This document shows positions 1 to 32,000 of a stretch of 32,000 nucleotides of DNA, in pieces (positions within the stretch are counted from its first letter, which is position 1; the number at the start of each line of letters is the position of its first letter). The notes under the pieces are model-generated. The model searched no databases, was not told the origin of the DNA, and saw nothing but the letters and a program-made list of their open reading frames with translations. This DNA comes from Erysipelothrix inopinata (GTDB lineage: Bacteria > Bacillota_I > Bacilli_A > Erysipelotrichales > Erysipelotrichaceae). The DNA is taken from assembly GCF_014396165.1 (NCBI RefSeq), contig NZ_CP060715.1:1620001-1652000 (forward strand), in the 5' to 3' direction. A program made the position numbers and the translations under genes.

Positions 1-491
1 ATGTTGGACGTTTTAACAAAGCGAAGAATCATCCTTTTATCGTGGAATTAGCAAAACTAAATCCTGAATTAATATTTGTATGTGTTGGTGAAGGCGATGA
101 CAAGCCAGTTATTGAAAAATTATGCTTGGATCAAGAAGTTGATAATATTGTTTTCACGGGTGTGAGAAGTGATGTTTACAGATTCTATTCACTTTTTGAT
201 ATTTTTATTTTGCCGTCATTTTATGAAGGACTTGGAAATGTTGCGATCGAAGCTCAATGTGCTGGTATTCCTACAATTGTATCAGAGCATGTAAGTTCCG
301 ATGTGGATTTAACGAACCTGGTTGACAGATTTCCATTAAATCTTGATATGTGGTCAAGCGCGATTCAAAAACATATTTCTGATTCTAAAGAATTGATGAT
401 CCCTCAAAGCCTTATGAAATATGATATCAAACCTGCCTTAGAAAATCTCGAGTCGTTCTATTGTAAATTAGTGGGAGGAAAAGACAAATAA
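1..491 (+). CDS. Glycosyltransferase family 4 (GT-B, group 1), C-terminal fragment; 5' end outside window
   Basis: Frame +3 is open from base 3 (VGRFNKAKNHPFIVELAK...). 'ILPSFYEGLGNVAIEAQCAGIPTIVSEH' is the E-x7-E-type C-terminal half of GT4 enzymes. Stop TAA 489-491 shares its last base with the next ATG. Confidence 0.8.
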   Translation, partial: VGRFNKAKNHPFIVELAKLNPELIFVCVGEGDDKPVIEKLCLDQEVDNIVFTGVRSDVYRFYSLFDIFILPSFYEGLGNVAIEAQCAGIPTIVSEHVSSDVDLTNLVDRFPLNLDMWSSAIQKHISDSKELMIPQSLMKYDIKPALENLESFYCKLVGGKDK

Positions 492-1567
492 TGTTTATTT
501 ATCTAGGTGTCTTATGTTTGTCAGTATTTCCTATTTGGTATTCTGAAAATAATTTTAAAGACACAAACAAACAAAAAAACTATATATTGTATAGTGTTAT
601 CTTTTCTGCACTGCTGCTTATCTTAGTGGGATCACTTCGAAGCTTAAGTGTTGGATACGATTTGCGAAGTTATCATGAATACTTTGTATCGGATTATTAC
701 TATAACATTGAAAAAGGATATGTAAGTTTATCGAGGATTGTTGCATATCTGAATTTAGATTTCAGAGTTCTACTTATTCTTGTACAATCTATCGTAATTA
801 TTCCAATCTATTATGTGCTATATAAAACAAGCAAAATGAAGTGGCTCTCTGTTCTTGGATATCAATCTCTTTATCTTTACGTGAATAGTTTTAATATCCT
901 AAGACAGTCCCTTGCTATGTCTATATTCTTACTGGCTACGTATTTCCTTGTTACTATGAAGGATAACGTTAAGTCCTCTGTTACGTATGTTGGACTGACA
1001 ATTATTGCATCCTTATTCCACGTTTCTGCCTTACTTCTTATACCTCTCTTTTTCCTTAAATTTTTGAACTTGAACAAGTGGTATATTTTAGGATTAACTG
1101 GGATTTCACTAGTTCTGTTCTTGGGTCATAATCAATTACTAAGTTTTTTAATGAGTCTTTTTAGTCGTGAGTACTACGGAGAGTTTACAATTGAAATTGG
1201 CTACGCAACGATTGCGATATTTGCTGCGTATATTGGATTATTTTTAATACTTAAACAAAAATTACCGGACTTGTATTTGAATAATAAGTTTTTATCTAAT
1301 ATTCTTGTACTTGCACTATTGTTTAATGTTTTATGGGTATGGTTCCCAAATCATGCCAGAATTTCAATGTACTTTTATATGGTTGTTGCAATCTACTTTC
1401 CAACGCTTCTTTACGAGTATTACGAAGTAACGAATAAGAGATGGCAGATCGTAACTTATACTGTTTGTTTAGTAGGGTTCTATGCACTGCAATTAATGAC
1501 TCGTGATTATGGCGGCGTTGTACCATATACGATTCTAATAAATATTTTAATGGGGGTATTCCTATGA
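491..1567 (+). CDS. EpsG-family polytopic membrane protein (putative Wzy-like glycopolymer polymerase)
   Basis: 358 aa, hydrophobic throughout with about 10 TM segments. 'LRQSLAMSIFLLA' resembles the EpsG family motif. TAATG overlap upstream and ATGA overlap (1564-1567) downstream. Confidence 0.65.
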   Translation: MFIYLGVLCLSVFPIWYSENNFKDTNKQKNYILYSVIFSALLLILVGSLRSLSVGYDLRSYHEYFVSDYYYNIEKGYVSLSRIVAYLNLDFRVLLILVQSIVIIPIYYVLYKTSKMKWLSVLGYQSLYLYVNSFNILRQSLAMSIFLLATYFLVTMKDNVKSSVTYVGLTIIASLFHVSALLLIPLFFLKFLNLNKWYILGLTGISLVLFLGHNQLLSFLMSLFSREYYGEFTIEIGYATIAIFAAYIGLFLILKQKLPDLYLNNKFLSNILVLALLFNVLWVWFPNHARISMYFYMVVAIYFPTLLYEYYEVTNKRWQIVTYTVCLVGFYALQLMTRDYGGVVPYTILINILMGVFL

Positions 1568-2760
1568 AGGTTTTATATATAAGTTCGACATATTCTGGAA
1601 TGCACCAAAGTAGTATTTACTTTGATTTAATGCAGGAGTTTCATAAGCATGGTCATGATGTTTATATAGCGTATGCTCGAGAGAAGCGCCTGAATAAAAA
1701 AACAGAATTATATCAAGATAACAATATTACTTATCTTGGTGTCAAAACCATGAATATGACAAAGAACACCAATAAAATTGAAAAAGGGTTGGCTACTATT
1801 TCAATTGATTCCTTGTTTTTGAGGGCTTTTAAAAAGCATTTTTCAAATAAGGATTTTGATCTTGTATTATACTCTACACCGCCAATTACTTTTTCAGATT
1901 CACTAGATTATTTAAAACATCGTAATCCTAGTGCAAAGTTCTTCTTAATGCTAAAGGATATATTTCCTCAGAATGCAGTTGATTTAGAATTAATGAGTCA
2001 GAAAGGTCTAGCTCATAAATTCTTTAAGCATAAAGAAATGAAATTATATCAAAGTGCTGATTTCATTGGAGTGATGTCACCAGCTAACAAGGAATACTTT
2101 ATTAAGCACTATCCAAAGTATTCTGACAAGCTCTGTATTTTACCAAATACAATCAGCATTAAAGATAAGAAGAGCATTGTTGCGAAGCGGAGTGACTTTG
2201 GACTCGGGGATGATAAGTTCTTATTATTCTTTGGAGGAAACCTTGGGGAACCACAGTCGATTCCATTTATTATCGAATGTGCTAAAAAAATTGACAACCC
2301 AAATATTCAAATTATCATTGCTGGATCGGGTTCTAAGCAAAATATTATTTCTGAATATTCTGAAGAGTTTCCAGATAAGTTAAAGTATTTTGGCCAATTA
2401 CCTTCGGAAGAGTATCAAAAACTTGCTTCACTTACTGATGTAGGTCTTATTTTCTTGGATTATCGATTCACGATACCTAATTTTCCTCAACGTGTGCTGA
2501 GCTACATGGAAAGTGGTGTTCCAGTTATTTGTGCTACGGATGTTGTTTCAGATGTTGGTAGTGTTGCTGAAGAAGGAAATTATGGTTTTAAGGTATCAAG
2601 TCAGAATCCTGATGAGTGGTATCAAGCTGTAGAAAATCTTTATAATAGTCCTGATCTCGTTAAAGCAATGGGTGAAAATGGTCGCAAGTATTTGGTTGAA
2701 AATTATGATGTAAAATGTAGCTATCAAATTATTATGGATATGCTACAAAACAATCAGTAG
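1564..2760 (+). CDS. Glycosyltransferase family 4
   Basis: 398 aa. N-terminal 'MKVLYISSTY' and C-terminal 'FFGGNLGEPQ...FPQRVLSYMESGVPVICA' fit the GT-B/GT4 (WbuB-like) pattern. Translationally coupled to the upstream EpsG gene. Confidence 0.8.
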   Translation: MKVLYISSTYSGMHQSSIYFDLMQEFHKHGHDVYIAYAREKRLNKKTELYQDNNITYLGVKTMNMTKNTNKIEKGLATISIDSLFLRAFKKHFSNKDFDLVLYSTPPITFSDSLDYLKHRNPSAKFFLMLKDIFPQNAVDLELMSQKGLAHKFFKHKEMKLYQSADFIGVMSPANKEYFIKHYPKYSDKLCILPNTISIKDKKSIVAKRSDFGLGDDKFLLFFGGNLGEPQSIPFIIECAKKIDNPNIQIIIAGSGSKQNIISEYSEEFPDKLKYFGQLPSEEYQKLASLTDVGLIFLDYRFTIPNFPQRVLSYMESGVPVICATDVVSDVGSVAEEGNYGFKVSSQNPDEWYQAVENLYNSPDLVKAMGENGRKYLVENYDVKCSYQIIMDMLQNNQ

Positions 2761-2774
2761 GAAAGGGGTCCCTT

Positions 2775-4556
2775 ATGTATATAATTCCGTTTGGTTTATT
2801 GCTGATTATGTCAGCCTTTAATAAAAAAATTAGTAAGAAAACTTTCTTAATTTCTTCTGCTGTTATTTTAGCCATCGTATCTTTTTTAAGATTTGGTGTC
2901 GGAGCAGATTACTTTTCTTATGAGTACTTATACAACGAATTAGATGTGAAATCGATAGGTTCGATGTTAGATAGTCTTGTATTTATTGAATTTGGGTTTA
3001 GAGCCTTGATGTATATTAGTAAGATAGTCGGTCTAAGCTATCATACGTTCGCAAGCATAATTTCAATTGCTATTGTGATTTTGACTCTCGCTTGGATTAA
3101 TGATAATTCTGAGAACTATCAACTATCGACCTTACTTTTCTATACCTTATTTTATTTCGTTTGGGCAATTTCAGCATTGCGCCAAGGTTTGGCACTGATT
3201 TTAGCCATGTATTTATTGTTTAATAATAAATACTTCTTTAAAATGTATCAAAAAGTTCTAATTCTTCTAGCTTGTGCTTCTTTACATGTTAGTGTATTGA
3301 TTTTATTACCAATAATCCTACTTAGAGACTACACACCTTCTAAAAAGACGTTGATGATTCTCTTTGGAATCTCATTAGTGATTACGTTTATCCCATTTGG
3401 ATCTATATTAGGAGCATTATCCTCAATTCCTTATATTGGTAAGTTAACACATTATCTCGAAGGATCAGGTCGAGGGTTCTTAGATTTTCCAGGTATTGTT
3501 AGAATTCTGTTCTTTATCGGAATTTGGTTGCATTATGATAAATTAATCGAATCAAAAAACAAGTCTATCCGTGACTTAACACTTTTGAGTCTATATAGTT
3601 TTATTATTTATTTTGTTTTCAAGTTCTCAGAACTTATGGCGGCACGCTTCTCTGTATTTGGATACTTCAGTGTTATAATTATTTTCCCATCTATCGTTAT
3701 GCTATATGAAAAACGTCAGCTACGCATGATGGGTATGGCAGGTTTAATGACATTTTCATCCTTATCATTATATAAAGAAATGAAAACAGTCATTGATCAG
3801 TCAGGATTTAGAGGCGGACTTGTAGAACTTAATAAGAATACAATTCTAAATGCAGATCGTGGTAAATTCTTTAATCAATATAATTTGATTGCTCAACGTA
3901 TTGAACTGTGCAAAGCAAATGAAAAAGAATTCTTTGGTAAGTTCGAAAGTGATGCTATCCCATATGCAGATAAAAATAATCTTGGCGATCACTTCCAATC
4001 CGTGTTCTTCCCTGATACAAATATGTACGGAATTATTAATGATAAAGGGGAGATTGTAGAACGAGGTATTTATCGTTATCGTCCAGAAATATATGGAGAC
4101 ATTGTTGTTGAAGAAACTGAAGGAACATCGTTTAAACGATTCGTTCTAAAAAATATTCGAACAGGAGAGTATGTTCCTGAGGATCAACTTTCAGCAACAA
4201 TTGATAATTTTACAGAAGAAACAAAAATGAGAACCAAATGGATTGATTTTGATCATTATACTTATGAGCAAATGAAAGGATCACTGTTTGCTGAGTTAAT
4301 TCCAGAGGAAGATATCTTAACATCTTCAATTGGTAAGTATGGAAGCCCATTCTTCTATGAAATCGTCGAAGTAACAGCTTATACACAAACTATGTATATT
4401 TATTTAGATGATTATTATAATCCTTTAAATAATAGTATTTACTATAGCATTACACCATACGGATCTAATTTTATTGCAATAGGTAAAACTTCTTGTTCAT
4501 CTGAATACATTAATAGAAACGGGGACATAATATGGATAGAAAAAGAACAGAAATGA
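2775..4556 (+). CDS. EpsG-family membrane protein with a ~250-aa soluble C-terminal extension (WG/KWG-repeat-like)
   Basis: 593 aa. Residues ~1-340 are multi-TM with '[14 protein letters not shown]'. Residues ~345-593 are hydrophilic, with '[16 protein letters not shown]' and '[13 protein letters not shown]' segments. RBS GAAAGGGG lies upstream. Confidence 0.6.
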
Positions 4557-5383
4557 GTGACATTCAATCAGAGGGATTAAAAGTTTTGATTGAATTCGAT
4601 CGAATTTGTAGAAAAAATAATATTAAATATTCGCTCTCGGATGGAACGCTTCTTGGTGCTGTTCGCCATGACGGATTTATTCCGTGGGATGACGATATTG
4701 ACGTGAGTATGACTCGAGAAAGTTTTAATGTATTTGAATCGGTGATTGCAGATGAATTGAGTGATGAATTCTTCTATCAAACGAACGAAACTGACCCTGA
4801 CTATTATGCTCCTCATCCTAAAATTCGTTCAAATAATGCATACTTGAAGGAAAAATGTAATCAAAATATTAACATTCATGAAGGGGTCTGGATTGATATA
4901 TTTGTATTTGATCGTATTCCAACAAATTTAGAAGAGGCTGATGCAATTCAGAATGAAATAAGTAACTTATCGAAGAAAATAGTAAGAATGGTGAATATTT
5001 ATCCGGATGGCATTGGCTCAAAATTGAACCAATTTGTTAAATCAGTACTATTCTATTTCAACAAAATTTTCTATAAGATTAATCCATTACCAAAGAAGTA
5101 TTTTAAACAAAGAGAAGCATTGATCTTAAAAAACAAAGATATCGAGGAATTTGATTCATATGCATTATTAGCTTATAACAGCTCATTTGATGAATATCGA
5201 AGATTAATTCGTGCAAAAGATTCTTTTGAGAACACAATCGAACATAGTTTCGAAGGCTACGATTTCTTAATTTCTGAAAAATACGATGACATCCTCACTA
5301 ACGAATACGGTGATTATATGACTCTTCCAAAGGAAGAAGATCGCGTGTCGAATCATCAGGTTGTCAGCTTTACTAAAGAATAG
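4532..5383 (+). CDS. licD: LicD-family phosphotransferase (phosphocholine/phospho-alcohol transferase)
   Basis: '[28 protein letters not shown]' is the LicD signature. Clear paralog of 8610-9455. An in-frame alternative start at 4553 forms an ATGA overlap with the upstream stop and gives the same N-terminal length as the paralog. Confidence 0.85.
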
Positions 5384-5396
5384 GGACTCTATAATT

Positions 5397-5425
5397 GAAA
5401 TGTCATTCTGACATTTCTTTTTTTT
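5397..5425 (+). terminator. Rho-independent terminator
   Basis: Stem gaaatgtca / tgacatttc (9 bp), loop ttc, then T8 run (5418-5425). Confidence 0.8.
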
Positions 5426-5510
5426 CGAGACACTGAGAGTCTGTTTTGTCCCTCGACGGTGTACTATGTGGTTTATTTAATGTATAATCATTTGTGATTG
5501 GGGATTTAGC

Positions 5511-7379
5511 ATGAAATTAAAAAAAATATTTATTGTCTTAATTTTAACACTATTATTAACATATGGGTTTCAGGAACTGACCACTGCGAGCTTATTTGAT
5601 TTTGATTTTAAAGTAGCAGCTGATGCTTATATTGAAAACAAACATAATTTTGATTTTAGTTTCAAAATTGTTTTTACTTTGTTCTTAATGATTTTTGTCA
5701 TTTCAAATAATTATCTTACTGGGTTTACAGTTATTACAGTATTGACTTTGGCATTATCTGTTATCAACAATATGAAGATTAATATACTTTTAGAACCTGT
5801 CTTGCCACAGGATTTAGGTGTCTTTGTTAACCTTAATAAGCTCATGGAAATGATGACTCCAGAGCAAGTTTTTGCGACCATTGGGATTGCGGTAGCCTTT
5901 ATTTTAGTTACGGTAGGCGTCATTTTCATTAACAAGAAAGTTTATAACTTTAGAATCTTTGATAAATCCAAACTAATTGCTACAATCAGGGTTTTTTCTT
6001 TGGGAGGCACACTTATCTTTTTATTGTTGTTGTCGCACTATAATTATGAATCTTCTATGATTAAATCATATGCACAAAGAAATGAGCTTTATCTTCAGTA
6101 TAATAGTTGGGATCAGCTTTCTAACTACCGGTTATATGGTATGGTCAACGGTCTTGTACTAAACACAACCGGGGAAAACATTAGCAAACCTGATGATTAT
6201 AATGAAGCTATGATCGATGAAATCTTTGAAAAATATGTATTGAATGCATCAAAAGTTAATGAAACACGTTGGCGCGACGATTTTTCTAATATTAATGTCA
6301 TTACTGTTTTAAGTGAGTCTCTAACGGCAATTTCAGATTTAGAGGCTATTGAAATAAACAATGATAACTTAACCTATTACAGAGATGAAACAGATAAGGT
6401 TCTAATCGGTAATATCTTATCACCAGCATACGGTGGTGGTACTCCAAATACAGAATATGAATTAATTACTTCGATGAGTACGGGTTCTTTAAGTCCGCAA
6501 GTATCTACAGCTTTTCAATCTTTCACAGCGGATCGCACTGAATTACCATCTATTTTTAAACAGATACAATCAGAGGGACGAGAAACAACAAGTTTACATA
6601 GCTACAATTCTAGATTTTATAAGCGTTATGCTACATACCAAAACTTTGGTGTGGATCAAATCCTATTTGATAAGAATATGAGTCATACGGAACCTTACTA
6701 TGAAGATGGATATATTTCTGATGAAGCAACTTTTGCAGAATTTTTTGATATATACCGTGATTCTAATGGTCCGCGTAATTATCATATTGTAACGATGCAA
6801 AATCATGCGCCGTACACTCATGTTTACGACGATACTGAGTTTGTAATTGAAAGTGATAAATTGAGTAGCAAGGAAATAACGCAAACCGTTGCCTATGCAG
6901 AAGGCGTTAAGGAATCTGATCGAGTTTTAAAAGAAGTCATAACCGAATTAAATGAAATTGGCGATCCCTACATATTCTTCGTATATGGAGATCATTTACC
7001 AGGACTCTTTACACCACTTATTTCAGAAAACACCGCTAAGGCAAAACATTCTACACCTTTCTTCTTTGCATCAAACCTTACAGATGCTAAAATTTCCATA
7101 CCTGTTCAAGAAGATATCTCGCTAGCAAACACAACAAACATTATTTTTGATATTGCAGGAGTCGAAATTTCTCCTTATCAAGCACTTGTTTTAGATGTAT
7201 ATTCGGAGTTTCTTTCAATACATCCTTCAGGATATTATCTTTATGGTGCAGATGGACCTGTTTCTAGAGAAGCATTGACAGATGAACAAATTCAGTTAGT
7301 TGATGCTTATAATGCTGTTCAATATGATTTGATTGATGGACATGGCTATGCGCGAAAATATTTAAATAGCGCTCATTAA
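5511..7379 (+). CDS. LtaS-family (LTA synthase-like) sulfatase-domain membrane phosphotransferase
   Basis: 622 aa. N-terminal TM helices are followed by an alkaline-phosphatase-type domain with 'NVITVLSESL', 'MQNHAPY' and 'VYGDHLPG' motifs, as in LtaS-type enzymes. Confidence 0.8.
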   Translation: MKLKKIFIVLILTLLLTYGFQELTTASLFDFDFKVAADAYIENKHNFDFSFKIVFTLFLMIFVISNNYLTGFTVITVLTLALSVINNMKINILLEPVLPQDLGVFVNLNKLMEMMTPEQVFATIGIAVAFILVTVGVIFINKKVYNFRIFDKSKLIATIRVFSLGGTLIFLLLLSHYNYESSMIKSYAQRNELYLQYNSWDQLSNYRLYGMVNGLVLNTTGENISKPDDYNEAMIDEIFEKYVLNASKVNETRWRDDFSNINVITVLSESLTAISDLEAIEINNDNLTYYRDETDKVLIGNILSPAYGGGTPNTEYELITSMSTGSLSPQVSTAFQSFTADRTELPSIFKQIQSEGRETTSLHSYNSRFYKRYATYQNFGVDQILFDKNMSHTEPYYEDGYISDEATFAEFFDIYRDSNGPRNYHIVTMQNHAPYTHVYDDTEFVIESDKLSSKEITQTVAYAEGVKESDRVLKEVITELNEIGDPYIFFVYGDHLPGLFTPLISENTAKAKHSTPFFFASNLTDAKISIPVQEDISLANTTNIIFDIAGVEISPYQALVLDVYSEFLSIHPSGYYLYGADGPVSREALTDEQIQLVDAYNAVQYDLIDGHGYARKYLNSAH

Positions 7380-7423
7380 CATAAATATGATACGATTAGA
7401 TCATAGAGTAAGGAAGGTTATTT

Positions 7424-8638
7424 ATGAAAGTCATTATTATTAATTCTGTGGTTGATTATGGTAGCACAGGGAAAATTGTCAGAGATTTGTATGATGAATT
7501 AAAAAATGAAGGCAATGAAGTTAAAATGGTATATGGTAGACATGAACCCAAAGATTTAGTAGATACTTTTGATATATCCGATCGTTTTTCGTCTATGATA
7601 CATTTAGGAATGTCTCGCTTTTTTGGAGGGCATGGATTACATTCAAATAAAGCTACTAAAAATCTAATAGCTTATATTGAGTCATTTAATCCCGATTTAA
7701 TTCATTTGCATAATCTTCATGGATATTACCTTAATGTGCCGATGCTTTTTGATTTTCTTAATAAAAGACCTGATATTAAAATAGTATGGACTCTTCATGA
7801 CTGCTGGGCTTTCAGTGGTAGTTCGGCCTATTTTTCCTTTGATGGTTGCCAGAAGTGGGATGATGGATGTGTTATCTGTAACAATACTAGTACATACCCT
7901 AAGACGATTGCTAAGGGCAAACAGGAACGAAATTTTAAATGGAAAAAAGATAAATTTACTCAAATTAACGATATGGTTATTGTTACTCCTTCGGATTGGC
8001 TCAAAGATTTAACTGAAAAAACATTTCTGAAAAAATATCCGATAAAACGTATTTATAATGGATTTGATACTAATGTTTTTAACCCTGCAGAGAAAGTCAA
8101 CACCGATAAGAAGATTATTTTAGGTGTTTCTAATATTTGGGAAAAAAGAAAAGGATTGGATGATTTTATTAAATTAAATGAACTTATCTCAGACGAATAT
8201 CAAATCATGCTAATTGGACTTTCTGAGAAACAAATTAAAGAATTGCCTTCAAATATAATTGGTATCGAACGTACAGATAATATTGAAGAGCTCGTATCCT
8301 TGTACTCAAGTGCGTATGTGTATTTAAATCTAAGTGTAGAGGAAACCTTAGGGATGACAACTATCGAATCAATTGCTTGTGGTACTCCTGTCATCGTCTA
8401 TAATCAAACAGCAGTTCCCGAAGTCGTAAATGACTGCGTAGGGTTTGTTGTAGAAGCAGGGGACGTTAAACAATTATGGTCGCTTATTGAAAATACTGAT
8501 TTTGATGGCTACAATTCAGATGAATTAAGAGAGTATGGTTTGAAATTTGATAAGAAAAATATGGTAAACAACTATATTAATACATATAAACAACTATTAG
8601 GAGAAAACGATGAATCCAATTCAACAAGAAGAATTTAA
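7424..8638 (+). CDS. Glycosyltransferase family 4
   Basis: 404 aa. Contains 'HLHNLHGYYLN', a Cys cluster 'HDCWAFSG..DGCQKWDDGCVICNN', and C-terminal 'EETLGMTTIESIACGTPVIV' (E-x7-E). RBS AAGGAAGG lies upstream. Confidence 0.75.
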   Translation: MKVIIINSVVDYGSTGKIVRDLYDELKNEGNEVKMVYGRHEPKDLVDTFDISDRFSSMIHLGMSRFFGGHGLHSNKATKNLIAYIESFNPDLIHLHNLHGYYLNVPMLFDFLNKRPDIKIVWTLHDCWAFSGSSAYFSFDGCQKWDDGCVICNNTSTYPKTIAKGKQERNFKWKKDKFTQINDMVIVTPSDWLKDLTEKTFLKKYPIKRIYNGFDTNVFNPAEKVNTDKKIILGVSNIWEKRKGLDDFIKLNELISDEYQIMLIGLSEKQIKELPSNIIGIERTDNIEELVSLYSSAYVYLNLSVEETLGMTTIESIACGTPVIVYNQTAVPEVVNDCVGFVVEAGDVKQLWSLIENTDFDGYNSDELREYGLKFDKKNMVNNYINTYKQLLGENDESNSTRRI

Positions 8639-9455
8639 TATACTTTGCGAGTTTGATCGTATTTGTAAAAAACACAACTTAAAATATTCACTGGGCTATG
8701 GGACGATGCTCGGTGCGGTTAGACATCATGGGTTCATTCCATGGGATGATGATGTTGATGTAATTATGAGTCGAGACGAGTACAATCGTTTTTTGAGTAT
8801 TGTAGATGAAGAATTGAATGATAATTACTCATTTGTTGATAACAAGCGTGAAAAAAACTATTGGTATGGGTTTGGGAAGATTCGTAGTAACAATATTTTA
8901 CTTCCAGAAAAATCAACTGAGTATCTTGGGATTAAACAAGGTGTTTGGATAGATATTTTTCCCTTTGATTCTCTCCCTGATGACACTCATTTAGCTCAAT
9001 TGCAAAGAGATAATTTAAAAAAATACCATAATCATTTTGTAGCATTTGTTTTTACACACCCGCAATCCGGTGATAAATTTCCCAAAAAAATTGTGAAATC
9101 ACTTTTCTGTGGTTTTAATAGAGTTTTTGCAAAAGTAAATCCCACTTTGAAGTCTAATTTTGACAAAATGATTGAGGAAGCAACAAAATACAATAACTCT
9201 AATTCTAAATACTTAAATGGACTGTCATTGAACTTTACGGATAGAGAGTATACAGGTTCAATTATCAGCAAAGATGAAATTGATAATACAATTGAAGTAA
9301 AGTTTGAATCTTCTGAGTTTCCAATTATGTCGTGTTATGACAAGTTTTTGACTGGTATATATGGCGACTATATGTCATATCCTCCTTTAGAAGATCAAAG
9401 GTCTGTTCATGATGTTAGCGAAATGATTGTAGTTAATAATAAGAATATGAAATAA
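8610..9455 (+). CDS. licD: LicD-family phosphotransferase, second copy
   Basis: '[28 protein letters not shown]' plus C-terminal 'GIYGDYMSYPPLEDQRSVH', which parallels '[18 protein letters not shown]' in copy 1. RBS GGAG 7 nt upstream. Overlaps the upstream gene by 29 nt. Confidence 0.85.
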   Translation: MNPIQQEEFNILCEFDRICKKHNLKYSLGYGTMLGAVRHHGFIPWDDDVDVIMSRDEYNRFLSIVDEELNDNYSFVDNKREKNYWYGFGKIRSNNILLPEKSTEYLGIKQGVWIDIFPFDSLPDDTHLAQLQRDNLKKYHNHFVAFVFTHPQSGDKFPKKIVKSLFCGFNRVFAKVNPTLKSNFDKMIEEATKYNNSNSKYLNGLSLNFTDREYTGSIISKDEIDNTIEVKFESSEFPIMSCYDKFLTGIYGDYMSYPPLEDQRSVHDVSEMIVVNNKNMK

Positions 9456-9491
9456 AAAACTGGTCCTAACACAAGCGAAAGGAGGTTTATC

Positions 9492-9623
9492 ATGGAACCA
9501 ACGTTATTTGTTCTTTTATTTACCATTCTAGTAGGGTCTGTAATTGATAATTATCGTATCAGAAAAGAACTTCAAGATATAAAGAAAGTACTGTCCGAAA
9601 TTAGTCGAAATATGAATGAATAA
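9492..9623 (+). CDS. Small (43 aa) single-TM protein, below the ORF-track cutoff
   Basis: ATG 9492 is preceded by GAAAGGAGG. Translation: MEPTLFVLLFTILVGSVIDNYRIRKELQDIKKVLSEISRNMNE, a hydrophobic N-terminus with a charged tail. A terminator follows directly. Confidence 0.45.
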   Translation: MEPTLFVLLFTILVGSVIDNYRIRKELQDIKKVLSEISRNMNE

Positions 9624-9625
9624 AC

Positions 9626-9650
9626 AAAACATCTCTAACGAGGTGTTTTT
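9626..9650 (+). terminator. Rho-independent terminator closing the glycopolymer operon
   Basis: Stem aaaacatctc / gaggtgtttt (one G-U pair), loop taac, T-run. Confidence 0.7.
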
Positions 9651-9665
9651 AATTGTTAGCTAATC

Positions 9666-9695
9666 TTGAATTATACTACATGATGTAGTATAATT
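9666..9695 (+). promoter_or_regulatory. Sigma-A-type promoter (TTGAAT-17-TATAAT) overlapped by a 27-bp perfect palindrome; BlaI/MecI/CopY-type operator
   Basis: AATTATACTACAT-G-ATGTAGTATAATT (9669-9695) has 13-bp arms and the core ACTACA-N3-TGTAGT, the same core as the two boxes at 13763-13807. -35 at 9666-9671, -10 at 9689-9694. Confidence 0.6.
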
Positions 9696-9820
9696 TTCTT
9701 GGTTTTTACTAAAACTATTTCAAAGTATGTTGCTTGAACTTTAATTACGTTAGACTTTCAATGTTTGTGAATATATATGAGAATTACTCAAATCTAAATA
9801 TGGCGAGTTTATGAAAGTAA

Positions 9821-9849
9821 TTGTTACAGAGTCTTAAGTGAGTTATAAT
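9821..9849 (+). promoter_or_regulatory. Candidate second promoter (TTGTTA-17-TATAAT) proximal to the YidC-like gene
   Basis: Hexamers at 9821-9826 and 9844-9849 with a 17-nt spacer. No operator overlaps it. Confidence 0.35.
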
Positions 9850-9896
9850 TGAAATGTTGTGAACGCACAAAATAGAAATAACTAAGAGGTGGAAAA

Positions 9897-10597
9897 ATGC
9901 TAGATATTTTAACAGAGCCGTTCTCTAGATTTATAGGGGCTATTTTTGTTTGGACCCTTGGCATTGTTCATGATCATGGACTTGCACTAATTGTCTTAAG
10001 TATAGTTGTTAACATTATACTTTCCCTTTTTATCATTTTGCTGACAAAATTGAGAAGAAAGAGAAGCAAGCTCAATTACAAATGAAACCGAAGTTGGATG
10101 AATTTAAAAGTGTGTATAAAGGATATGAGCTGTATCTATACACAAATAACGTATATCGATTAAATGACTATCATCCTTCATATGCACTTCGTGGACTTGT
10201 TAGCTTGCTAATTCAGATTCCTTTCTTTATGGGTGCGTATGCATACTTATCCCATTTCACTGGATTTGAAGGTGTATCATTTTTATTTTTAAGTGACTTA
10301 TCGAAACCAGATGGACTCTTATCCATAGGTACTTTAAGCATTAATATTTTACCGTTTGTTATGACGGCCATTAACTTAGCATCAGGTTATGTTTATGCTA
10401 AAGATATGACTAAGAGCGAAAAAATTACGCCTATTGTGATAGCTCTGTTCTTCTTGGTAGTGTTATATAATTCGCCATCTAGTTTACTAGTTTATTGGAC
10501 ATGTAATAATATTTTCAGTCTCATTAAAACGCTTGTTTATGCCAAACTAGATAAACAAAAAGCAGAAAAAATTGCAGGAGGTGCGGTAGAATGTTAG
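9897..10597 (+). pseudogene. YidC/Oxa1-family membrane insertase-like gene split by a frame change (ORFs 9897-10085 and 10082-10597)
   Basis: ORF1 'GLALIVLSIVVNIIL' matches YidC TM1. The ORF2 frame is open from 10013 and reads 'FPFYHFADKIEKKEKQAQLQMKPKLDEFK...LVSLLIQIPFFMGAY', the YidC amphipathic helix and TM2 pattern. A -1 shift between 10013 and 10085 (T5 run at 10027-10031) restores one ~233-aa protein. Confidence 0.6.
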
Positions 10598-13500
10598 TTT
10601 TGTACATTGATCCAGGAACTGGAAGTATGCTTATTTCCGCAACAATTGCGTTATTCTCTGTTGCATTCTTTATGTTAAAAGGAGTTATCTACCGTAAGTT
10701 TAGTATTGGAGGCGACAAGGGAGAAGCCTTGGATCCTTCAAAAAAATATGGCTTAGTTTTCTATTCAGAAGGAAAACAATATTGGAATGTGTTCCAACCA
10801 TTGGTAGAGGAAGCAAGCCGTCGTAATATACCTGCAACATACTTTACAAGTGATAAAGAGGACCCAGGTTTAACTGCTAATCTCGAAGGTATTGAAGCTA
10901 AATTCATTGGCTCAGGACGTGAAGCGTATTATGTTTTAAACCGTCTTAATGCCGATGTTGTTGTTATGACGACACCAGGTCTTGATGTCTTGGAAATTAA
11001 ACGAAGTAAAAATGTTAAACATTATGTACACGTAACTCACTCTGCTGGAAGTGTTAGTGAATATAAAGCGTATGGTACTGACTATTTTGATAGTGTTCTT
11101 GTCGGAGGTGATGGGGACTACAGCTTAATTCGAGAATTAGAATCTAAGCGTAATATTAATGTTAAAGAAATAGAAATAATTGGTAACACATATCTCGATG
11201 TGATGCGAACTAACCTAAAGAATGAAAGTTATGAATATACAATTTTCGAAGAAAAAAGACCAACTATTCTATTATCGCCAACTTGGGGCGACCATGGCTT
11301 GCTAACAAAATTTGGAAATGAACTTCTATCCAAATTAGAAGAGACAGATAAATTTAACATTATTATTCGCCCTCATCCGCAATCTTTTATTTCTGAAGCG
11401 CAAGTTATGGAAGAATTGATGACTAAATTCCCTAATAATGAACATCGTGTTTGGAATAGAGATGTTCAGAACCTTAAAGCAATGGCACATGCAGATATCA
11501 TGATTAGTGATTTCTCAGGTATTATTTTCGATTTCTATGCACTGTTTAAAAAACCTATATTGACTCTCAATGGGCAATTGGAAAAGCGCGGTCGTGATGC
11601 AATAGATGTTGATGGTGATGCATGGCATATCGAATTACTCGACGTTATTGGAAAAAATGTATCAGATAAAGATATCCCTAATTTAATTGACATCATTGAT
11701 CAGACACTTGAAAATGAAGCTGTTAATAATAGTGCAGGAGATACACTATCACTCTCTGATAAATATCCAAATGAAGCGGGTACTCGAGGTATGGATTTCA
11801 TTTCTAAGAAACTAGAAGCAGTTAAAAGTAAAGAGACAGAAAACGAAGTCTCCAATGTTGCTTCACAGCCACTTCTTAATGAAAACTATACATTTAATAA
11901 TCGTTGTGAAGGGGTTCAAGGAAACTGGATTACGAAGTTTATTAAATCAATTTTTAATCCGAACATGCTCATTCAGCTTGCGATGGGATCTGCATTGTTA
12001 GTTGGATATACTTATTTAGGTAAGAGATATCTTCCAGAAGGCGGATTGAACTCATTATTCTTAATAGGGATTTTATCAAAAACAGTCATGATTACAATTG
12101 GACTATTACTAATATTTCTATTATTTACATGGGTTCAAGGAAAAGGTAAGATTTCACTTCAGAAACAATCAGAACCAATCGATTGGAAAGATTTATTCTT
12201 TGTTGCCTTACCAATGACACCGATCATCCAATATATCATAGCTAATCAAGATATCTTGGACTTCAAGAGTTCTGTGTTAGTATTTGCAACGTTTGCTTTA
12301 ATAGCAGCAATTGCTATCGTAATTCTTCCTTGGTTTATGAGTACTGTTCTTGCTAAGGATGTTTCAGTTGCTGTCACAATGTCGTTCTTATTTATTGTAT
12401 TCAATATGGCTAGTTTCGGTAAAGTTACTGAACCAAAAACAATATTCTGGATTCTTCTTGGATTGTGTCTTGCTATATTCTTAATATTATTCTTAGACAA
12501 AAAGAAATTACTAATAATTATTTCCTTGATTTTCTTCGTCACAAACTTTGTTACTTCAGTGACCAAAGGGTCAAATAATGAAAAAGAATTTGTAAATGAA
12601 ACAACAGAATACAATACACGAATTGCTGAGATGACTGAAGGTAAAGAAGTAAAACATACGCCTGATGTGTATATCATTATTTATGATGCATACTCTAATC
12701 AACAAACATTAGATGCATACGGTATTGACCACAGTGATCAATTTAACTATATGCTTGATAAAGGCTTCGCGATTTATGATGGTACGTACTCTGTAGGTCC
12801 TTACTCGATCATTGCGATGTCACATTTATTAAACCCTCAACCAATTCCTGAAAGCTCAACTGAATTCAGACGTATGCTAGCGGGAGATGGTTCTGCAGTT
12901 CAAGAATTTAATAAACTTGGATACTTTACGAACTCTGTCCATGAATCAGATTACATGACAAAAGACTTCGATCCGAAATTTGATTATTCTTATCCAGATA
13001 ACAGTTCCTCAATTGCGCCGCATAAGATTATTAATAAAGCAATTTTAGAGGGAGAGTTCAGGTTCGATGTGGAGTTCTCTGAAAATACATATCCTGATTT
13101 TATGGTTGCAAAACGGAAAGTGCTAGCGCAAAATCGTAAAGAACCAGAGTTCCTATATACTCATGGAAGTAATCCTGGTCATACTCAAAATTCGGGCGTA
13201 TTAACGCAGGCTGATTTTGATCAACATGTGTTCGCATTAGAATCTGCCAATGTGGAAATGCGTGATGATTTTAATGCGCTTGATATTGATAACCGTGAAG
13301 ATGCCATTGTTATTATTGCGGGTGATCACGGACCATACCTTACAAAAACAGGGATTGGATTAGGTGACTTCCCACTATCAGAAATTGATCGATTAGACAT
13401 TCAAGATCGTTACGGAGCGCTTCTTGCAATTCACTGGCCTAAAGGTGTGGATCCAACTCGCTTTGATATTCGTACAGTTCAAGATGCTTTACCTGCAGTT

Positions 13501-13677
13501 CTTGCTTATATGTATGATGACGACGAACTTTTTGATCAAATTCGAATGGGTCGTGATATCTTAGCACCTTACACAGTAGGGGAAGCGAATGTTATTGATG
13601 GCAAGATTGTCGGAGGTCCTAATGATGGAGAACCACTCTATCTTGACCGAAAAGTTAGATTTAAAAATGCTAACTGA
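10591..13677 (+). CDS. Tri-modular envelope enzyme: TagB/TagF-like CDP-glycerol glycerophosphotransferase + polytopic membrane block + alkaline-phosphatase-superfamily (sulfatase/EptA/LtaS-like) domain
   Basis: 1028 aa with GGAGG 9 nt upstream. N-terminal TM. Residues ~50-400 carry 'ILLSPTWG', 'IIRPHPQS' and 'ADIMISDFSGIIFDFYALFKKPIL' (TagF pattern). Residues ~455-650 form about 6 TM helices. Residues ~690-1028 carry 'DVYIIIYDAYSNQ', 'LYTHGSNPGH' and 'IIAGDHGPYL'. Confidence 0.75.
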   Translation: MLVLYIDPGTGSMLISATIALFSVAFFMLKGVIYRKFSIGGDKGEALDPSKKYGLVFYSEGKQYWNVFQPLVEEASRRNIPATYFTSDKEDPGLTANLEGIEAKFIGSGREAYYVLNRLNADVVVMTTPGLDVLEIKRSKNVKHYVHVTHSAGSVSEYKAYGTDYFDSVLVGGDGDYSLIRELESKRNINVKEIEIIGNTYLDVMRTNLKNESYEYTIFEEKRPTILLSPTWGDHGLLTKFGNELLSKLEETDKFNIIIRPHPQSFISEAQVMEELMTKFPNNEHRVWNRDVQNLKAMAHADIMISDFSGIIFDFYALFKKPILTLNGQLEKRGRDAIDVDGDAWHIELLDVIGKNVSDKDIPNLIDIIDQTLENEAVNNSAGDTLSLSDKYPNEAGTRGMDFISKKLEAVKSKETENEVSNVASQPLLNENYTFNNRCEGVQGNWITKFIKSIFNPNMLIQLAMGSALLVGYTYLGKRYLPEGGLNSLFLIGILSKTVMITIGLLLIFLLFTWVQGKGKISLQKQSEPIDWKDLFFVALPMTPIIQYIIANQDILDFKSSVLVFATFALIAAIAIVILPWFMSTVLAKDVSVAVTMSFLFIVFNMASFGKVTEPKTIFWILLGLCLAIFLILFLDKKKLLIIISLIFFVTNFVTSVTKGSNNEKEFVNETTEYNTRIAEMTEGKEVKHTPDVYIIIYDAYSNQQTLDAYGIDHSDQFNYMLDKGFAIYDGTYSVGPYSIIAMSHLLNPQPIPESSTEFRRMLAGDGSAVQEFNKLGYFTNSVHESDYMTKDFDPKFDYSYPDNSSSIAPHKIINKAILEGEFRFDVEFSENTYPDFMVAKRKVLAQNRKEPEFLYTHGSNPGHTQNSGVLTQADFDQHVFALESANVEMRDDFNALDIDNREDAIVIIAGDHGPYLTKTGIGLGDFPLSEIDRLDIQDRYGALLAIHWPKGVDPTRFDIRTVQDALPAVLAYMYDDDELFDQIRMGRDILAPYTVGEANVIDGKIVGGPNDGEPLYLDRKVRFKNAN

Positions 13678-13704
13678 TAAATAAATATATTAATACTTAT
13701 ATCT

Positions 13705-13750
13705 AAAAAGCTCTACATAAGGAAACTTTACCTATTTGTAGAGTTTTTTT
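13705..13750 (+). terminator. Rho-independent terminator (large loop)
   Basis: Stem ctctaca (13711-13717) / tgtagag (13737-13743), flanked by an A-run and a T7 run. Confidence 0.55.
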
Positions 13751-13762
13751 ATGTGTTCTAGA

Positions 13763-13808
13763 TACTACAACATGTAGTGTTGACAGAATTAACTACATGT
13801 TGTAGTAT
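13763..13808 (+). promoter_or_regulatory. Autoregulated promoter with two BlaI-type operators flanking -35 and overlapping -10
   Basis: Box 1 is TACTACAACATGTAGT (13763-13778) and box 2 is ACTACATGTTGTAGTA (13792-13807). Each has the ACTACA-N3-TGTAGT core, and they are mutual reverse complements. TTGACA (13780-13785), 17 nt, TAGTAT (13803-13808). Confidence 0.7.
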
Positions 13809-13833
13809 GTCTATGTCGACATGTGGAGGTACT

Positions 13834-14202
13834 ATGAAAACTATAAGTGATGCAGAACTTGAAGTCATGCAATTGATTTGGGACCATGAGGGGGAACCTA
13901 TGACTGTAAAAGAAATTCAACAAAATCTTATTTCGGAAAAACAATGGAAAATTACTACAGTTCAGACCTTTATTAAGCGTCTTACTGACAAAGGCTATCT
14001 TAATGTTGAAAAAATTAATGGTTTAAATAAATATAATGCCAAGGTGAGTCGCGATGCTTTTAGTTCAAGCGAAACCAAGAAAATTATAAATACTATTCAT
14101 TCTGGATCAGTGAAGGATTTCGTTGCTTCACTTATAGATTCTGATGATTTAACGTCAGATGATATTGATGATCTTCGAAACTGGTTGAATGATCATGAGT
14201 AA
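13834..14202 (+). CDS. BlaI/MecI/CopY-family winged-helix transcriptional repressor
   Basis: 122 aa from ATG 13834 (GGAGG upstream). 'ISDAELEVMQLIWD...MTVKEIQQNL...WKITTVQTFIKRLTDKGYL' is the typical Penicillinase_R pattern. The track start at 13777 is non-ATG and lies inside the operator/promoter. Confidence 0.85.
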   Translation: MKTISDAELEVMQLIWDHEGEPMTVKEIQQNLISEKQWKITTVQTFIKRLTDKGYLNVEKINGLNKYNAKVSRDAFSSSETKKIINTIHSGSVKDFVASLIDSDDLTSDDIDDLRNWLNDHE

Positions 14203-15835
14203 TATAGGATTTCATCTTATAGTTATGTCTTTTGTGACATCGATAGTTTATGGTGTTGTTGCACTATGCATAAAACTAAATAATAAATCTTTAAAAGAAC
14301 AAACTAAATATCGAGTATTTCTTTTAACCATGTTACTCTTAGTTTTACCTTTACATCTTGTGTTTCCACAAGTAAATATTGTCAATAACAATAGCATTGA
14401 CAACTTAACCATGAAACCAGATGTTACCTTGATTTCTGCAGAAAAATCTGTAATTGAGACAAAAACAAGTGTGGATTTTCAAAATGAAAATCTTAATAAT
14501 ACCAGTCCTTTCAATGAAGTTAGTACACAAAGCGCATCACTCTATATCTATGTATTTGGTGCAATAATTCTTTTAGGCAGTTACTTAATTTCAATTCTAC
14601 GTTTTAATACTCGAATTCGTAAATTTTTGAAAAGAAATGAAATTAAATCAATTGCTGATAAACCTGAGATATACATTATTGACGAAAAAATGAGCCCGTT
14701 TGTATTTGGATTAATTAATCCAAAGATAATCGTTCCAAAGTATTTAAAAGAAGAAGAAAACTTCCAATTAATATTGGAACACGAACAGACACATATCAAA
14801 CGCCATGATGTGTTGATTAAGCATCTCGCTAACCTGCTCACAATTATTCACTGGTTTAATCCAGCAATCTATCTACTTAAGCGTGATTTATTTAATACCA
14901 TGGAATCTTCGTGTGATGAAGCAGTTCTCGAAAACTGCTCAACTTTGGAGAGAAAAGGTTATGCAACTCTAGTTTTAGATACACTTGAAACAAATATTAT
15001 GAATTCCAGAAAATATTCTTTAGGATTTGCATCAAGTAATAAAGAAAAAACGAAGGAGAGAATTTATTTGATTATGAATGATTCTAAGAAAAGTAAATTT
15101 AAAAAAATATCTACTTATTTTACAATCGGTTTTGCGCTAATCATTACACTGTTCATTTCGAGAAACTTAGTATTTGCTAATACGTTAAATGCACCTGAAC
15201 CTGTAGAAGATATTACTGATGTAATGGGTGATGAGAATGATTCTTCGGATACTAATAATATTTCCAATGAAACAGATGAACTGGATGAAACATTAGAAAC
15301 GACAGAAACTGAAGAAATCGTCGAAACTGAAGAAAAGAACGAAGAGACTGTAGTGCCAGAAGAAAAAACTGTCGTTGAAGAGAAGCTACAGCAAGTTGAG
15401 AAAAAGGAAATCATACAAAAAGTCGAAGAACCTAAAAAAGAAATAAACGATCCCAATCGATGGGCAACTAATCCTGTAAGAGGATCAATTATCTTATGTG
15501 AGTGGGGATGCTATAGCGGTCACTCAGGAACTGACTTTAGTATGGACCCTCAAGTTGAAGGCGTTAATATCTATCCAATTGCGAAGGGTGTTATTATTAA
15601 AGTTGATTATAATGAGGGTGGCTACGGTAATTATATTGTCATTCAGCACGATAATGGGTTTAAATCAACTTATGCTCATATGCAAAGTCTCGACCATAAA
15701 GTTGGGACGAAAGTAACAACTGAAACTGTGATTGGAAAAATAGGAATGACTGGAAGAACGACACAACCACATGTTCACGTGGAAGTTCATAATCCTGAAA
15801 ATGCCAAAGTTGATTTAGGTAAATTTTTAAAATAA
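14189..15835 (+). CDS. BlaR1/MecR1-like M56 signal-transducing metalloprotease with a C-terminal M23 (LytM-type) peptidase domain
   Basis: 548 aa. Its start overlaps the blaI-like stop (ATGATCATGAGTAA). M56 motif 'LILEHEQTHIKRHD'. Late TM 'ISTYFTIGFALIITLFISRNLVFA'. An E/T/K-rich linker precedes M23 motifs 'GHSGTD' (HxxxD) and 'HVHVEVH' (HxH). Confidence 0.85.
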   Translation: MIMSNIGFHLIVMSFVTSIVYGVVALCIKLNNKSLKEQTKYRVFLLTMLLLVLPLHLVFPQVNIVNNNSIDNLTMKPDVTLISAEKSVIETKTSVDFQNENLNNTSPFNEVSTQSASLYIYVFGAIILLGSYLISILRFNTRIRKFLKRNEIKSIADKPEIYIIDEKMSPFVFGLINPKIIVPKYLKEEENFQLILEHEQTHIKRHDVLIKHLANLLTIIHWFNPAIYLLKRDLFNTMESSCDEAVLENCSTLERKGYATLVLDTLETNIMNSRKYSLGFASSNKEKTKERIYLIMNDSKKSKFKKISTYFTIGFALIITLFISRNLVFANTLNAPEPVEDITDVMGDENDSSDTNNISNETDELDETLETTETEEIVETEEKNEETVVPEEKTVVEEKLQQVEKKEIIQKVEEPKKEINDPNRWATNPVRGSIILCEWGCYSGHSGTDFSMDPQVEGVNIYPIAKGVIIKVDYNEGGYGNYIVIQHDNGFKSTYAHMQSLDHKVGTKVTTETVIGKIGMTGRTTQPHVHVEVHNPENAKVDLGKFLK

Positions 15836-15841
15836 CACTTC

Positions 15842-15879
15842 AAGGTATGAATTTATTCTAATAAATTCATACCTTTTTA
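15842..15879 (+). terminator. Rho-independent terminator
   Basis: 14-bp stem aaggtatgaattta / taaattcatacctt, 6-nt loop, T5. Confidence 0.8.
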
Positions 15880-15957
15880 TAATACTCAAGGATAAACTCT
15901 TTAATTATTCACATATTTTGGTATAGTAGTTGTAGAAAAGAAACAGGAGTATATTCT

Positions 15958-17718
15958 ATGAGGCAAGCATTATTTGATTTATTGCGTATCAAGGCGATGA
16001 ACCCACACTTCAAATCGCAACGTGATTTCAAGGAAAAACTTGATTTTTCGTTAGGAAAGATAAACACACTTATAAATGAAGCAATCGAGTTGGATTACAT
16101 GAGAACTCCCGGCTACGATTTAACTCCTAAAGCACTTGAATTTCTAGAGAAATTTAAGGTAGATAATGCTATAATTCTTGCCGCTGGAATCAATGCTCAA
16201 GACACGACTACAAATTATCGTTATCCTAAAGGTATGTATGAAATAAACTCTGTACCTCTTGTTGAACGTCAGATTCAACAATTAAATGAAGTTGGTATTT
16301 ATGATATCACTATTGTAGTAGGGTATGCCAAAGAATCCTTTGAGTATCTTGTAAGTAAATATAATATTGATTTAGAGTATAATGACCAGTTTTCGCATGG
16401 GAATAATATTTTAAGTTTAAAGTGTGTTGCAAATAAATTAAAGAACTCATATGTATTAGACTCAGATATTTTTATGCCCATAAATCTATTCTCAATTTAC
16501 GAGTTAAATTCATGGTGTGCAACTGTAAAATCCAACGATGCAACAAATGCCTGGATTCTAAAAGTTGGATCACACGATAAAGTTGAAAATATTCTTTATG
16601 GCGGAAACAAAGGCAATATTATGACAGGACCAGTCTTTATTAATAGTGCATTTTCTGCGAAACTTGTCGAGGACATGAATCAGGACCTCATTGCTAAAAG
16701 TTCAAGATATTTGTTCTGGGAAGAAATATTCATTAATAGAATCAAGGAATATGAATTGTATGCACGTTTTTTTACTGCTGAGAAAATATTGGAGTTTGAG
16801 AGTTTAAGCGAAGTCCAAAAGTATGATACTTCGTACCTTCAATCTTTAAATGATGAAATCAAGAGTATTATCTCTACAAGTGTCGAGTGGGATGTTTCGT
16901 CTATAAGAAACATCGAATTGTTAAAAAGAGGAGTAACAAATGAAACGTATTCATTTATAATAAATGAAGAAAAATATTGTATTCGAATTCCACGTGGAAG
17001 GTCTGAATCCCTTGTTTCATATTCTAGAGAAAACAGTGTTTATGAGGCTATGAAAGATTCGAATCTTAATGATGATGTTATTTTCTTGGATTTAGACAAA
17101 GGCTATAAAATATCTCGATATATCGAAGGCGAAATGCATGAAATAACGCTTACTGAAAAAATAAATACATTAAAGAAAGCACATCAAAGAAATATTGAGG
17201 TTAAGGAATCATTTGACTTGATGAGTGGAATTCGAAATCTTAGAAAATTGTGCGTACGTCGTGATGCGATTATGTACCGTGATTATAAGGAAGTAAATAA
17301 GAATATCGTTTTGATTTCCAATTTATTAAAAGGAATTAATCGCCCTGCAGTTATTTGTCATGGAGATCCAGTTGAAGGTAATTATATCAAGTTGCAAGAT
17401 GGAAGTATTGTTATGATAGATTGGGAATATGCTGGGATTGCTGATCCGCTTCTTGATGTAGCGATGCTTGCAGTGTTCGAGCCACGTTCTTCTAAGGAAA
17501 TTGATGATATATTGACGCTGTATTTAGAGAGAAACGCAAACAATGAGGAACAGGCCGTATTTTACTCCTATGTAGCTCTATGCGGCTTCTTTTGGGCTCT
17601 CTGGTCACAGTACGAACAATCTCTTGGAGAAAATTTTGGAATGTACAGTATTTATCAGTATCAGTATGCCCGAAGCTACTCTGAGAAAGCGTTAGACGCA
17701 TTAAAGAAATTAGGTTAA
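15958..17718 (+). CDS. Three-part protein: wHTH-like N-terminus + LicC-like nucleotidyltransferase + choline/ethanolamine kinase (LicA-like)
   Basis: 586 aa. Residues ~70-290 align by eye with pneumococcal LicC ('IVVGYAKESFEYLVSKYNIDLEYNDQF...NSYVLDSDIF'). The C-terminus has kinase motifs 'CHGDPVEGNYI' (HxDxxxxN) and 'IDWEYAG'. Confidence 0.75.
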   Translation: MRQALFDLLRIKAMNPHFKSQRDFKEKLDFSLGKINTLINEAIELDYMRTPGYDLTPKALEFLEKFKVDNAIILAAGINAQDTTTNYRYPKGMYEINSVPLVERQIQQLNEVGIYDITIVVGYAKESFEYLVSKYNIDLEYNDQFSHGNNILSLKCVANKLKNSYVLDSDIFMPINLFSIYELNSWCATVKSNDATNAWILKVGSHDKVENILYGGNKGNIMTGPVFINSAFSAKLVEDMNQDLIAKSSRYLFWEEIFINRIKEYELYARFFTAEKILEFESLSEVQKYDTSYLQSLNDEIKSIISTSVEWDVSSIRNIELLKRGVTNETYSFIINEEKYCIRIPRGRSESLVSYSRENSVYEAMKDSNLNDDVIFLDLDKGYKISRYIEGEMHEITLTEKINTLKKAHQRNIEVKESFDLMSGIRNLRKLCVRRDAIMYRDYKEVNKNIVLISNLLKGINRPAVICHGDPVEGNYIKLQDGSIVMIDWEYAGIADPLLDVAMLAVFEPRSSKEIDDILTLYLERNANNEEQAVFYSYVALCGFFWALWSQYEQSLGENFGMYSIYQYQYARSYSEKALDALKKLG

Positions 17719-17767
17719 GCACGATTAACTTTCTAAATATGATAAAATAATCTAGTTGAGGTGAAAT

Positions 17768-18037
17768 ATGAAATCAATTATTACAGTAGTAGGTAAAGAT
17801 AAAGTCGGAATTATTTATAATGTATGTAAATATTTATCCGAGGAGAATATTAATGTTTTAGACATTAGTCAAACAATCGTAAACGATTATTTTAATATGT
17901 TAATGATTGTTGATACGCAAGCATCATCGAATAGTTTTGAAGTTATTAACGATAACATTCAAAGCATTGCCAAAGACTTGGGTGTTGTAATTACAATGCA
18001 GCGCGAAGATATCTTTGTTTCGATGCATAGATTGTAG
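17768..18037 (+). CDS. ACT-domain protein, UPF0237 family
   Basis: 89 aa. '[33 protein letters not shown]' is the ACT pattern, and the gene directly precedes a UPF0210 gene, the conserved pairing. Confidence 0.8.
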
Positions 18038-18045
18038 GGGTTGTT

Positions 18046-19404
18046 ATGATTACAAGTGAAGAAATATTTGAAACAAATGATATGATCGTCGAACAAAATT
18101 TCGATGTTAGAACGATTACAATGGGTATCAGTCTTATGGATTGTGTGTCAGACGATATCGATGTTCTAAATCAAAATATTTATAACAAGATAACAACGAA
18201 AGCTAAGAATCTTGTTGAAGTTGGAAATCAAATATCTAAAGAGTTTGGAATTCCAGTTGTCAATAAACGAATATCTATTACACCTATTGCTATTGTTGCA
18301 TCGGGATGTAAGGTGGATTCGTATTTATCGATTGCTCAAACCCTTGATAAAGCGGCAAAAGAAGTTGGCGTGGATTTTATTGGAGGATTCTCAGCACTCG
18401 TTGATAAGGGAATGACACCTTCTGATGAAACATTAATTCGTTCAATTCCTGAAGCACTTTCTAAGACAGATCGTGTTTGTGCGAGTGTTAACATCGGTTC
18501 AACACGCCACGGAATTAATATGGATGCCGTTAAACTGATGGGAGAGACAATTTTAGAAACTTCCGTGCAGTCTGTCGATCGCAATTGTATTGGTGCTGCG
18601 AAATTAGTGGTCTTCTGCAACTCAGTGAGTGACAATCCTTTTATGGCGGGTGCGTATCATGGTGTCAATGAAGGTGATTGTGTTATTAACGTTGGCGTAA
18701 GTGGGCCAGGAGTCGTCAAAACTGCTTTAGAGTCAGTACATGATAAAGATTTTGAAGCGTTATGTGAGACTATTAAAATTACGGCATTTAAAATTACGCG
18801 AGTTGGTCAATTAATAGCTTTAGAAGCTTCAAAACGTCTTGGAGTTCCTTTTGGCATTATTGATCTTTCATTAGCTCCAACTCCTGAAGTCGGCGACAGT
18901 ATTGGAGAAATTTTTCAAGAGATGGGACTCGAACAACCGGGTGCGCCAGGAACTACTCTTGCACTCGCAATGTTAAACGATTGTGTTAAAAAAGGCGGTA
19001 TTATGGCTTCTTCATCAGTAGGAGGCCTATCAGGTGCGTTTATTCCTGTAAGTGAAGATCATGCGATGATCCATGCTGTAGAAATAGGTGCACTAACCTT
19101 AGAAAAGCTTGAAGCAATGACATGTGTTTGTTCAGTAGGTCTCGATATGGTCGCTGTACCAGGTAATGTTTCGGCGACAACACTTGCGGGAATCATTGGT
19201 GATGAAGCTGCAATTGGAATGATTAATAATAAAACTACAGCAGTAAGAATTATTCCAGTAATCGGAAAAGATGTTGGAGATACAATAGAGTTTGGTGGCC
19301 TACTAGGATGGGCTCCAATTATGCCCGTAAACCGCTACAACAATGATGCATTTATTAATCGTGGTGGCAGAATTCCCGCTCCGGTTCACAGTTTTAAAAA
19401 TTAA
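18046..19404 (+). CDS. UPF0210 (DUF711) family protein
   Basis: 452 aa. '[15 protein letters not shown]' near the N-terminus and '[13 protein letters not shown]' fit the UPF0210 family as I recall it. Size is typical (~450 aa). Confidence 0.75.
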
Positions 19405-19421
19405 GAATAGAGGTATTTGAT

Positions 19422-19787
19422 ATGATGATGAATAACAGTTTTATGGACCACAATAATATTTCAGTTGTGGAAGCAGGTATTGATAAAGCAAGTGTACGTG
19501 TAGATTATAATGCGAATGCTACAAATTATTATGATTACTTTCATGGTGGCGTCTATTTCACTATTTCTGATTCTGCAGCAGGTATTGCAGCGCGCAGTAA
19601 TGGTGATAAATATGTAACCTTGAATGCAAACATCAACTTTATGAAAGCAGTCAATTCAGGTTATATTATAGCGAACGCTAAAGTCGTGAGTCGAACAAAT
19701 AAGATTTGTGTAGTTGAAGTAGAAGTTGTCGATGATAAAGAGCAAGTCGTAAACACAGGAACATATACTATGTATAAAATTAAATAG
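19422..19787 (+). CDS. PaaI-family hotdog-fold thioesterase
   Basis: 121 aa. 'YFHGGVYFTISDSAAGIAA' matches the PaaI/YbgC-type motif. Confidence 0.7.
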   Translation: MMMNNSFMDHNNISVVEAGIDKASVRVDYNANATNYYDYFHGGVYFTISDSAAGIAARSNGDKYVTLNANINFMKAVNSGYIIANAKVVSRTNKICVVEVEVVDDKEQVVNTGTYTMYKIK

Positions 19788-19808
19788 GAGCGATGCTTCT
19801 ATTTTTTT
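19785..19808 (+). terminator. Weak candidate terminator
   Basis: Short stem taggagc / gcttcta (one G-U pair), loop gat, then T7. Confidence 0.4.
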
Positions 19809-19887
19809 ATACCGAATATGTGAATATTGATGTAAGGGGTTACTTCAATGGTGCTAATTCCGTATAATTATTATAGGAGGAACATTT

Positions 19888-21381
19888 ATGGATAAAATAC
19901 TGAATAAAGTACTTAGTGCTTTTATTGTATTTATTGTATTGGTAAGCAGTGTAGTTACTGCTTCTGCCGCAACCGATAGTGGTTATGTTCTGCTAGCGCA
20001 TATGAGTGATAAGGCTGTTTCAGTTGGAACAAAGGTTAAGCCAGGTACTGTTTTGGGGACTATGGGAATGACAGGTAATGCAACTGTCGAGCATGTTCAT
20101 GTGGAATATACATTAACATCGAATAATGAAAAACATAATAGATTAGATCCTAAGAAATACATTAATATCTATCAAACTTTAGATAAACCATCAAAAATCC
20201 TATGTGATGTAGGTTGTTATACGGGTCATAAAGGAGTAGATATGATTCCAAGCGATGGCTCCTATTCAGCTAAAGTCATATCTCCGGTAAATGGTGTTGT
20301 TGTAGAATCAGGAGTTCAAAAAGCGGGGTGGGGTAATTATGTCCGTATTAGAATTGAAGGAAGTACCACTCCCAAACCAGATAATATAGTTTGGGCGCCA
20401 GGCTACTTTTCGGTTACGGAATTAGGATCAACAGTCCAACTATCACCAAGTGAGTCAGGAAAAGTTGTTCGAAAGTATAAAAAGGACTATGTGGGTCAAT
20501 ATGATGGCTACATTGATACTAATGGATACCGTTGGCTAACATGGACTGAAGGAAACCAACGCGTATACATGGCACAATATGTATTAAATTGGTCATCTGT
20601 TTATGCGGATGCTGCAGGGGTGAAAAAAGTTAACGAAACTTCTGAAACTGGATATTTCACAGTCTCAAAAATCGGTGCAGGCGTACAAGTAATGCCGAGT
20701 GAAAAAGGAAAGTTTGTACGTAAATATCAAGAAGGATATGTTGGACAATATGACGGGTACTTTGATGCAAATGGGTATCGTTGGCTTACTTGGAAAGAAG
20801 GGGATCAACGAGTTTATATGGCCCTATACTCTCTTGATTGGTCATCTATCTATGCAGATGCCGCTGGAGTGAAAAAAGTCAATGAAACAACTGAAACAGG
20901 CTACTTTACAGTGACAAAAATTGGTGCCGGAGTTCAAGTGGTCCCAAGTGAAAAAGGAAAGTTTGTACGTAAATATCAAGAAGGATATGTTGGACAATAT
21001 GATGGATACTTTGATGCAAATGGATATCGTTGGCTTACTTGGAAAGAAGGAAATCAACGAGTTTATATGGCCCTATACTCTCTTGATTGGTCATCTATCT
21101 ATGCAGATGCTGCGGGTGTGAAAAAAACAAATGAAGTAACTGAAAACGGAACTTTCACTGTAACGAAGCTCGGAGCTGGAGTTCAAGTAGTGCCTAGTGA
21201 GAAAGGTCAATTTGTTAGACGATATCAAGAAGGTCAAGAAGGTCAGTATGATGGGTATTTTGATGCGAATGGCTATCGATGGGTGACCTGGAAAGAAGGA
21301 GATCGTAGAGTGTATATGGCAATTCACGTCATCAATGATAGCAATACGATTTATGCTAAAATAAGAAAAAATCCAAATTAA
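19888..21381 (+). CDS. Secreted M23-family peptidase (motif order permuted) with four SH3b (SH3_5-like) cell-wall-binding repeats
   Basis: 497 aa. Signal peptide ends ...VTASA/A. 'GMTGNATVEHVHVEY' (HxH) comes before 'GCYTGHKGVDM' (HxxxD) and 'GWGNYVRI'. Four ~83-aa repeats, 'YDGYFDANGYRWLTWKEGDQRVYMALY', resemble the lysostaphin SH3_5 domain. Confidence 0.8.
   Translation: MDKILNKVLSAFIVFIVLVSSVVTASAATDSGYVLLAHMSDKAVSVGTKVKPGTVLGTMGMTGNATVEHVHVEYTLTSNNEKHNRLDPKKYINIYQTLDKPSKILCDVGCYTGHKGVDMIPSDGSYSAKVISPVNGVVVESGVQKAGWGNYVRIRIEGSTTPKPDNIVWAPGYFSVTELGSTVQLSPSESGKVVRKYKKDYVGQYDGYIDTNGYRWLTWTEGNQRVYMAQYVLNWSSVYADAAGVKKVNETSETGYFTVSKIGAGVQVMPSEKGKFVRKYQEGYVGQYDGYFDANGYRWLTWKEGDQRVYMALYSLDWSSIYADAAGVKKVNETTETGYFTVTKIGAGVQVVPSEKGKFVRKYQEGYVGQYDGYFDANGYRWLTWKEGNQRVYMALYSLDWSSIYADAAGVKKTNEVTENGTFTVTKLGAGVQVVPSEKGQFVRRYQEGQEGQYDGYFDANGYRWVTWKEGDRRVYMAIHVINDSNTIYAKIRKNPN
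20401..21378 (+). repeat. Tandem in-frame 249-bp repeats, three full units and a shorter last one
   Basis: Units start at 20401, 20650, 20899 and 21148. Units 2 and 3 share identical runs of 56 nt (20698-20753 = 20947-21002) and 58 nt (20804-20861 = 21053-21110). Confidence 0.9.
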
Positions 21382-21394
21382 TATTCAATAATAT

Positions 21395-21430
21395 AAAACC
21401 ATCATTCAGAAGAGCGATGGTTTTATGTTT
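21395..21430 (+). terminator. Rho-independent terminator
   Basis: Stem aaaaccatc / gatggtttt, 12-nt loop, T-rich tail. Confidence 0.65.
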
Positions 21431-21452
21431 TCACAATTTACACACATATAAC

Positions 21453-21500
21453 TTGTATTTTCTGTTCAATAACGGTAAAATATGCGTAATGTTGAACAGA
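21453..21500 (+). promoter_or_regulatory. Candidate promoter (TTGTAT-17-TAAAAT) bracketed by an inverted repeat
   Basis: -35 at 21453-21458 and -10 at 21476-21481. Inverted repeat CTGTTCAA (21462-21469) / TTGAACAG (21492-21499). Confidence 0.35.
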
Positions 21501-21513
21501 CTGGAGAATCTCA

Positions 21514-22512
21514 ATGAAAGCAGAAACAATAAAAGAATATCTGAAAAAGAACAATAATACGATTGAAAATTTTTTCGAAAGTAGTGATGACTTTAATGAA
21601 GTAACAACTACATCAAACTTTTTTATAGATGGGTATGAGAACTTTTTCAACAATATTAAAAAGGTAATCAAACATGATGTCAGTGAAATTAGTGATGTAG
21701 CGTTTGTAAATGATGGGTTAACAAACCGATCATTTCGTTTTAAAGTAGAAGATAAGTACTATATTTATCGTCATCCTGGAGTAGGTACAGATGAATATAT
21801 TCACCGTGAAGGTGAAGCATTTGCTGAAAAAATTGCAGCGAAGTATGGCCTTGATGATACCTTTATTTTTGTGGATCCTGTAGAAGGATGGAAAGTTTCT
21901 TATTATATTATGGATTCTCATACACTAGACTATAATAATGAAACAGAAGTAACAACTGCACTCCAAGCAATTAAACGTTTCCATGATTTACAAATCAAAG
22001 GAGATTTTGATTTCGGTATCTGGGAAAGAGCTCTTGAATTCCATGGTAAAATTAACCATCTTGGAGAGCAACAATTTAATGATTACTATGAATTAAATGA
22101 AAAAATGTCGCGTGTCTACGAACTTGTTGAGTCGGATGGTGTCGAAGCTGTCTTATGTCATTGTGATTTCTATGACCCTAACATTTTATTTAAAGATGGT
22201 CGTATGTATCTCATTGATTGGGAATATGCAGGAAATGATGATCCGGCATGTGATCTCGGTACATTTATTGCTTGCTCTGAATATACCTTGGATGATGCAA
22301 ATCGTATCTTTGATATTTATGAGGGAGAAACGATGTCTGATGAACGCCGTCGACACTTCTTTGGTTATGTAGCCTTGTCATCTTACTATTGGTTCGAATG
22401 GGCAATTTTCCAAGAATCAAATGGATCGATGGTTGGTCACTACTTAAAACTTTGGTATGACTATTCTCATAAGTATGCGAATCATACTCTAGAATTGTAT
22501 GGTGATCGTTAA
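21514..22512 (+). CDS. Choline/ethanolamine kinase (LicA-like)
   Basis: 332 aa. 'NRSFRF', 'CHCDFYDPNILF' (HxDxxxxN) and 'IDWEYAGNDDPACDL' are choline-kinase motifs. Stop TAA overlaps the next ATG (TAATG). Confidence 0.8.
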   Translation: MKAETIKEYLKKNNNTIENFFESSDDFNEVTTTSNFFIDGYENFFNNIKKVIKHDVSEISDVAFVNDGLTNRSFRFKVEDKYYIYRHPGVGTDEYIHREGEAFAEKIAAKYGLDDTFIFVDPVEGWKVSYYIMDSHTLDYNNETEVTTALQAIKRFHDLQIKGDFDFGIWERALEFHGKINHLGEQQFNDYYELNEKMSRVYELVESDGVEAVLCHCDFYDPNILFKDGRMYLIDWEYAGNDDPACDLGTFIACSEYTLDDANRIFDIYEGETMSDERRRHFFGYVALSSYYWFEWAIFQESNGSMVGHYLKLWYDYSHKYANHTLELYGDR

Positions 22513-23693
22513 TGATAATTGTAAGTAAAGTTATTATTTATATTATTATGGCTTGTGCAGCGGCGGGATGTATTGCATCAATTGTGAAACCTGAATCTGA
22601 GCTTGGCCAACAATTCATGGAAGGTATCAATGCAATTGGAAGTATTTTTCTTCCTGTTGCAGGGATTATGGCATCGCTGCCTATTCTATCAAAACTAGTA
22701 ACTGTTGGTATTGGGCCTGTATTTAAACTCTTCGGAGCAGATCCTGCAATTGCAGCGACAACTTTACTTGCTGTAGATATGGGTGGATATCAACTTGCGG
22801 AATCTTTAGCACAAACTAAAGAAGCATGGATTATTGCTACGATAACGGGTTACATGGCTGGAGCTACAATTGTATTCAGTTTACCCATAGCCTTAAAGAT
22901 TGTTAAAGAGAAATTCCATAAACAACTGTCTTTAGGTATGATGATTGGTTTTATTACCATTCCTGTGGGAGTTTTCATTTCATGTATCATGATTATGATC
23001 ACAAATCCTGCAATTCGTGAGGTTGTCTCAACAGATCCAAATGCAGCAACTGTCGTCCTTTCAATGACGTTCCAACAAATCATCATCAATCTCATTCCTC
23101 TCATAATCGTATGTTCATTACTTGCATTCGGCTTATGGAAGAATTCAAATGTTATGATTCGGGGGTTTCAAGCATTTGGTAAATTCGTAGATGCTTTTAC
23201 AAAAATCGTATTTACATTAGTAGTTATTGAATACTTTACTTCAGTATTCTCGACGTTGTTTGGTGGATGGATTTTCGATCCAATCATTGCTGACTCTATT
23301 GATCAAAATAGAGCATTAGAAGTAGCCGGTTATATTGGTATGATGTTATGTGGGGCATTCCCAATGGTTTATCTCATTCAAAAATTCGCATCCAAGCCAA
23401 TTGAGAAAATGAGTGAAAAAATGAATCTTTCTAGTAATTTCGCTACAGGAATTCTTGCTGCTACTACAAACGTGATCGCTTTGTTCTCAATGATTGATGA
23501 TTCAATGGACGATCGTGATATTGTATCACTTATTGGATTCTCGGTCTGTGGAGCATTCCTTATTGGTGACCACTTAGCATTTACTGCAAACTTTCAACCG
23601 AACCTTATTGTCCCTGTAATGCTTGGCAAATTAGGTGCAGGTATCTTAGCAGTGGTAATTGCTCGCAAATTTGTTAAGGGTCAACTACAATAG
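22512..23693 (+). CDS. eutH: EutH-family ethanolamine permease
   Basis: 393 aa polytopic protein. 'LLAVDMGGYQLAESLA' matches E. coli EutH 'LLACDMGGFFLAKELA', and 'GDHLAFTANF' matches 'GDHLGFAAAN'. Confidence 0.85.
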   Translation: MIIVSKVIIYIIMACAAAGCIASIVKPESELGQQFMEGINAIGSIFLPVAGIMASLPILSKLVTVGIGPVFKLFGADPAIAATTLLAVDMGGYQLAESLAQTKEAWIIATITGYMAGATIVFSLPIALKIVKEKFHKQLSLGMMIGFITIPVGVFISCIMIMITNPAIREVVSTDPNAATVVLSMTFQQIIINLIPLIIVCSLLAFGLWKNSNVMIRGFQAFGKFVDAFTKIVFTLVVIEYFTSVFSTLFGGWIFDPIIADSIDQNRALEVAGYIGMMLCGAFPMVYLIQKFASKPIEKMSEKMNLSSNFATGILAATTNVIALFSMIDDSMDDRDIVSLIGFSVCGAFLIGDHLAFTANFQPNLIVPVMLGKLGAGILAVVIARKFVKGQLQ

Positions 23694-23713
23694 AATCATA
23701 GGAGGTATTCTTT

Positions 23714-24034
23714 ATGAATGTTATATTTCATTTATCAGAATCCGAACGATTTGATCATTGTTATGCTAATATTATTAATTTGATTAAATTACAAAGTGAT
23801 GTTGAAACCATTGAACTTTTAGTCAATGGAGAAGCGATTAACCTTTTAAGACGTGGAAACAATGATAGGATTGCTAAGCTTATTCCTAGTGTTCATGTAG
23901 TGGCTTGTAATAATGCCATGATAGCACATCAAATTAGTGAAGAAGACCTTGTAGAGGGCGTTAACGTCGTTCCTGCGGGTGTCTATGAGTTGGTTAAGAA
24001 ACAAAACGAAGGATATGCTTATATTAAACCTTAA
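23714..24034 (+). CDS. DsrE/DsrF-like family small protein
   Basis: 106 aa. 'MNVIFHLSE...ELLVNGEAINLL...VVACNNAM' follows the DsrE-like pattern (COG1416-type). GGAGG RBS upstream. Confidence 0.55.
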   Translation: MNVIFHLSESERFDHCYANIINLIKLQSDVETIELLVNGEAINLLRRGNNDRIAKLIPSVHVVACNNAMIAHQISEEDLVEGVNVVPAGVYELVKKQNEGYAYIKP

Positions 24035-24059
24035 AAACGCGATCACTCGCGTTTTTTTT
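24033..24059 (+). terminator. Rho-independent terminator
   Basis: Stem aaaaacgcga / tcgcgttttt, loop tcac, T8. Confidence 0.85.
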
Positions 24060-24123
24060 CACATGTATTTCAATATTTTTATAGATGTAGATGTTATAAT
24101 TTAAGAAAAGGAGGAAGTATAGT

Positions 24124-24969
24124 ATGAAACGATTGATTAGCTTTTCTCTAGTGCTTATGATTGTATTGGTTGGATGTTCTAAAAAGGAACCGGAAGAAAC
24201 AAAAGAACCTGAAAAACCAAAACCTACTGTTGTCACAAAGATTAATCCAGACAAGGATTATGTTTACGTCGAATCAGTACGAACTGAAAAGAATTCAGAT
24301 CCAGATATCGACTATGATAAGTTTATGTGGGACACTTATTTTTATAGAAACGGTAATCGTGTCGAAGGTGTTCCTTTTCCAGAAATATTAAAATCCAAAA
24401 CTGTATTTAGTCTGGATAAAGTAATTTTAAACTTCAAAGAAGGAGATTCCGATAAATTTAATCAGCAATTTGCAAAAGATATAGAAGATTTGCTTGCAAA
24501 AGAAAAAGAATATCCTGATGTGGGTTATACATATTTATTAGCTGATTATGCTGAGACGAATAATACTATCTCAGTTATGATACGAGAAATTGCTCTCCCT
24601 AGAATCGTTGGCGAGGGTATCTCAAACAACACTAAATCTTATGTTTTTAGTAAAGAAACTGGAAAACTATTATCACCAGAGGAAATACTAGATGTCATAT
24701 CAATTTCAAAAGATAATATCTATACCAATTTAGACAAAAATTCTTATCATAGAGCTTATGATTCAGATCAAGATAAAGTTAGAATTATGAAAACTAAATC
24801 TGAATGTAGTATTGAAGGCGTTTATAAGCGTTGTGAGTTTCCAAGATATGAAGAGGGACTGTTCATTACAAAAGATAACAAGCTTATTTATATCACGGAG
24901 GAATGGAGTCTAGCAGGACAGGGATTGAACCCCGAAATTCCAACAATTAGTTCTTATCTTTACAAATGA
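24124..24969 (+). CDS. Lipoprotein of unknown function (paralog A)
   Basis: Lipobox 'LVGC' in MKRLISFSLVLMIVLVGCSKKEPEE. AGGAGGAAG RBS upstream. Paralogous to the next gene. Confidence 0.7.
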   Translation: MKRLISFSLVLMIVLVGCSKKEPEETKEPEKPKPTVVTKINPDKDYVYVESVRTEKNSDPDIDYDKFMWDTYFYRNGNRVEGVPFPEILKSKTVFSLDKVILNFKEGDSDKFNQQFAKDIEDLLAKEKEYPDVGYTYLLADYAETNNTISVMIREIALPRIVGEGISNNTKSYVFSKETGKLLSPEEILDVISISKDNIYTNLDKNSYHRAYDSDQDKVRIMKTKSECSIEGVYKRCEFPRYEEGLFITKDNKLIYITEEWSLAGQGLNPEIPTISSYLYK

Positions 24970-24991
24970 GTTCTAAAATACAATAACATGC

Positions 24992-25027
24992 CAAAGGCTG
25001 ACAAAATTGAAGTTGGCCTTTGTTTTT
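24992..25027 (+). terminator. Candidate terminator (large loop)
   Basis: Stem caaaggc (24992-24998) / gcctttg (25016-25022), then T5. Confidence 0.45.
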
Positions 25028-25085
25028 CTTTGCTGAAATTTTGTAAGGTCTTCATGGTATAATGAAAAAAAGGGGGAAGTTTATT

Positions 25086-25913
25086 ATGAAACGACGGATT
25101 GGCTTTTTTCTAGTGCTTATGATTTTACTGGTTGGATGTTCTAAAAAAGAACCAGAGGAGACGAAAGAACCCGAAGATCCAAAACCTACTGTTGTTGAAA
25201 AGATTGATGAATCTAAAGATTACATTTATAGTGAAGTGATTAGAGACGGTAAGACTTTAGAGGGAATCCAGATTGATAAGATTACGGAAGAGAATAGGAA
25301 AGAAAAAACTCCAGATTATTTACCTAAACTTTTAGCTGGAAAAACAAACTACACACTTGAAAAAATAATCTTTAACTTTAAGAGCACCAGTTCTAAGATT
25401 CAAGGAGAAAATTACTCTGTTTTAATCGACACATATCTTGAAGAAGAGGAAAAATTTCCGCAAACTGCACATACTTTTGTAGTTGCAGACTACGCCGAAA
25501 CTGATGATACTATTTCTATAATAATTCGTGATGAATATTTAGCACTTCATAACGGAGAAGGTATCAAATCATCCTACAGTGCTTTAGTTTTCAATAAAAA
25601 AACAGGTGATTTAATGACAAATGAAGAAATACTGGCTCATTTTAATTTGAAAAATGATGATATAACATCAAGTTTATTGTATAAATCAGTTTCTAAAAAG
25701 CAGGATACTGACACAATTAAAACATTAATTGCTCAAAAATACTCCGAATGCAATCCTGGAGGAGCGTTTCAAAAATGCGAATACCCACGTGAAGAAAAAG
25801 CATACTTCATTACAAAAGACAATAAACTCGTCTATATGACAGAAGGATGGAATAACTACGAAGAAGCCATAAATTTCACCATTCCATTTTCCTATATCTA
25901 TAGATTTGAATAG
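25086..25913 (+). CDS. Lipoprotein of unknown function (paralog B)
   Basis: I prefer ATG 25086 (GGGGGAAG RBS 7 nt upstream), giving MKRRIGFFLVLMILLVGCSKKEPEE, colinear with paralog A. The track start at 25062 lacks an RBS. Confidence 0.7.
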   Translation: MKRRIGFFLVLMILLVGCSKKEPEETKEPEDPKPTVVEKIDESKDYIYSEVIRDGKTLEGIQIDKITEENRKEKTPDYLPKLLAGKTNYTLEKIIFNFKSTSSKIQGENYSVLIDTYLEEEEKFPQTAHTFVVADYAETDDTISIIIRDEYLALHNGEGIKSSYSALVFNKKTGDLMTNEEILAHFNLKNDDITSSLLYKSVSKKQDTDTIKTLIAQKYSECNPGGAFQKCEYPREEKAYFITKDNKLVYMTEGWNNYEEAINFTIPFSYIYRFE

Positions 25914-25943
25914 ATTAAACAATCTAAATTTCAAGTCCAACAT

Positions 25944-25974
25944 AAAAGACTGACTTTCTATAAGTCAGTCTTTA
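25944..25974. terminator. Bidirectional terminator between convergent genes
   Basis: 12-bp stem aaagactgactt / aagtcagtcttt with A/T runs on both sides. Lies between stops at 25913 (+) and 25977 (-). Confidence 0.7.
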
Positions 25975-25976
25975 CA

Positions 25977-27023
25977 TTAGTCTGAGTATTTCTTAAATAT
26001 CAAGAATGAGGGGAACTTGGGCGAGAATGCCGTTGATTTGGGCGGCATGACTGCTTCTCTGTTGGTAATAAAGAGAAACTCTTCCATTGTAATTGGAGCC
26101 ATCTCGATCAATACAGCATCTTTGTTGTGCTGGAAATTTTTCTGACACTGGTCGGGGCAAATGTAATAATCAAGCAAACTAGTATCAAAAATTCCAAATG
26201 CTTGTGATAGAATTTGGGTGTTTAATCGATAAACATCATTATTCCAAAATGCATCCGATTCAAGATCAATTAAATTCACAACATAAGAGTGCTCACGATA
26301 TGTGATCCGGAGTTGTCCTTTTGTTATTGGTTCAGAAGTCTCAACACATTTAAACTGACTCTTTATAAATTTATCAGCCCTTTCGAAGTGTTCAATGGGA
26401 ACGTTAGGGAGAATTCGATTAATAGGATGAATATTAGCATCTTCTGTCTGTACAATGCAACTAAATACTGTTGATTTTCTACCTAATAATGAACTTGTAT
26501 AAAGACGGTGATGGCCATCTGCCACAGTTAATTTAGGTATTTTCTTTAAATCTTTATGGATGATATTTGCAGATTCTCCTGTAAAAATATGTAGAATGTA
26601 AGAATCTACATTAACGGAATCGTGTTCTAAATCACTAAGATATTTTTTAAAATTAATTTTCGATTCGCTAAGTAATAAAACAGGTGCTGCTTCAGCGTTA
26701 TACAGTTTAACATTACTTAACATACCTTGAACAGTATCGGGTAAGATCAATTCATGGGTAATTATTTTCCTATTAAGGTAATCATCAACAGAAACATCAC
26801 AAATGAGACTAAAGTTGCCGTTATGTTCACTAATATAGATAACATCTGAATATGCTGCAATTTCTTGTGCGTTTAGAAAATCCTTTTTTTCCTTACTTAA
26901 AAAACGTGTGCGTTGATCAAATGCTAGACAATCGTCGTTAATAATTGCAAGGTTAATAAAATCAGGATCATAGATATTGCCACTAATATTGATATAGCTC
27001 TTCTTAATGGGTTTAATATTCAT
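25977..27023 (-). CDS. DUF1015-like protein (ParB/sulfiredoxin-fold superfamily), function unknown
   Basis: 348 aa. 'LTVADGHHRLYTS' followed by 'IHPINRIL' matches my recollection of DUF1015 signature blocks (xDGHHR ... HR). Its start is 2 nt after the upstream stop. Confidence 0.55.
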   Translation of the reverse strand: MNIKPIKKSYINISGNIYDPDFINLAIINDDCLAFDQRTRFLSKEKKDFLNAQEIAAYSDVIYISEHNGNFSLICDVSVDDYLNRKIITHELILPDTVQGMLSNVKLYNAEAAPVLLLSESKINFKKYLSDLEHDSVNVDSYILHIFTGESANIIHKDLKKIPKLTVADGHHRLYTSSLLGRKSTVFSCIVQTEDANIHPINRILPNVPIEHFERADKFIKSQFKCVETSEPITKGQLRITYREHSYVVNLIDLESDAFWNNDVYRLNTQILSQAFGIFDTSLLDYYICPDQCQKNFQHNKDAVLIEMAPITMEEFLFITNREAVMPPKSTAFSPKFPSFLIFKKYSD

Positions 27024-27025
27024 AA

Positions 27026-28846
27026 TTAAGCTTCTTTCATTATTGTTATTAATGCATTAATAAGTTGATTGTTTTCTTCAGGTCGTTTCACTGCAACTCT
27101 TAGGTATTCACCTTCAAATCCTGATTTAGGCGAAAGGTCCTTGATAAATACGTCATAATCAGCAAGAAGTCGTTCGGTAACATAACGTGCAGTTTTGCCA
27201 TTTTGAATCTTCAACATAATATAGTTTGCTTGCGATGGATACACTTTAATACCAGGTATTTTGCTTAAATTATAGACATACTCAGCTCTTACATTACGGA
27301 ATTTATCCATTGCAACTGCAAAATCCTTAGTGTATTTATCCACGATTTGCATGTAGTATTCGCCAAAGGAATTTATGTTCCAAATTGAAACATCTTTCTT
27401 AATGAAAGCGATTGTATCGCTATCCGATGTTGCTAAAATGCCAAGTCTAAATCCTGGTACACCATAAGATTTAGAAATACTTTTCACAAGATATAAATTC
27501 GGATATTTATCAAGAATATCCTCTTGTAAGAGGGTTCCGTGAGATTCAATACCAACAAAATCAATAAACGATTCATCAAGAATAAGTTTTATATCGTTTG
27601 TCGATGTCCAATCGAGGAGCCTTAAAACATCATCTTTTTTAATATAGTTTCCAGATGGATTATCAGGATTGATAAGAACCAAGTGATCGAGCTTTTTATC
27701 ATCAAAATAACTAATAATATCATCAGTATGATATTGGTAATCTAACTTCGATGTATCAAATTGAATCAAATTCAGATGTGGGCAACGATTTGGATATTCT
27801 TCGAAAGTAGGGGTAATAACACCCATGGTACCTTCAAGACTTTCCATTAATGATTTGATTAATTCTGCTGCGCCATTTCCAATTACGATTTGATTTTCCC
27901 TGAGTTTAAAATGCTTTGCTGCAAGAAGGGTATTTACGCCCATTCCTGAAGGATAATCGCATACCAAGCGTTCAAAGTTTGATTTGATTTCATCCAATAG
28001 TTTTTGATTGGGATAGAAGGGATTAACAAGGTAACAAAAATCGATAAGTGTGGGATATCTCCAGTAACCACCAAAGCGACGTTGCATTAATTCGAGTTTT
28101 CTTGTTATATCAGATGCAAACATCACTTGAGCAATGTCAAGATCTTGCTTATCATCAACTTCATACCAATTAATACCGTTGTTAACGACAGCTTTAAACT
28201 CAAAGTCGTCTGAATTAACGATGTACTTAAATGCACTTTCGTAGTAGCTGTTTACACCAACAGATTGCATATGTGCTTCTAAGAAGGGCATATAAACGTC
28301 TTGAATAAACTTTTTAGACAACTTATAGATATTTATTGTCTTATAGTAGCTTTCCTTTTGTAGGTAATTAAAGTCATTTTTACCAATAAAGTCAGTAATA
28401 TCATCATTTTCATCAATCTGAACGACTGTACCATCCATCCACGCTTTATACTTATCAACTAAAGCCGCATTTTCGTATGGGCTTGTTAGAATCAAATCTA
28501 AAAGGCGTTCATCAAAAATTAAATCCGACTCTAAAAGTAATGTGTCTTCTTCAACAAAATAGTCTTTAGCACACATCAAAGAGTAGATATTATTAGTTTT
28601 ATTATAAATTTCATTTGTAACAAAGTGAATCGGTGTTTTAATGCCCATATCAGTAATAAAGGCCTCAAGTGTATCGTTTTTGTATCCATCAACAATTACA
28701 ATTCGTGTGAAATCACGATGATCTAGTTGTTGTAACATTCTTTCAATCATAGAGACAGAATCTACTTCAACCATACATTTAGGTTGTGATTCTGTTAGAT
28801 TACCCAATCTTGAGCCGAGTCCAGCGGCGAGTATTAGTGCTTGCAT
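27026..28846 (-). CDS. Bifunctional LicC-type nucleotidyltransferase / class I-II PLP enzyme (HisC/CobD-like aminotransferase or decarboxylase)
   Basis: 606 aa with a GGAGG RBS. The N-terminus 'ALILAAGLGSRLGNLTESQPKCMV' is a canonical NTP-transferase loop. The C-terminus has 'LVNPFYP', 'INPDNPSG', 'LDESFIDF' and 'KSISKSYGVPGFRLG' (PLP lysine), as in HisC/CobD. Confidence 0.8.
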   Translation of the reverse strand: MQALILAAGLGSRLGNLTESQPKCMVEVDSVSMIERMLQQLDHRDFTRIVIVDGYKNDTLEAFITDMGIKTPIHFVTNEIYNKTNNIYSLMCAKDYFVEEDTLLLESDLIFDERLLDLILTSPYENAALVDKYKAWMDGTVVQIDENDDITDFIGKNDFNYLQKESYYKTINIYKLSKKFIQDVYMPFLEAHMQSVGVNSYYESAFKYIVNSDDFEFKAVVNNGINWYEVDDKQDLDIAQVMFASDITRKLELMQRRFGGYWRYPTLIDFCYLVNPFYPNQKLLDEIKSNFERLVCDYPSGMGVNTLLAAKHFKLRENQIVIGNGAAELIKSLMESLEGTMGVITPTFEEYPNRCPHLNLIQFDTSKLDYQYHTDDIISYFDDKKLDHLVLINPDNPSGNYIKKDDVLRLLDWTSTNDIKLILDESFIDFVGIESHGTLLQEDILDKYPNLYLVKSISKSYGVPGFRLGILATSDSDTIAFIKKDVSIWNINSFGEYYMQIVDKYTKDFAVAMDKFRNVRAEYVYNLSKIPGIKVYPSQANYIMLKIQNGKTARYVTERLLADYDVFIKDLSPKSGFEGEYLRVAVKRPEENNQLINALITIMKEA

Positions 28847-29198
28847 TATTTTTCCTCCATTGATAATTAAGTGTTCAATATTTATATTGTATCGATATAG
28901 TTGAACAAAGTAAAGTTACTGAAGGTATAAAAGTATGCAAATGATTGTTTAATCTCTTATAAATGCTATGTTATGGTTGAGTTTGTGTTTTTAGAGTCTT
29001 TATGTCATAAAGACTAATAGATCTTAACTGACGGATTGTCTAAGATTCTCAATATTAGTATTTCATATCTTACTTCGCATAATGTATATTATGTAATATT
29101 TTCAATTGTATATTAATATGGCTTGTTTGGCAAGTATTTTATCGTTTTTTAATTATTCCTCGTTTTATACATATTTAATGTTTTTTTTTTGATTAAAG

Positions 29199-29247
29199 TA
29201 AAAAAACAGAAGTAATGTCCCTTTTTTAAGGATACTATCACTTCTGT
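29199..29247 (-). terminator. Rho-independent terminator of sbcC
   Basis: On the minus strand: stem acagaagt...acttctgt with extended pairing, followed by a T-run (A-run 29199-29206 on the plus strand). Confidence 0.65.
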
Positions 29248-29278
29248 AATGAAAAACAATATACTGTGAACTAAGCCA

Positions 29279-32000
29279 CTAAGCTGTTTTCAGTTTAATA
29301 TCACTCCCAGATTGATCTTTAGTTACGATTATTTGCTGATCGATCTGGTTTTTTAAATCTTGTACGTGTGAGATAATCCCAACCATTTTAGTTGATCCAG
29401 CGAGATCGTTAAGAGCTCTCATCGCTTGATTCAAAGAGTTATCATCAAGTGTCCCAAAACCTTCGTCAATAAACATTGCATCCACGCTGACGACGCCTGA
29501 ATGTTCTTGGATGACATCAGAAAGTCCCAATGCAAGTGAAAGTGAAGCTTTAAAGGATTCCCCACCAGATAGTGATTTCACTGATCGAGATTTCCCGGTA
29601 TAGTTGTCAAAGACATCTAAGTCTAAGCCTGAACGACTCCCCTTGTTTGCTGCTTCTACTTGCCTGATTAGTTCATACTGTCCCTGTGACATGGTCTTCA
29701 AGCGCTTATTTGCAGCTTCGATTACAAATTCAAAATAGGCAGCTTGAACGTAATGTTCGAGTGAAATCTTATCTTTTCCTCGTAAGTTTCCGTTAGCAGT
29801 CTGCGATAACAATACAACTTCCTCATATTCTTTTTCAAGTACTTTCATAGTGACAATAAGATTTGTAATTTTTGTAAAATTATGTTCAATTGCATCAAGA
29901 GATTTACTGTTACTTTGAAGTTCTTTCTCACGCTGATTAATATCATTGATTAGTGAAGTAATTTGAATCTCTATATCTTGACTGGAAGGTAAAACCACTT
30001 CTTTGTTTCTTGTTTCGAGTTCTTGGATAGATTGTTGGTGTTGTTTTACAGAATCATGATAGGTTTTAATATATTCTTCTTCTACATCGAAATTATAGTC
30101 TTCTTTTCGATGTTGTATATACTCATCAAGTGTATTAATACCCGCATAATTCATCGCTTGAGTTAGGAGGTCATAATGACCATTTAGTTCAGTTTGACTC
30201 GTAGTTAAAGTTTCATTTAGGGTACCTCTCTGCCCTTCAACATGACTAATCTTCGCAACTAATTTTGTAAGTTCATTGTCATAATTTTCAGATTTACGGT
30301 CAAACTCAAACACTTGTTTTTGAAGGCCGTCAATTGTATTATTGGCTTCGTCCTTAGTTTTGTATTTCAGGATTTTGCGTTGGTTCTGAATTTGAGTATC
30401 TAACGACTCGAGACGTGCTATTTGAGTAGTTCTATCATCCAATAAAACTGAAAGGTTCTTTTCGAGTAGTTCCAATTTATCGGGACTATTTTCTAATTGT
30501 TTGACACTATTTTGATGTGCTATGTTCGAAGTAGTTATATCTTCAATAGTCTTTAAGTGGGCACCCTCCTGGATTTGTAATTGTTTTAGAAATTCTGTAA
30601 CTTCTTGTAATGAATGATACTTTAAGCGTTGGGTTTCAGTTTCAATTTTTGTCTTGATTTCCTGAATTAACAAGGTATCTTGACTAATTGTCTCACTAAG
30701 TTCGTTCTTTTTTCTAGCAAGACGGTCTAGACCCTCTTTACTTAATGTCTCATCTTCTATAGAAGCTGGATTAGGGTGTTCTAATGATCCGCAAACAGGA
30801 CATGGCGCATTATCTGTAAGCGAACTCGCAAGGATTCCAGCTTGTTGCCTGTAAAAATTGAGTTCATAATTGCCAAATTCATGATGAATTTCCTGAAGCT
30901 TCTGGCTGTTTTCATTGAATTTTTCTTGTAGAGGTTTGAGGTTTTCTTTAAGTTTTTGGATGTCACGATGGTGTGACACTTCTTGGATTAATGCTTCTTT
31001 TTGAGCCTGTATTTTTTCTAAGTCAAACTGATATTTTTGGAGACGTTCCCCTTCTTTATTTAAAGTGTCTTTTAAGGTATGAAAGGCTAGGATATCTTTT
31101 TTTGTGGACTCAATCTTTGTTTTGACTGTTTCAATCTCAATTTGTGTGTTTTTAGTTTTTACCTCGGAGTCATTGAATTGTTTTAATTGATCATCTAGAA
31201 TTGCATAGTCATTGATTTTATCTTGAATTTCTTTAATTTGGTTCTTGAGGTTTTGACTCTCTTGCTTGTAGCGATCATACTCAGGTTTCTGTTCTAATAA
31301 ACTCTGATGACGTTCATTTAACTCTTTAGTCGAATTCCCATTTTCTTCAAGTTTATTTTGATAGCTCTGAGTCCGCTGTAAAGCAGCCTCCCACGTTATA
31401 AAAGCGGGTTCAACGGTTTCTTTATACTGCTTACGTTTCTTAAAAACTGATTCACGTGTCGCAATCTCTTTACTTTGATTTAATAATACATCAAGGTTGT
31501 ACTTTTTCTGACGTAAAGAAGCTTTGTCTGCTTCAAAATACTGTGCTTTTGTAAGTGTTTTAACAAGCTCAGTGTGTTCTGCCCTTTTCTGGCTTAAATT
31601 GAGTGTCTCAACCTCAATATTTTTTTTGAGAGATTTAATATGGCTATCTACAAAGTCTAAAAAATCAACAAGGGGTAAATTTGCAACATCTTCTTGTACA
31701 AAATCGAAAGTATCTCGTTGATTACTGAGTTCCGCTTGAATCGTATCAAGTTGTGCTTTAACGCCGAGTTCTTTGTTCTTTAATTTGGTTTGTATCTGTT
31801 GATAGATCGTTGTATCAAATATTTTTTGAAAAATAAGTGACCGATCTTGAGAACTGGAATTTAAGAGTTTTAGGAATTCTCCTTGGGCTATCATAACAAT
31901 TTGTTTAAATTGATTTGCATCCATTCCTAGAATATCAATAATTTCAAGGTTTGTTTGCGTTAATGAATCATGGACTGTCCCGTCTGGTAGTGTAAGCTGA
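29279..32000 (-). CDS. sbcC: SbcC/Rad50-family exonuclease ATPase subunit; N-terminus outside window
   Basis: The frame stays open past the track's Met 31924 to the window edge (...QLTLPDGTVHDSLTQTNLEIIDILGMDANQFKQIVMIAQGEFLKLL). Long coiled coil, zinc hook 'CPVCGSLEHP', ABC signature 'LSGGESFKASLSLALGL' and Walker B 'MFIDEGFGTLD'. Confidence 0.85.
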   Translation of the reverse strand, partial: QLTLPDGTVHDSLTQTNLEIIDILGMDANQFKQIVMIAQGEFLKLLNSSSQDRSLIFQKIFDTTIYQQIQTKLKNKELGVKAQLDTIQAELSNQRDTFDFVQEDVANLPLVDFLDFVDSHIKSLKKNIEVETLNLSQKRAEHTELVKTLTKAQYFEADKASLRQKKYNLDVLLNQSKEIATRESVFKKRKQYKETVEPAFITWEAALQRTQSYQNKLEENGNSTKELNERHQSLLEQKPEYDRYKQESQNLKNQIKEIQDKINDYAILDDQLKQFNDSEVKTKNTQIEIETVKTKIESTKKDILAFHTLKDTLNKEGERLQKYQFDLEKIQAQKEALIQEVSHHRDIQKLKENLKPLQEKFNENSQKLQEIHHEFGNYELNFYRQQAGILASSLTDNAPCPVCGSLEHPNPASIEDETLSKEGLDRLARKKNELSETISQDTLLIQEIKTKIETETQRLKYHSLQEVTEFLKQLQIQEGAHLKTIEDITTSNIAHQNSVKQLENSPDKLELLEKNLSVLLDDRTTQIARLESLDTQIQNQRKILKYKTKDEANNTIDGLQKQVFEFDRKSENYDNELTKLVAKISHVEGQRGTLNETLTTSQTELNGHYDLLTQAMNYAGINTLDEYIQHRKEDYNFDVEEEYIKTYHDSVKQHQQSIQELETRNKEVVLPSSQDIEIQITSLINDINQREKELQSNSKSLDAIEHNFTKITNLIVTMKVLEKEYEEVVLLSQTANGNLRGKDKISLEHYVQAAYFEFVIEAANKRLKTMSQGQYELIRQVEAANKGSRSGLDLDVFDNYTGKSRSVKSLSGGESFKASLSLALGLSDVIQEHSGVVSVDAMFIDEGFGTLDDNSLNQAMRALNDLAGSTKMVGIISHVQDLKNQIDQQIIVTKDQSGSDIKLKTA

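What the first reader, a model, noticed from the sequence alone, without database searches (positions are those of the whole stretch)
9666..9695. The BlaI-type operator on the blaI-like promoter also sits on the promoter upstream of the YidC-like/TagF-fusion operon
The core ACTACA-N3-TGTAGT occurs three times in 32 kb by my scan. Two copies (13763-13778 and 13792-13807) bracket the -35 and overlap the -10 of the blaI/blaR1-like promoter. One copy lies inside a perfect 27-bp palindrome (9669-9695) that covers the -10 of a TTGAAT-17-TATAAT promoter, about 200 nt upstream of the YidC-like gene. The BlaI/MecI/CopY family is known to bind TACA..TGTA dyads. This predicts a small regulon in which the M56-M23 sensor derepresses a membrane insertase paralog and a giant teichoic-acid-type enzyme.
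Basis: partly seen in the sequence, partly recalled or inferred. Interest (0 to 1): 0.68.

Follow-up and report, generated by a model that had tools for sequence, protein, structure and literature searches.

The report
Shared BlaI-type operator, two promoters
A DNA-binding site of the kind used by penicillin-resistance repressors sits both on the repressor's own promoter and on a promoter for a neighbouring cell-wall-polymer operon, which predicts a small envelope-stress regulon in an uncultured Erysipelothrix-like bacterium; this is a clean new example of a recently recognised kind of system, not a new kind.

Summary
ACTACA-N3-TGTAGT occurs exactly three times in the window; no shuffle gave a match and about 0.004 are expected. 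One copy is the core of a perfect 27-bp palindrome (9669-9695). It fills the spacer and overlaps the -10 of TTGAAT-17-TATAAT, just after a terminator. The other two flank the -35 and overlap the -10 of the blaI-like promoter.

The half-sites equal the published S. aureus mecA operator (ACTACA-TT-TGTAGT), with one extra spacer base.

Comparative evidence supports a shared regulon:
- Two related strains keep all three sites.
- A lineage with 55% TagF identity has blaI-blaR-yidC-tagF in one same-strand cluster behind a single operator-bearing promoter.
- Four lineages with no blaIR seen beside the pair have no operator upstream of yidC.
- Unrelated metagenomic BlaI/M56 loci carry the same 15-mer at blaI promoters and at the promoter of a downstream DsbA-like gene.

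Three qualifications apply:
- A second, proximal promoter (9821-9849) has positional counterparts in relatives. It probably gives repressor-independent basal expression.
- The yidC-like gene is frameshifted in this strain.
- That gene looks like a dedicated partner of a TagF-like/EptA-LtaS-like fusion enzyme, not a general insertase.

BlaIR systems that do not sense beta-lactams and control envelope genes are already described (CenIR, 2026). This is a new member of a known kind. Nothing has been tested experimentally.

The parts
9626..9649 (+). Intrinsic terminator closing the upstream unit (LicD gene plus a 43-aa ORF). It isolates the promoter that follows.
   Evidence: 10-pair stem, 4-nt loop, T-run.
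9666..9694 (+). Distal promoter P1: TTGAAT-17-TATAAT.
   Evidence: 10 of 12 matches. Identical in L003 and L132.
9669..9695 (.). Operator OY: a perfect 27-bp palindrome, AATTATACTACAT-G-ATGTAGTATAATT, with core ACTACA-TGA-TGTAGT at 9675-9689. It fills the P1 spacer and overlaps the -10.
9821..9849 (+). Proximal promoter P2: TTGTTA-17-TATAAT, 47 nt upstream of the ATG, with no operator. It is the probable basal promoter.
   Evidence: Promoter-like sites lie at the equivalent position in L008 (TTGAAT-17-TATAAT), L135 (TTGTTT-17-TATAAT, read) and L004 (TTGTGA-16-TATAGT).
9897..10085 (+). yidC-like gene, N-terminal fragment (62 aa). It goes out of frame after about codon 42 because of a 1-nt deletion near 10022.
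   Evidence: The gene is intact (232-233 aa) in L003, L132 and L004.
10082..10597 (+). yidC-like gene, C-terminal fragment (171 aa). It restarts at the internal Met with an ATGA overlap.
   Evidence: PF02096, E 8e-19. The intact ortholog passes TIGR03592 (92.5 bits against a cut-off of 84.3).
10591..13677 (+). 1028-aa fusion enzyme. It has an N-terminal TM helix, a cytoplasmic TagF-like GT-B domain, a TM bundle and an extracytoplasmic EptA/LtaS-like domain of the alkaline-phosphatase superfamily.
   Evidence: PF04464. AlphaFold2 model with mean pLDDT 84. Foldseek hits to EptA, MCR-1, PbgA, LtaS and TagF-like capsule polymerases.
13705..13749 (+). Hairpin plus T-run, the likely terminator of the yidC-tagF unit. 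It makes blaI-blaR a separate unit.
   Evidence: pair I4: 13-nt arms, 92% complementary, followed by TTTTTTT. The simple terminator scan did not list it because the loop is 19 nt.
13764..13778 (.). Operator O1: ACTACA-ACA-TGTAGT, ending 1 nt before the blaI -35.
   Evidence: L003 has one mismatch here (CGTAGT). L132 is identical.
13780..13808 (+). blaI promoter: TTGACA-17-TAGTAT.
   Evidence: L004 has the same layout, TTGACA-N6-ACTACA-N3-TGTAGTAT.
13792..13806 (.). Operator O2: ACTACA-TGT-TGTAGT, overlapping the blaI -10.
   Evidence: L132 keeps the half-sites but has a different spacer, TAA.
13834..14202 (+). BlaI/MecI-family repressor, 122 aa counted from the ATG that follows the GGAGG.
   Evidence: PF03965, E 3e-30. 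MecI (1okr) E 9e-15 over residues 4-119.
14189..15835 (+). BlaR-like sensor-protease. It has an M56 domain with HEQTH and ESSCD motifs, a further hydrophobic segment, an acidic linker and a C-terminal M23 peptidase domain.
   Evidence: PF05569 E 5e-41 and PF01551 E 5e-23. The M23 motifs HxxxD, H and HxH align with ShyA.

Best explanation
The 27-bp palindrome at 9669-9695 is an operator for the BlaI/MecI-family repressor encoded 4 kb downstream.

Proposed mechanism (inferred, except where a step is marked as shown):
1. In the resting state, repressor dimers occupy three sites. O1 and O2 on the blaI-blaR promoter give autorepression. OY lies between the -35 and -10 of the distal promoter P1 of the yidC-like/tagF-like operon, where a bound dimer would block RNA polymerase.
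2. The partner membrane protein has the M56 zinc-protease domain of BlaR1. In place of a penicillin-binding domain it has an M23 (LytM-type) peptidoglycan-peptidase domain with its catalytic residues intact (shown by alignment). By analogy with BlaR1, an event at the extracytoplasmic M23 domain activates the M56 protease. That event is probably engagement with some state or fragment of peptidoglycan. The protease cleaves the repressor, and both promoters open.
3. The output is more of a two-gene module: a YidC-like membrane protein, and a 1028-aa enzyme that joins a TagF-like polymerase to an EptA/LtaS-like membrane phosphotransferase. The module lies inside a locus for phosphocholine-decorated glycopolymers (LicD, choline kinase, EutH).
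4. A proximal promoter without an operator (P2, 9821-9849) probably supplies basal expression. The system would then add to expression rather than switch it on from zero.

What is shown: the sites, their geometry, the protein families and the comparative pattern. What is inferred: binding, cleavage, the signal and the activity of each promoter.
For: 1. Three exact copies against about 0.004 expected. All three lie on promoter elements, and none lies in the large coding majority of the window.
2. The half-sites are identical to the experimentally bound S. aureus mecA operator (PMC1935004 Table 1). The repressor's closest solved relative is MecI.
3. Strains L003 and L132 keep OY and O2. In L132 the O2 spacer differs (TAA against TGT) while the half-sites are unchanged. 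In L003 the tagF-blaI intergenic region is only 68% identical, yet both dyads are still there, with one mismatch in O1.
4. Erysipelothrix sp. MAGs (L004/L005, TagF 55% identical, BlaI 48% identical) have the order blaI-blaR(M56-M23)-yidC-tagF on one strand, with a 70-bp gap and no terminator. A single ATACTACA-CTG-TGTAGTAT lies at the blaI promoter. This is a different wiring that gives the same predicted control.
5. Four lineages of the yidC-tagF pair with no blaIR seen beside it (L008, L009-L011, L135/L136) have no such dyad upstream of yidC.
6. Of 120 metagenome loci retrieved only by the 14-specified-base palindrome TACTACA-N3-TGTAGTA (0.70 Mb in total), 7 encode a BlaI-family protein. In 6 of the 7 a copy of the dyad lies at the blaI promoter, or next to or just downstream of the adjacent M56 gene. 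In L102, L019 and L110 that downstream copy sits directly in front of a DsbA-like gene. In L045 it lies two genes downstream of blaI. L054 has two copies 27 bp apart upstream of blaI, like O1/O2 here.
7. [quoted passage not shown] That paper also lists M56-M23 among the common architectures (PMC13492132).
Against: - There is no experimental evidence of binding, of a transcription start near 9700, or of induction.
- The TACA/TGTA core alone is a poor predictor of binding in this family (PMC7253601). Here, however, the match extends to 6-nt half-sites and beyond.
- The spacer is N3, whereas all classical BlaI/MecI/CopY operators are N2.
- L003 and L132 are close relatives (yidC and blaI 95-99% identical in DNA). 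Their conservation of OY therefore says little on its own.
- P2 may carry most of the transcription, which would make OY of small effect.
- The rest of the genome could not be scanned. Regulon size and motif frequency outside these 32 kb are unknown.
- For L135/L136 only the upstream side of the pair was visible. For all four lineages without the operator, a blaIR pair elsewhere in the genome cannot be excluded.
- The yidC-like gene is frameshifted in this strain, so the output module may be impaired.
Confidence: 0.68

Rival explanations
1. The site is a real BlaI-type binding site but matters little. The operon is transcribed mainly from the proximal promoter P2, and P1 is weak or silent, so repressor loss barely changes expression.
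For: P1 and P2 score equally (10 of 12 matches). Neither is significant against shuffles. P2 leaves a 47-nt leader. Relatives without any operator have promoter-like sites at that position. The 196-nt leader from P1 has no Rfam match and no unusual folding (z = -0.45), so nothing else argues for a long leader.
Against: P1 follows a terminator directly and has a consensus -10 and a 17-nt spacer. A perfect 27-bp palindrome placed exactly between the -35 and the -10 is hard to explain without selection for promoter occlusion. The L004 lineage also places yidC-tagF downstream of an operator-controlled promoter.
Confidence: 0.14
2. The palindrome is bound by another regulator, not by the adjacent repressor. 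This could be a paralogous BlaI-family protein encoded elsewhere or an unrelated dimeric protein. On this view the resemblance to the blaI-promoter sites reflects family-wide half-site preference.
For: Genomes can carry several BlaIR pairs: seven BlaR-like proteins in C. difficile R20291 (PMC13492132), and two pairs within 6 kb in L134. The same 15-mer is used by BlaI proteins only 23-27% identical to this one, so the motif is not specific to one ortholog.
Against: All six half-sites in the window are identical. Adjacency of blaIR and yidC-tagF is kept in two different gene orders. The operator was absent wherever no blaIR was seen beside the pair. No second BlaI-family gene was identified in the 32-kb window among the proteins scanned against Pfam.
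Confidence: 0.08
3. The site is a relic of a rearrangement. The blaI-blaR pair moved from upstream of yidC (the L004 order) to downstream of tagF, or the reverse. That left or copied the old blaI promoter and operator in front of yidC, and it persists without selected function.
For: Gene order differs between lineages. In both, the layout is terminator, then promoter, then operator. The strains that share OY are too close for conservation to prove constraint.
Against: OY is not a copy of the blaI promoter. The -35 hexamer differs. The operator lies 3 nt after the -35, against 6 nt at the blaI promoter. The -10 is TATAAT rather than TAGTAT. OY is also the most perfect of the three dyads, at 27 bp with no mismatch, whereas a decaying relic would be expected to be the least perfect. 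Even if it arose by rearrangement, a bound repressor at that position would still repress P1.
Confidence: 0.06

Closest known systems
S. aureus MecI/MecR1 and the mecA operator; also BlaI/BlaR1 of S. aureus and B. licheniformis
   Same: The repressor is of the same family, and MecI is its best PDB match. The 6-nt half-sites are identical to OPmecA...GACTACATTTGTAGTAT.... Paired operators lie on the autoregulated promoter. The repressor gene is followed by, and overlaps, an M56 membrane-protease gene with HEXXH.
   Different: The spacer is N3, not N2. The sensor's C-terminal domain is an M23 peptidase, not a penicillin-binding transpeptidase-like domain. The target is not a beta-lactamase or PBP2a but a glycopolymer-synthesis operon. 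The target promoter is not divergent from the regulator genes; it lies 4 kb away on the same strand.
CenIR of Clostridioides difficile (PMC13492132, 2026) and the other atypical BlaIR systems: M. tuberculosis and M. abscessus BlaIR, and P. aeruginosa PvmSR (bioRxiv 10.64898/2026.08.03.742534)
   Same: [quoted passage not shown] CenIR controls a small regulon of cell-envelope genes, including a gene next to the regulator pair. The inducing signal is unknown.
   Different: CenR has a short disordered C-terminus, whereas this sensor has a folded M23 domain that looks catalytically competent. No operator is mentioned in the CenIR paper (no occurrence of 'operator'), whereas here the sites are explicit. 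The target here is a TagF-like/EptA-LtaS-like polymer enzyme, not Cwp6 or CDR_0474.
CopY/CopR cop-box regulons
   Same: Same repressor fold and TACA..TGTA dyads. Two operators lie on the autoregulated promoter, and extra copies elsewhere define a small regulon (PMC7253601).
   Different: The repressor here has no C-terminal CxC metal-binding motif. It scores below the CopY_TcrY cut-off (79.5 against 121.95). It is paired with a protease, not with copper-handling genes.

Membership tests
BlaI/MecI/CopY repressor family (Penicillinase_R, PF03965) | Full-length match to the family profile: an N-terminal winged helix plus a C-terminal dimerisation domain. | tested here: met
   PF03965 E 3e-30, 105 bits against a cut-off of 22.6, residues 4-119 of 122. 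MecI (1okr) aligns over residues 4-119 against 8-121, E 9e-15.
BlaI/MecI/CopY repressor family (Penicillinase_R, PF03965) | Dyad operators with a TACA/TGTA core on its own promoter. | tested here: met
   O1 and O2 at 13764-13778 and 13792-13806 lie on TTGACA-17-TAGTAT. The spacer is N3, not the classical N2.
BlaI/MecI/CopY repressor family (Penicillinase_R, PF03965) | The protein actually binds these dyads. | not testable with these tools
   This needs EMSA or footprinting. PMC7253601 warns that the 10-bp core alone does not predict binding.
Specific orthologs: BlaI of beta-lactamase operons, MecI, CopY/TcrY | A score above the NCBIfam equivalog or exception cut-off. | tested here: not met
   CopY_TcrY 79.5 against 121.95. 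BlaI_of_BCL 72.6 against 180. MecI_of_mecA 59.3 against 250. It is a family member but not one of the named orthologs.
CopY-type copper repressors | A C-terminal CxC...CxC metal-binding motif. | tested here: not met
   The 122-aa sequence contains no cysteine (read directly from the translation).
BlaR1/MecR1 sensor-transducers | An M56 zinc-protease domain with HEXXH. | tested here: met
   PF05569 E 5e-41, residues 12-295. HEQTH and ESSCD are read from the translation.
BlaR1/MecR1 sensor-transducers | A C-terminal penicillin-binding (transpeptidase-like, PF00905) sensor domain. | tested here: not met
   The C-terminus is Peptidase_M23, PF01551 E 5e-23. blaR1_generic scores 80 against a cut-off of 400. 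It is therefore an atypical BlaR, not a beta-lactam sensor.
BlaR1/MecR1 sensor-transducers | Genetic pairing with a BlaI-type gene. | tested here: met
   blaI (13834-14202) overlaps blaR (14189-15835). The same pairing is seen in L003, L004, L132, L133 and L134.
M23 (LytM-type) metallopeptidases | The catalytic motifs HxxxD, a catalytic H, and HxH. | tested here: met
   The alignment to ShyA (6ue4) keeps HSGTD, the H of YAHM and HVH. Activity itself was not tested.
YidC/Oxa1/Alb3 insertases | A match to the conserved five-TM core profile. | tested here: met
   PF02096 E 8e-19 for the window fragment. The intact ortholog in L003 scores 92.5 bits on TIGR03592 against a cut-off of 84.3.
YidC/Oxa1/Alb3 insertases | The conserved arginine in TM1 that lines the hydrophilic groove. 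(It is essential in Gram-positive YidC; this rests on established knowledge, not on a test here.) | tested here: not met
   In the alignment to T. maritima YidC, LIVRLIL faces IVVNIIL. The position is Asn or Ser in all five orthologs compared.
YidC/Oxa1/Alb3 insertases | An intact reading frame in this window. | tested here: not met
   A 1-nt deletion near 10022, relative to L003, splits the gene into 62 aa and 171 aa.
TagF-type CDP-glycerol/ribitol phosphotransferases (PF04464) | A profile match and a GT-B fold. | tested here: met
   PF04464 E 9e-10, but covering only residues 186-326. The model matches TagF-like capsule polymerases 8a0c and 8qoy. The substrate is unknown.
LtaS/EptA-type membrane phosphotransferases (alkaline-phosphatase superfamily) | A TM bundle followed by an extracytoplasmic sulfatase-fold domain. 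| tested here: inconclusive
   There is no Pfam hit on residues 671-1028. The full-length model's best Foldseek matches are EptA (5fgn), PbgA, MCR-1 and LtaS, with probability 1.00 and E about 1e-8. A homolog, P0073, carries PF00884. The catalytic nucleophile was not checked.

The most novel reading that the evidence does not exclude
The M23 domain of the BlaR-like protein works as a sensor of peptidoglycan state, for instance cross-bridge availability or damage. Through cleavage of the repressor it raises synthesis of a phosphocholine-type secondary wall polymer. This would be a direct proteolytic feedback loop between peptidoglycan and teichoic-acid-like polymer synthesis. Within that module, the arginine-less YidC-like protein would not be an insertase. 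It would be the membrane conduit or assembly subunit of the TagF-like/EptA-LtaS-like synthase; in some organisms the two, or all three, parts are fused into one polypeptide.
Probability: 0.2. Interest if true: 0.7.

Novelty: new member of a known kind. Interest (0 to 1): 0.45.

Why it matters
Only about 6% of M56 'BlaR' proteins carry a beta-lactam-binding domain, according to the 2026 CenIR paper. The signals and regulons of the others are almost entirely unknown, and CenIR still has no known inducer.

This locus offers three things:
- an atypical BlaIR pair of the M23 class, which that paper catalogues but does not study;
- an explicit operator with three sites;
- a two-gene target of clear envelope function, with a second lineage that wires the same four genes differently.

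That makes a concrete prediction: an M23-sensed wall signal raises a TagF/LtaS-like polymer module. A few EMSA, reporter and RT-qPCR experiments could test it.

The metagenomic by-product is also useful. The same 15-mer sits in front of DsbA-like genes in short-M56 systems. This suggests that ACTACA-N3-TGTAGT is a general operator class that could be used to read out regulons of atypical BlaIR systems in silico.

The finding does not reveal a new regulatory principle.

Tried and rejected
- **RNA element in the leader.** I looked for a riboswitch or structured leader between P1 and the yidC start. Rfam gave nothing at gathering scores for the whole window, and nothing at E up to 1 for 9600-9920. 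Folding of 9701-9900 is ordinary (z = -0.45). No MifM-like upstream ORF was seen on reading the leader: the only ORFs there are 5 and 17 codons without a Shine-Dalgarno sequence.
- **More sites in the window.** A search with 2 mismatches found only a chance-level hit in a coding region.
- **Second, degenerate operator in L004.** I looked at the internal promoter between blaR and yidC. Nothing turned up with up to 3 mismatches.
- **Scan of species-representative genomes with the 1028-aa protein.** It gave only one distant Treponema hit.
- **Exact-sequence look-up of the 122-aa repressor.** It found nothing, because the gene callers chose a longer start (131 aa).
- **E. rhusiopathiae serovar-region literature (ERH_1440).** That gene appears to be a much shorter TagF-type gene, and those papers mention no repressor or promoter. 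The lead was dropped.
- **C. thermocellum DAP-seq paper.** Checked for BlaI motifs with N3 spacing. The text passages held nothing usable.
- **CopY identity.** Rejected: no cysteines, and the score is below the cut-off.
Full report
**1. The observation**

The pattern ACTACANNNTGTAGT matches exactly three times in the 32-kb window, at 9675-9689, 13764-13778 and 13792-13806. None of 100 dinucleotide-preserving shuffles gave any match. From the window's base composition (GC 33.7%) I calculate 0.0037 expected matches per 32 kb and about 0.29 per 2.5 Mb. Relaxing to two mismatches adds one chance-level hit inside a coding region.

The first copy is the core of a perfect 27-bp palindrome, AATTATACTACAT-G-ATGTAGTATAATT, at 9669-9695. 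It lies 20 nt after an intrinsic terminator (9626-9649). It occupies the spacer and overlaps the -10 of TTGAAT-17-TATAAT (9666-9694).

The other two copies are 17-nt inverted versions of each other, 28 bp centre to centre. One ends 1 nt before the -35 and the other overlaps the -10 of TTGACA-17-TAGTAT (13780-13808).

**2. The genes**

Pfam gives the following:
- a LicD gene (8610-9455) and a 43-aa ORF, then the terminator;
- a YidC-like gene in two pieces (9897-10085, 62 aa; 10082-10597, 171 aa, PF02096);
- a 1028-aa protein with a TagF-type domain (10591-13677);
- a hairpin with a T-run (13705-13749);
- a 122-aa Penicillinase_R repressor (13834-14202, E 3e-30);
- an overlapping 548-aa protein with Peptidase_M56 (E 5e-41) and a C-terminal Peptidase_M23 (E 5e-23).

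The wider window is a glycopolymer and phosphocholine locus. It holds EpsG, glycosyltransferases, two LicD genes, an LtaS-like sulfatase-fold protein, choline kinases and EutH.

The repressor's closest solved relative is S. aureus MecI, aligned end to end (E 9e-15). It has no cysteine. It falls below the NCBIfam cut-offs for CopY, BlaI and MecI orthologs. It is therefore a generic family member.

The sensor has HEQTH and ESSCD in the M56 part. Its M23 domain keeps the HxxxD, H and HxH motifs when aligned to the DD-endopeptidase ShyA.

**3. Is the motif a BlaI-type operator?**

The published oligonucleotide for the S. aureus mecA operator is ATAAGACTACATTTGTAGTATATT (PMC1935004, Table 1). That is ACTACA-TT-TGTAGT, with the same six-base half-sites as here and a spacer one base shorter. 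The family core is given there as TACANNTGTA. A CopY study warns that this 10-bp core alone does not predict binding (PMC7253601). I therefore looked for independent support.

I scanned the metagenome collection for the bare palindrome TACTACA-N3-TGTAGTA. tblastn with the window's repressor found a BlaI-family gene in seven of them. The positions are as follows.
- L054 has two copies 27 bp apart upstream of blaI.
- L081 has one copy 24 bp upstream of blaI.
- L102 has one copy at the blaI promoter and another directly in front of a DsbA-like thioredoxin gene that follows blaI and a short M56 gene.
- L019 and L110 have the operator between the M56 gene and a DsbA-like gene.
- L105 has a near-perfect copy at the blaI promoter and an exact one downstream of the gene after its M56 gene.
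- L045 has its copy two genes downstream of blaI; no M56 domain was detected there.

In the five downstream sites a TTGACA lies at promoter distance. These repressors are only 23-27% identical to the one in the window.

A distant M56-M23 system (L134) has two TACA-N3-TGTA cores 23 bp apart upstream of its blaI. Two others use paired CTAC-N4-GTAG dyads.

I conclude two things. ACTACA-N3-TGTAGT is a recurrent operator type for this family. Extra copies in front of non-bla targets are a normal way for these systems to build small regulons.

**4. Comparative test of the link to yidC-tagF**

The window sequence itself recurs in a Logan assembly (L002, 100% identical).

*Two related strains have the same gene order.* These are L003 (TagF 85% identical in protein) and L132 (BlaR 91%). 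Both have an identical P1 and operator. L132 keeps O1 and O2, with a different O2 spacer (TAA against TGT). L003 has one mismatch in O1, although its tagF-blaI intergenic region is only 68% identical overall. These strains are close: yidC is 95% and blaI 99.5% identical in DNA. Conservation of the yidC-side operator alone is therefore weak evidence.

*A more distant lineage is more telling.* In Erysipelothrix sp. MAGs (L004/L005; TagF 55% and BlaI 48% identical) the order is blaI-blaR(M56-M23)-yidC-tagF on one strand. The gap between blaR and yidC is 70 bp, with no terminator. A single ATACTACA-CTG-TGTAGTAT sits on TTGACA-17-TAGTAT at the head of the cluster. The same four genes are thus under the same kind of operator through a different arrangement.

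*Lineages with no blaIR beside the pair lack the dyad.* The yidC-tagF pair is kept, with no blaIR seen next to it, in E. urinaevulpis (L008, 46%), in L009-L011 (44%) and in L135/L136 (54%). In none of them is there a TACA-N3-TGTA dyad upstream of yidC. L007 (55%) shows no blaIR downstream of the pair; its contig is cut inside yidC, so its upstream side is unknown. For L135/L136 the sequence downstream of tagF is cut after about 80 bp. Whether these genomes carry a blaIR pair elsewhere is unknown.

**5. The second promoter**

Relatives without the operator have promoter-like sites at the same short distance from the yidC start:
- L008, TTGAAT-17-TATAAT, about 50 nt;
- L135, TTGTTT-17-TATAAT, about 38 nt (read);
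- L004, TTGTGA-16-TATAGT, about 32 nt.

I read P2 as the ancestral basal promoter. P1 with its operator would be a lineage-specific inducible addition. In L004 the counterpart is read-through from the blaI promoter added to an internal promoter. This is an inference, because promoter matches are at chance density in this AT-rich DNA. The leader between P1 and P2 has no Rfam match and no unusual folding.

**6. What is being regulated**

An AlphaFold2 model of the 1028-aa protein was built from 36 homologs and has mean pLDDT 84. It shows:
- an N-terminal helix;
- a GT-B domain, matching TagF-like capsule polymerases 8a0c and 8qoy;
- a helical membrane bundle;
- a C-terminal domain whose best structural matches are EptA, PbgA, MCR-1 and LtaS. 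Pfam sees nothing in this domain.

The YidC-like partner is always immediately upstream with overlapping stop and start codons. In other organisms it is fused with the TagF-like part, or with both the TagF-like and sulfatase-fold parts, in one polypeptide (P0073 and P0076-P0108). In all five orthologs compared it lacks the TM1 arginine of canonical YidC. It therefore looks like a dedicated subunit of a polymer-synthesis and export machine rather than a spare insertase.

In this window the gene carries a 1-nt deletion near 10022 relative to L003. TM1 is left on a 62-aa peptide and the rest restarts at an internal Met.

**7. Mechanism proposed**

- Shown: three identical dyads on two promoters; the repressor family; an M56 protease motif; an M23 domain with its catalytic motifs intact; conserved or rewired linkage of the four genes.
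- Inferred from the established BlaI/BlaR1 paradigm: repressor dimers occlude P1 and the blaI promoter. An event at the extracytoplasmic M23 domain activates the M56 protease. The protease cleaves the repressor, and both units are derepressed.
- Speculative: the nature of the signal, which may be peptidoglycan state or fragments.

**8. Relation to what is known**

BlaIR-family systems without a beta-lactam-binding domain that control envelope genes have been described. CenIR of C. difficile has about 12 regulated genes. The same paper reports that only about 6% of M56 proteins have a transpeptidase-like domain, and it lists M56-M23 among the nine common architectures (PMC13492132). Atypical pairs have also been studied in mycobacteria and in P. 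aeruginosa.

I found no study of an M23-type sensor and none of a TagF/YidC-like target. That rests on a limited set of searches, and only open-access text is searchable.

The finding is therefore a new member of a known kind. It has an unusually explicit predicted operator and target, and it is untested.

**9. Verdict**

Three amendments apply: the likely basal promoter, the frameshift in yidC, and the probable role of the YidC-like protein as a synthase subunit.

My confidence that the palindrome is a functional operator for the adjacent repressor is about 0.68. Interest is moderate, at 0.45.

Noticed in passing
window 10015-10030 (yidC-like gene 9897-10597): A 1-nt deletion relative to L003 (ATACT-TTCCC against ATACTATTTCC) splits the YidC-like gene into 62 aa and 171 aa. 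The out-of-frame tail is still hydrophobic and then basic, and the second piece restarts at an internal Met with an ATGA overlap. The L002 contig, reported in two samples, carries the same frameshift; L003, L132 and L004 have the gene intact. It could be a pseudogene, a functional split gene or an assembly error.
   Followed up: partly
L003:299-997, L132:3705-4403, L004:2216-2911, L008:5330-6001, L009:5342-6001: The YidC-like proteins paired with the TagF-like fusion lack the conserved TM1 arginine of YidC (Asn or Ser instead). They share an invariant MKPK(L/I)DEFKSVYKGYE motif. Elsewhere they occur fused to TagF-like, or to TagF-like plus sulfatase-fold domains, in one protein (P0073 of 1309 aa; P0076-P0108). 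This suggests a dedicated, non-insertase role in glycopolymer synthesis or export.
   Followed up: partly
window 10591-13677 compared with L003:994-4077: Identity between strains is mosaic. The tagF-like gene is 83% identical in DNA and the tagF-blaI spacer 68%. The flanking genes are much closer: yidC 95%, blaI 99.5% and blaR 96%. This looks like recombination or diversifying selection on the polymer synthase, as at serotype-determining loci.
   Followed up: no
window 12601-13674 (residues 671-1028 of the 1028-aa protein): The C-terminal domain has no Pfam or NCBIfam hit. However, the model's top Foldseek hits are EptA, PbgA, MCR-1 and LtaS (alkaline-phosphatase superfamily), and the domain contains an invariant DHG in IIAGDHGPY. 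It appears to be a sequence family of LtaS/EptA-like domains that current profiles do not cover.
   Followed up: partly
L102:1485-1499, L019:1094-1108, L110:3141-3155: Three unrelated metagenomic loci have blaI, then a short M56/M48-like protease gene with no detected sensor domain, then ACTACA-N3-TGTAGT with a TTGACA at promoter distance, then a DsbA-like thioredoxin gene. This is a recurrent atypical BlaIR module that seems to control an exported oxidoreductase.
   Followed up: partly
window 15842-15875: A 34-bp near-perfect palindrome, AAGGTATGAATTTATT-CT-AATAAATTCATACCTT, has 16-nt arms. It is the longest perfect palindrome found in the window (arms of at least 10 nt, gap of at most 3 nt). 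It starts 7 nt after the blaR stop and lies about 80 nt upstream of the choline-kinase/nucleotidyltransferase gene (15958). It may be an AT-rich terminator or the binding site of another regulator.
   Followed up: no
window 19888-21381: A 497-aa protein has a partial M23 match (only profile positions 44-89) and an SH3_5 cell-wall-binding domain. It is inserted between the 4HBT gene and the choline-kinase gene. The syntenic region of L004/L005 has no such gene. It is a second M23-type protein close to the M56-M23 sensor, with no operator in front of it.
   Followed up: no
window 9492-9623: A 43-aa ORF with a strong Shine-Dalgarno sequence (AAGGAGG) and one hydrophobic helix lies between the LicD gene and the terminator that precedes P1. 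The gene callers also called it in L132 and L002. It has no family match.
   Followed up: no

What the first reader, a model, noticed from the sequence alone, without database searches (positions are those of the whole stretch)
10591..13677. 1028-aa fusion of a cytoplasmic TagF-type polymerase, a polytopic membrane block and an extracytoplasmic alkaline-phosphatase-superfamily domain
One polypeptide combines TagB/TagF hallmarks ('SPTWG', 'RPHPQS', 'ISDFSGIIFDFY..KPIL') with about six TM helices. The C-terminal domain carries sulfatase/EptA/LtaS-like metal and nucleophile motifs ('IIYDAYSNQ', 'HGSNPGH', 'AGDHGPYL'). CDP-glycerol-dependent enzymes on the inner face and LtaS/EptA-type enzymes on the outer face are normally separate proteins. 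A covalent link suggests coupled synthesis and outside transfer or modification of a polyol-phosphate polymer.
Basis: partly seen in the sequence, partly recalled or inferred. Interest (0 to 1): 0.65.

Follow-up and report, generated by a model that had tools for sequence, protein, structure and literature searches.

The report
Inside-outside teichoic-type phosphotransferase fusion protein
One real 1028-residue membrane protein joins a cytoplasmic TagF-like phosphotransferase to an outward-facing LtaS/EptA-like domain, and its modules recur with a divergent YidC partner in several gene-fusion orders, pointing to an undescribed cross-membrane pathway for building or decorating a surface polymer.

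Summary
ORF 10591..13677 (+) encodes 1028 aa, with 48 full-length homologs (43-100% identity) in Erysipelothrix, Clostridiales and spirochaete genomes. It has an N-out anchor helix (invariant YIDPGTGS), a cytoplasmic TagF-like GT-B domain (Pfam PF04464, 38 bits), seven TM helices, and an external alpha/beta domain. No sequence model detects that domain directly. Its AlphaFold2 model (pLDDT 90) matches sulfatases, EptC, LtaS and YejM (Foldseek E 1e-11 to 1e-8), and it keeps a fully conserved metal/nucleophile-type residue set.

New here: the 7-TM + AP-like part is an unclassified family of mostly free-standing ~580-aa proteins, with 340 representative clusters across many phyla. A divergent YidC paralog lacking the groove arginine sits directly upstream with a 4-7 nt overlap in every full-length locus examined. 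TagF-like, YidC-like and AP-type modules also recur in at least five permuted fusions.

Best reading: a cross-membrane, two-step phosphodiester-transfer machine acting on a surface glycopolymer. Architecture and topology are well supported. The coupled mechanism is inferred, and neither substrate nor polymerase activity is shown. In this window the YidC-like gene carries a one-base deletion.

The parts
9897..10597 (+). YidC-like partner gene. In this window it is split by a one-T deletion at ~10020, giving ORF 9897..10085 (62 aa) plus ORF 10082..10597 (171 aa). The intact form is 233 aa. It overlaps the target start by 7 nt.
   Evidence: Pfam 60KD_IMP 68.6 bits. Inserting one base restores a 233-aa ORF. 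The sister strain L086 and relative L080 have the intact gene. It is a conserved upstream neighbour in L001-L011. The groove arginine is replaced by Asn.
10591..13677 (+). The 1028-aa fusion protein (whole ORF including stop codon).
10591..10698 (+). N-out anchor element, aa 1-36: near-invariant Y5-I-D7-P8-G9-T10-G11-S12, then a TM helix, then basic residues.
   Evidence: Conservation. The same element is found at the N-terminus of all TagF-like modules and as signal-peptide-bearing mini-proteins in TM-AP loci. No Pfam model matches.
10738..11856 (+). Cytoplasmic TagF-like (Glyphos_transf, GT-B) domain, aa ~50-422. Invariant S229-P-T-W232, R260, H262-P-Q264, S306-D307, D314.
   Evidence: Pfam PF04464, alignment to 8qoy Cps3D, GT-B Foldseek hits, invariant columns.
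11959..12582 (+). Seven-helix TM block, aa 457-664. Conserved P541, P544, Y548, N552-Q553-D554 (outer loop), N605-M606.
   Evidence: AlphaFold2 helices, hydropathy, positive-inside count. Together with the C-terminal domain it forms a free-standing family.
12646..13674 (+). Extracytoplasmic alkaline-phosphatase-superfamily domain, aa 686-1028. Candidate catalytic set: D699 (always D/E), S734 and S739 (always S/T), H858, H864, D912-H913, K919.
   Evidence: AF2 model pLDDT 89.6, pTM 0.90. Foldseek hits: sulfatases 1.7e-11, EptC 1.9e-10, LtaS 4e-10, YejM TM 0.57-0.60. Conservation table. Family members pass PF00884.
9626..9649 (+). Terminator-like hairpin after the preceding small ORF. With promoter-like sites at 9666-9694 and 9821-9849, it suggests that the YidC-like gene and the fusion gene form their own two-gene transcription unit.
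   Evidence: These are consensus matches only, and their counts are not above the shuffled controls.

Best explanation
What it is. The gene encodes one polytopic membrane enzyme with two catalytic domains on opposite faces of the membrane.
- Residues 1-36 form an N-out anchor helix carrying the invariant YIDPGTGS motif.
- Residues ~50-422 are a cytoplasmic TagF-like GT-B phosphotransferase. Enzymes of this class move an alcohol-phosphate from a CDP-activated donor onto a hydroxyl group.
- Seven TM helices then bring the chain outside.
- Residues 686-1028 are an alkaline-phosphatase-superfamily domain of the LtaS/EptA/GacH type. It has a conserved acidic-Asp-His metal site, a Ser/Thr nucleophile and accessory His/Lys residues.
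- The gene is preceded by, and probably translationally coupled to, a divergent YidC paralog.

Proposed mechanism (inferred, not shown).
1. The TagF-like domain builds a phosphodiester-linked unit, or a short chain, on a membrane-embedded acceptor at the inner face.
2. This lipid-linked intermediate crosses the membrane beside or through the 7-TM block and the hydrophilic groove of the YidC-like partner.
3. The external AP-type domain attacks the phosphodiester through a covalent Ser/Thr-phosphate intermediate. It passes the phospho-alcohol, or the chain, to its final acceptor on the capsule or teichoic-acid-like glycopolymer encoded by the surrounding locus.

What is shown and what is inferred. 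Shown: the architecture, the topology, the fold assignments, the conserved catalytic residues, and the gene linkage and fusions. Inferred: the donor, the acceptor, the order of steps, and the role of the YidC-like partner.
For: Architecture and folds.

Topology:
- Eight helices in the AlphaFold2 model.
- K+R per sequence is 9.7 in predicted cytoplasmic loops against 2.5 in predicted external loops, over 48 homologs.
- The YxDPGTGS element follows a cleavable signal peptide in mini-protein homologs and follows an external sulfatase domain in P0073. This independently places its N-terminus outside and the TagF-like domain inside.

Catalytic competence:
- TagF-like motifs are invariant.
- In the AP-type domain, position 699 is 100% D/E, positions 734 and 739 are 100% S/T, and H858, H864, D912, H913 and K919 are 100% conserved. 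Their order and secondary-structure positions match the LtaS/GacH/EptA sites.
- Purifying selection: 23 synonymous against 1 non-synonymous difference from the sister strain.

Functional coupling of the modules:
- YidC-like gene upstream with a 4-7 nt overlap in L001-L004, L006-L011, L080-L082 and L086.
- TagF-like gene followed by a YidC-TM-AP fusion in Colwelliaceae, Puniceicoccaceae and Neptunomonas (L067, L069, L070).
- YidC-TagF fusions with an adjacent sulfatase-type membrane protein in 3 of 3 loci sampled.
- YidC-TM-Sulfatase-anchor-TagF in a single protein (P0073) and Sulfatase-YidC-TagF (P0081).
- Two such trios in tandem in L002.

Locus context: EpsG x2, GT4 x2, LicD x2, a GacH homolog, choline-kinase/cytidylyltransferase genes and EutH.

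Plausibility of the partner's role: YidC-type insertases are reported to scramble lipids (PMC11047089, found).
Against: - No biochemical data exist for any member.
- The C-terminal domain has no direct significant sequence match to any AP-superfamily model. Profile-profile probability against GacH-type sequences is only 5%, so the catalytic-residue mapping rests on motif order and predicted secondary structure. I could not inspect model coordinates.
- Most members of the TM-AP family have no TagF-like or YidC-like gene within 8 kb. Eleven of them are instead paired with a methyltransferase-like gene. The external module therefore does not need a TagF-made donor in general.
- No CDP-glycerol or CDP-ribitol synthesis gene lies in the window.
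- The YidC-like gene is broken in this window. Either that is a sequencing error or the partner is dispensable in this strain.
- The full-length model has pTM 0.55 and low confidence for residues 1-40, so the relative placement of the anchor and the domains is not established.
Confidence: 0.5

Rival explanations
1. The two enzymes are independent and merely share a polypeptide. The TagF-like domain adds an alcohol-phosphate to the lipid-linked repeat unit inside the cell. The external AP-type domain separately decorates the exported polymer using a bulk membrane phospholipid as donor, as GacH, LtaS and EptA do. The fusion only ensures co-localisation and equal dosage.
For: Most TM-AP family members are free-standing with no TagF-like gene nearby and have heterogeneous neighbours. 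This is what is expected of an enzyme that uses bulk lipids. All characterised membrane AP-superfamily transferases use ordinary phospholipids (established knowledge of LtaS, EptA, GacH). The window already has a separate GacH homolog, showing that such decoration occurs in this locus.
Against: Repeated, independent fusions and tight gene overlaps among TagF-like, YidC-like and AP-type modules in distant phyla are hard to explain by co-localisation alone. The conserved anchor element also links cytoplasmic partner enzymes to TM-AP even when they are encoded separately.
Confidence: 0.28
2. The YidC-like partner is only a dedicated insertase or chaperone. It translocates the short acidic N-tail (YIDPGTGS) and assembles the large polytopic protein, and takes no part in moving a lipid-linked intermediate.
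For: N-out helices with short tails are classic YidC substrates (established knowledge). The partner aligns over the whole YidC core (3WO6) and passes Pfam 60KD_IMP. In Firmicute-type members the anchor has no signal peptide.
Against: The groove arginine, which from my own knowledge is important for insertase activity in Gram-positive YidC, is replaced by Asn/Ser/Thr throughout this clade. In the YidC-TagF fusion clade the anchor element is absent from the TagF module, yet YidC is still retained. Gram-negative members keep the YidC module even though their anchors carry Sec signal peptides. All NCBIfam YidC models score below their cut-offs.
Confidence: 0.3
3. The external domain is a non-catalytic sensor of the PbgA/YejM type. 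It reads the state of the envelope or polymer and regulates the cytoplasmic TagF-like enzyme across the membrane.
For: YejM/PbgA periplasmic domains give the highest TM-scores (0.57-0.60), and full-length PbgA aligns over about 600 columns.
Against: A complete metal, nucleophile and accessory residue set is 100% conserved over 48 homologs, which would not be expected for a purely regulatory domain. E-values are better for true enzymes such as sulfatases, EptC and LtaS.
Confidence: 0.08
4. The long ORF is an artefact: a frameshift or misassembly has joined two separate genes.
For: The neighbouring YidC-like gene does carry a homopolymer indel in this window, and one relative (L005) has the fusion gene split into 245 + 798 aa.
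Against: The same uninterrupted architecture is present in 48 homologs from independent assemblies and several phyla. An independent 98.9%-identical contig also has it.
Confidence: 0.01

Closest known systems
TagF/TagB/TarF family (Pfam PF04464, CDP-glycerol:poly(glycerophosphate) glycerophosphotransferases), including TagF-like capsule polymerases such as Cps3D (PDB 8qoy)
   Same: GT-B fold. Conserved PTW, R-x-H-P and (S/T)D(F/Y)S...D motifs. Cytoplasmic, membrane-associated location. Lies in a surface glycopolymer locus.
   Different: Only the central part of the Pfam profile matches (positions 152-292 of 367). It is anchored by a distinct N-out helix carrying YIDPGTGS. It is covalently joined to a 7-TM block and an external domain. 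The donor is unknown, and related modules are fused to choline kinase (P0051) or GT4 (P0052).
Membrane-anchored alkaline-phosphatase-superfamily phosphotransferases: LtaS/LtaP, GacH, EptA/MCR-1/EptC (and the related non-enzymatic PbgA/YejM)
   Same: An N-terminal polytopic membrane part followed by an external alpha/beta AP-fold domain. The motif order is the same: acidic residue after the first strand, Ser/Thr at a helix start, His, then Asp-His. Foldseek E-values are 1e-10 to 1e-8 and TM-scores 0.5-0.6.
   Different: Seven TM helices instead of five, with no detectable sequence similarity in the TM part. The soluble domain is below threshold for PF00884 and for every NCBIfam and PDB sequence search. 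It has family-specific invariant motifs (LEGEFRFD, GDHGPYLTK, DIQDR). It belongs to a separate, unnamed family of about 340 representative clusters.
YidC/Oxa1 insertases (for the partner gene)
   Same: Five-helix core alignable to B. halodurans YidC2 (3WO6). Pfam 60KD_IMP is above threshold.
   Different: The groove arginine is replaced by Asn/Ser/Thr. A new conserved Arg/Lys appears in an 'ALRG' insertion. It scores below every curated NCBIfam YidC cut-off. It is always linked or fused to TagF-like and AP-type modules.
Three-component extracytoplasmic glycosylation systems (GtrA/GtrB/GtrX, CsbB/GtcA/YfhO, ArnC/ArnEF/ArnT). This is an analogy in logic only.
   Same: A cytoplasmic transferase that loads a lipid carrier, a small membrane protein that moves the carrier across, and an external transferase that delivers the group to a surface polymer.
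   Different: The folds and chemistry are entirely different (phosphodiester transfer rather than glycosyl transfer). The analogy is a hypothesis and was not tested here.

Membership tests
TagF/TagB (PF04464 Glyphos_transf) | Matches the family HMM above the curated threshold | tested here: met
   38.4 bits against a cut-off of 22.1, E 9.3e-10. The match covers aa 186-326, profile positions 152-292 of 367.
TagF/TagB (PF04464 Glyphos_transf) | GT-B two-Rossmann fold | tested here: met
   The AlphaFold2 model has alternating beta/alpha elements over aa 53-375. Foldseek hits GT-B enzymes and Cps3D 8qoy at E ~1e-7.
TagF/TagB (PF04464 Glyphos_transf) | Conserved active-site motifs, including the His of R/K-x-H-P | tested here: met
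   S229-P-T-W232, R260, H262-P263-Q264, S306-D307 and D314 are invariant in 48 homologs. The motifs align with Cps3D.
TagF/TagB (PF04464 Glyphos_transf) | Uses CDP-glycerol or CDP-ribitol; polymerase versus primase activity | not testable with these tools
   No assay is possible. No TagD or TarIJ gene lies in the window. A TagD-like gene is present in the E. urinaevulpis locus L003.
Alkaline-phosphatase superfamily (Sulfatase clan, PF00884) | Matches a superfamily sequence model | tested here: not met
   The target has no Pfam, NCBIfam or PDB sequence hit. However, close family members pass PF00884 (P0114 33.8 bits, P0131 30.1 bits), so homology is transitive.
Alkaline-phosphatase superfamily (Sulfatase clan, PF00884) | AP-type alpha/beta fold | tested here: met
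   The model has pLDDT 89.6 and pTM 0.90. 254 PDB matches have E <= 1e-3, and all of the top 50 are AP-superfamily proteins: sulfatases, EptC, LtaS/LtaP, YejM, EptA.
Alkaline-phosphatase superfamily (Sulfatase clan, PF00884) | Metal ligands (acidic residue after strand 1; Asp-His pair) and a Ser/Thr/Cys nucleophile at a helix N-terminus | tested here: inconclusive
   Residues of the right type, order and secondary-structure position are 100% conserved: D/E699, S/T734, S/T739, H864, D912-H913. The GDHG and PGH anchors align to GacH D711/H712 and H650, but at only 5% hhalign probability. The 3-D convergence of these residues could not be checked.
LtaS/EptA-type membrane phosphotransferases | Five-helix N-terminal membrane domain of the family | tested here: not met
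   There are seven helices with no sequence similarity to known models. Only the overall arrangement resembles EptA/PbgA (about 600 aligned columns, TMq 0.21-0.23).
LtaS/EptA-type membrane phosphotransferases | Catalytic domain on the extracytoplasmic face | tested here: met
   This follows from the helix count plus the positive-inside rule over 48 homologs and the outside location of the anchor's N-terminus. It is a prediction only.
LtaS/EptA-type membrane phosphotransferases | Transfers a phospho-head-group from a membrane lipid via a covalent Thr/Ser-phosphate intermediate | not testable with these tools
   Requires biochemistry.
YidC/Oxa1 (partner gene) | Matches the family model | tested here: met
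   Pfam 60KD_IMP scores 68.6 bits against a cut-off of 35. NCBIfam TIGR03592 scores 72-84 bits, below its 84.3 cut-off.
YidC/Oxa1 (partner gene) | Conserved positively charged residue in the hydrophilic groove (R72 of B. halodurans YidC2) | tested here: not met
   The position is Asn in the window, L003, L005-L011 and L070; Ser in L001, L004 and L069; Thr in L067 and L002; and Lys in the YidC-TagF fusion clade.

The most novel reading that the evidence does not exclude
The YidC-like paralog, the TagF-like enzyme and the 7-TM/AP-type enzyme form a previously unrecognised three-component 'load, flip, transfer' system for phospho-alcohol groups. The TagF-like domain loads a CDP-activated head-group (glycerol-phosphate, or a choline/ethanolamine/amino-alcohol phosphate or phosphonate) onto a dedicated membrane lipid. 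A YidC paralog that has lost its insertase arginine acts as the scramblase for that lipid. The external AP-type domain then delivers the group to a surface glycan. The YxDPGTGS helix would be the docking element that tethers different cytoplasmic loading enzymes (TagF-like, or methyltransferase-like in Chloroflexota) to the same export-and-transfer module. This would be the first case of a YidC-family protein recruited into glycopolymer biosynthesis, and a phosphodiester counterpart of the Gtr/Arn/YfhO glycosylation systems.
Probability: 0.22. Interest if true: 0.85.

Novelty: new variant of a known kind. Interest (0 to 1): 0.62.

Why it matters
Teichoic-acid-type polymers are known to be built in one of two ways. 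Either TagF-like enzymes work inside the cell with ABC or Wzx export, or LtaS-type enzymes work outside from bulk phospholipid. A protein that hard-wires one enzyme of each kind across the membrane, always with a specialised YidC paralog, suggests a third route in which a dedicated lipid-linked phospho-intermediate is made inside and used outside.

The work also brings out three uncharacterised elements:
- a large unannotated family of 7-TM AP-superfamily ectoenzymes, present from Chloroflexota to SAR11;
- a YidC clade lacking the groove arginine;
- a conserved YxDPGTGS single-pass element.

Each of these can be tested directly by mutagenesis. The Erysipelothrix relatives are animal pathogens or commensals whose surface polymers carry phosphocholine-type decorations relevant to host interaction.

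Tried and rejected
- Direct sequence detection of the C-terminal domain gave nothing significant. I tried Pfam and NCBIfam, phmmer and profile hmmsearch against PDB with A2 and A1 (only spurious TetR hits), and hhalign against GacH-type and YidC-sulfatase sequences. Global mode was meaningless and local mode reached 5% probability.
- megablast of the gene against plasmids found no match.
- Pfam enrichment among 129 neighbours of free-standing TM-AP genes gave only scattered methyltransferases and glycosyltransferases. That screen missed the conserved ~460-aa partner because it has almost no Pfam signal. I found the partner later by clustering, and it turned out not to be TagF-like.
- I tested whether a signal peptide on the YxDPGTGS element correlates inversely with the presence of a YidC-like gene. 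Rejected: the Gram-negative loci L067, L069, L070 and L021 have both.
- Literature searches for YidC+TagF+teichoic, TagF-like+sulfatase fusion, and the DPGTGS motif returned nothing relevant.
- A search with the YidC-like partner returned mostly ~228-aa stand-alone proteins and did not add architecture information.
- T732 as the nucleophile was rejected because it is Ile or Ala in 7 of 48 homologs.

Full report
**1. The observation**

The ORF listing gives a single ATG-initiated ORF at 10591..13677 (+) of 1028 aa, exactly as reported, and all six quoted peptide motifs are present. The window is uniformly about 33% G+C.

The ORF is not a chance reading frame or an assembly chimera. A database search returned 48 full-length homologs of 990-1042 aa at 43-100% identity, from Erysipelothrix, Clostridiales MAGs and Sphaerochaeta/Spirochaetaceae. 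An independent contig from a sister strain (L086, 98.9% DNA identity) carries the same gene with 24 substitutions, only one of which changes an amino acid (V827A). That indicates strong purifying selection.

**2. Anatomy**

*TagF-like domain.* Pfam finds only PF04464 (Glyphos_transf) at aa 186-326, scoring 38.4 bits against a cut-off of 22.1. The only PDB sequence match is the TagF-like capsule polymerase Cps3D (8qoy), aligned across PTW / R-x-H / (S/T)D(F/Y)S...D. These motifs are invariant in the family.

*Overall model.* AlphaFold2 with the 48-sequence alignment gives a good model, with mean pLDDT 84.7. It shows:
- an N-terminal helix at 8-36;
- a GT-B-like domain at ~50-420;
- an amphipathic helix at 446-454;
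- seven TM helices between 457 and 664;
- an alpha/beta domain at 690-1028 with pLDDT above 90.

*Topology.* Over the 48 homologs, the loops predicted to be cytoplasmic carry 9.7 K+R per sequence and those predicted to be external carry 2.5. Two independent observations fix the orientation of the first helix as N-out. In P0073 the same element follows an external sulfatase domain. In about 20 mini-protein homologs it follows a cleavable Sec signal peptide. The helix count is 1 + 7, not about six.

**3. The C-terminal domain**

*Sequence searches fail.* No direct sequence method recognises the domain: Pfam and NCBIfam, single-sequence and profile searches of PDB, and hhalign against GacH-type sequences (5% probability).

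*Fold and transitive homology succeed.* The domain-only model has pLDDT 89.6 and pTM 0.90. Foldseek against PDB returns only alkaline-phosphatase-superfamily proteins in the top 50:
- S1 sulfatases, E 1.7e-11;
- EptC, E 1.9e-10, TM 0.55;
- LtaS, E 4e-10;
- YejM/PbgA, TM 0.57-0.60;
- EptA.

The full-length model aligns over about 600 columns with full-length PbgA, EptA and MCR-1. In addition, close relatives of the domain (profile E <= 1e-100) pass Pfam Sulfatase on their own: P0114 at 33.8 bits and P0131 at 30.1 bits.

*Candidate catalytic set.* The following are conserved in all 48 homologs:
- position 699, at the end of the first strand, is always D or E;
- positions 734 and 739 are always S or T, and 739 lies at the N-terminus of the following helix, the canonical nucleophile position;
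- H858, H864, D912-H913 and K919 are invariant.

The order matches the SE / GGT / NH / GDH motifs of GacH and LtaS. I saw those motifs in the window's own GacH homolog (5511-7379; E 1e-28 to 5wcx). I could not inspect the model coordinates, so the mapping remains an inference.

**4. What the comparative data add**

(a) *The TM block and AP-like domain form an independent family.* An exhaustive profile search found 340 representative clusters at E <= 1e-30, most of them 570-600 aa long. A scan of GTDB species representatives gave 75 loci. They span Chloroflexota, PVC, Lentisphaerae, Parcubacteria, Krumholzibacteriota, Actinomycetota, Pelagibacteraceae, Gammaproteobacteria and one Bathyarchaeia MAG. 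My own domain HMMs show the TM block and AP-like domain always together. Sources name these proteins only 'hypothetical protein'.

(b) *A YidC-like gene is a conserved partner.* A YidC-like gene of 220-240 aa lies immediately upstream of every full-length fusion gene examined, overlapping it by 4-7 nt.

(c) *The same three modules occur in permuted forms:*
- a TagF-like gene followed by a YidC-TM-AP fusion (L067, L069, L070);
- YidC-TagF fusion proteins (P0076-P0108), with a sulfatase-type membrane protein adjacent in 3 of 3 sampled loci;
- YidC-TM-Sulfatase-anchor-TagF in a single protein (P0073), and Sulfatase-YidC-TagF (P0081);
- two complete trios in tandem in L002.

Fusion patterns of this 'Rosetta-stone' kind are strong evidence that the three modules work together.

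(d) *The partner is a derived YidC.* It aligns over the whole core of B. halodurans YidC2. The groove arginine (R72) is replaced by Asn/Ser/Thr in every partner of an AP-type module, and by Lys in the YidC-TagF clade. It scores below all curated NCBIfam YidC cut-offs.

(e) *The first 35 residues are a separately conserved element.* Y-[IL]-D-P-G-[TS]-G-S plus a TM helix heads every TagF-like module in these systems. It also occurs as a signal-peptide-bearing mini-protein next to otherwise free-standing TM-AP genes. In 11 of those loci there is a conserved three-gene arrangement with a ~460-aa protein whose C-terminal half is weakly methyltransferase-like. So the cytoplasmic partner enzyme varies between lineages, while the anchor element and TM-AP remain constant. 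No Pfam model and no paper covers the motif.

**5. Locus context**

The gene sits in a surface-glycopolymer locus containing:
- EpsG-type proteins (491-1567 and 2775-4556);
- GT4 glycosyltransferases (1564-2760 and 7424-8638);
- two LicD-type phosphotransferases (4532-5383 and 8610-9455), whose best NCBIfam match is a cholinephosphotransferase, below cut-off;
- a GacH homolog (5511-7379);
- a cytidylyltransferase-choline-kinase fusion (15958-17718);
- a second choline-type kinase (21514-22512);
- EutH (22512-23693);
- a nucleotidyltransferase-CobD-like decarboxylase fusion (27026-28846, minus strand).

The same head-group genes accompany the homolog in Erysipelothrix MAGs (L081/L082). In more distant loci the pair sits next to phosphonate (PEP mutase) genes. 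No CDP-glycerol or CDP-ribitol synthesis gene is in the window, so the donor of the TagF-like domain is open.

A terminator-like hairpin at 9626-9649 and promoter-like sites upstream of 9897 suggest that the YidC-like gene and the fusion gene form their own two-gene unit (consensus matches only).

**6. Mechanism**

The best-supported reading is a cross-membrane, two-step phosphodiester-transfer enzyme working with a YidC paralog, as laid out in the best explanation. Architecture, topology, folds, residue conservation and gene linkage are shown. The lipid-linked intermediate, its passage across the membrane and the final acceptor are inferred.

The published finding that insertases including YidC scramble lipids (PMC11047089) makes a conduit role for the partner plausible but does not demonstrate it.

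The main rival is that the two domains act independently on the same polymer, with the external domain using bulk phospholipid. This fits the many free-standing TM-AP genes. A purely insertase role for the partner, and a PbgA-like sensor role for the external domain, are less well supported.

**7. Comparison with known systems and novelty**

The component folds belong to known kinds: TagF-like GT-B, the LtaS/EptA/GacH-type AP superfamily, and YidC/Oxa1. I found no description of any of the following:
- their covalent and operonic combination;
- the 7-TM AP-like family;
- the arginine-less YidC clade;
- the YxDPGTGS element.

I rate the finding as a new variant of a known kind, with a moderately high interest score. 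The architecture is solid and the system is directly testable, but the function rests on inference.

**8. Caveat for this particular window**

The YidC-like gene is interrupted by a one-T deletion in a T-run at position 10020, relative to the sister strain. This may be a sequencing error or a recent inactivation.

Noticed in passing
window 9897-10597 (indel at ~10020): The YidC-like partner gene is split into 62-aa and 171-aa ORFs by a single-T deletion in a T-run, relative to a 98.9%-identical sister contig (L086) and an 85% relative (L080). Both of those have an intact 233-aa gene. This is either a sequencing error or a recent pseudogene.
   Followed up: yes
L019 250-480, L030 2464-2694, L032 1559-1813, L034, L038, L053, L063 6975-7232, L064, L076, Pelagibacteraceae L024/L055/L059, and others: A family of mini-proteins lies next to free-standing TM-AP genes. 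Each has a Sec signal peptide ending AxA, a mature N-terminus Y-[ILM]-D-P-G-[TS]-G-S, one TM helix and a charged tail. The same element forms residues 1-36 of the target. No Pfam model and no literature match.
   Followed up: partly
L019 477-1856, L020 513-1922, L025 5812-7233, L030 2684-4057, L032 1806-3176, L034 4212-5582, L038 5833-7212, L045 5865-7241, L053, L063, L076 (alignment A4): A conserved ~460-aa protein lies directly upstream of TM-AP in Chloroflexota-type loci. Its N-terminal ~260 aa are unrecognised and its C-terminal half is weakly SAM-methyltransferase-like (DLGANTG). It forms a three-gene unit with the mini-protein and TM-AP.
   Followed up: partly
window 5511-7379: A separate 622-aa LtaS-family membrane protein is a clear homolog of the streptococcal phosphoglycerol transferase GacH (5wcx, E 1e-28). 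The locus therefore already has a conventional external glycerol-phosphate decorating enzyme in addition to the fusion protein.
   Followed up: partly
window 27026-28846 (-); also L001/L002 ~21.5 kb and L081/L082 14.6 kb: A 606-aa fusion of a nucleotidyltransferase with a CobD-like threonine-phosphate decarboxylase/aminotransferase-fold domain (154 bits, below cut-off) recurs near the target's homologs in otherwise different loci. It may make a nucleotide-activated amino-alcohol phosphate and so be a candidate source of the donor.
   Followed up: no
window 13777-15835: A BlaI-type repressor and a BlaR1 (M56) sensor fused to an M23 peptidase domain lie between the fusion gene and the cytidylyltransferase-kinase gene. 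In Erysipelothrix MAGs (L081/L082) the same pair lies upstream of the YidC-like gene instead, so it is a mobile regulatory cassette inside the locus.
   Followed up: no
window 9492-9623 and 9626-9649: A 43-aa ORF with one hydrophobic helix (MEPTLFVLLFTILVGSVIDNY...) follows LicD and is also called as a gene in the sister contig L086. It is followed by a 10-bp-stem terminator-like hairpin.
   Followed up: no
L009 1060-8834; L005 5989-9077; L002 5059-13039: Three structural variants in relatives. A Clostridiales MAG has two tandem copies of the YidC-like + fusion pair. In Erysipelothrix sp. HDW6A (a complete genome) the fusion gene is split into 245 + 798 aa. L002 has a YidC-Sulfatase fusion plus a TagF-like gene immediately followed by the YidC-like + TagF-TM-AP pair.
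   Followed up: partly
P0051, P0052/P0053, P0055/P0057: The same TagF-like subfamily, with the YIDPGTGS anchor, is also found fused to a choline/ethanolamine kinase, to a GT4 glycosyltransferase, or to a CPBP-type intramembrane protease domain. This hints that its donor may not be limited to CDP-glycerol.
   Followed up: no
window 2775-4556: This EpsG-family protein is 593 aa. The EpsG match covers only aa 23-336, leaving about 250 C-terminal residues with no family assignment.
   Followed up: no

What the first reader, a model, noticed from the sequence alone, without database searches (positions are those of the whole stretch)
13763..15835. BlaI/BlaR1-type pair whose extracellular sensor is an M23 (LytM) peptidase domain instead of a penicillin-binding domain
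A 122-aa BlaI-family repressor is translationally coupled to a 548-aa protein. That protein has the M56 transducer module (HEXXH 'EHEQTHIKRHD') and a late TM helix. An acidic E/T/K-rich linker of roughly 80 aa follows, then a full M23 domain with both zinc motifs ('GHSGTD' and 'HVHVEVH'). In characterised BlaR1/MecR1 this outside position holds a class-D beta-lactamase-like acyl-sensor. An M23 domain binds or cleaves peptidoglycan peptides, so this module may sense wall status or muropeptides rather than beta-lactams. I know of no characterised M56-M23 sensor.
Basis: partly seen in the sequence, partly recalled or inferred. Interest (0 to 1): 0.72.

Follow-up and report, generated by a model that had tools for sequence, protein, structure and literature searches.

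The report
BlaR1-type sensor with M23 wall-peptidase domain
This Erysipelothrix inopinata gene pair is a BlaI/BlaR1-type repressor and membrane-protease switch whose outward-facing part is a peptidoglycan-peptidase (M23) domain instead of a penicillin-binding domain; this design is common and already catalogued, but nobody has tested what it senses.

Summary
A 122-aa BlaI-family repressor gene (13834-14202) overlaps a 546/548-aa gene (14195 or 14189 to 15835). That gene encodes a complete BlaR1-like M56 protease module with four TM helices, a ~100-aa acidic disordered linker and an M23 domain with all five catalytic residues. The organism is Erysipelothrix inopinata (WP_187533425.1 and WP_187533426.1).

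The fusion is real. Seven of seven homologous loci have the BlaI gene directly upstream, and the 150 best-scoring 50%-identity clusters all share the architecture.

Three perfect 15-bp palindromes (ACTACA-N3-TGTAGT; none expected by chance) overlap two promoters. One is the pair's own promoter. The other drives the adjacent yidC-like/tagF-like envelope operon.

All 166 M56-M23 proteins examined keep the M56 protease motifs, but only 57% keep an intact M23 catalytic set. Among equally well-scoring M23 domains the figures are 52% with M56 and 97% without. Two sister alleles carry Q or N at the catalytic His497. M23 catalysis is therefore dispensable, which fits a binding or sensor role.

What it senses, probably a peptidoglycan peptide, is inference. 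The architecture is already listed in a 2022 review and in a 2026 J Bacteriol paper. I found no characterised member. I rate it a new member of a known, uncharacterised class, of moderate interest.

The parts
9666..9694 (+). Promoter-like TTGAAT-17-TATAAT of the yidC-like/tagF-like operon. Operator 3 (ACTACATGATGTAGT, 9675-9689) fills the spacer and touches the -10 hexamer.
   Evidence: The site is identical in strain L001 although the flanks carry substitutions.
9897..10597 (+). YidC/Oxa1-like insertase gene. In this strain it is split into 62-aa and 171-aa ORFs by a 1-nt deletion in a T run. Putative regulon member.
   Evidence: (60KD_IMP). The gene is an intact 233 aa in other strains.
10591..13677 (+). 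1028-aa protein with an N-terminal TagF-like CDP-glycerol glycerophosphotransferase, a polytopic membrane region and an unassigned C-terminal domain. Putative regulon member.
   Evidence: Glyphos_transf E=9e-10; NCBI name. The C-terminal domain has no hit.
13708..13750 (+). Hairpin followed by a U run. This terminator-like element separates the tagF-like gene from the blaI promoter.
   Evidence: dG -18.2 kcal/mol, z = -4.7.
13764..13778 (.). Operator 1, ACTACAACATGTAGT, immediately upstream of the -35 hexamer.
   Evidence: Conserved in L001 and L012.
13780..13808 (+). Promoter-like TTGACA-17-TAGTAT of the blaI-like/M56-M23 operon.
13792..13806 (.). Operator 2, ACTACATGTTGTAGT, the reverse complement of operator 1. 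It overlaps the spacer and the -10 hexamer.
   Evidence: The arms are conserved and the centre varies in L001. The site is identical in L012.
13834..14202 (+). BlaI/MecI/CopY-family repressor, 122 aa, with no cysteine and therefore no CopY metal motif.
   Evidence: WP_187533425.1; aligns with MecI residues 8-121 and BlaI residues 8-122.
14189..15193 (+). M56 (BlaR1-like) module, residues 1-335: TM1-TM3, a cytoplasmic gluzincin domain and TM4. It carries H198-E199-x-x-H202, E239-x3-D243 and R291.
15194..15508 (+). Acidic Glu/Thr/Lys-rich disordered linker, residues ~336-440.
15509..15835 (+). M23 domain, residues ~441-548, plus the stop codon. Zn ligands are H445, D449 and H530; catalytic histidines are H497 and H528.
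15842..15875 (+). Terminator-like hairpin that closes the two-gene operon.

Best explanation
This is a two-gene BlaI/BlaR1-family regulated-proteolysis switch whose extracellular input module is an M23 (LytM-type) zinc-peptidase domain. Proposed steps follow, each marked as shown from sequence or as inferred.

(1) The 122-aa repressor binds as a dimer to three 15-bp palindromes, ACTACA-N3-TGTAGT. They overlap its own promoter and the promoter of the neighbouring yidC-like/tagF-like envelope operon. The positions and conservation of the sites are shown; binding is inferred.

(2) The 546/548-aa partner sits in the membrane with BlaR1 topology. The gluzincin active site faces the cytoplasm. The M23 domain is outside on a ~100-aa disordered acidic tether that is probably long enough to reach into the wall. 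This is inferred from homology to the BlaR1 cryo-EM structure, charge distribution and the AF2 model.

(3) The M23 zinc groove binds a peptidoglycan-derived peptide, either a stem peptide or a cross-bridge. In BlaR1, beta-lactam displaces extracellular loop EL1 from the sensor active site. By analogy, occupancy of the M23 groove would change how the domain interacts with the EL1-equivalent loop (residues 62-117) and shift the M56 domain to its permissive state. This step is inference.

(4) M56 cleaves the repressor in its C-terminal dimerisation helix. This is inferred.

(5) The pair itself (positive feedback) and the YidC-like/TagF-like glycopolymer genes are derepressed. This is inferred.

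Catalysis by M23 is not needed for the family's common function. The domain acts mainly as a receptor, much as BlaR1's sensor is a beta-lactamase-like fold used as a receptor.
For: Domains and motifs. The M56 part aligns with S. aureus BlaR1 residues 4-324 and matches the cryo-EM structure 8EXP. H198/E199/H202/E239/D243/R291 correspond to BlaR1 H201/E202/H205/E242/D246/R294 and are kept in 166 of 166 M56-M23 proteins.

Topology: there are four hydrophobic segments; loops 29-42 and 137-305 are rich in Lys/Arg, while loops 62-117 and 334-548 are acidic. In the AF2 model the M56 and M23 parts are confident and the linker and EL1 loop are disordered.

Pairing: a Penicillinase_R gene lies directly upstream on the same strand in 7 of 7 loci. 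Kurtz et al. found a BlaI-like gene within five genes of 96% of BlaR homologues.

Operators: 3 exact sites against 0.00 expected in 100 shuffles, all overlapping near-consensus promoters. They are conserved in strains L001 and L012. Analogous double CTAC-Nx-GTAG dyads follow a TTGACA upstream of the blaI gene in distant homologues.

Relaxed M23 catalysis: only 95 of 166 proteins have at least one intact H-D-H-H-H set. Among single-domain proteins, 62 are intact, 39 keep the zinc ligands but have lost a catalytic His, and 12 have lost a zinc ligand. In the score-matched control, 44 of 85 M56-linked domains are intact against 113 of 116 domains without M56 (Fisher p = 2e-15). Sister alleles carry Q497 or N497.

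Context: the pair sits in a phosphocholine/teichoic-acid-type locus. BlaR1's EL1-in-active-site mechanism is described in PMC9834060.
Against: There are no experimental data for any M56-M23 protein. The window's own M23 domain keeps all five catalytic residues, so it may be an active enzyme.

The ~100-aa disordered tether has no counterpart in BlaR1, and it makes allosteric coupling hard to picture. AF2 gives no docking of M23 on the EL1-like loop.

The MecI/BlaI cleavage pair N101-F102 aligns with S99-L100 here, so the cleavage site is not conserved in sequence.

Loss of one catalytic His does not always abolish activity. EnpA naturally has Ala at a position that was mutated to His (A109H) for a crystal structure; my recollection is that this is the first His of the HxH motif and that EnpA is active, but I did not check either point.

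The control set of M23 domains without M56 is made largely of short, possibly fragmentary proteins ranked by an M23-only profile.

Regulon membership rests on one site in one species. In five other loci no extra operator was seen in the flanks.
Confidence: 0.6

Rival explanations
1. The M23 domain is an output rather than a sensor. The protein would be a membrane-tethered, catalytically active peptidoglycan endopeptidase whose amount is set by BlaI autoregulation. The M56 module would sense something else, through its membrane helices, the EL1 loop or a cytoplasmic cue.
For: The window protein has the complete H445/D449/H497/H528/H530 set. Its M23 fold is closest to active endopeptidases such as ShyA, lysostaphin and LytM. 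The operon is autoregulated, so induction raises the M23 dose. NCBI names the protein a peptidoglycan DD-metalloendopeptidase family protein. BlaR homologues without any sensor domain exist and are functional regulators.
Against: 71 of 166 family members have no intact M23 catalytic set although all keep the M56 motifs. Alleles in sister strains carry Q or N at residue 497. The M23 domain sits exactly where every studied BlaR carries its input domain.
Confidence: 0.2
2. The M23 domain is a protein-binding hub of the EnvC/NlpD/DipM type. It would detect or recruit another protein, such as an amidase or a secreted hydrolase, rather than peptidoglycan itself.
For: Degenerate M23 domains act this way (PMC9662197). 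The AF2 model also matches the EnvC and DipM LytM domains. Many family members have lost catalytic residues. A second M23 protein is encoded 4 kb downstream.
Against: EnvC/NlpD-type domains typically lack the zinc ligands or the zinc itself. Here the zinc ligands are kept in about 85-90% of domains and in the window protein. No conserved partner gene accompanies the pair in 7 loci.
Confidence: 0.12
3. The site at 9675-9689 is a chance palindrome and the system only regulates itself. Its position inside the envelope locus would then be incidental.
For: Neighbours of the pair are unrelated in the other loci, and no extra operators were seen there. A second promoter-like site at 9821-9849 lies closer to the yidC-like start.
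Against: An exact 12-base-specified palindrome is not expected by chance: no match occurred in any of 100 shuffles. The site sits in the spacer of a TTGAAT-17-TATAAT promoter. It is identical in a strain whose flanks differ.
Confidence: 0.1

Closest known systems
BlaR1/BlaI of S. aureus and B. licheniformis; MecR1/MecI
   Same: The repressor is a winged-helix Penicillinase_R protein with TACA/TGTA-type dyad operators at its own promoter. The partner has four TM helices and a cytoplasmic gluzincin domain with HEXXH...EXXXD and the Arg294 equivalent. There is a probable autocleavage loop with a conserved Phe (F280). The two genes are adjacent and co-oriented.
   Different: The extracellular domain is an M23 zinc peptidase on a ~100-aa disordered tether, not a class-D beta-lactamase-like penicillin-binding domain. 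NCBIfam blaR1_generic scores 80 against a cut-off of 400. There is no beta-lactamase or PBP2a gene nearby. The repressor cleavage pair N-F aligns with S-L.
CenIR of Clostridioides difficile (Kurtz et al. 2026, PMC13492132)
   Same: It is a BlaIR-family pair without a beta-lactam-binding domain, linked to cell-envelope genes including a peptidoglycan hydrolase, and its signal is unknown.
   Different: CenR's C-terminal region is short and mostly unstructured, with no recognisable domain. Here the domain is a well-folded M23 with a predictable ligand class. The regulon members differ.
Sensor-less BlaIR homologues (M. tuberculosis and M. abscessus BlaIR; P. aeruginosa PvmSR)
   Same: They combine an M56 protease with a BlaI-like repressor and are used for purposes other than beta-lactam resistance.
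   Different: They have no extracellular domain at all.
Catalytic M23 endopeptidases (ShyA, LytM, lysostaphin, EnpA) and degenerate LytM factors (EnvC, NlpD, DipM, Csd2, SpoIIQ)
   Same: The fold and motifs match. Across the M56-linked family the domain ranges from fully equipped to catalytically incomplete.
   Different: None of these is fused to a signalling protease. The typical incomplete form here keeps the zinc ligands and loses one catalytic His. By the review's definition, the classical degenerate folds lack the catalytic motifs and/or the zinc.

Membership tests
BlaI/MecI/CopY repressors (Penicillinase_R) | N-terminal winged-helix DNA-binding domain plus a C-terminal helical dimerisation domain, ~120-130 aa | tested here: met
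   PF03965 E=3e-30 over residues 4-119. The protein aligns with MecI residues 8-121 and BlaI residues 8-122.
BlaI/MecI/CopY repressors (Penicillinase_R) | TACA/TGTA-type dyad operators overlapping the regulated promoters, including its own | tested here: met
   There are three exact ACTACA-N3-TGTAGT sites, all at promoters, against 0 expected. They are conserved in L001 and L012. Binding itself was not tested.
BlaI/MecI/CopY repressors (Penicillinase_R) | Cleavage site in the dimerisation helix (N101-F102 in BlaI/MecI) | tested here: inconclusive
   The aligned residues are S99-L100. The helix is conserved but the residues are not.
CopY/TcrY copper repressors | C-terminal CxCx4CxC metal-binding motif | tested here: not met
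   The protein contains no cysteine. TIGR02698 scores 79.5 against a cut-off of 121.95.
BlaR1/MecR1 beta-lactam sensor-transducers | Four-TM M56 module with a cytoplasmic HEXXH...EXXXD gluzincin site and the conserved Arg (R294) | tested here: met
   PF05569 E=5e-41. The module aligns with BlaR1 residues 4-324 and matches 8EXP in Foldseek. The motifs are invariant. Topology is consistent.
BlaR1/MecR1 beta-lactam sensor-transducers | Autocleavage loop entering the active site (S283/F284 in BlaR1) | tested here: inconclusive
   A low-confidence loop spans residues 271-282. F280 lies 11 residues before R291, compared with F284 lying 10 residues before R294 in BlaR1. The family consensus is P-x-x-F-G-E. 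Cleavage was not tested.
BlaR1/MecR1 beta-lactam sensor-transducers | Extracellular penicillin-binding (class-D beta-lactamase-like / transpeptidase) sensor domain | tested here: not met
   There is no such Pfam or NCBIfam hit; residues 444-537 are Peptidase_M23. blaR1_generic scores 80 against a cut-off of 400.
M56+M23 architecture class (InterPro; Kurtz et al. 2026 Fig. 7) | PF05569 followed by PF01551 in one polypeptide, with an adjacent BlaI-like gene | tested here: met
   The order M56 then M23 holds in 166 of 166 proteins.
Peptidase M23 (catalytic) | HxxxD and HxH zinc motifs plus the third catalytic His, and the M23 beta-sheet fold | tested here: met
   H445, D449, H497, H528 and H530 are present. 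AF2 pLDDT is above 90 for the domain. Foldseek matches ShyA, EnpA, lysostaphin and LytM with E values of 1e-9 to 1e-7.
Peptidase M23 (catalytic) | Peptidoglycan endopeptidase activity | not testable with these tools
   This needs purified domain and sacculi or muropeptides.
Degenerate LytM factors (EnvC/NlpD type) | Loss of zinc ligands or catalytic motifs | tested here: not met
   The window protein keeps all five residues. Sister alleles lose only H497.

The most novel reading that the evidence does not exclude
The M23 domain is a substrate-trapping receptor for the cell's own peptidoglycan peptide state. This would make the pair a wall-homeostasis feedback loop that tunes glycopolymer synthesis through the YidC-like/TagF-like operon. 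The sensor would be matched to the wall chemistry of each strain: the M23 C-terminal half and the TagF-like catalytic region are both swapped as divergent alleles between strains. It would also supply a first defined ligand class for the ~94% of BlaR-like sensors that do not bind beta-lactams.
Probability: 0.2. Interest if true: 0.75.

Novelty: new member of a known kind. Interest (0 to 1): 0.5.

Why it matters
BlaIR-type switches are widespread, and only about 6% carry a beta-lactam-binding domain (PMC13492132). What the rest sense is an open question, and even the one studied in depth, CenIR, has no known signal.

The M23 class is attractive because the ligand class of its sensor fold is known: peptidoglycan peptides bound at a zinc groove. 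That allows binding and induction experiments to be designed directly.

This locus adds a concrete starting point. It has a defined operator and two candidate target promoters. It also offers three natural alleles that differ at a catalytic histidine (H, Q or N at residue 497). The family-wide contrast between invariant M56 motifs and dispensable M23 catalysis supports the receptor idea. If that idea holds, it would be a second case of an enzyme-like fold reused as a receptor on this transducer, after BlaR1's beta-lactamase-like sensor.

Tried and rejected
(1) Positive selection on the M23 domain. The segment that diverges between strains (codons 471-546) has dS of about 2.5 and dN/dS of 0.08. 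It is therefore an old allele imported by recombination, not fast adaptive change.

(2) Homologue search with the M23 domain alone returned nothing because of the word index. It was repeated with an alignment.

(3) The scan of GTDB representative genomes found no close relative. The organism was identified instead by exact-sequence look-up.

(4) Assigning the C-terminal ~340 aa of the 1028-aa TagF-like protein failed. There was no PDB, Pfam or NCBIfam hit, and the single-sequence AF2 model was useless (pLDDT 33).

(5) A riboswitch or structured leader in the 200-nt region before the yidC-like gene was not found: no Rfam hit and folding z = -0.4.

(6) CopY identity was rejected (no cysteine).

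(7) I first recalled that BlaR1 autocleaves at R293/R294. PMC9834060 gives S283/F284, with R294 as an active-site arginine, and the report uses the corrected assignment.

(8) Extra operators near the pair in five distant loci were not found.

(9) The co-variation of M23 and TagF-like alleles rests on only two independent haplotypes, so it is not used as evidence.
Full report
**What is there.** The window comes from Erysipelothrix inopinata. Exact-sequence look-ups give WP_187533425.1 for the repressor and QNN60296.1/WP_187533426.1 for the partner. The partner is annotated 'peptidoglycan DD-metalloendopeptidase family protein' or 'M56 family metallopeptidase'.

The 122-aa ORF at 13834-14202 is a Penicillinase_R protein (E=3e-30). 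It aligns along its whole length with MecI and BlaI crystal-structure sequences. It has no cysteine, so it is not a CopY-type metal repressor. Its stop codon lies inside the first codons of the next ORF.

That ORF runs from 14189 or 14195 to 15835 (548 or 546 aa). It carries Peptidase_M56 at residues 12-295 (E=5e-41) and Peptidase_M23 at residues 444-537 (E=5e-23).

**The M56 half is a complete BlaR1-type transducer.** Residues 10-322 align with S. aureus BlaR1 residues 4-324. The AF2 model matches the BlaR1 cryo-EM structure 8EXP over 359 columns.

H198-E199-x-x-H202, E239-x3-D243 and R291 correspond to BlaR1 H201/E202/H205, E242/D246 and R294. In BlaR1 these are the zinc site and the Asp-Arg salt bridge of the active site (PMC9834060). 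All six residues are invariant in 166 of 166 M56-M23 proteins and in 96 of 96 other M56 proteins examined.

A low-confidence loop at residues 271-282 leads up to F280, which lies 11 residues before R291. In BlaR1 the autocleavage P1' residue F284 lies 10 residues before R294, so this probably corresponds to the autocleavage loop.

There are four hydrophobic segments: 10-28, 43-61, 118-136 and 311-329. Loops 29-42 and 137-305 are rich in Lys/Arg, and loops 62-117 and 334-548 are acidic. This reproduces BlaR1 topology and places the M23 domain outside the cell.

**The outside part.** Residues ~334-435 are 24% Glu and 12% Thr, and the AF2 model is disordered over 341-442 (pLDDT below 50). The M23 domain is modelled with pLDDT above 90. 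It is closest to ShyA, EnpA, lysostaphin and LytM.

It keeps the zinc ligands H445, D449 and H530 and the two catalytic histidines H497 and H528. The roles of these residues are as described in PMC9662197.

**The fusion and the pairing are real and common.** Related Erysipelothrix strains carry the same gene in three allelic forms. A profile search of 1.84 billion cluster representatives returned 150 top hits, all scoring above 400 bits and matching both parts of the profile. In the 166 M56-M23 proteins I examined, M56 always precedes M23.

In 7 of 7 loci fetched, a Penicillinase_R gene lies directly upstream on the same strand, while the other neighbours are unrelated.

The literature already lists this architecture. 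The 2022 M23 review names M56 among the rare extra catalytic domains. Kurtz et al. 2026 show M56+M23 among the nine M56 architectures with at least 100 InterPro entries. [quoted passage not shown] I found no paper that characterises an M56-M23 protein.

**Operators and regulon.** Exact matches to ACTACA-N3-TGTAGT occur three times in 32 kb. No match occurred in any of 100 dinucleotide-preserving shuffles.

- Two sites flank the -35 hexamer and overlap the -10 hexamer of the pair's own TTGACA-17-TAGTAT promoter (13764-13778 and 13792-13806).
- The third (9675-9689) fills the spacer of a TTGAAT-17-TATAAT promoter. That promoter lies behind a terminator-like hairpin (9626-9649) and ahead of a yidC-like gene and a 1028-aa TagF-like membrane protein.

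All three sites are conserved in strain L001 (95% nucleotide identity overall). There, one site keeps its arms but changes its centre. The two autoregulatory sites are identical in the more distant L012.

Distant homologues have the same layout with their own dyads: a TTGACA followed by two CTAC-Nx-GTAG dyads upstream of blaI. Terminator-like hairpins at 13708-13750 and 15842-15875 bound the two-gene operon.

The surrounding genes include LicD (two copies), EpsG (two copies), GT4 glycosyltransferases and an LtaS-like sulfatase. There are also a nucleotidyltransferase-choline kinase fusion, a choline kinase and EutH. This marks a phosphocholine/teichoic-acid-type envelope locus.

**Is the M23 domain an enzyme or a receptor?** Across 166 M56-M23 proteins (228 M23 domains), only 106 domains and 95 proteins have the full H-D-H-H-H set. 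Among single-domain proteins, 62 are intact, 39 keep the zinc ligands but have lost H497 or H528, and 12 have lost a zinc ligand. The replacement residues are diverse (Q, C, N, S, A and others), which points to repeated independent loss.

In the window's own clade, the alleles carry H, Q or N at position 497.

As a control I collected the 120 best M23 proteins without an M56 hit. Of these, 115 of 119 are intact. Restricting both sets to domains scoring at least 120 bits on the same HMM gives 44 of 85 against 113 of 116 (p = 2e-15).

The control is imperfect. It consists of many short, possibly fragmentary proteins, ranked by an M23-only profile. One M23 protein, EnpA, naturally has Ala at a position that was mutated to His (A109H) for crystallography. 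I recall that it is active and that this is the first His of HxH, but I did not verify either point.

Even so, the contrast with the 100% conservation of the M56 motifs in the same proteins is clear. The shared function needs the M56 protease and a zinc-binding M23 fold, but not M23 catalysis. This argues for a receptor role and against a plain tethered hydrolase.

**Mechanism proposed.** By homology, the repressor dimer occupies the three operators. The membrane protein exposes M23 to the wall. A peptidoglycan-derived peptide in the zinc groove is the signal. M56 then cleaves the repressor, which derepresses the pair and the YidC-like/TagF-like operon.

The coupling step can be modelled on BlaR1, where extracellular loop EL1 (residues 56-96) sits in the sensor active site and is displaced by beta-lactam. 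Here the equivalent loop (62-117) is 56 aa and disordered.

The weak points are as follows:
- The long tether has no counterpart in BlaR1.
- AF2 shows no docking of M23 on the loop.
- The repressor cleavage residues are not conserved: N-F aligns with S-L.
- The third operator has been seen in only one species.

I put 0.6 on 'BlaIR-type switch with M23 as its input domain' and roughly half of that on a peptidoglycan peptide as the ligand.

**Rivals.** The alternatives are an active tethered endopeptidase as output (0.2), an EnvC-like protein-binding hub (0.12), and a purely autoregulatory cassette with a chance third site (0.1).

**Side observations.** Between the window and L001, two segments stand out against a 97-99% identical background: TagF-like residues 131-540 (dS 1.65) and M23 residues 471-546 (dS ~2.5, dN/dS 0.08). 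These are recombination imports, not positive selection. The two co-vary in the only two independent haplotypes available, which is too few to interpret.

**Verdict.** This is a new member of a catalogued but experimentally uncharacterised class, of moderate interest.

Noticed in passing
window 19888-21381 (+): A secreted 497-aa protein carries a circularly permuted M23 domain. Residues 31-92 hold the C-terminal half (the mid-domain His and HVHVE). Residues 102-155 hold the N-terminal half (HKGVD). Four SH3_5-like repeats follow. It shares the unusual C-x3-C-Y-x-G-H motif with the M56-linked M23 domain. No paper on permuted M23 domains was found.
   Followed up: partly
window 9897-10597 (+): The yidC/Oxa1-like gene is split into 62-aa and 171-aa ORFs by a 1-nt deletion in a T run near 10021. 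The gene is an intact 233 aa in other Erysipelothrix strains. The split is present in two assemblies of E. inopinata.
   Followed up: yes
window 10992-12191 and 15500-15791, compared with L001: Two mosaic segments show 62-82% nucleotide identity against a 97-99% background: TagF-like residues 131-540 and the M23 C-terminal half. Both have saturated dS and low dN/dS, so they are recombination-imported alleles. They co-vary in the two haplotypes available.
   Followed up: partly
window 10591-13677 (+): A 1028-aa protein fuses a TagF-like glycerophosphotransferase, a polytopic membrane region and a ~340-aa C-terminal domain. The C-terminal domain has no Pfam, NCBIfam or PDB match, and single-sequence AF2 failed.
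   Followed up: partly
window 24124-24969 and 25062-25913 (+): Two tandem paralogous putative lipoproteins are 44% identical, with near-identical signal and lipobox leaders (LVGCSKKEPEETKEPE). Neither has a family assignment.
   Followed up: partly
window 15958-17718 (+): A 586-aa fusion of a MobA-like nucleotidyltransferase and a choline/ethanolamine-kinase-like domain (LicC/LicA-like) lies directly downstream of the pair. No operator lies in front of it.
   Followed up: no
window 9821-9849 (+): A second promoter-like site (TTGTTA-17-TATAAT) lies between the operator-bearing promoter and the yidC-like start codon. The operon may therefore also have an unregulated promoter.
   Followed up: no
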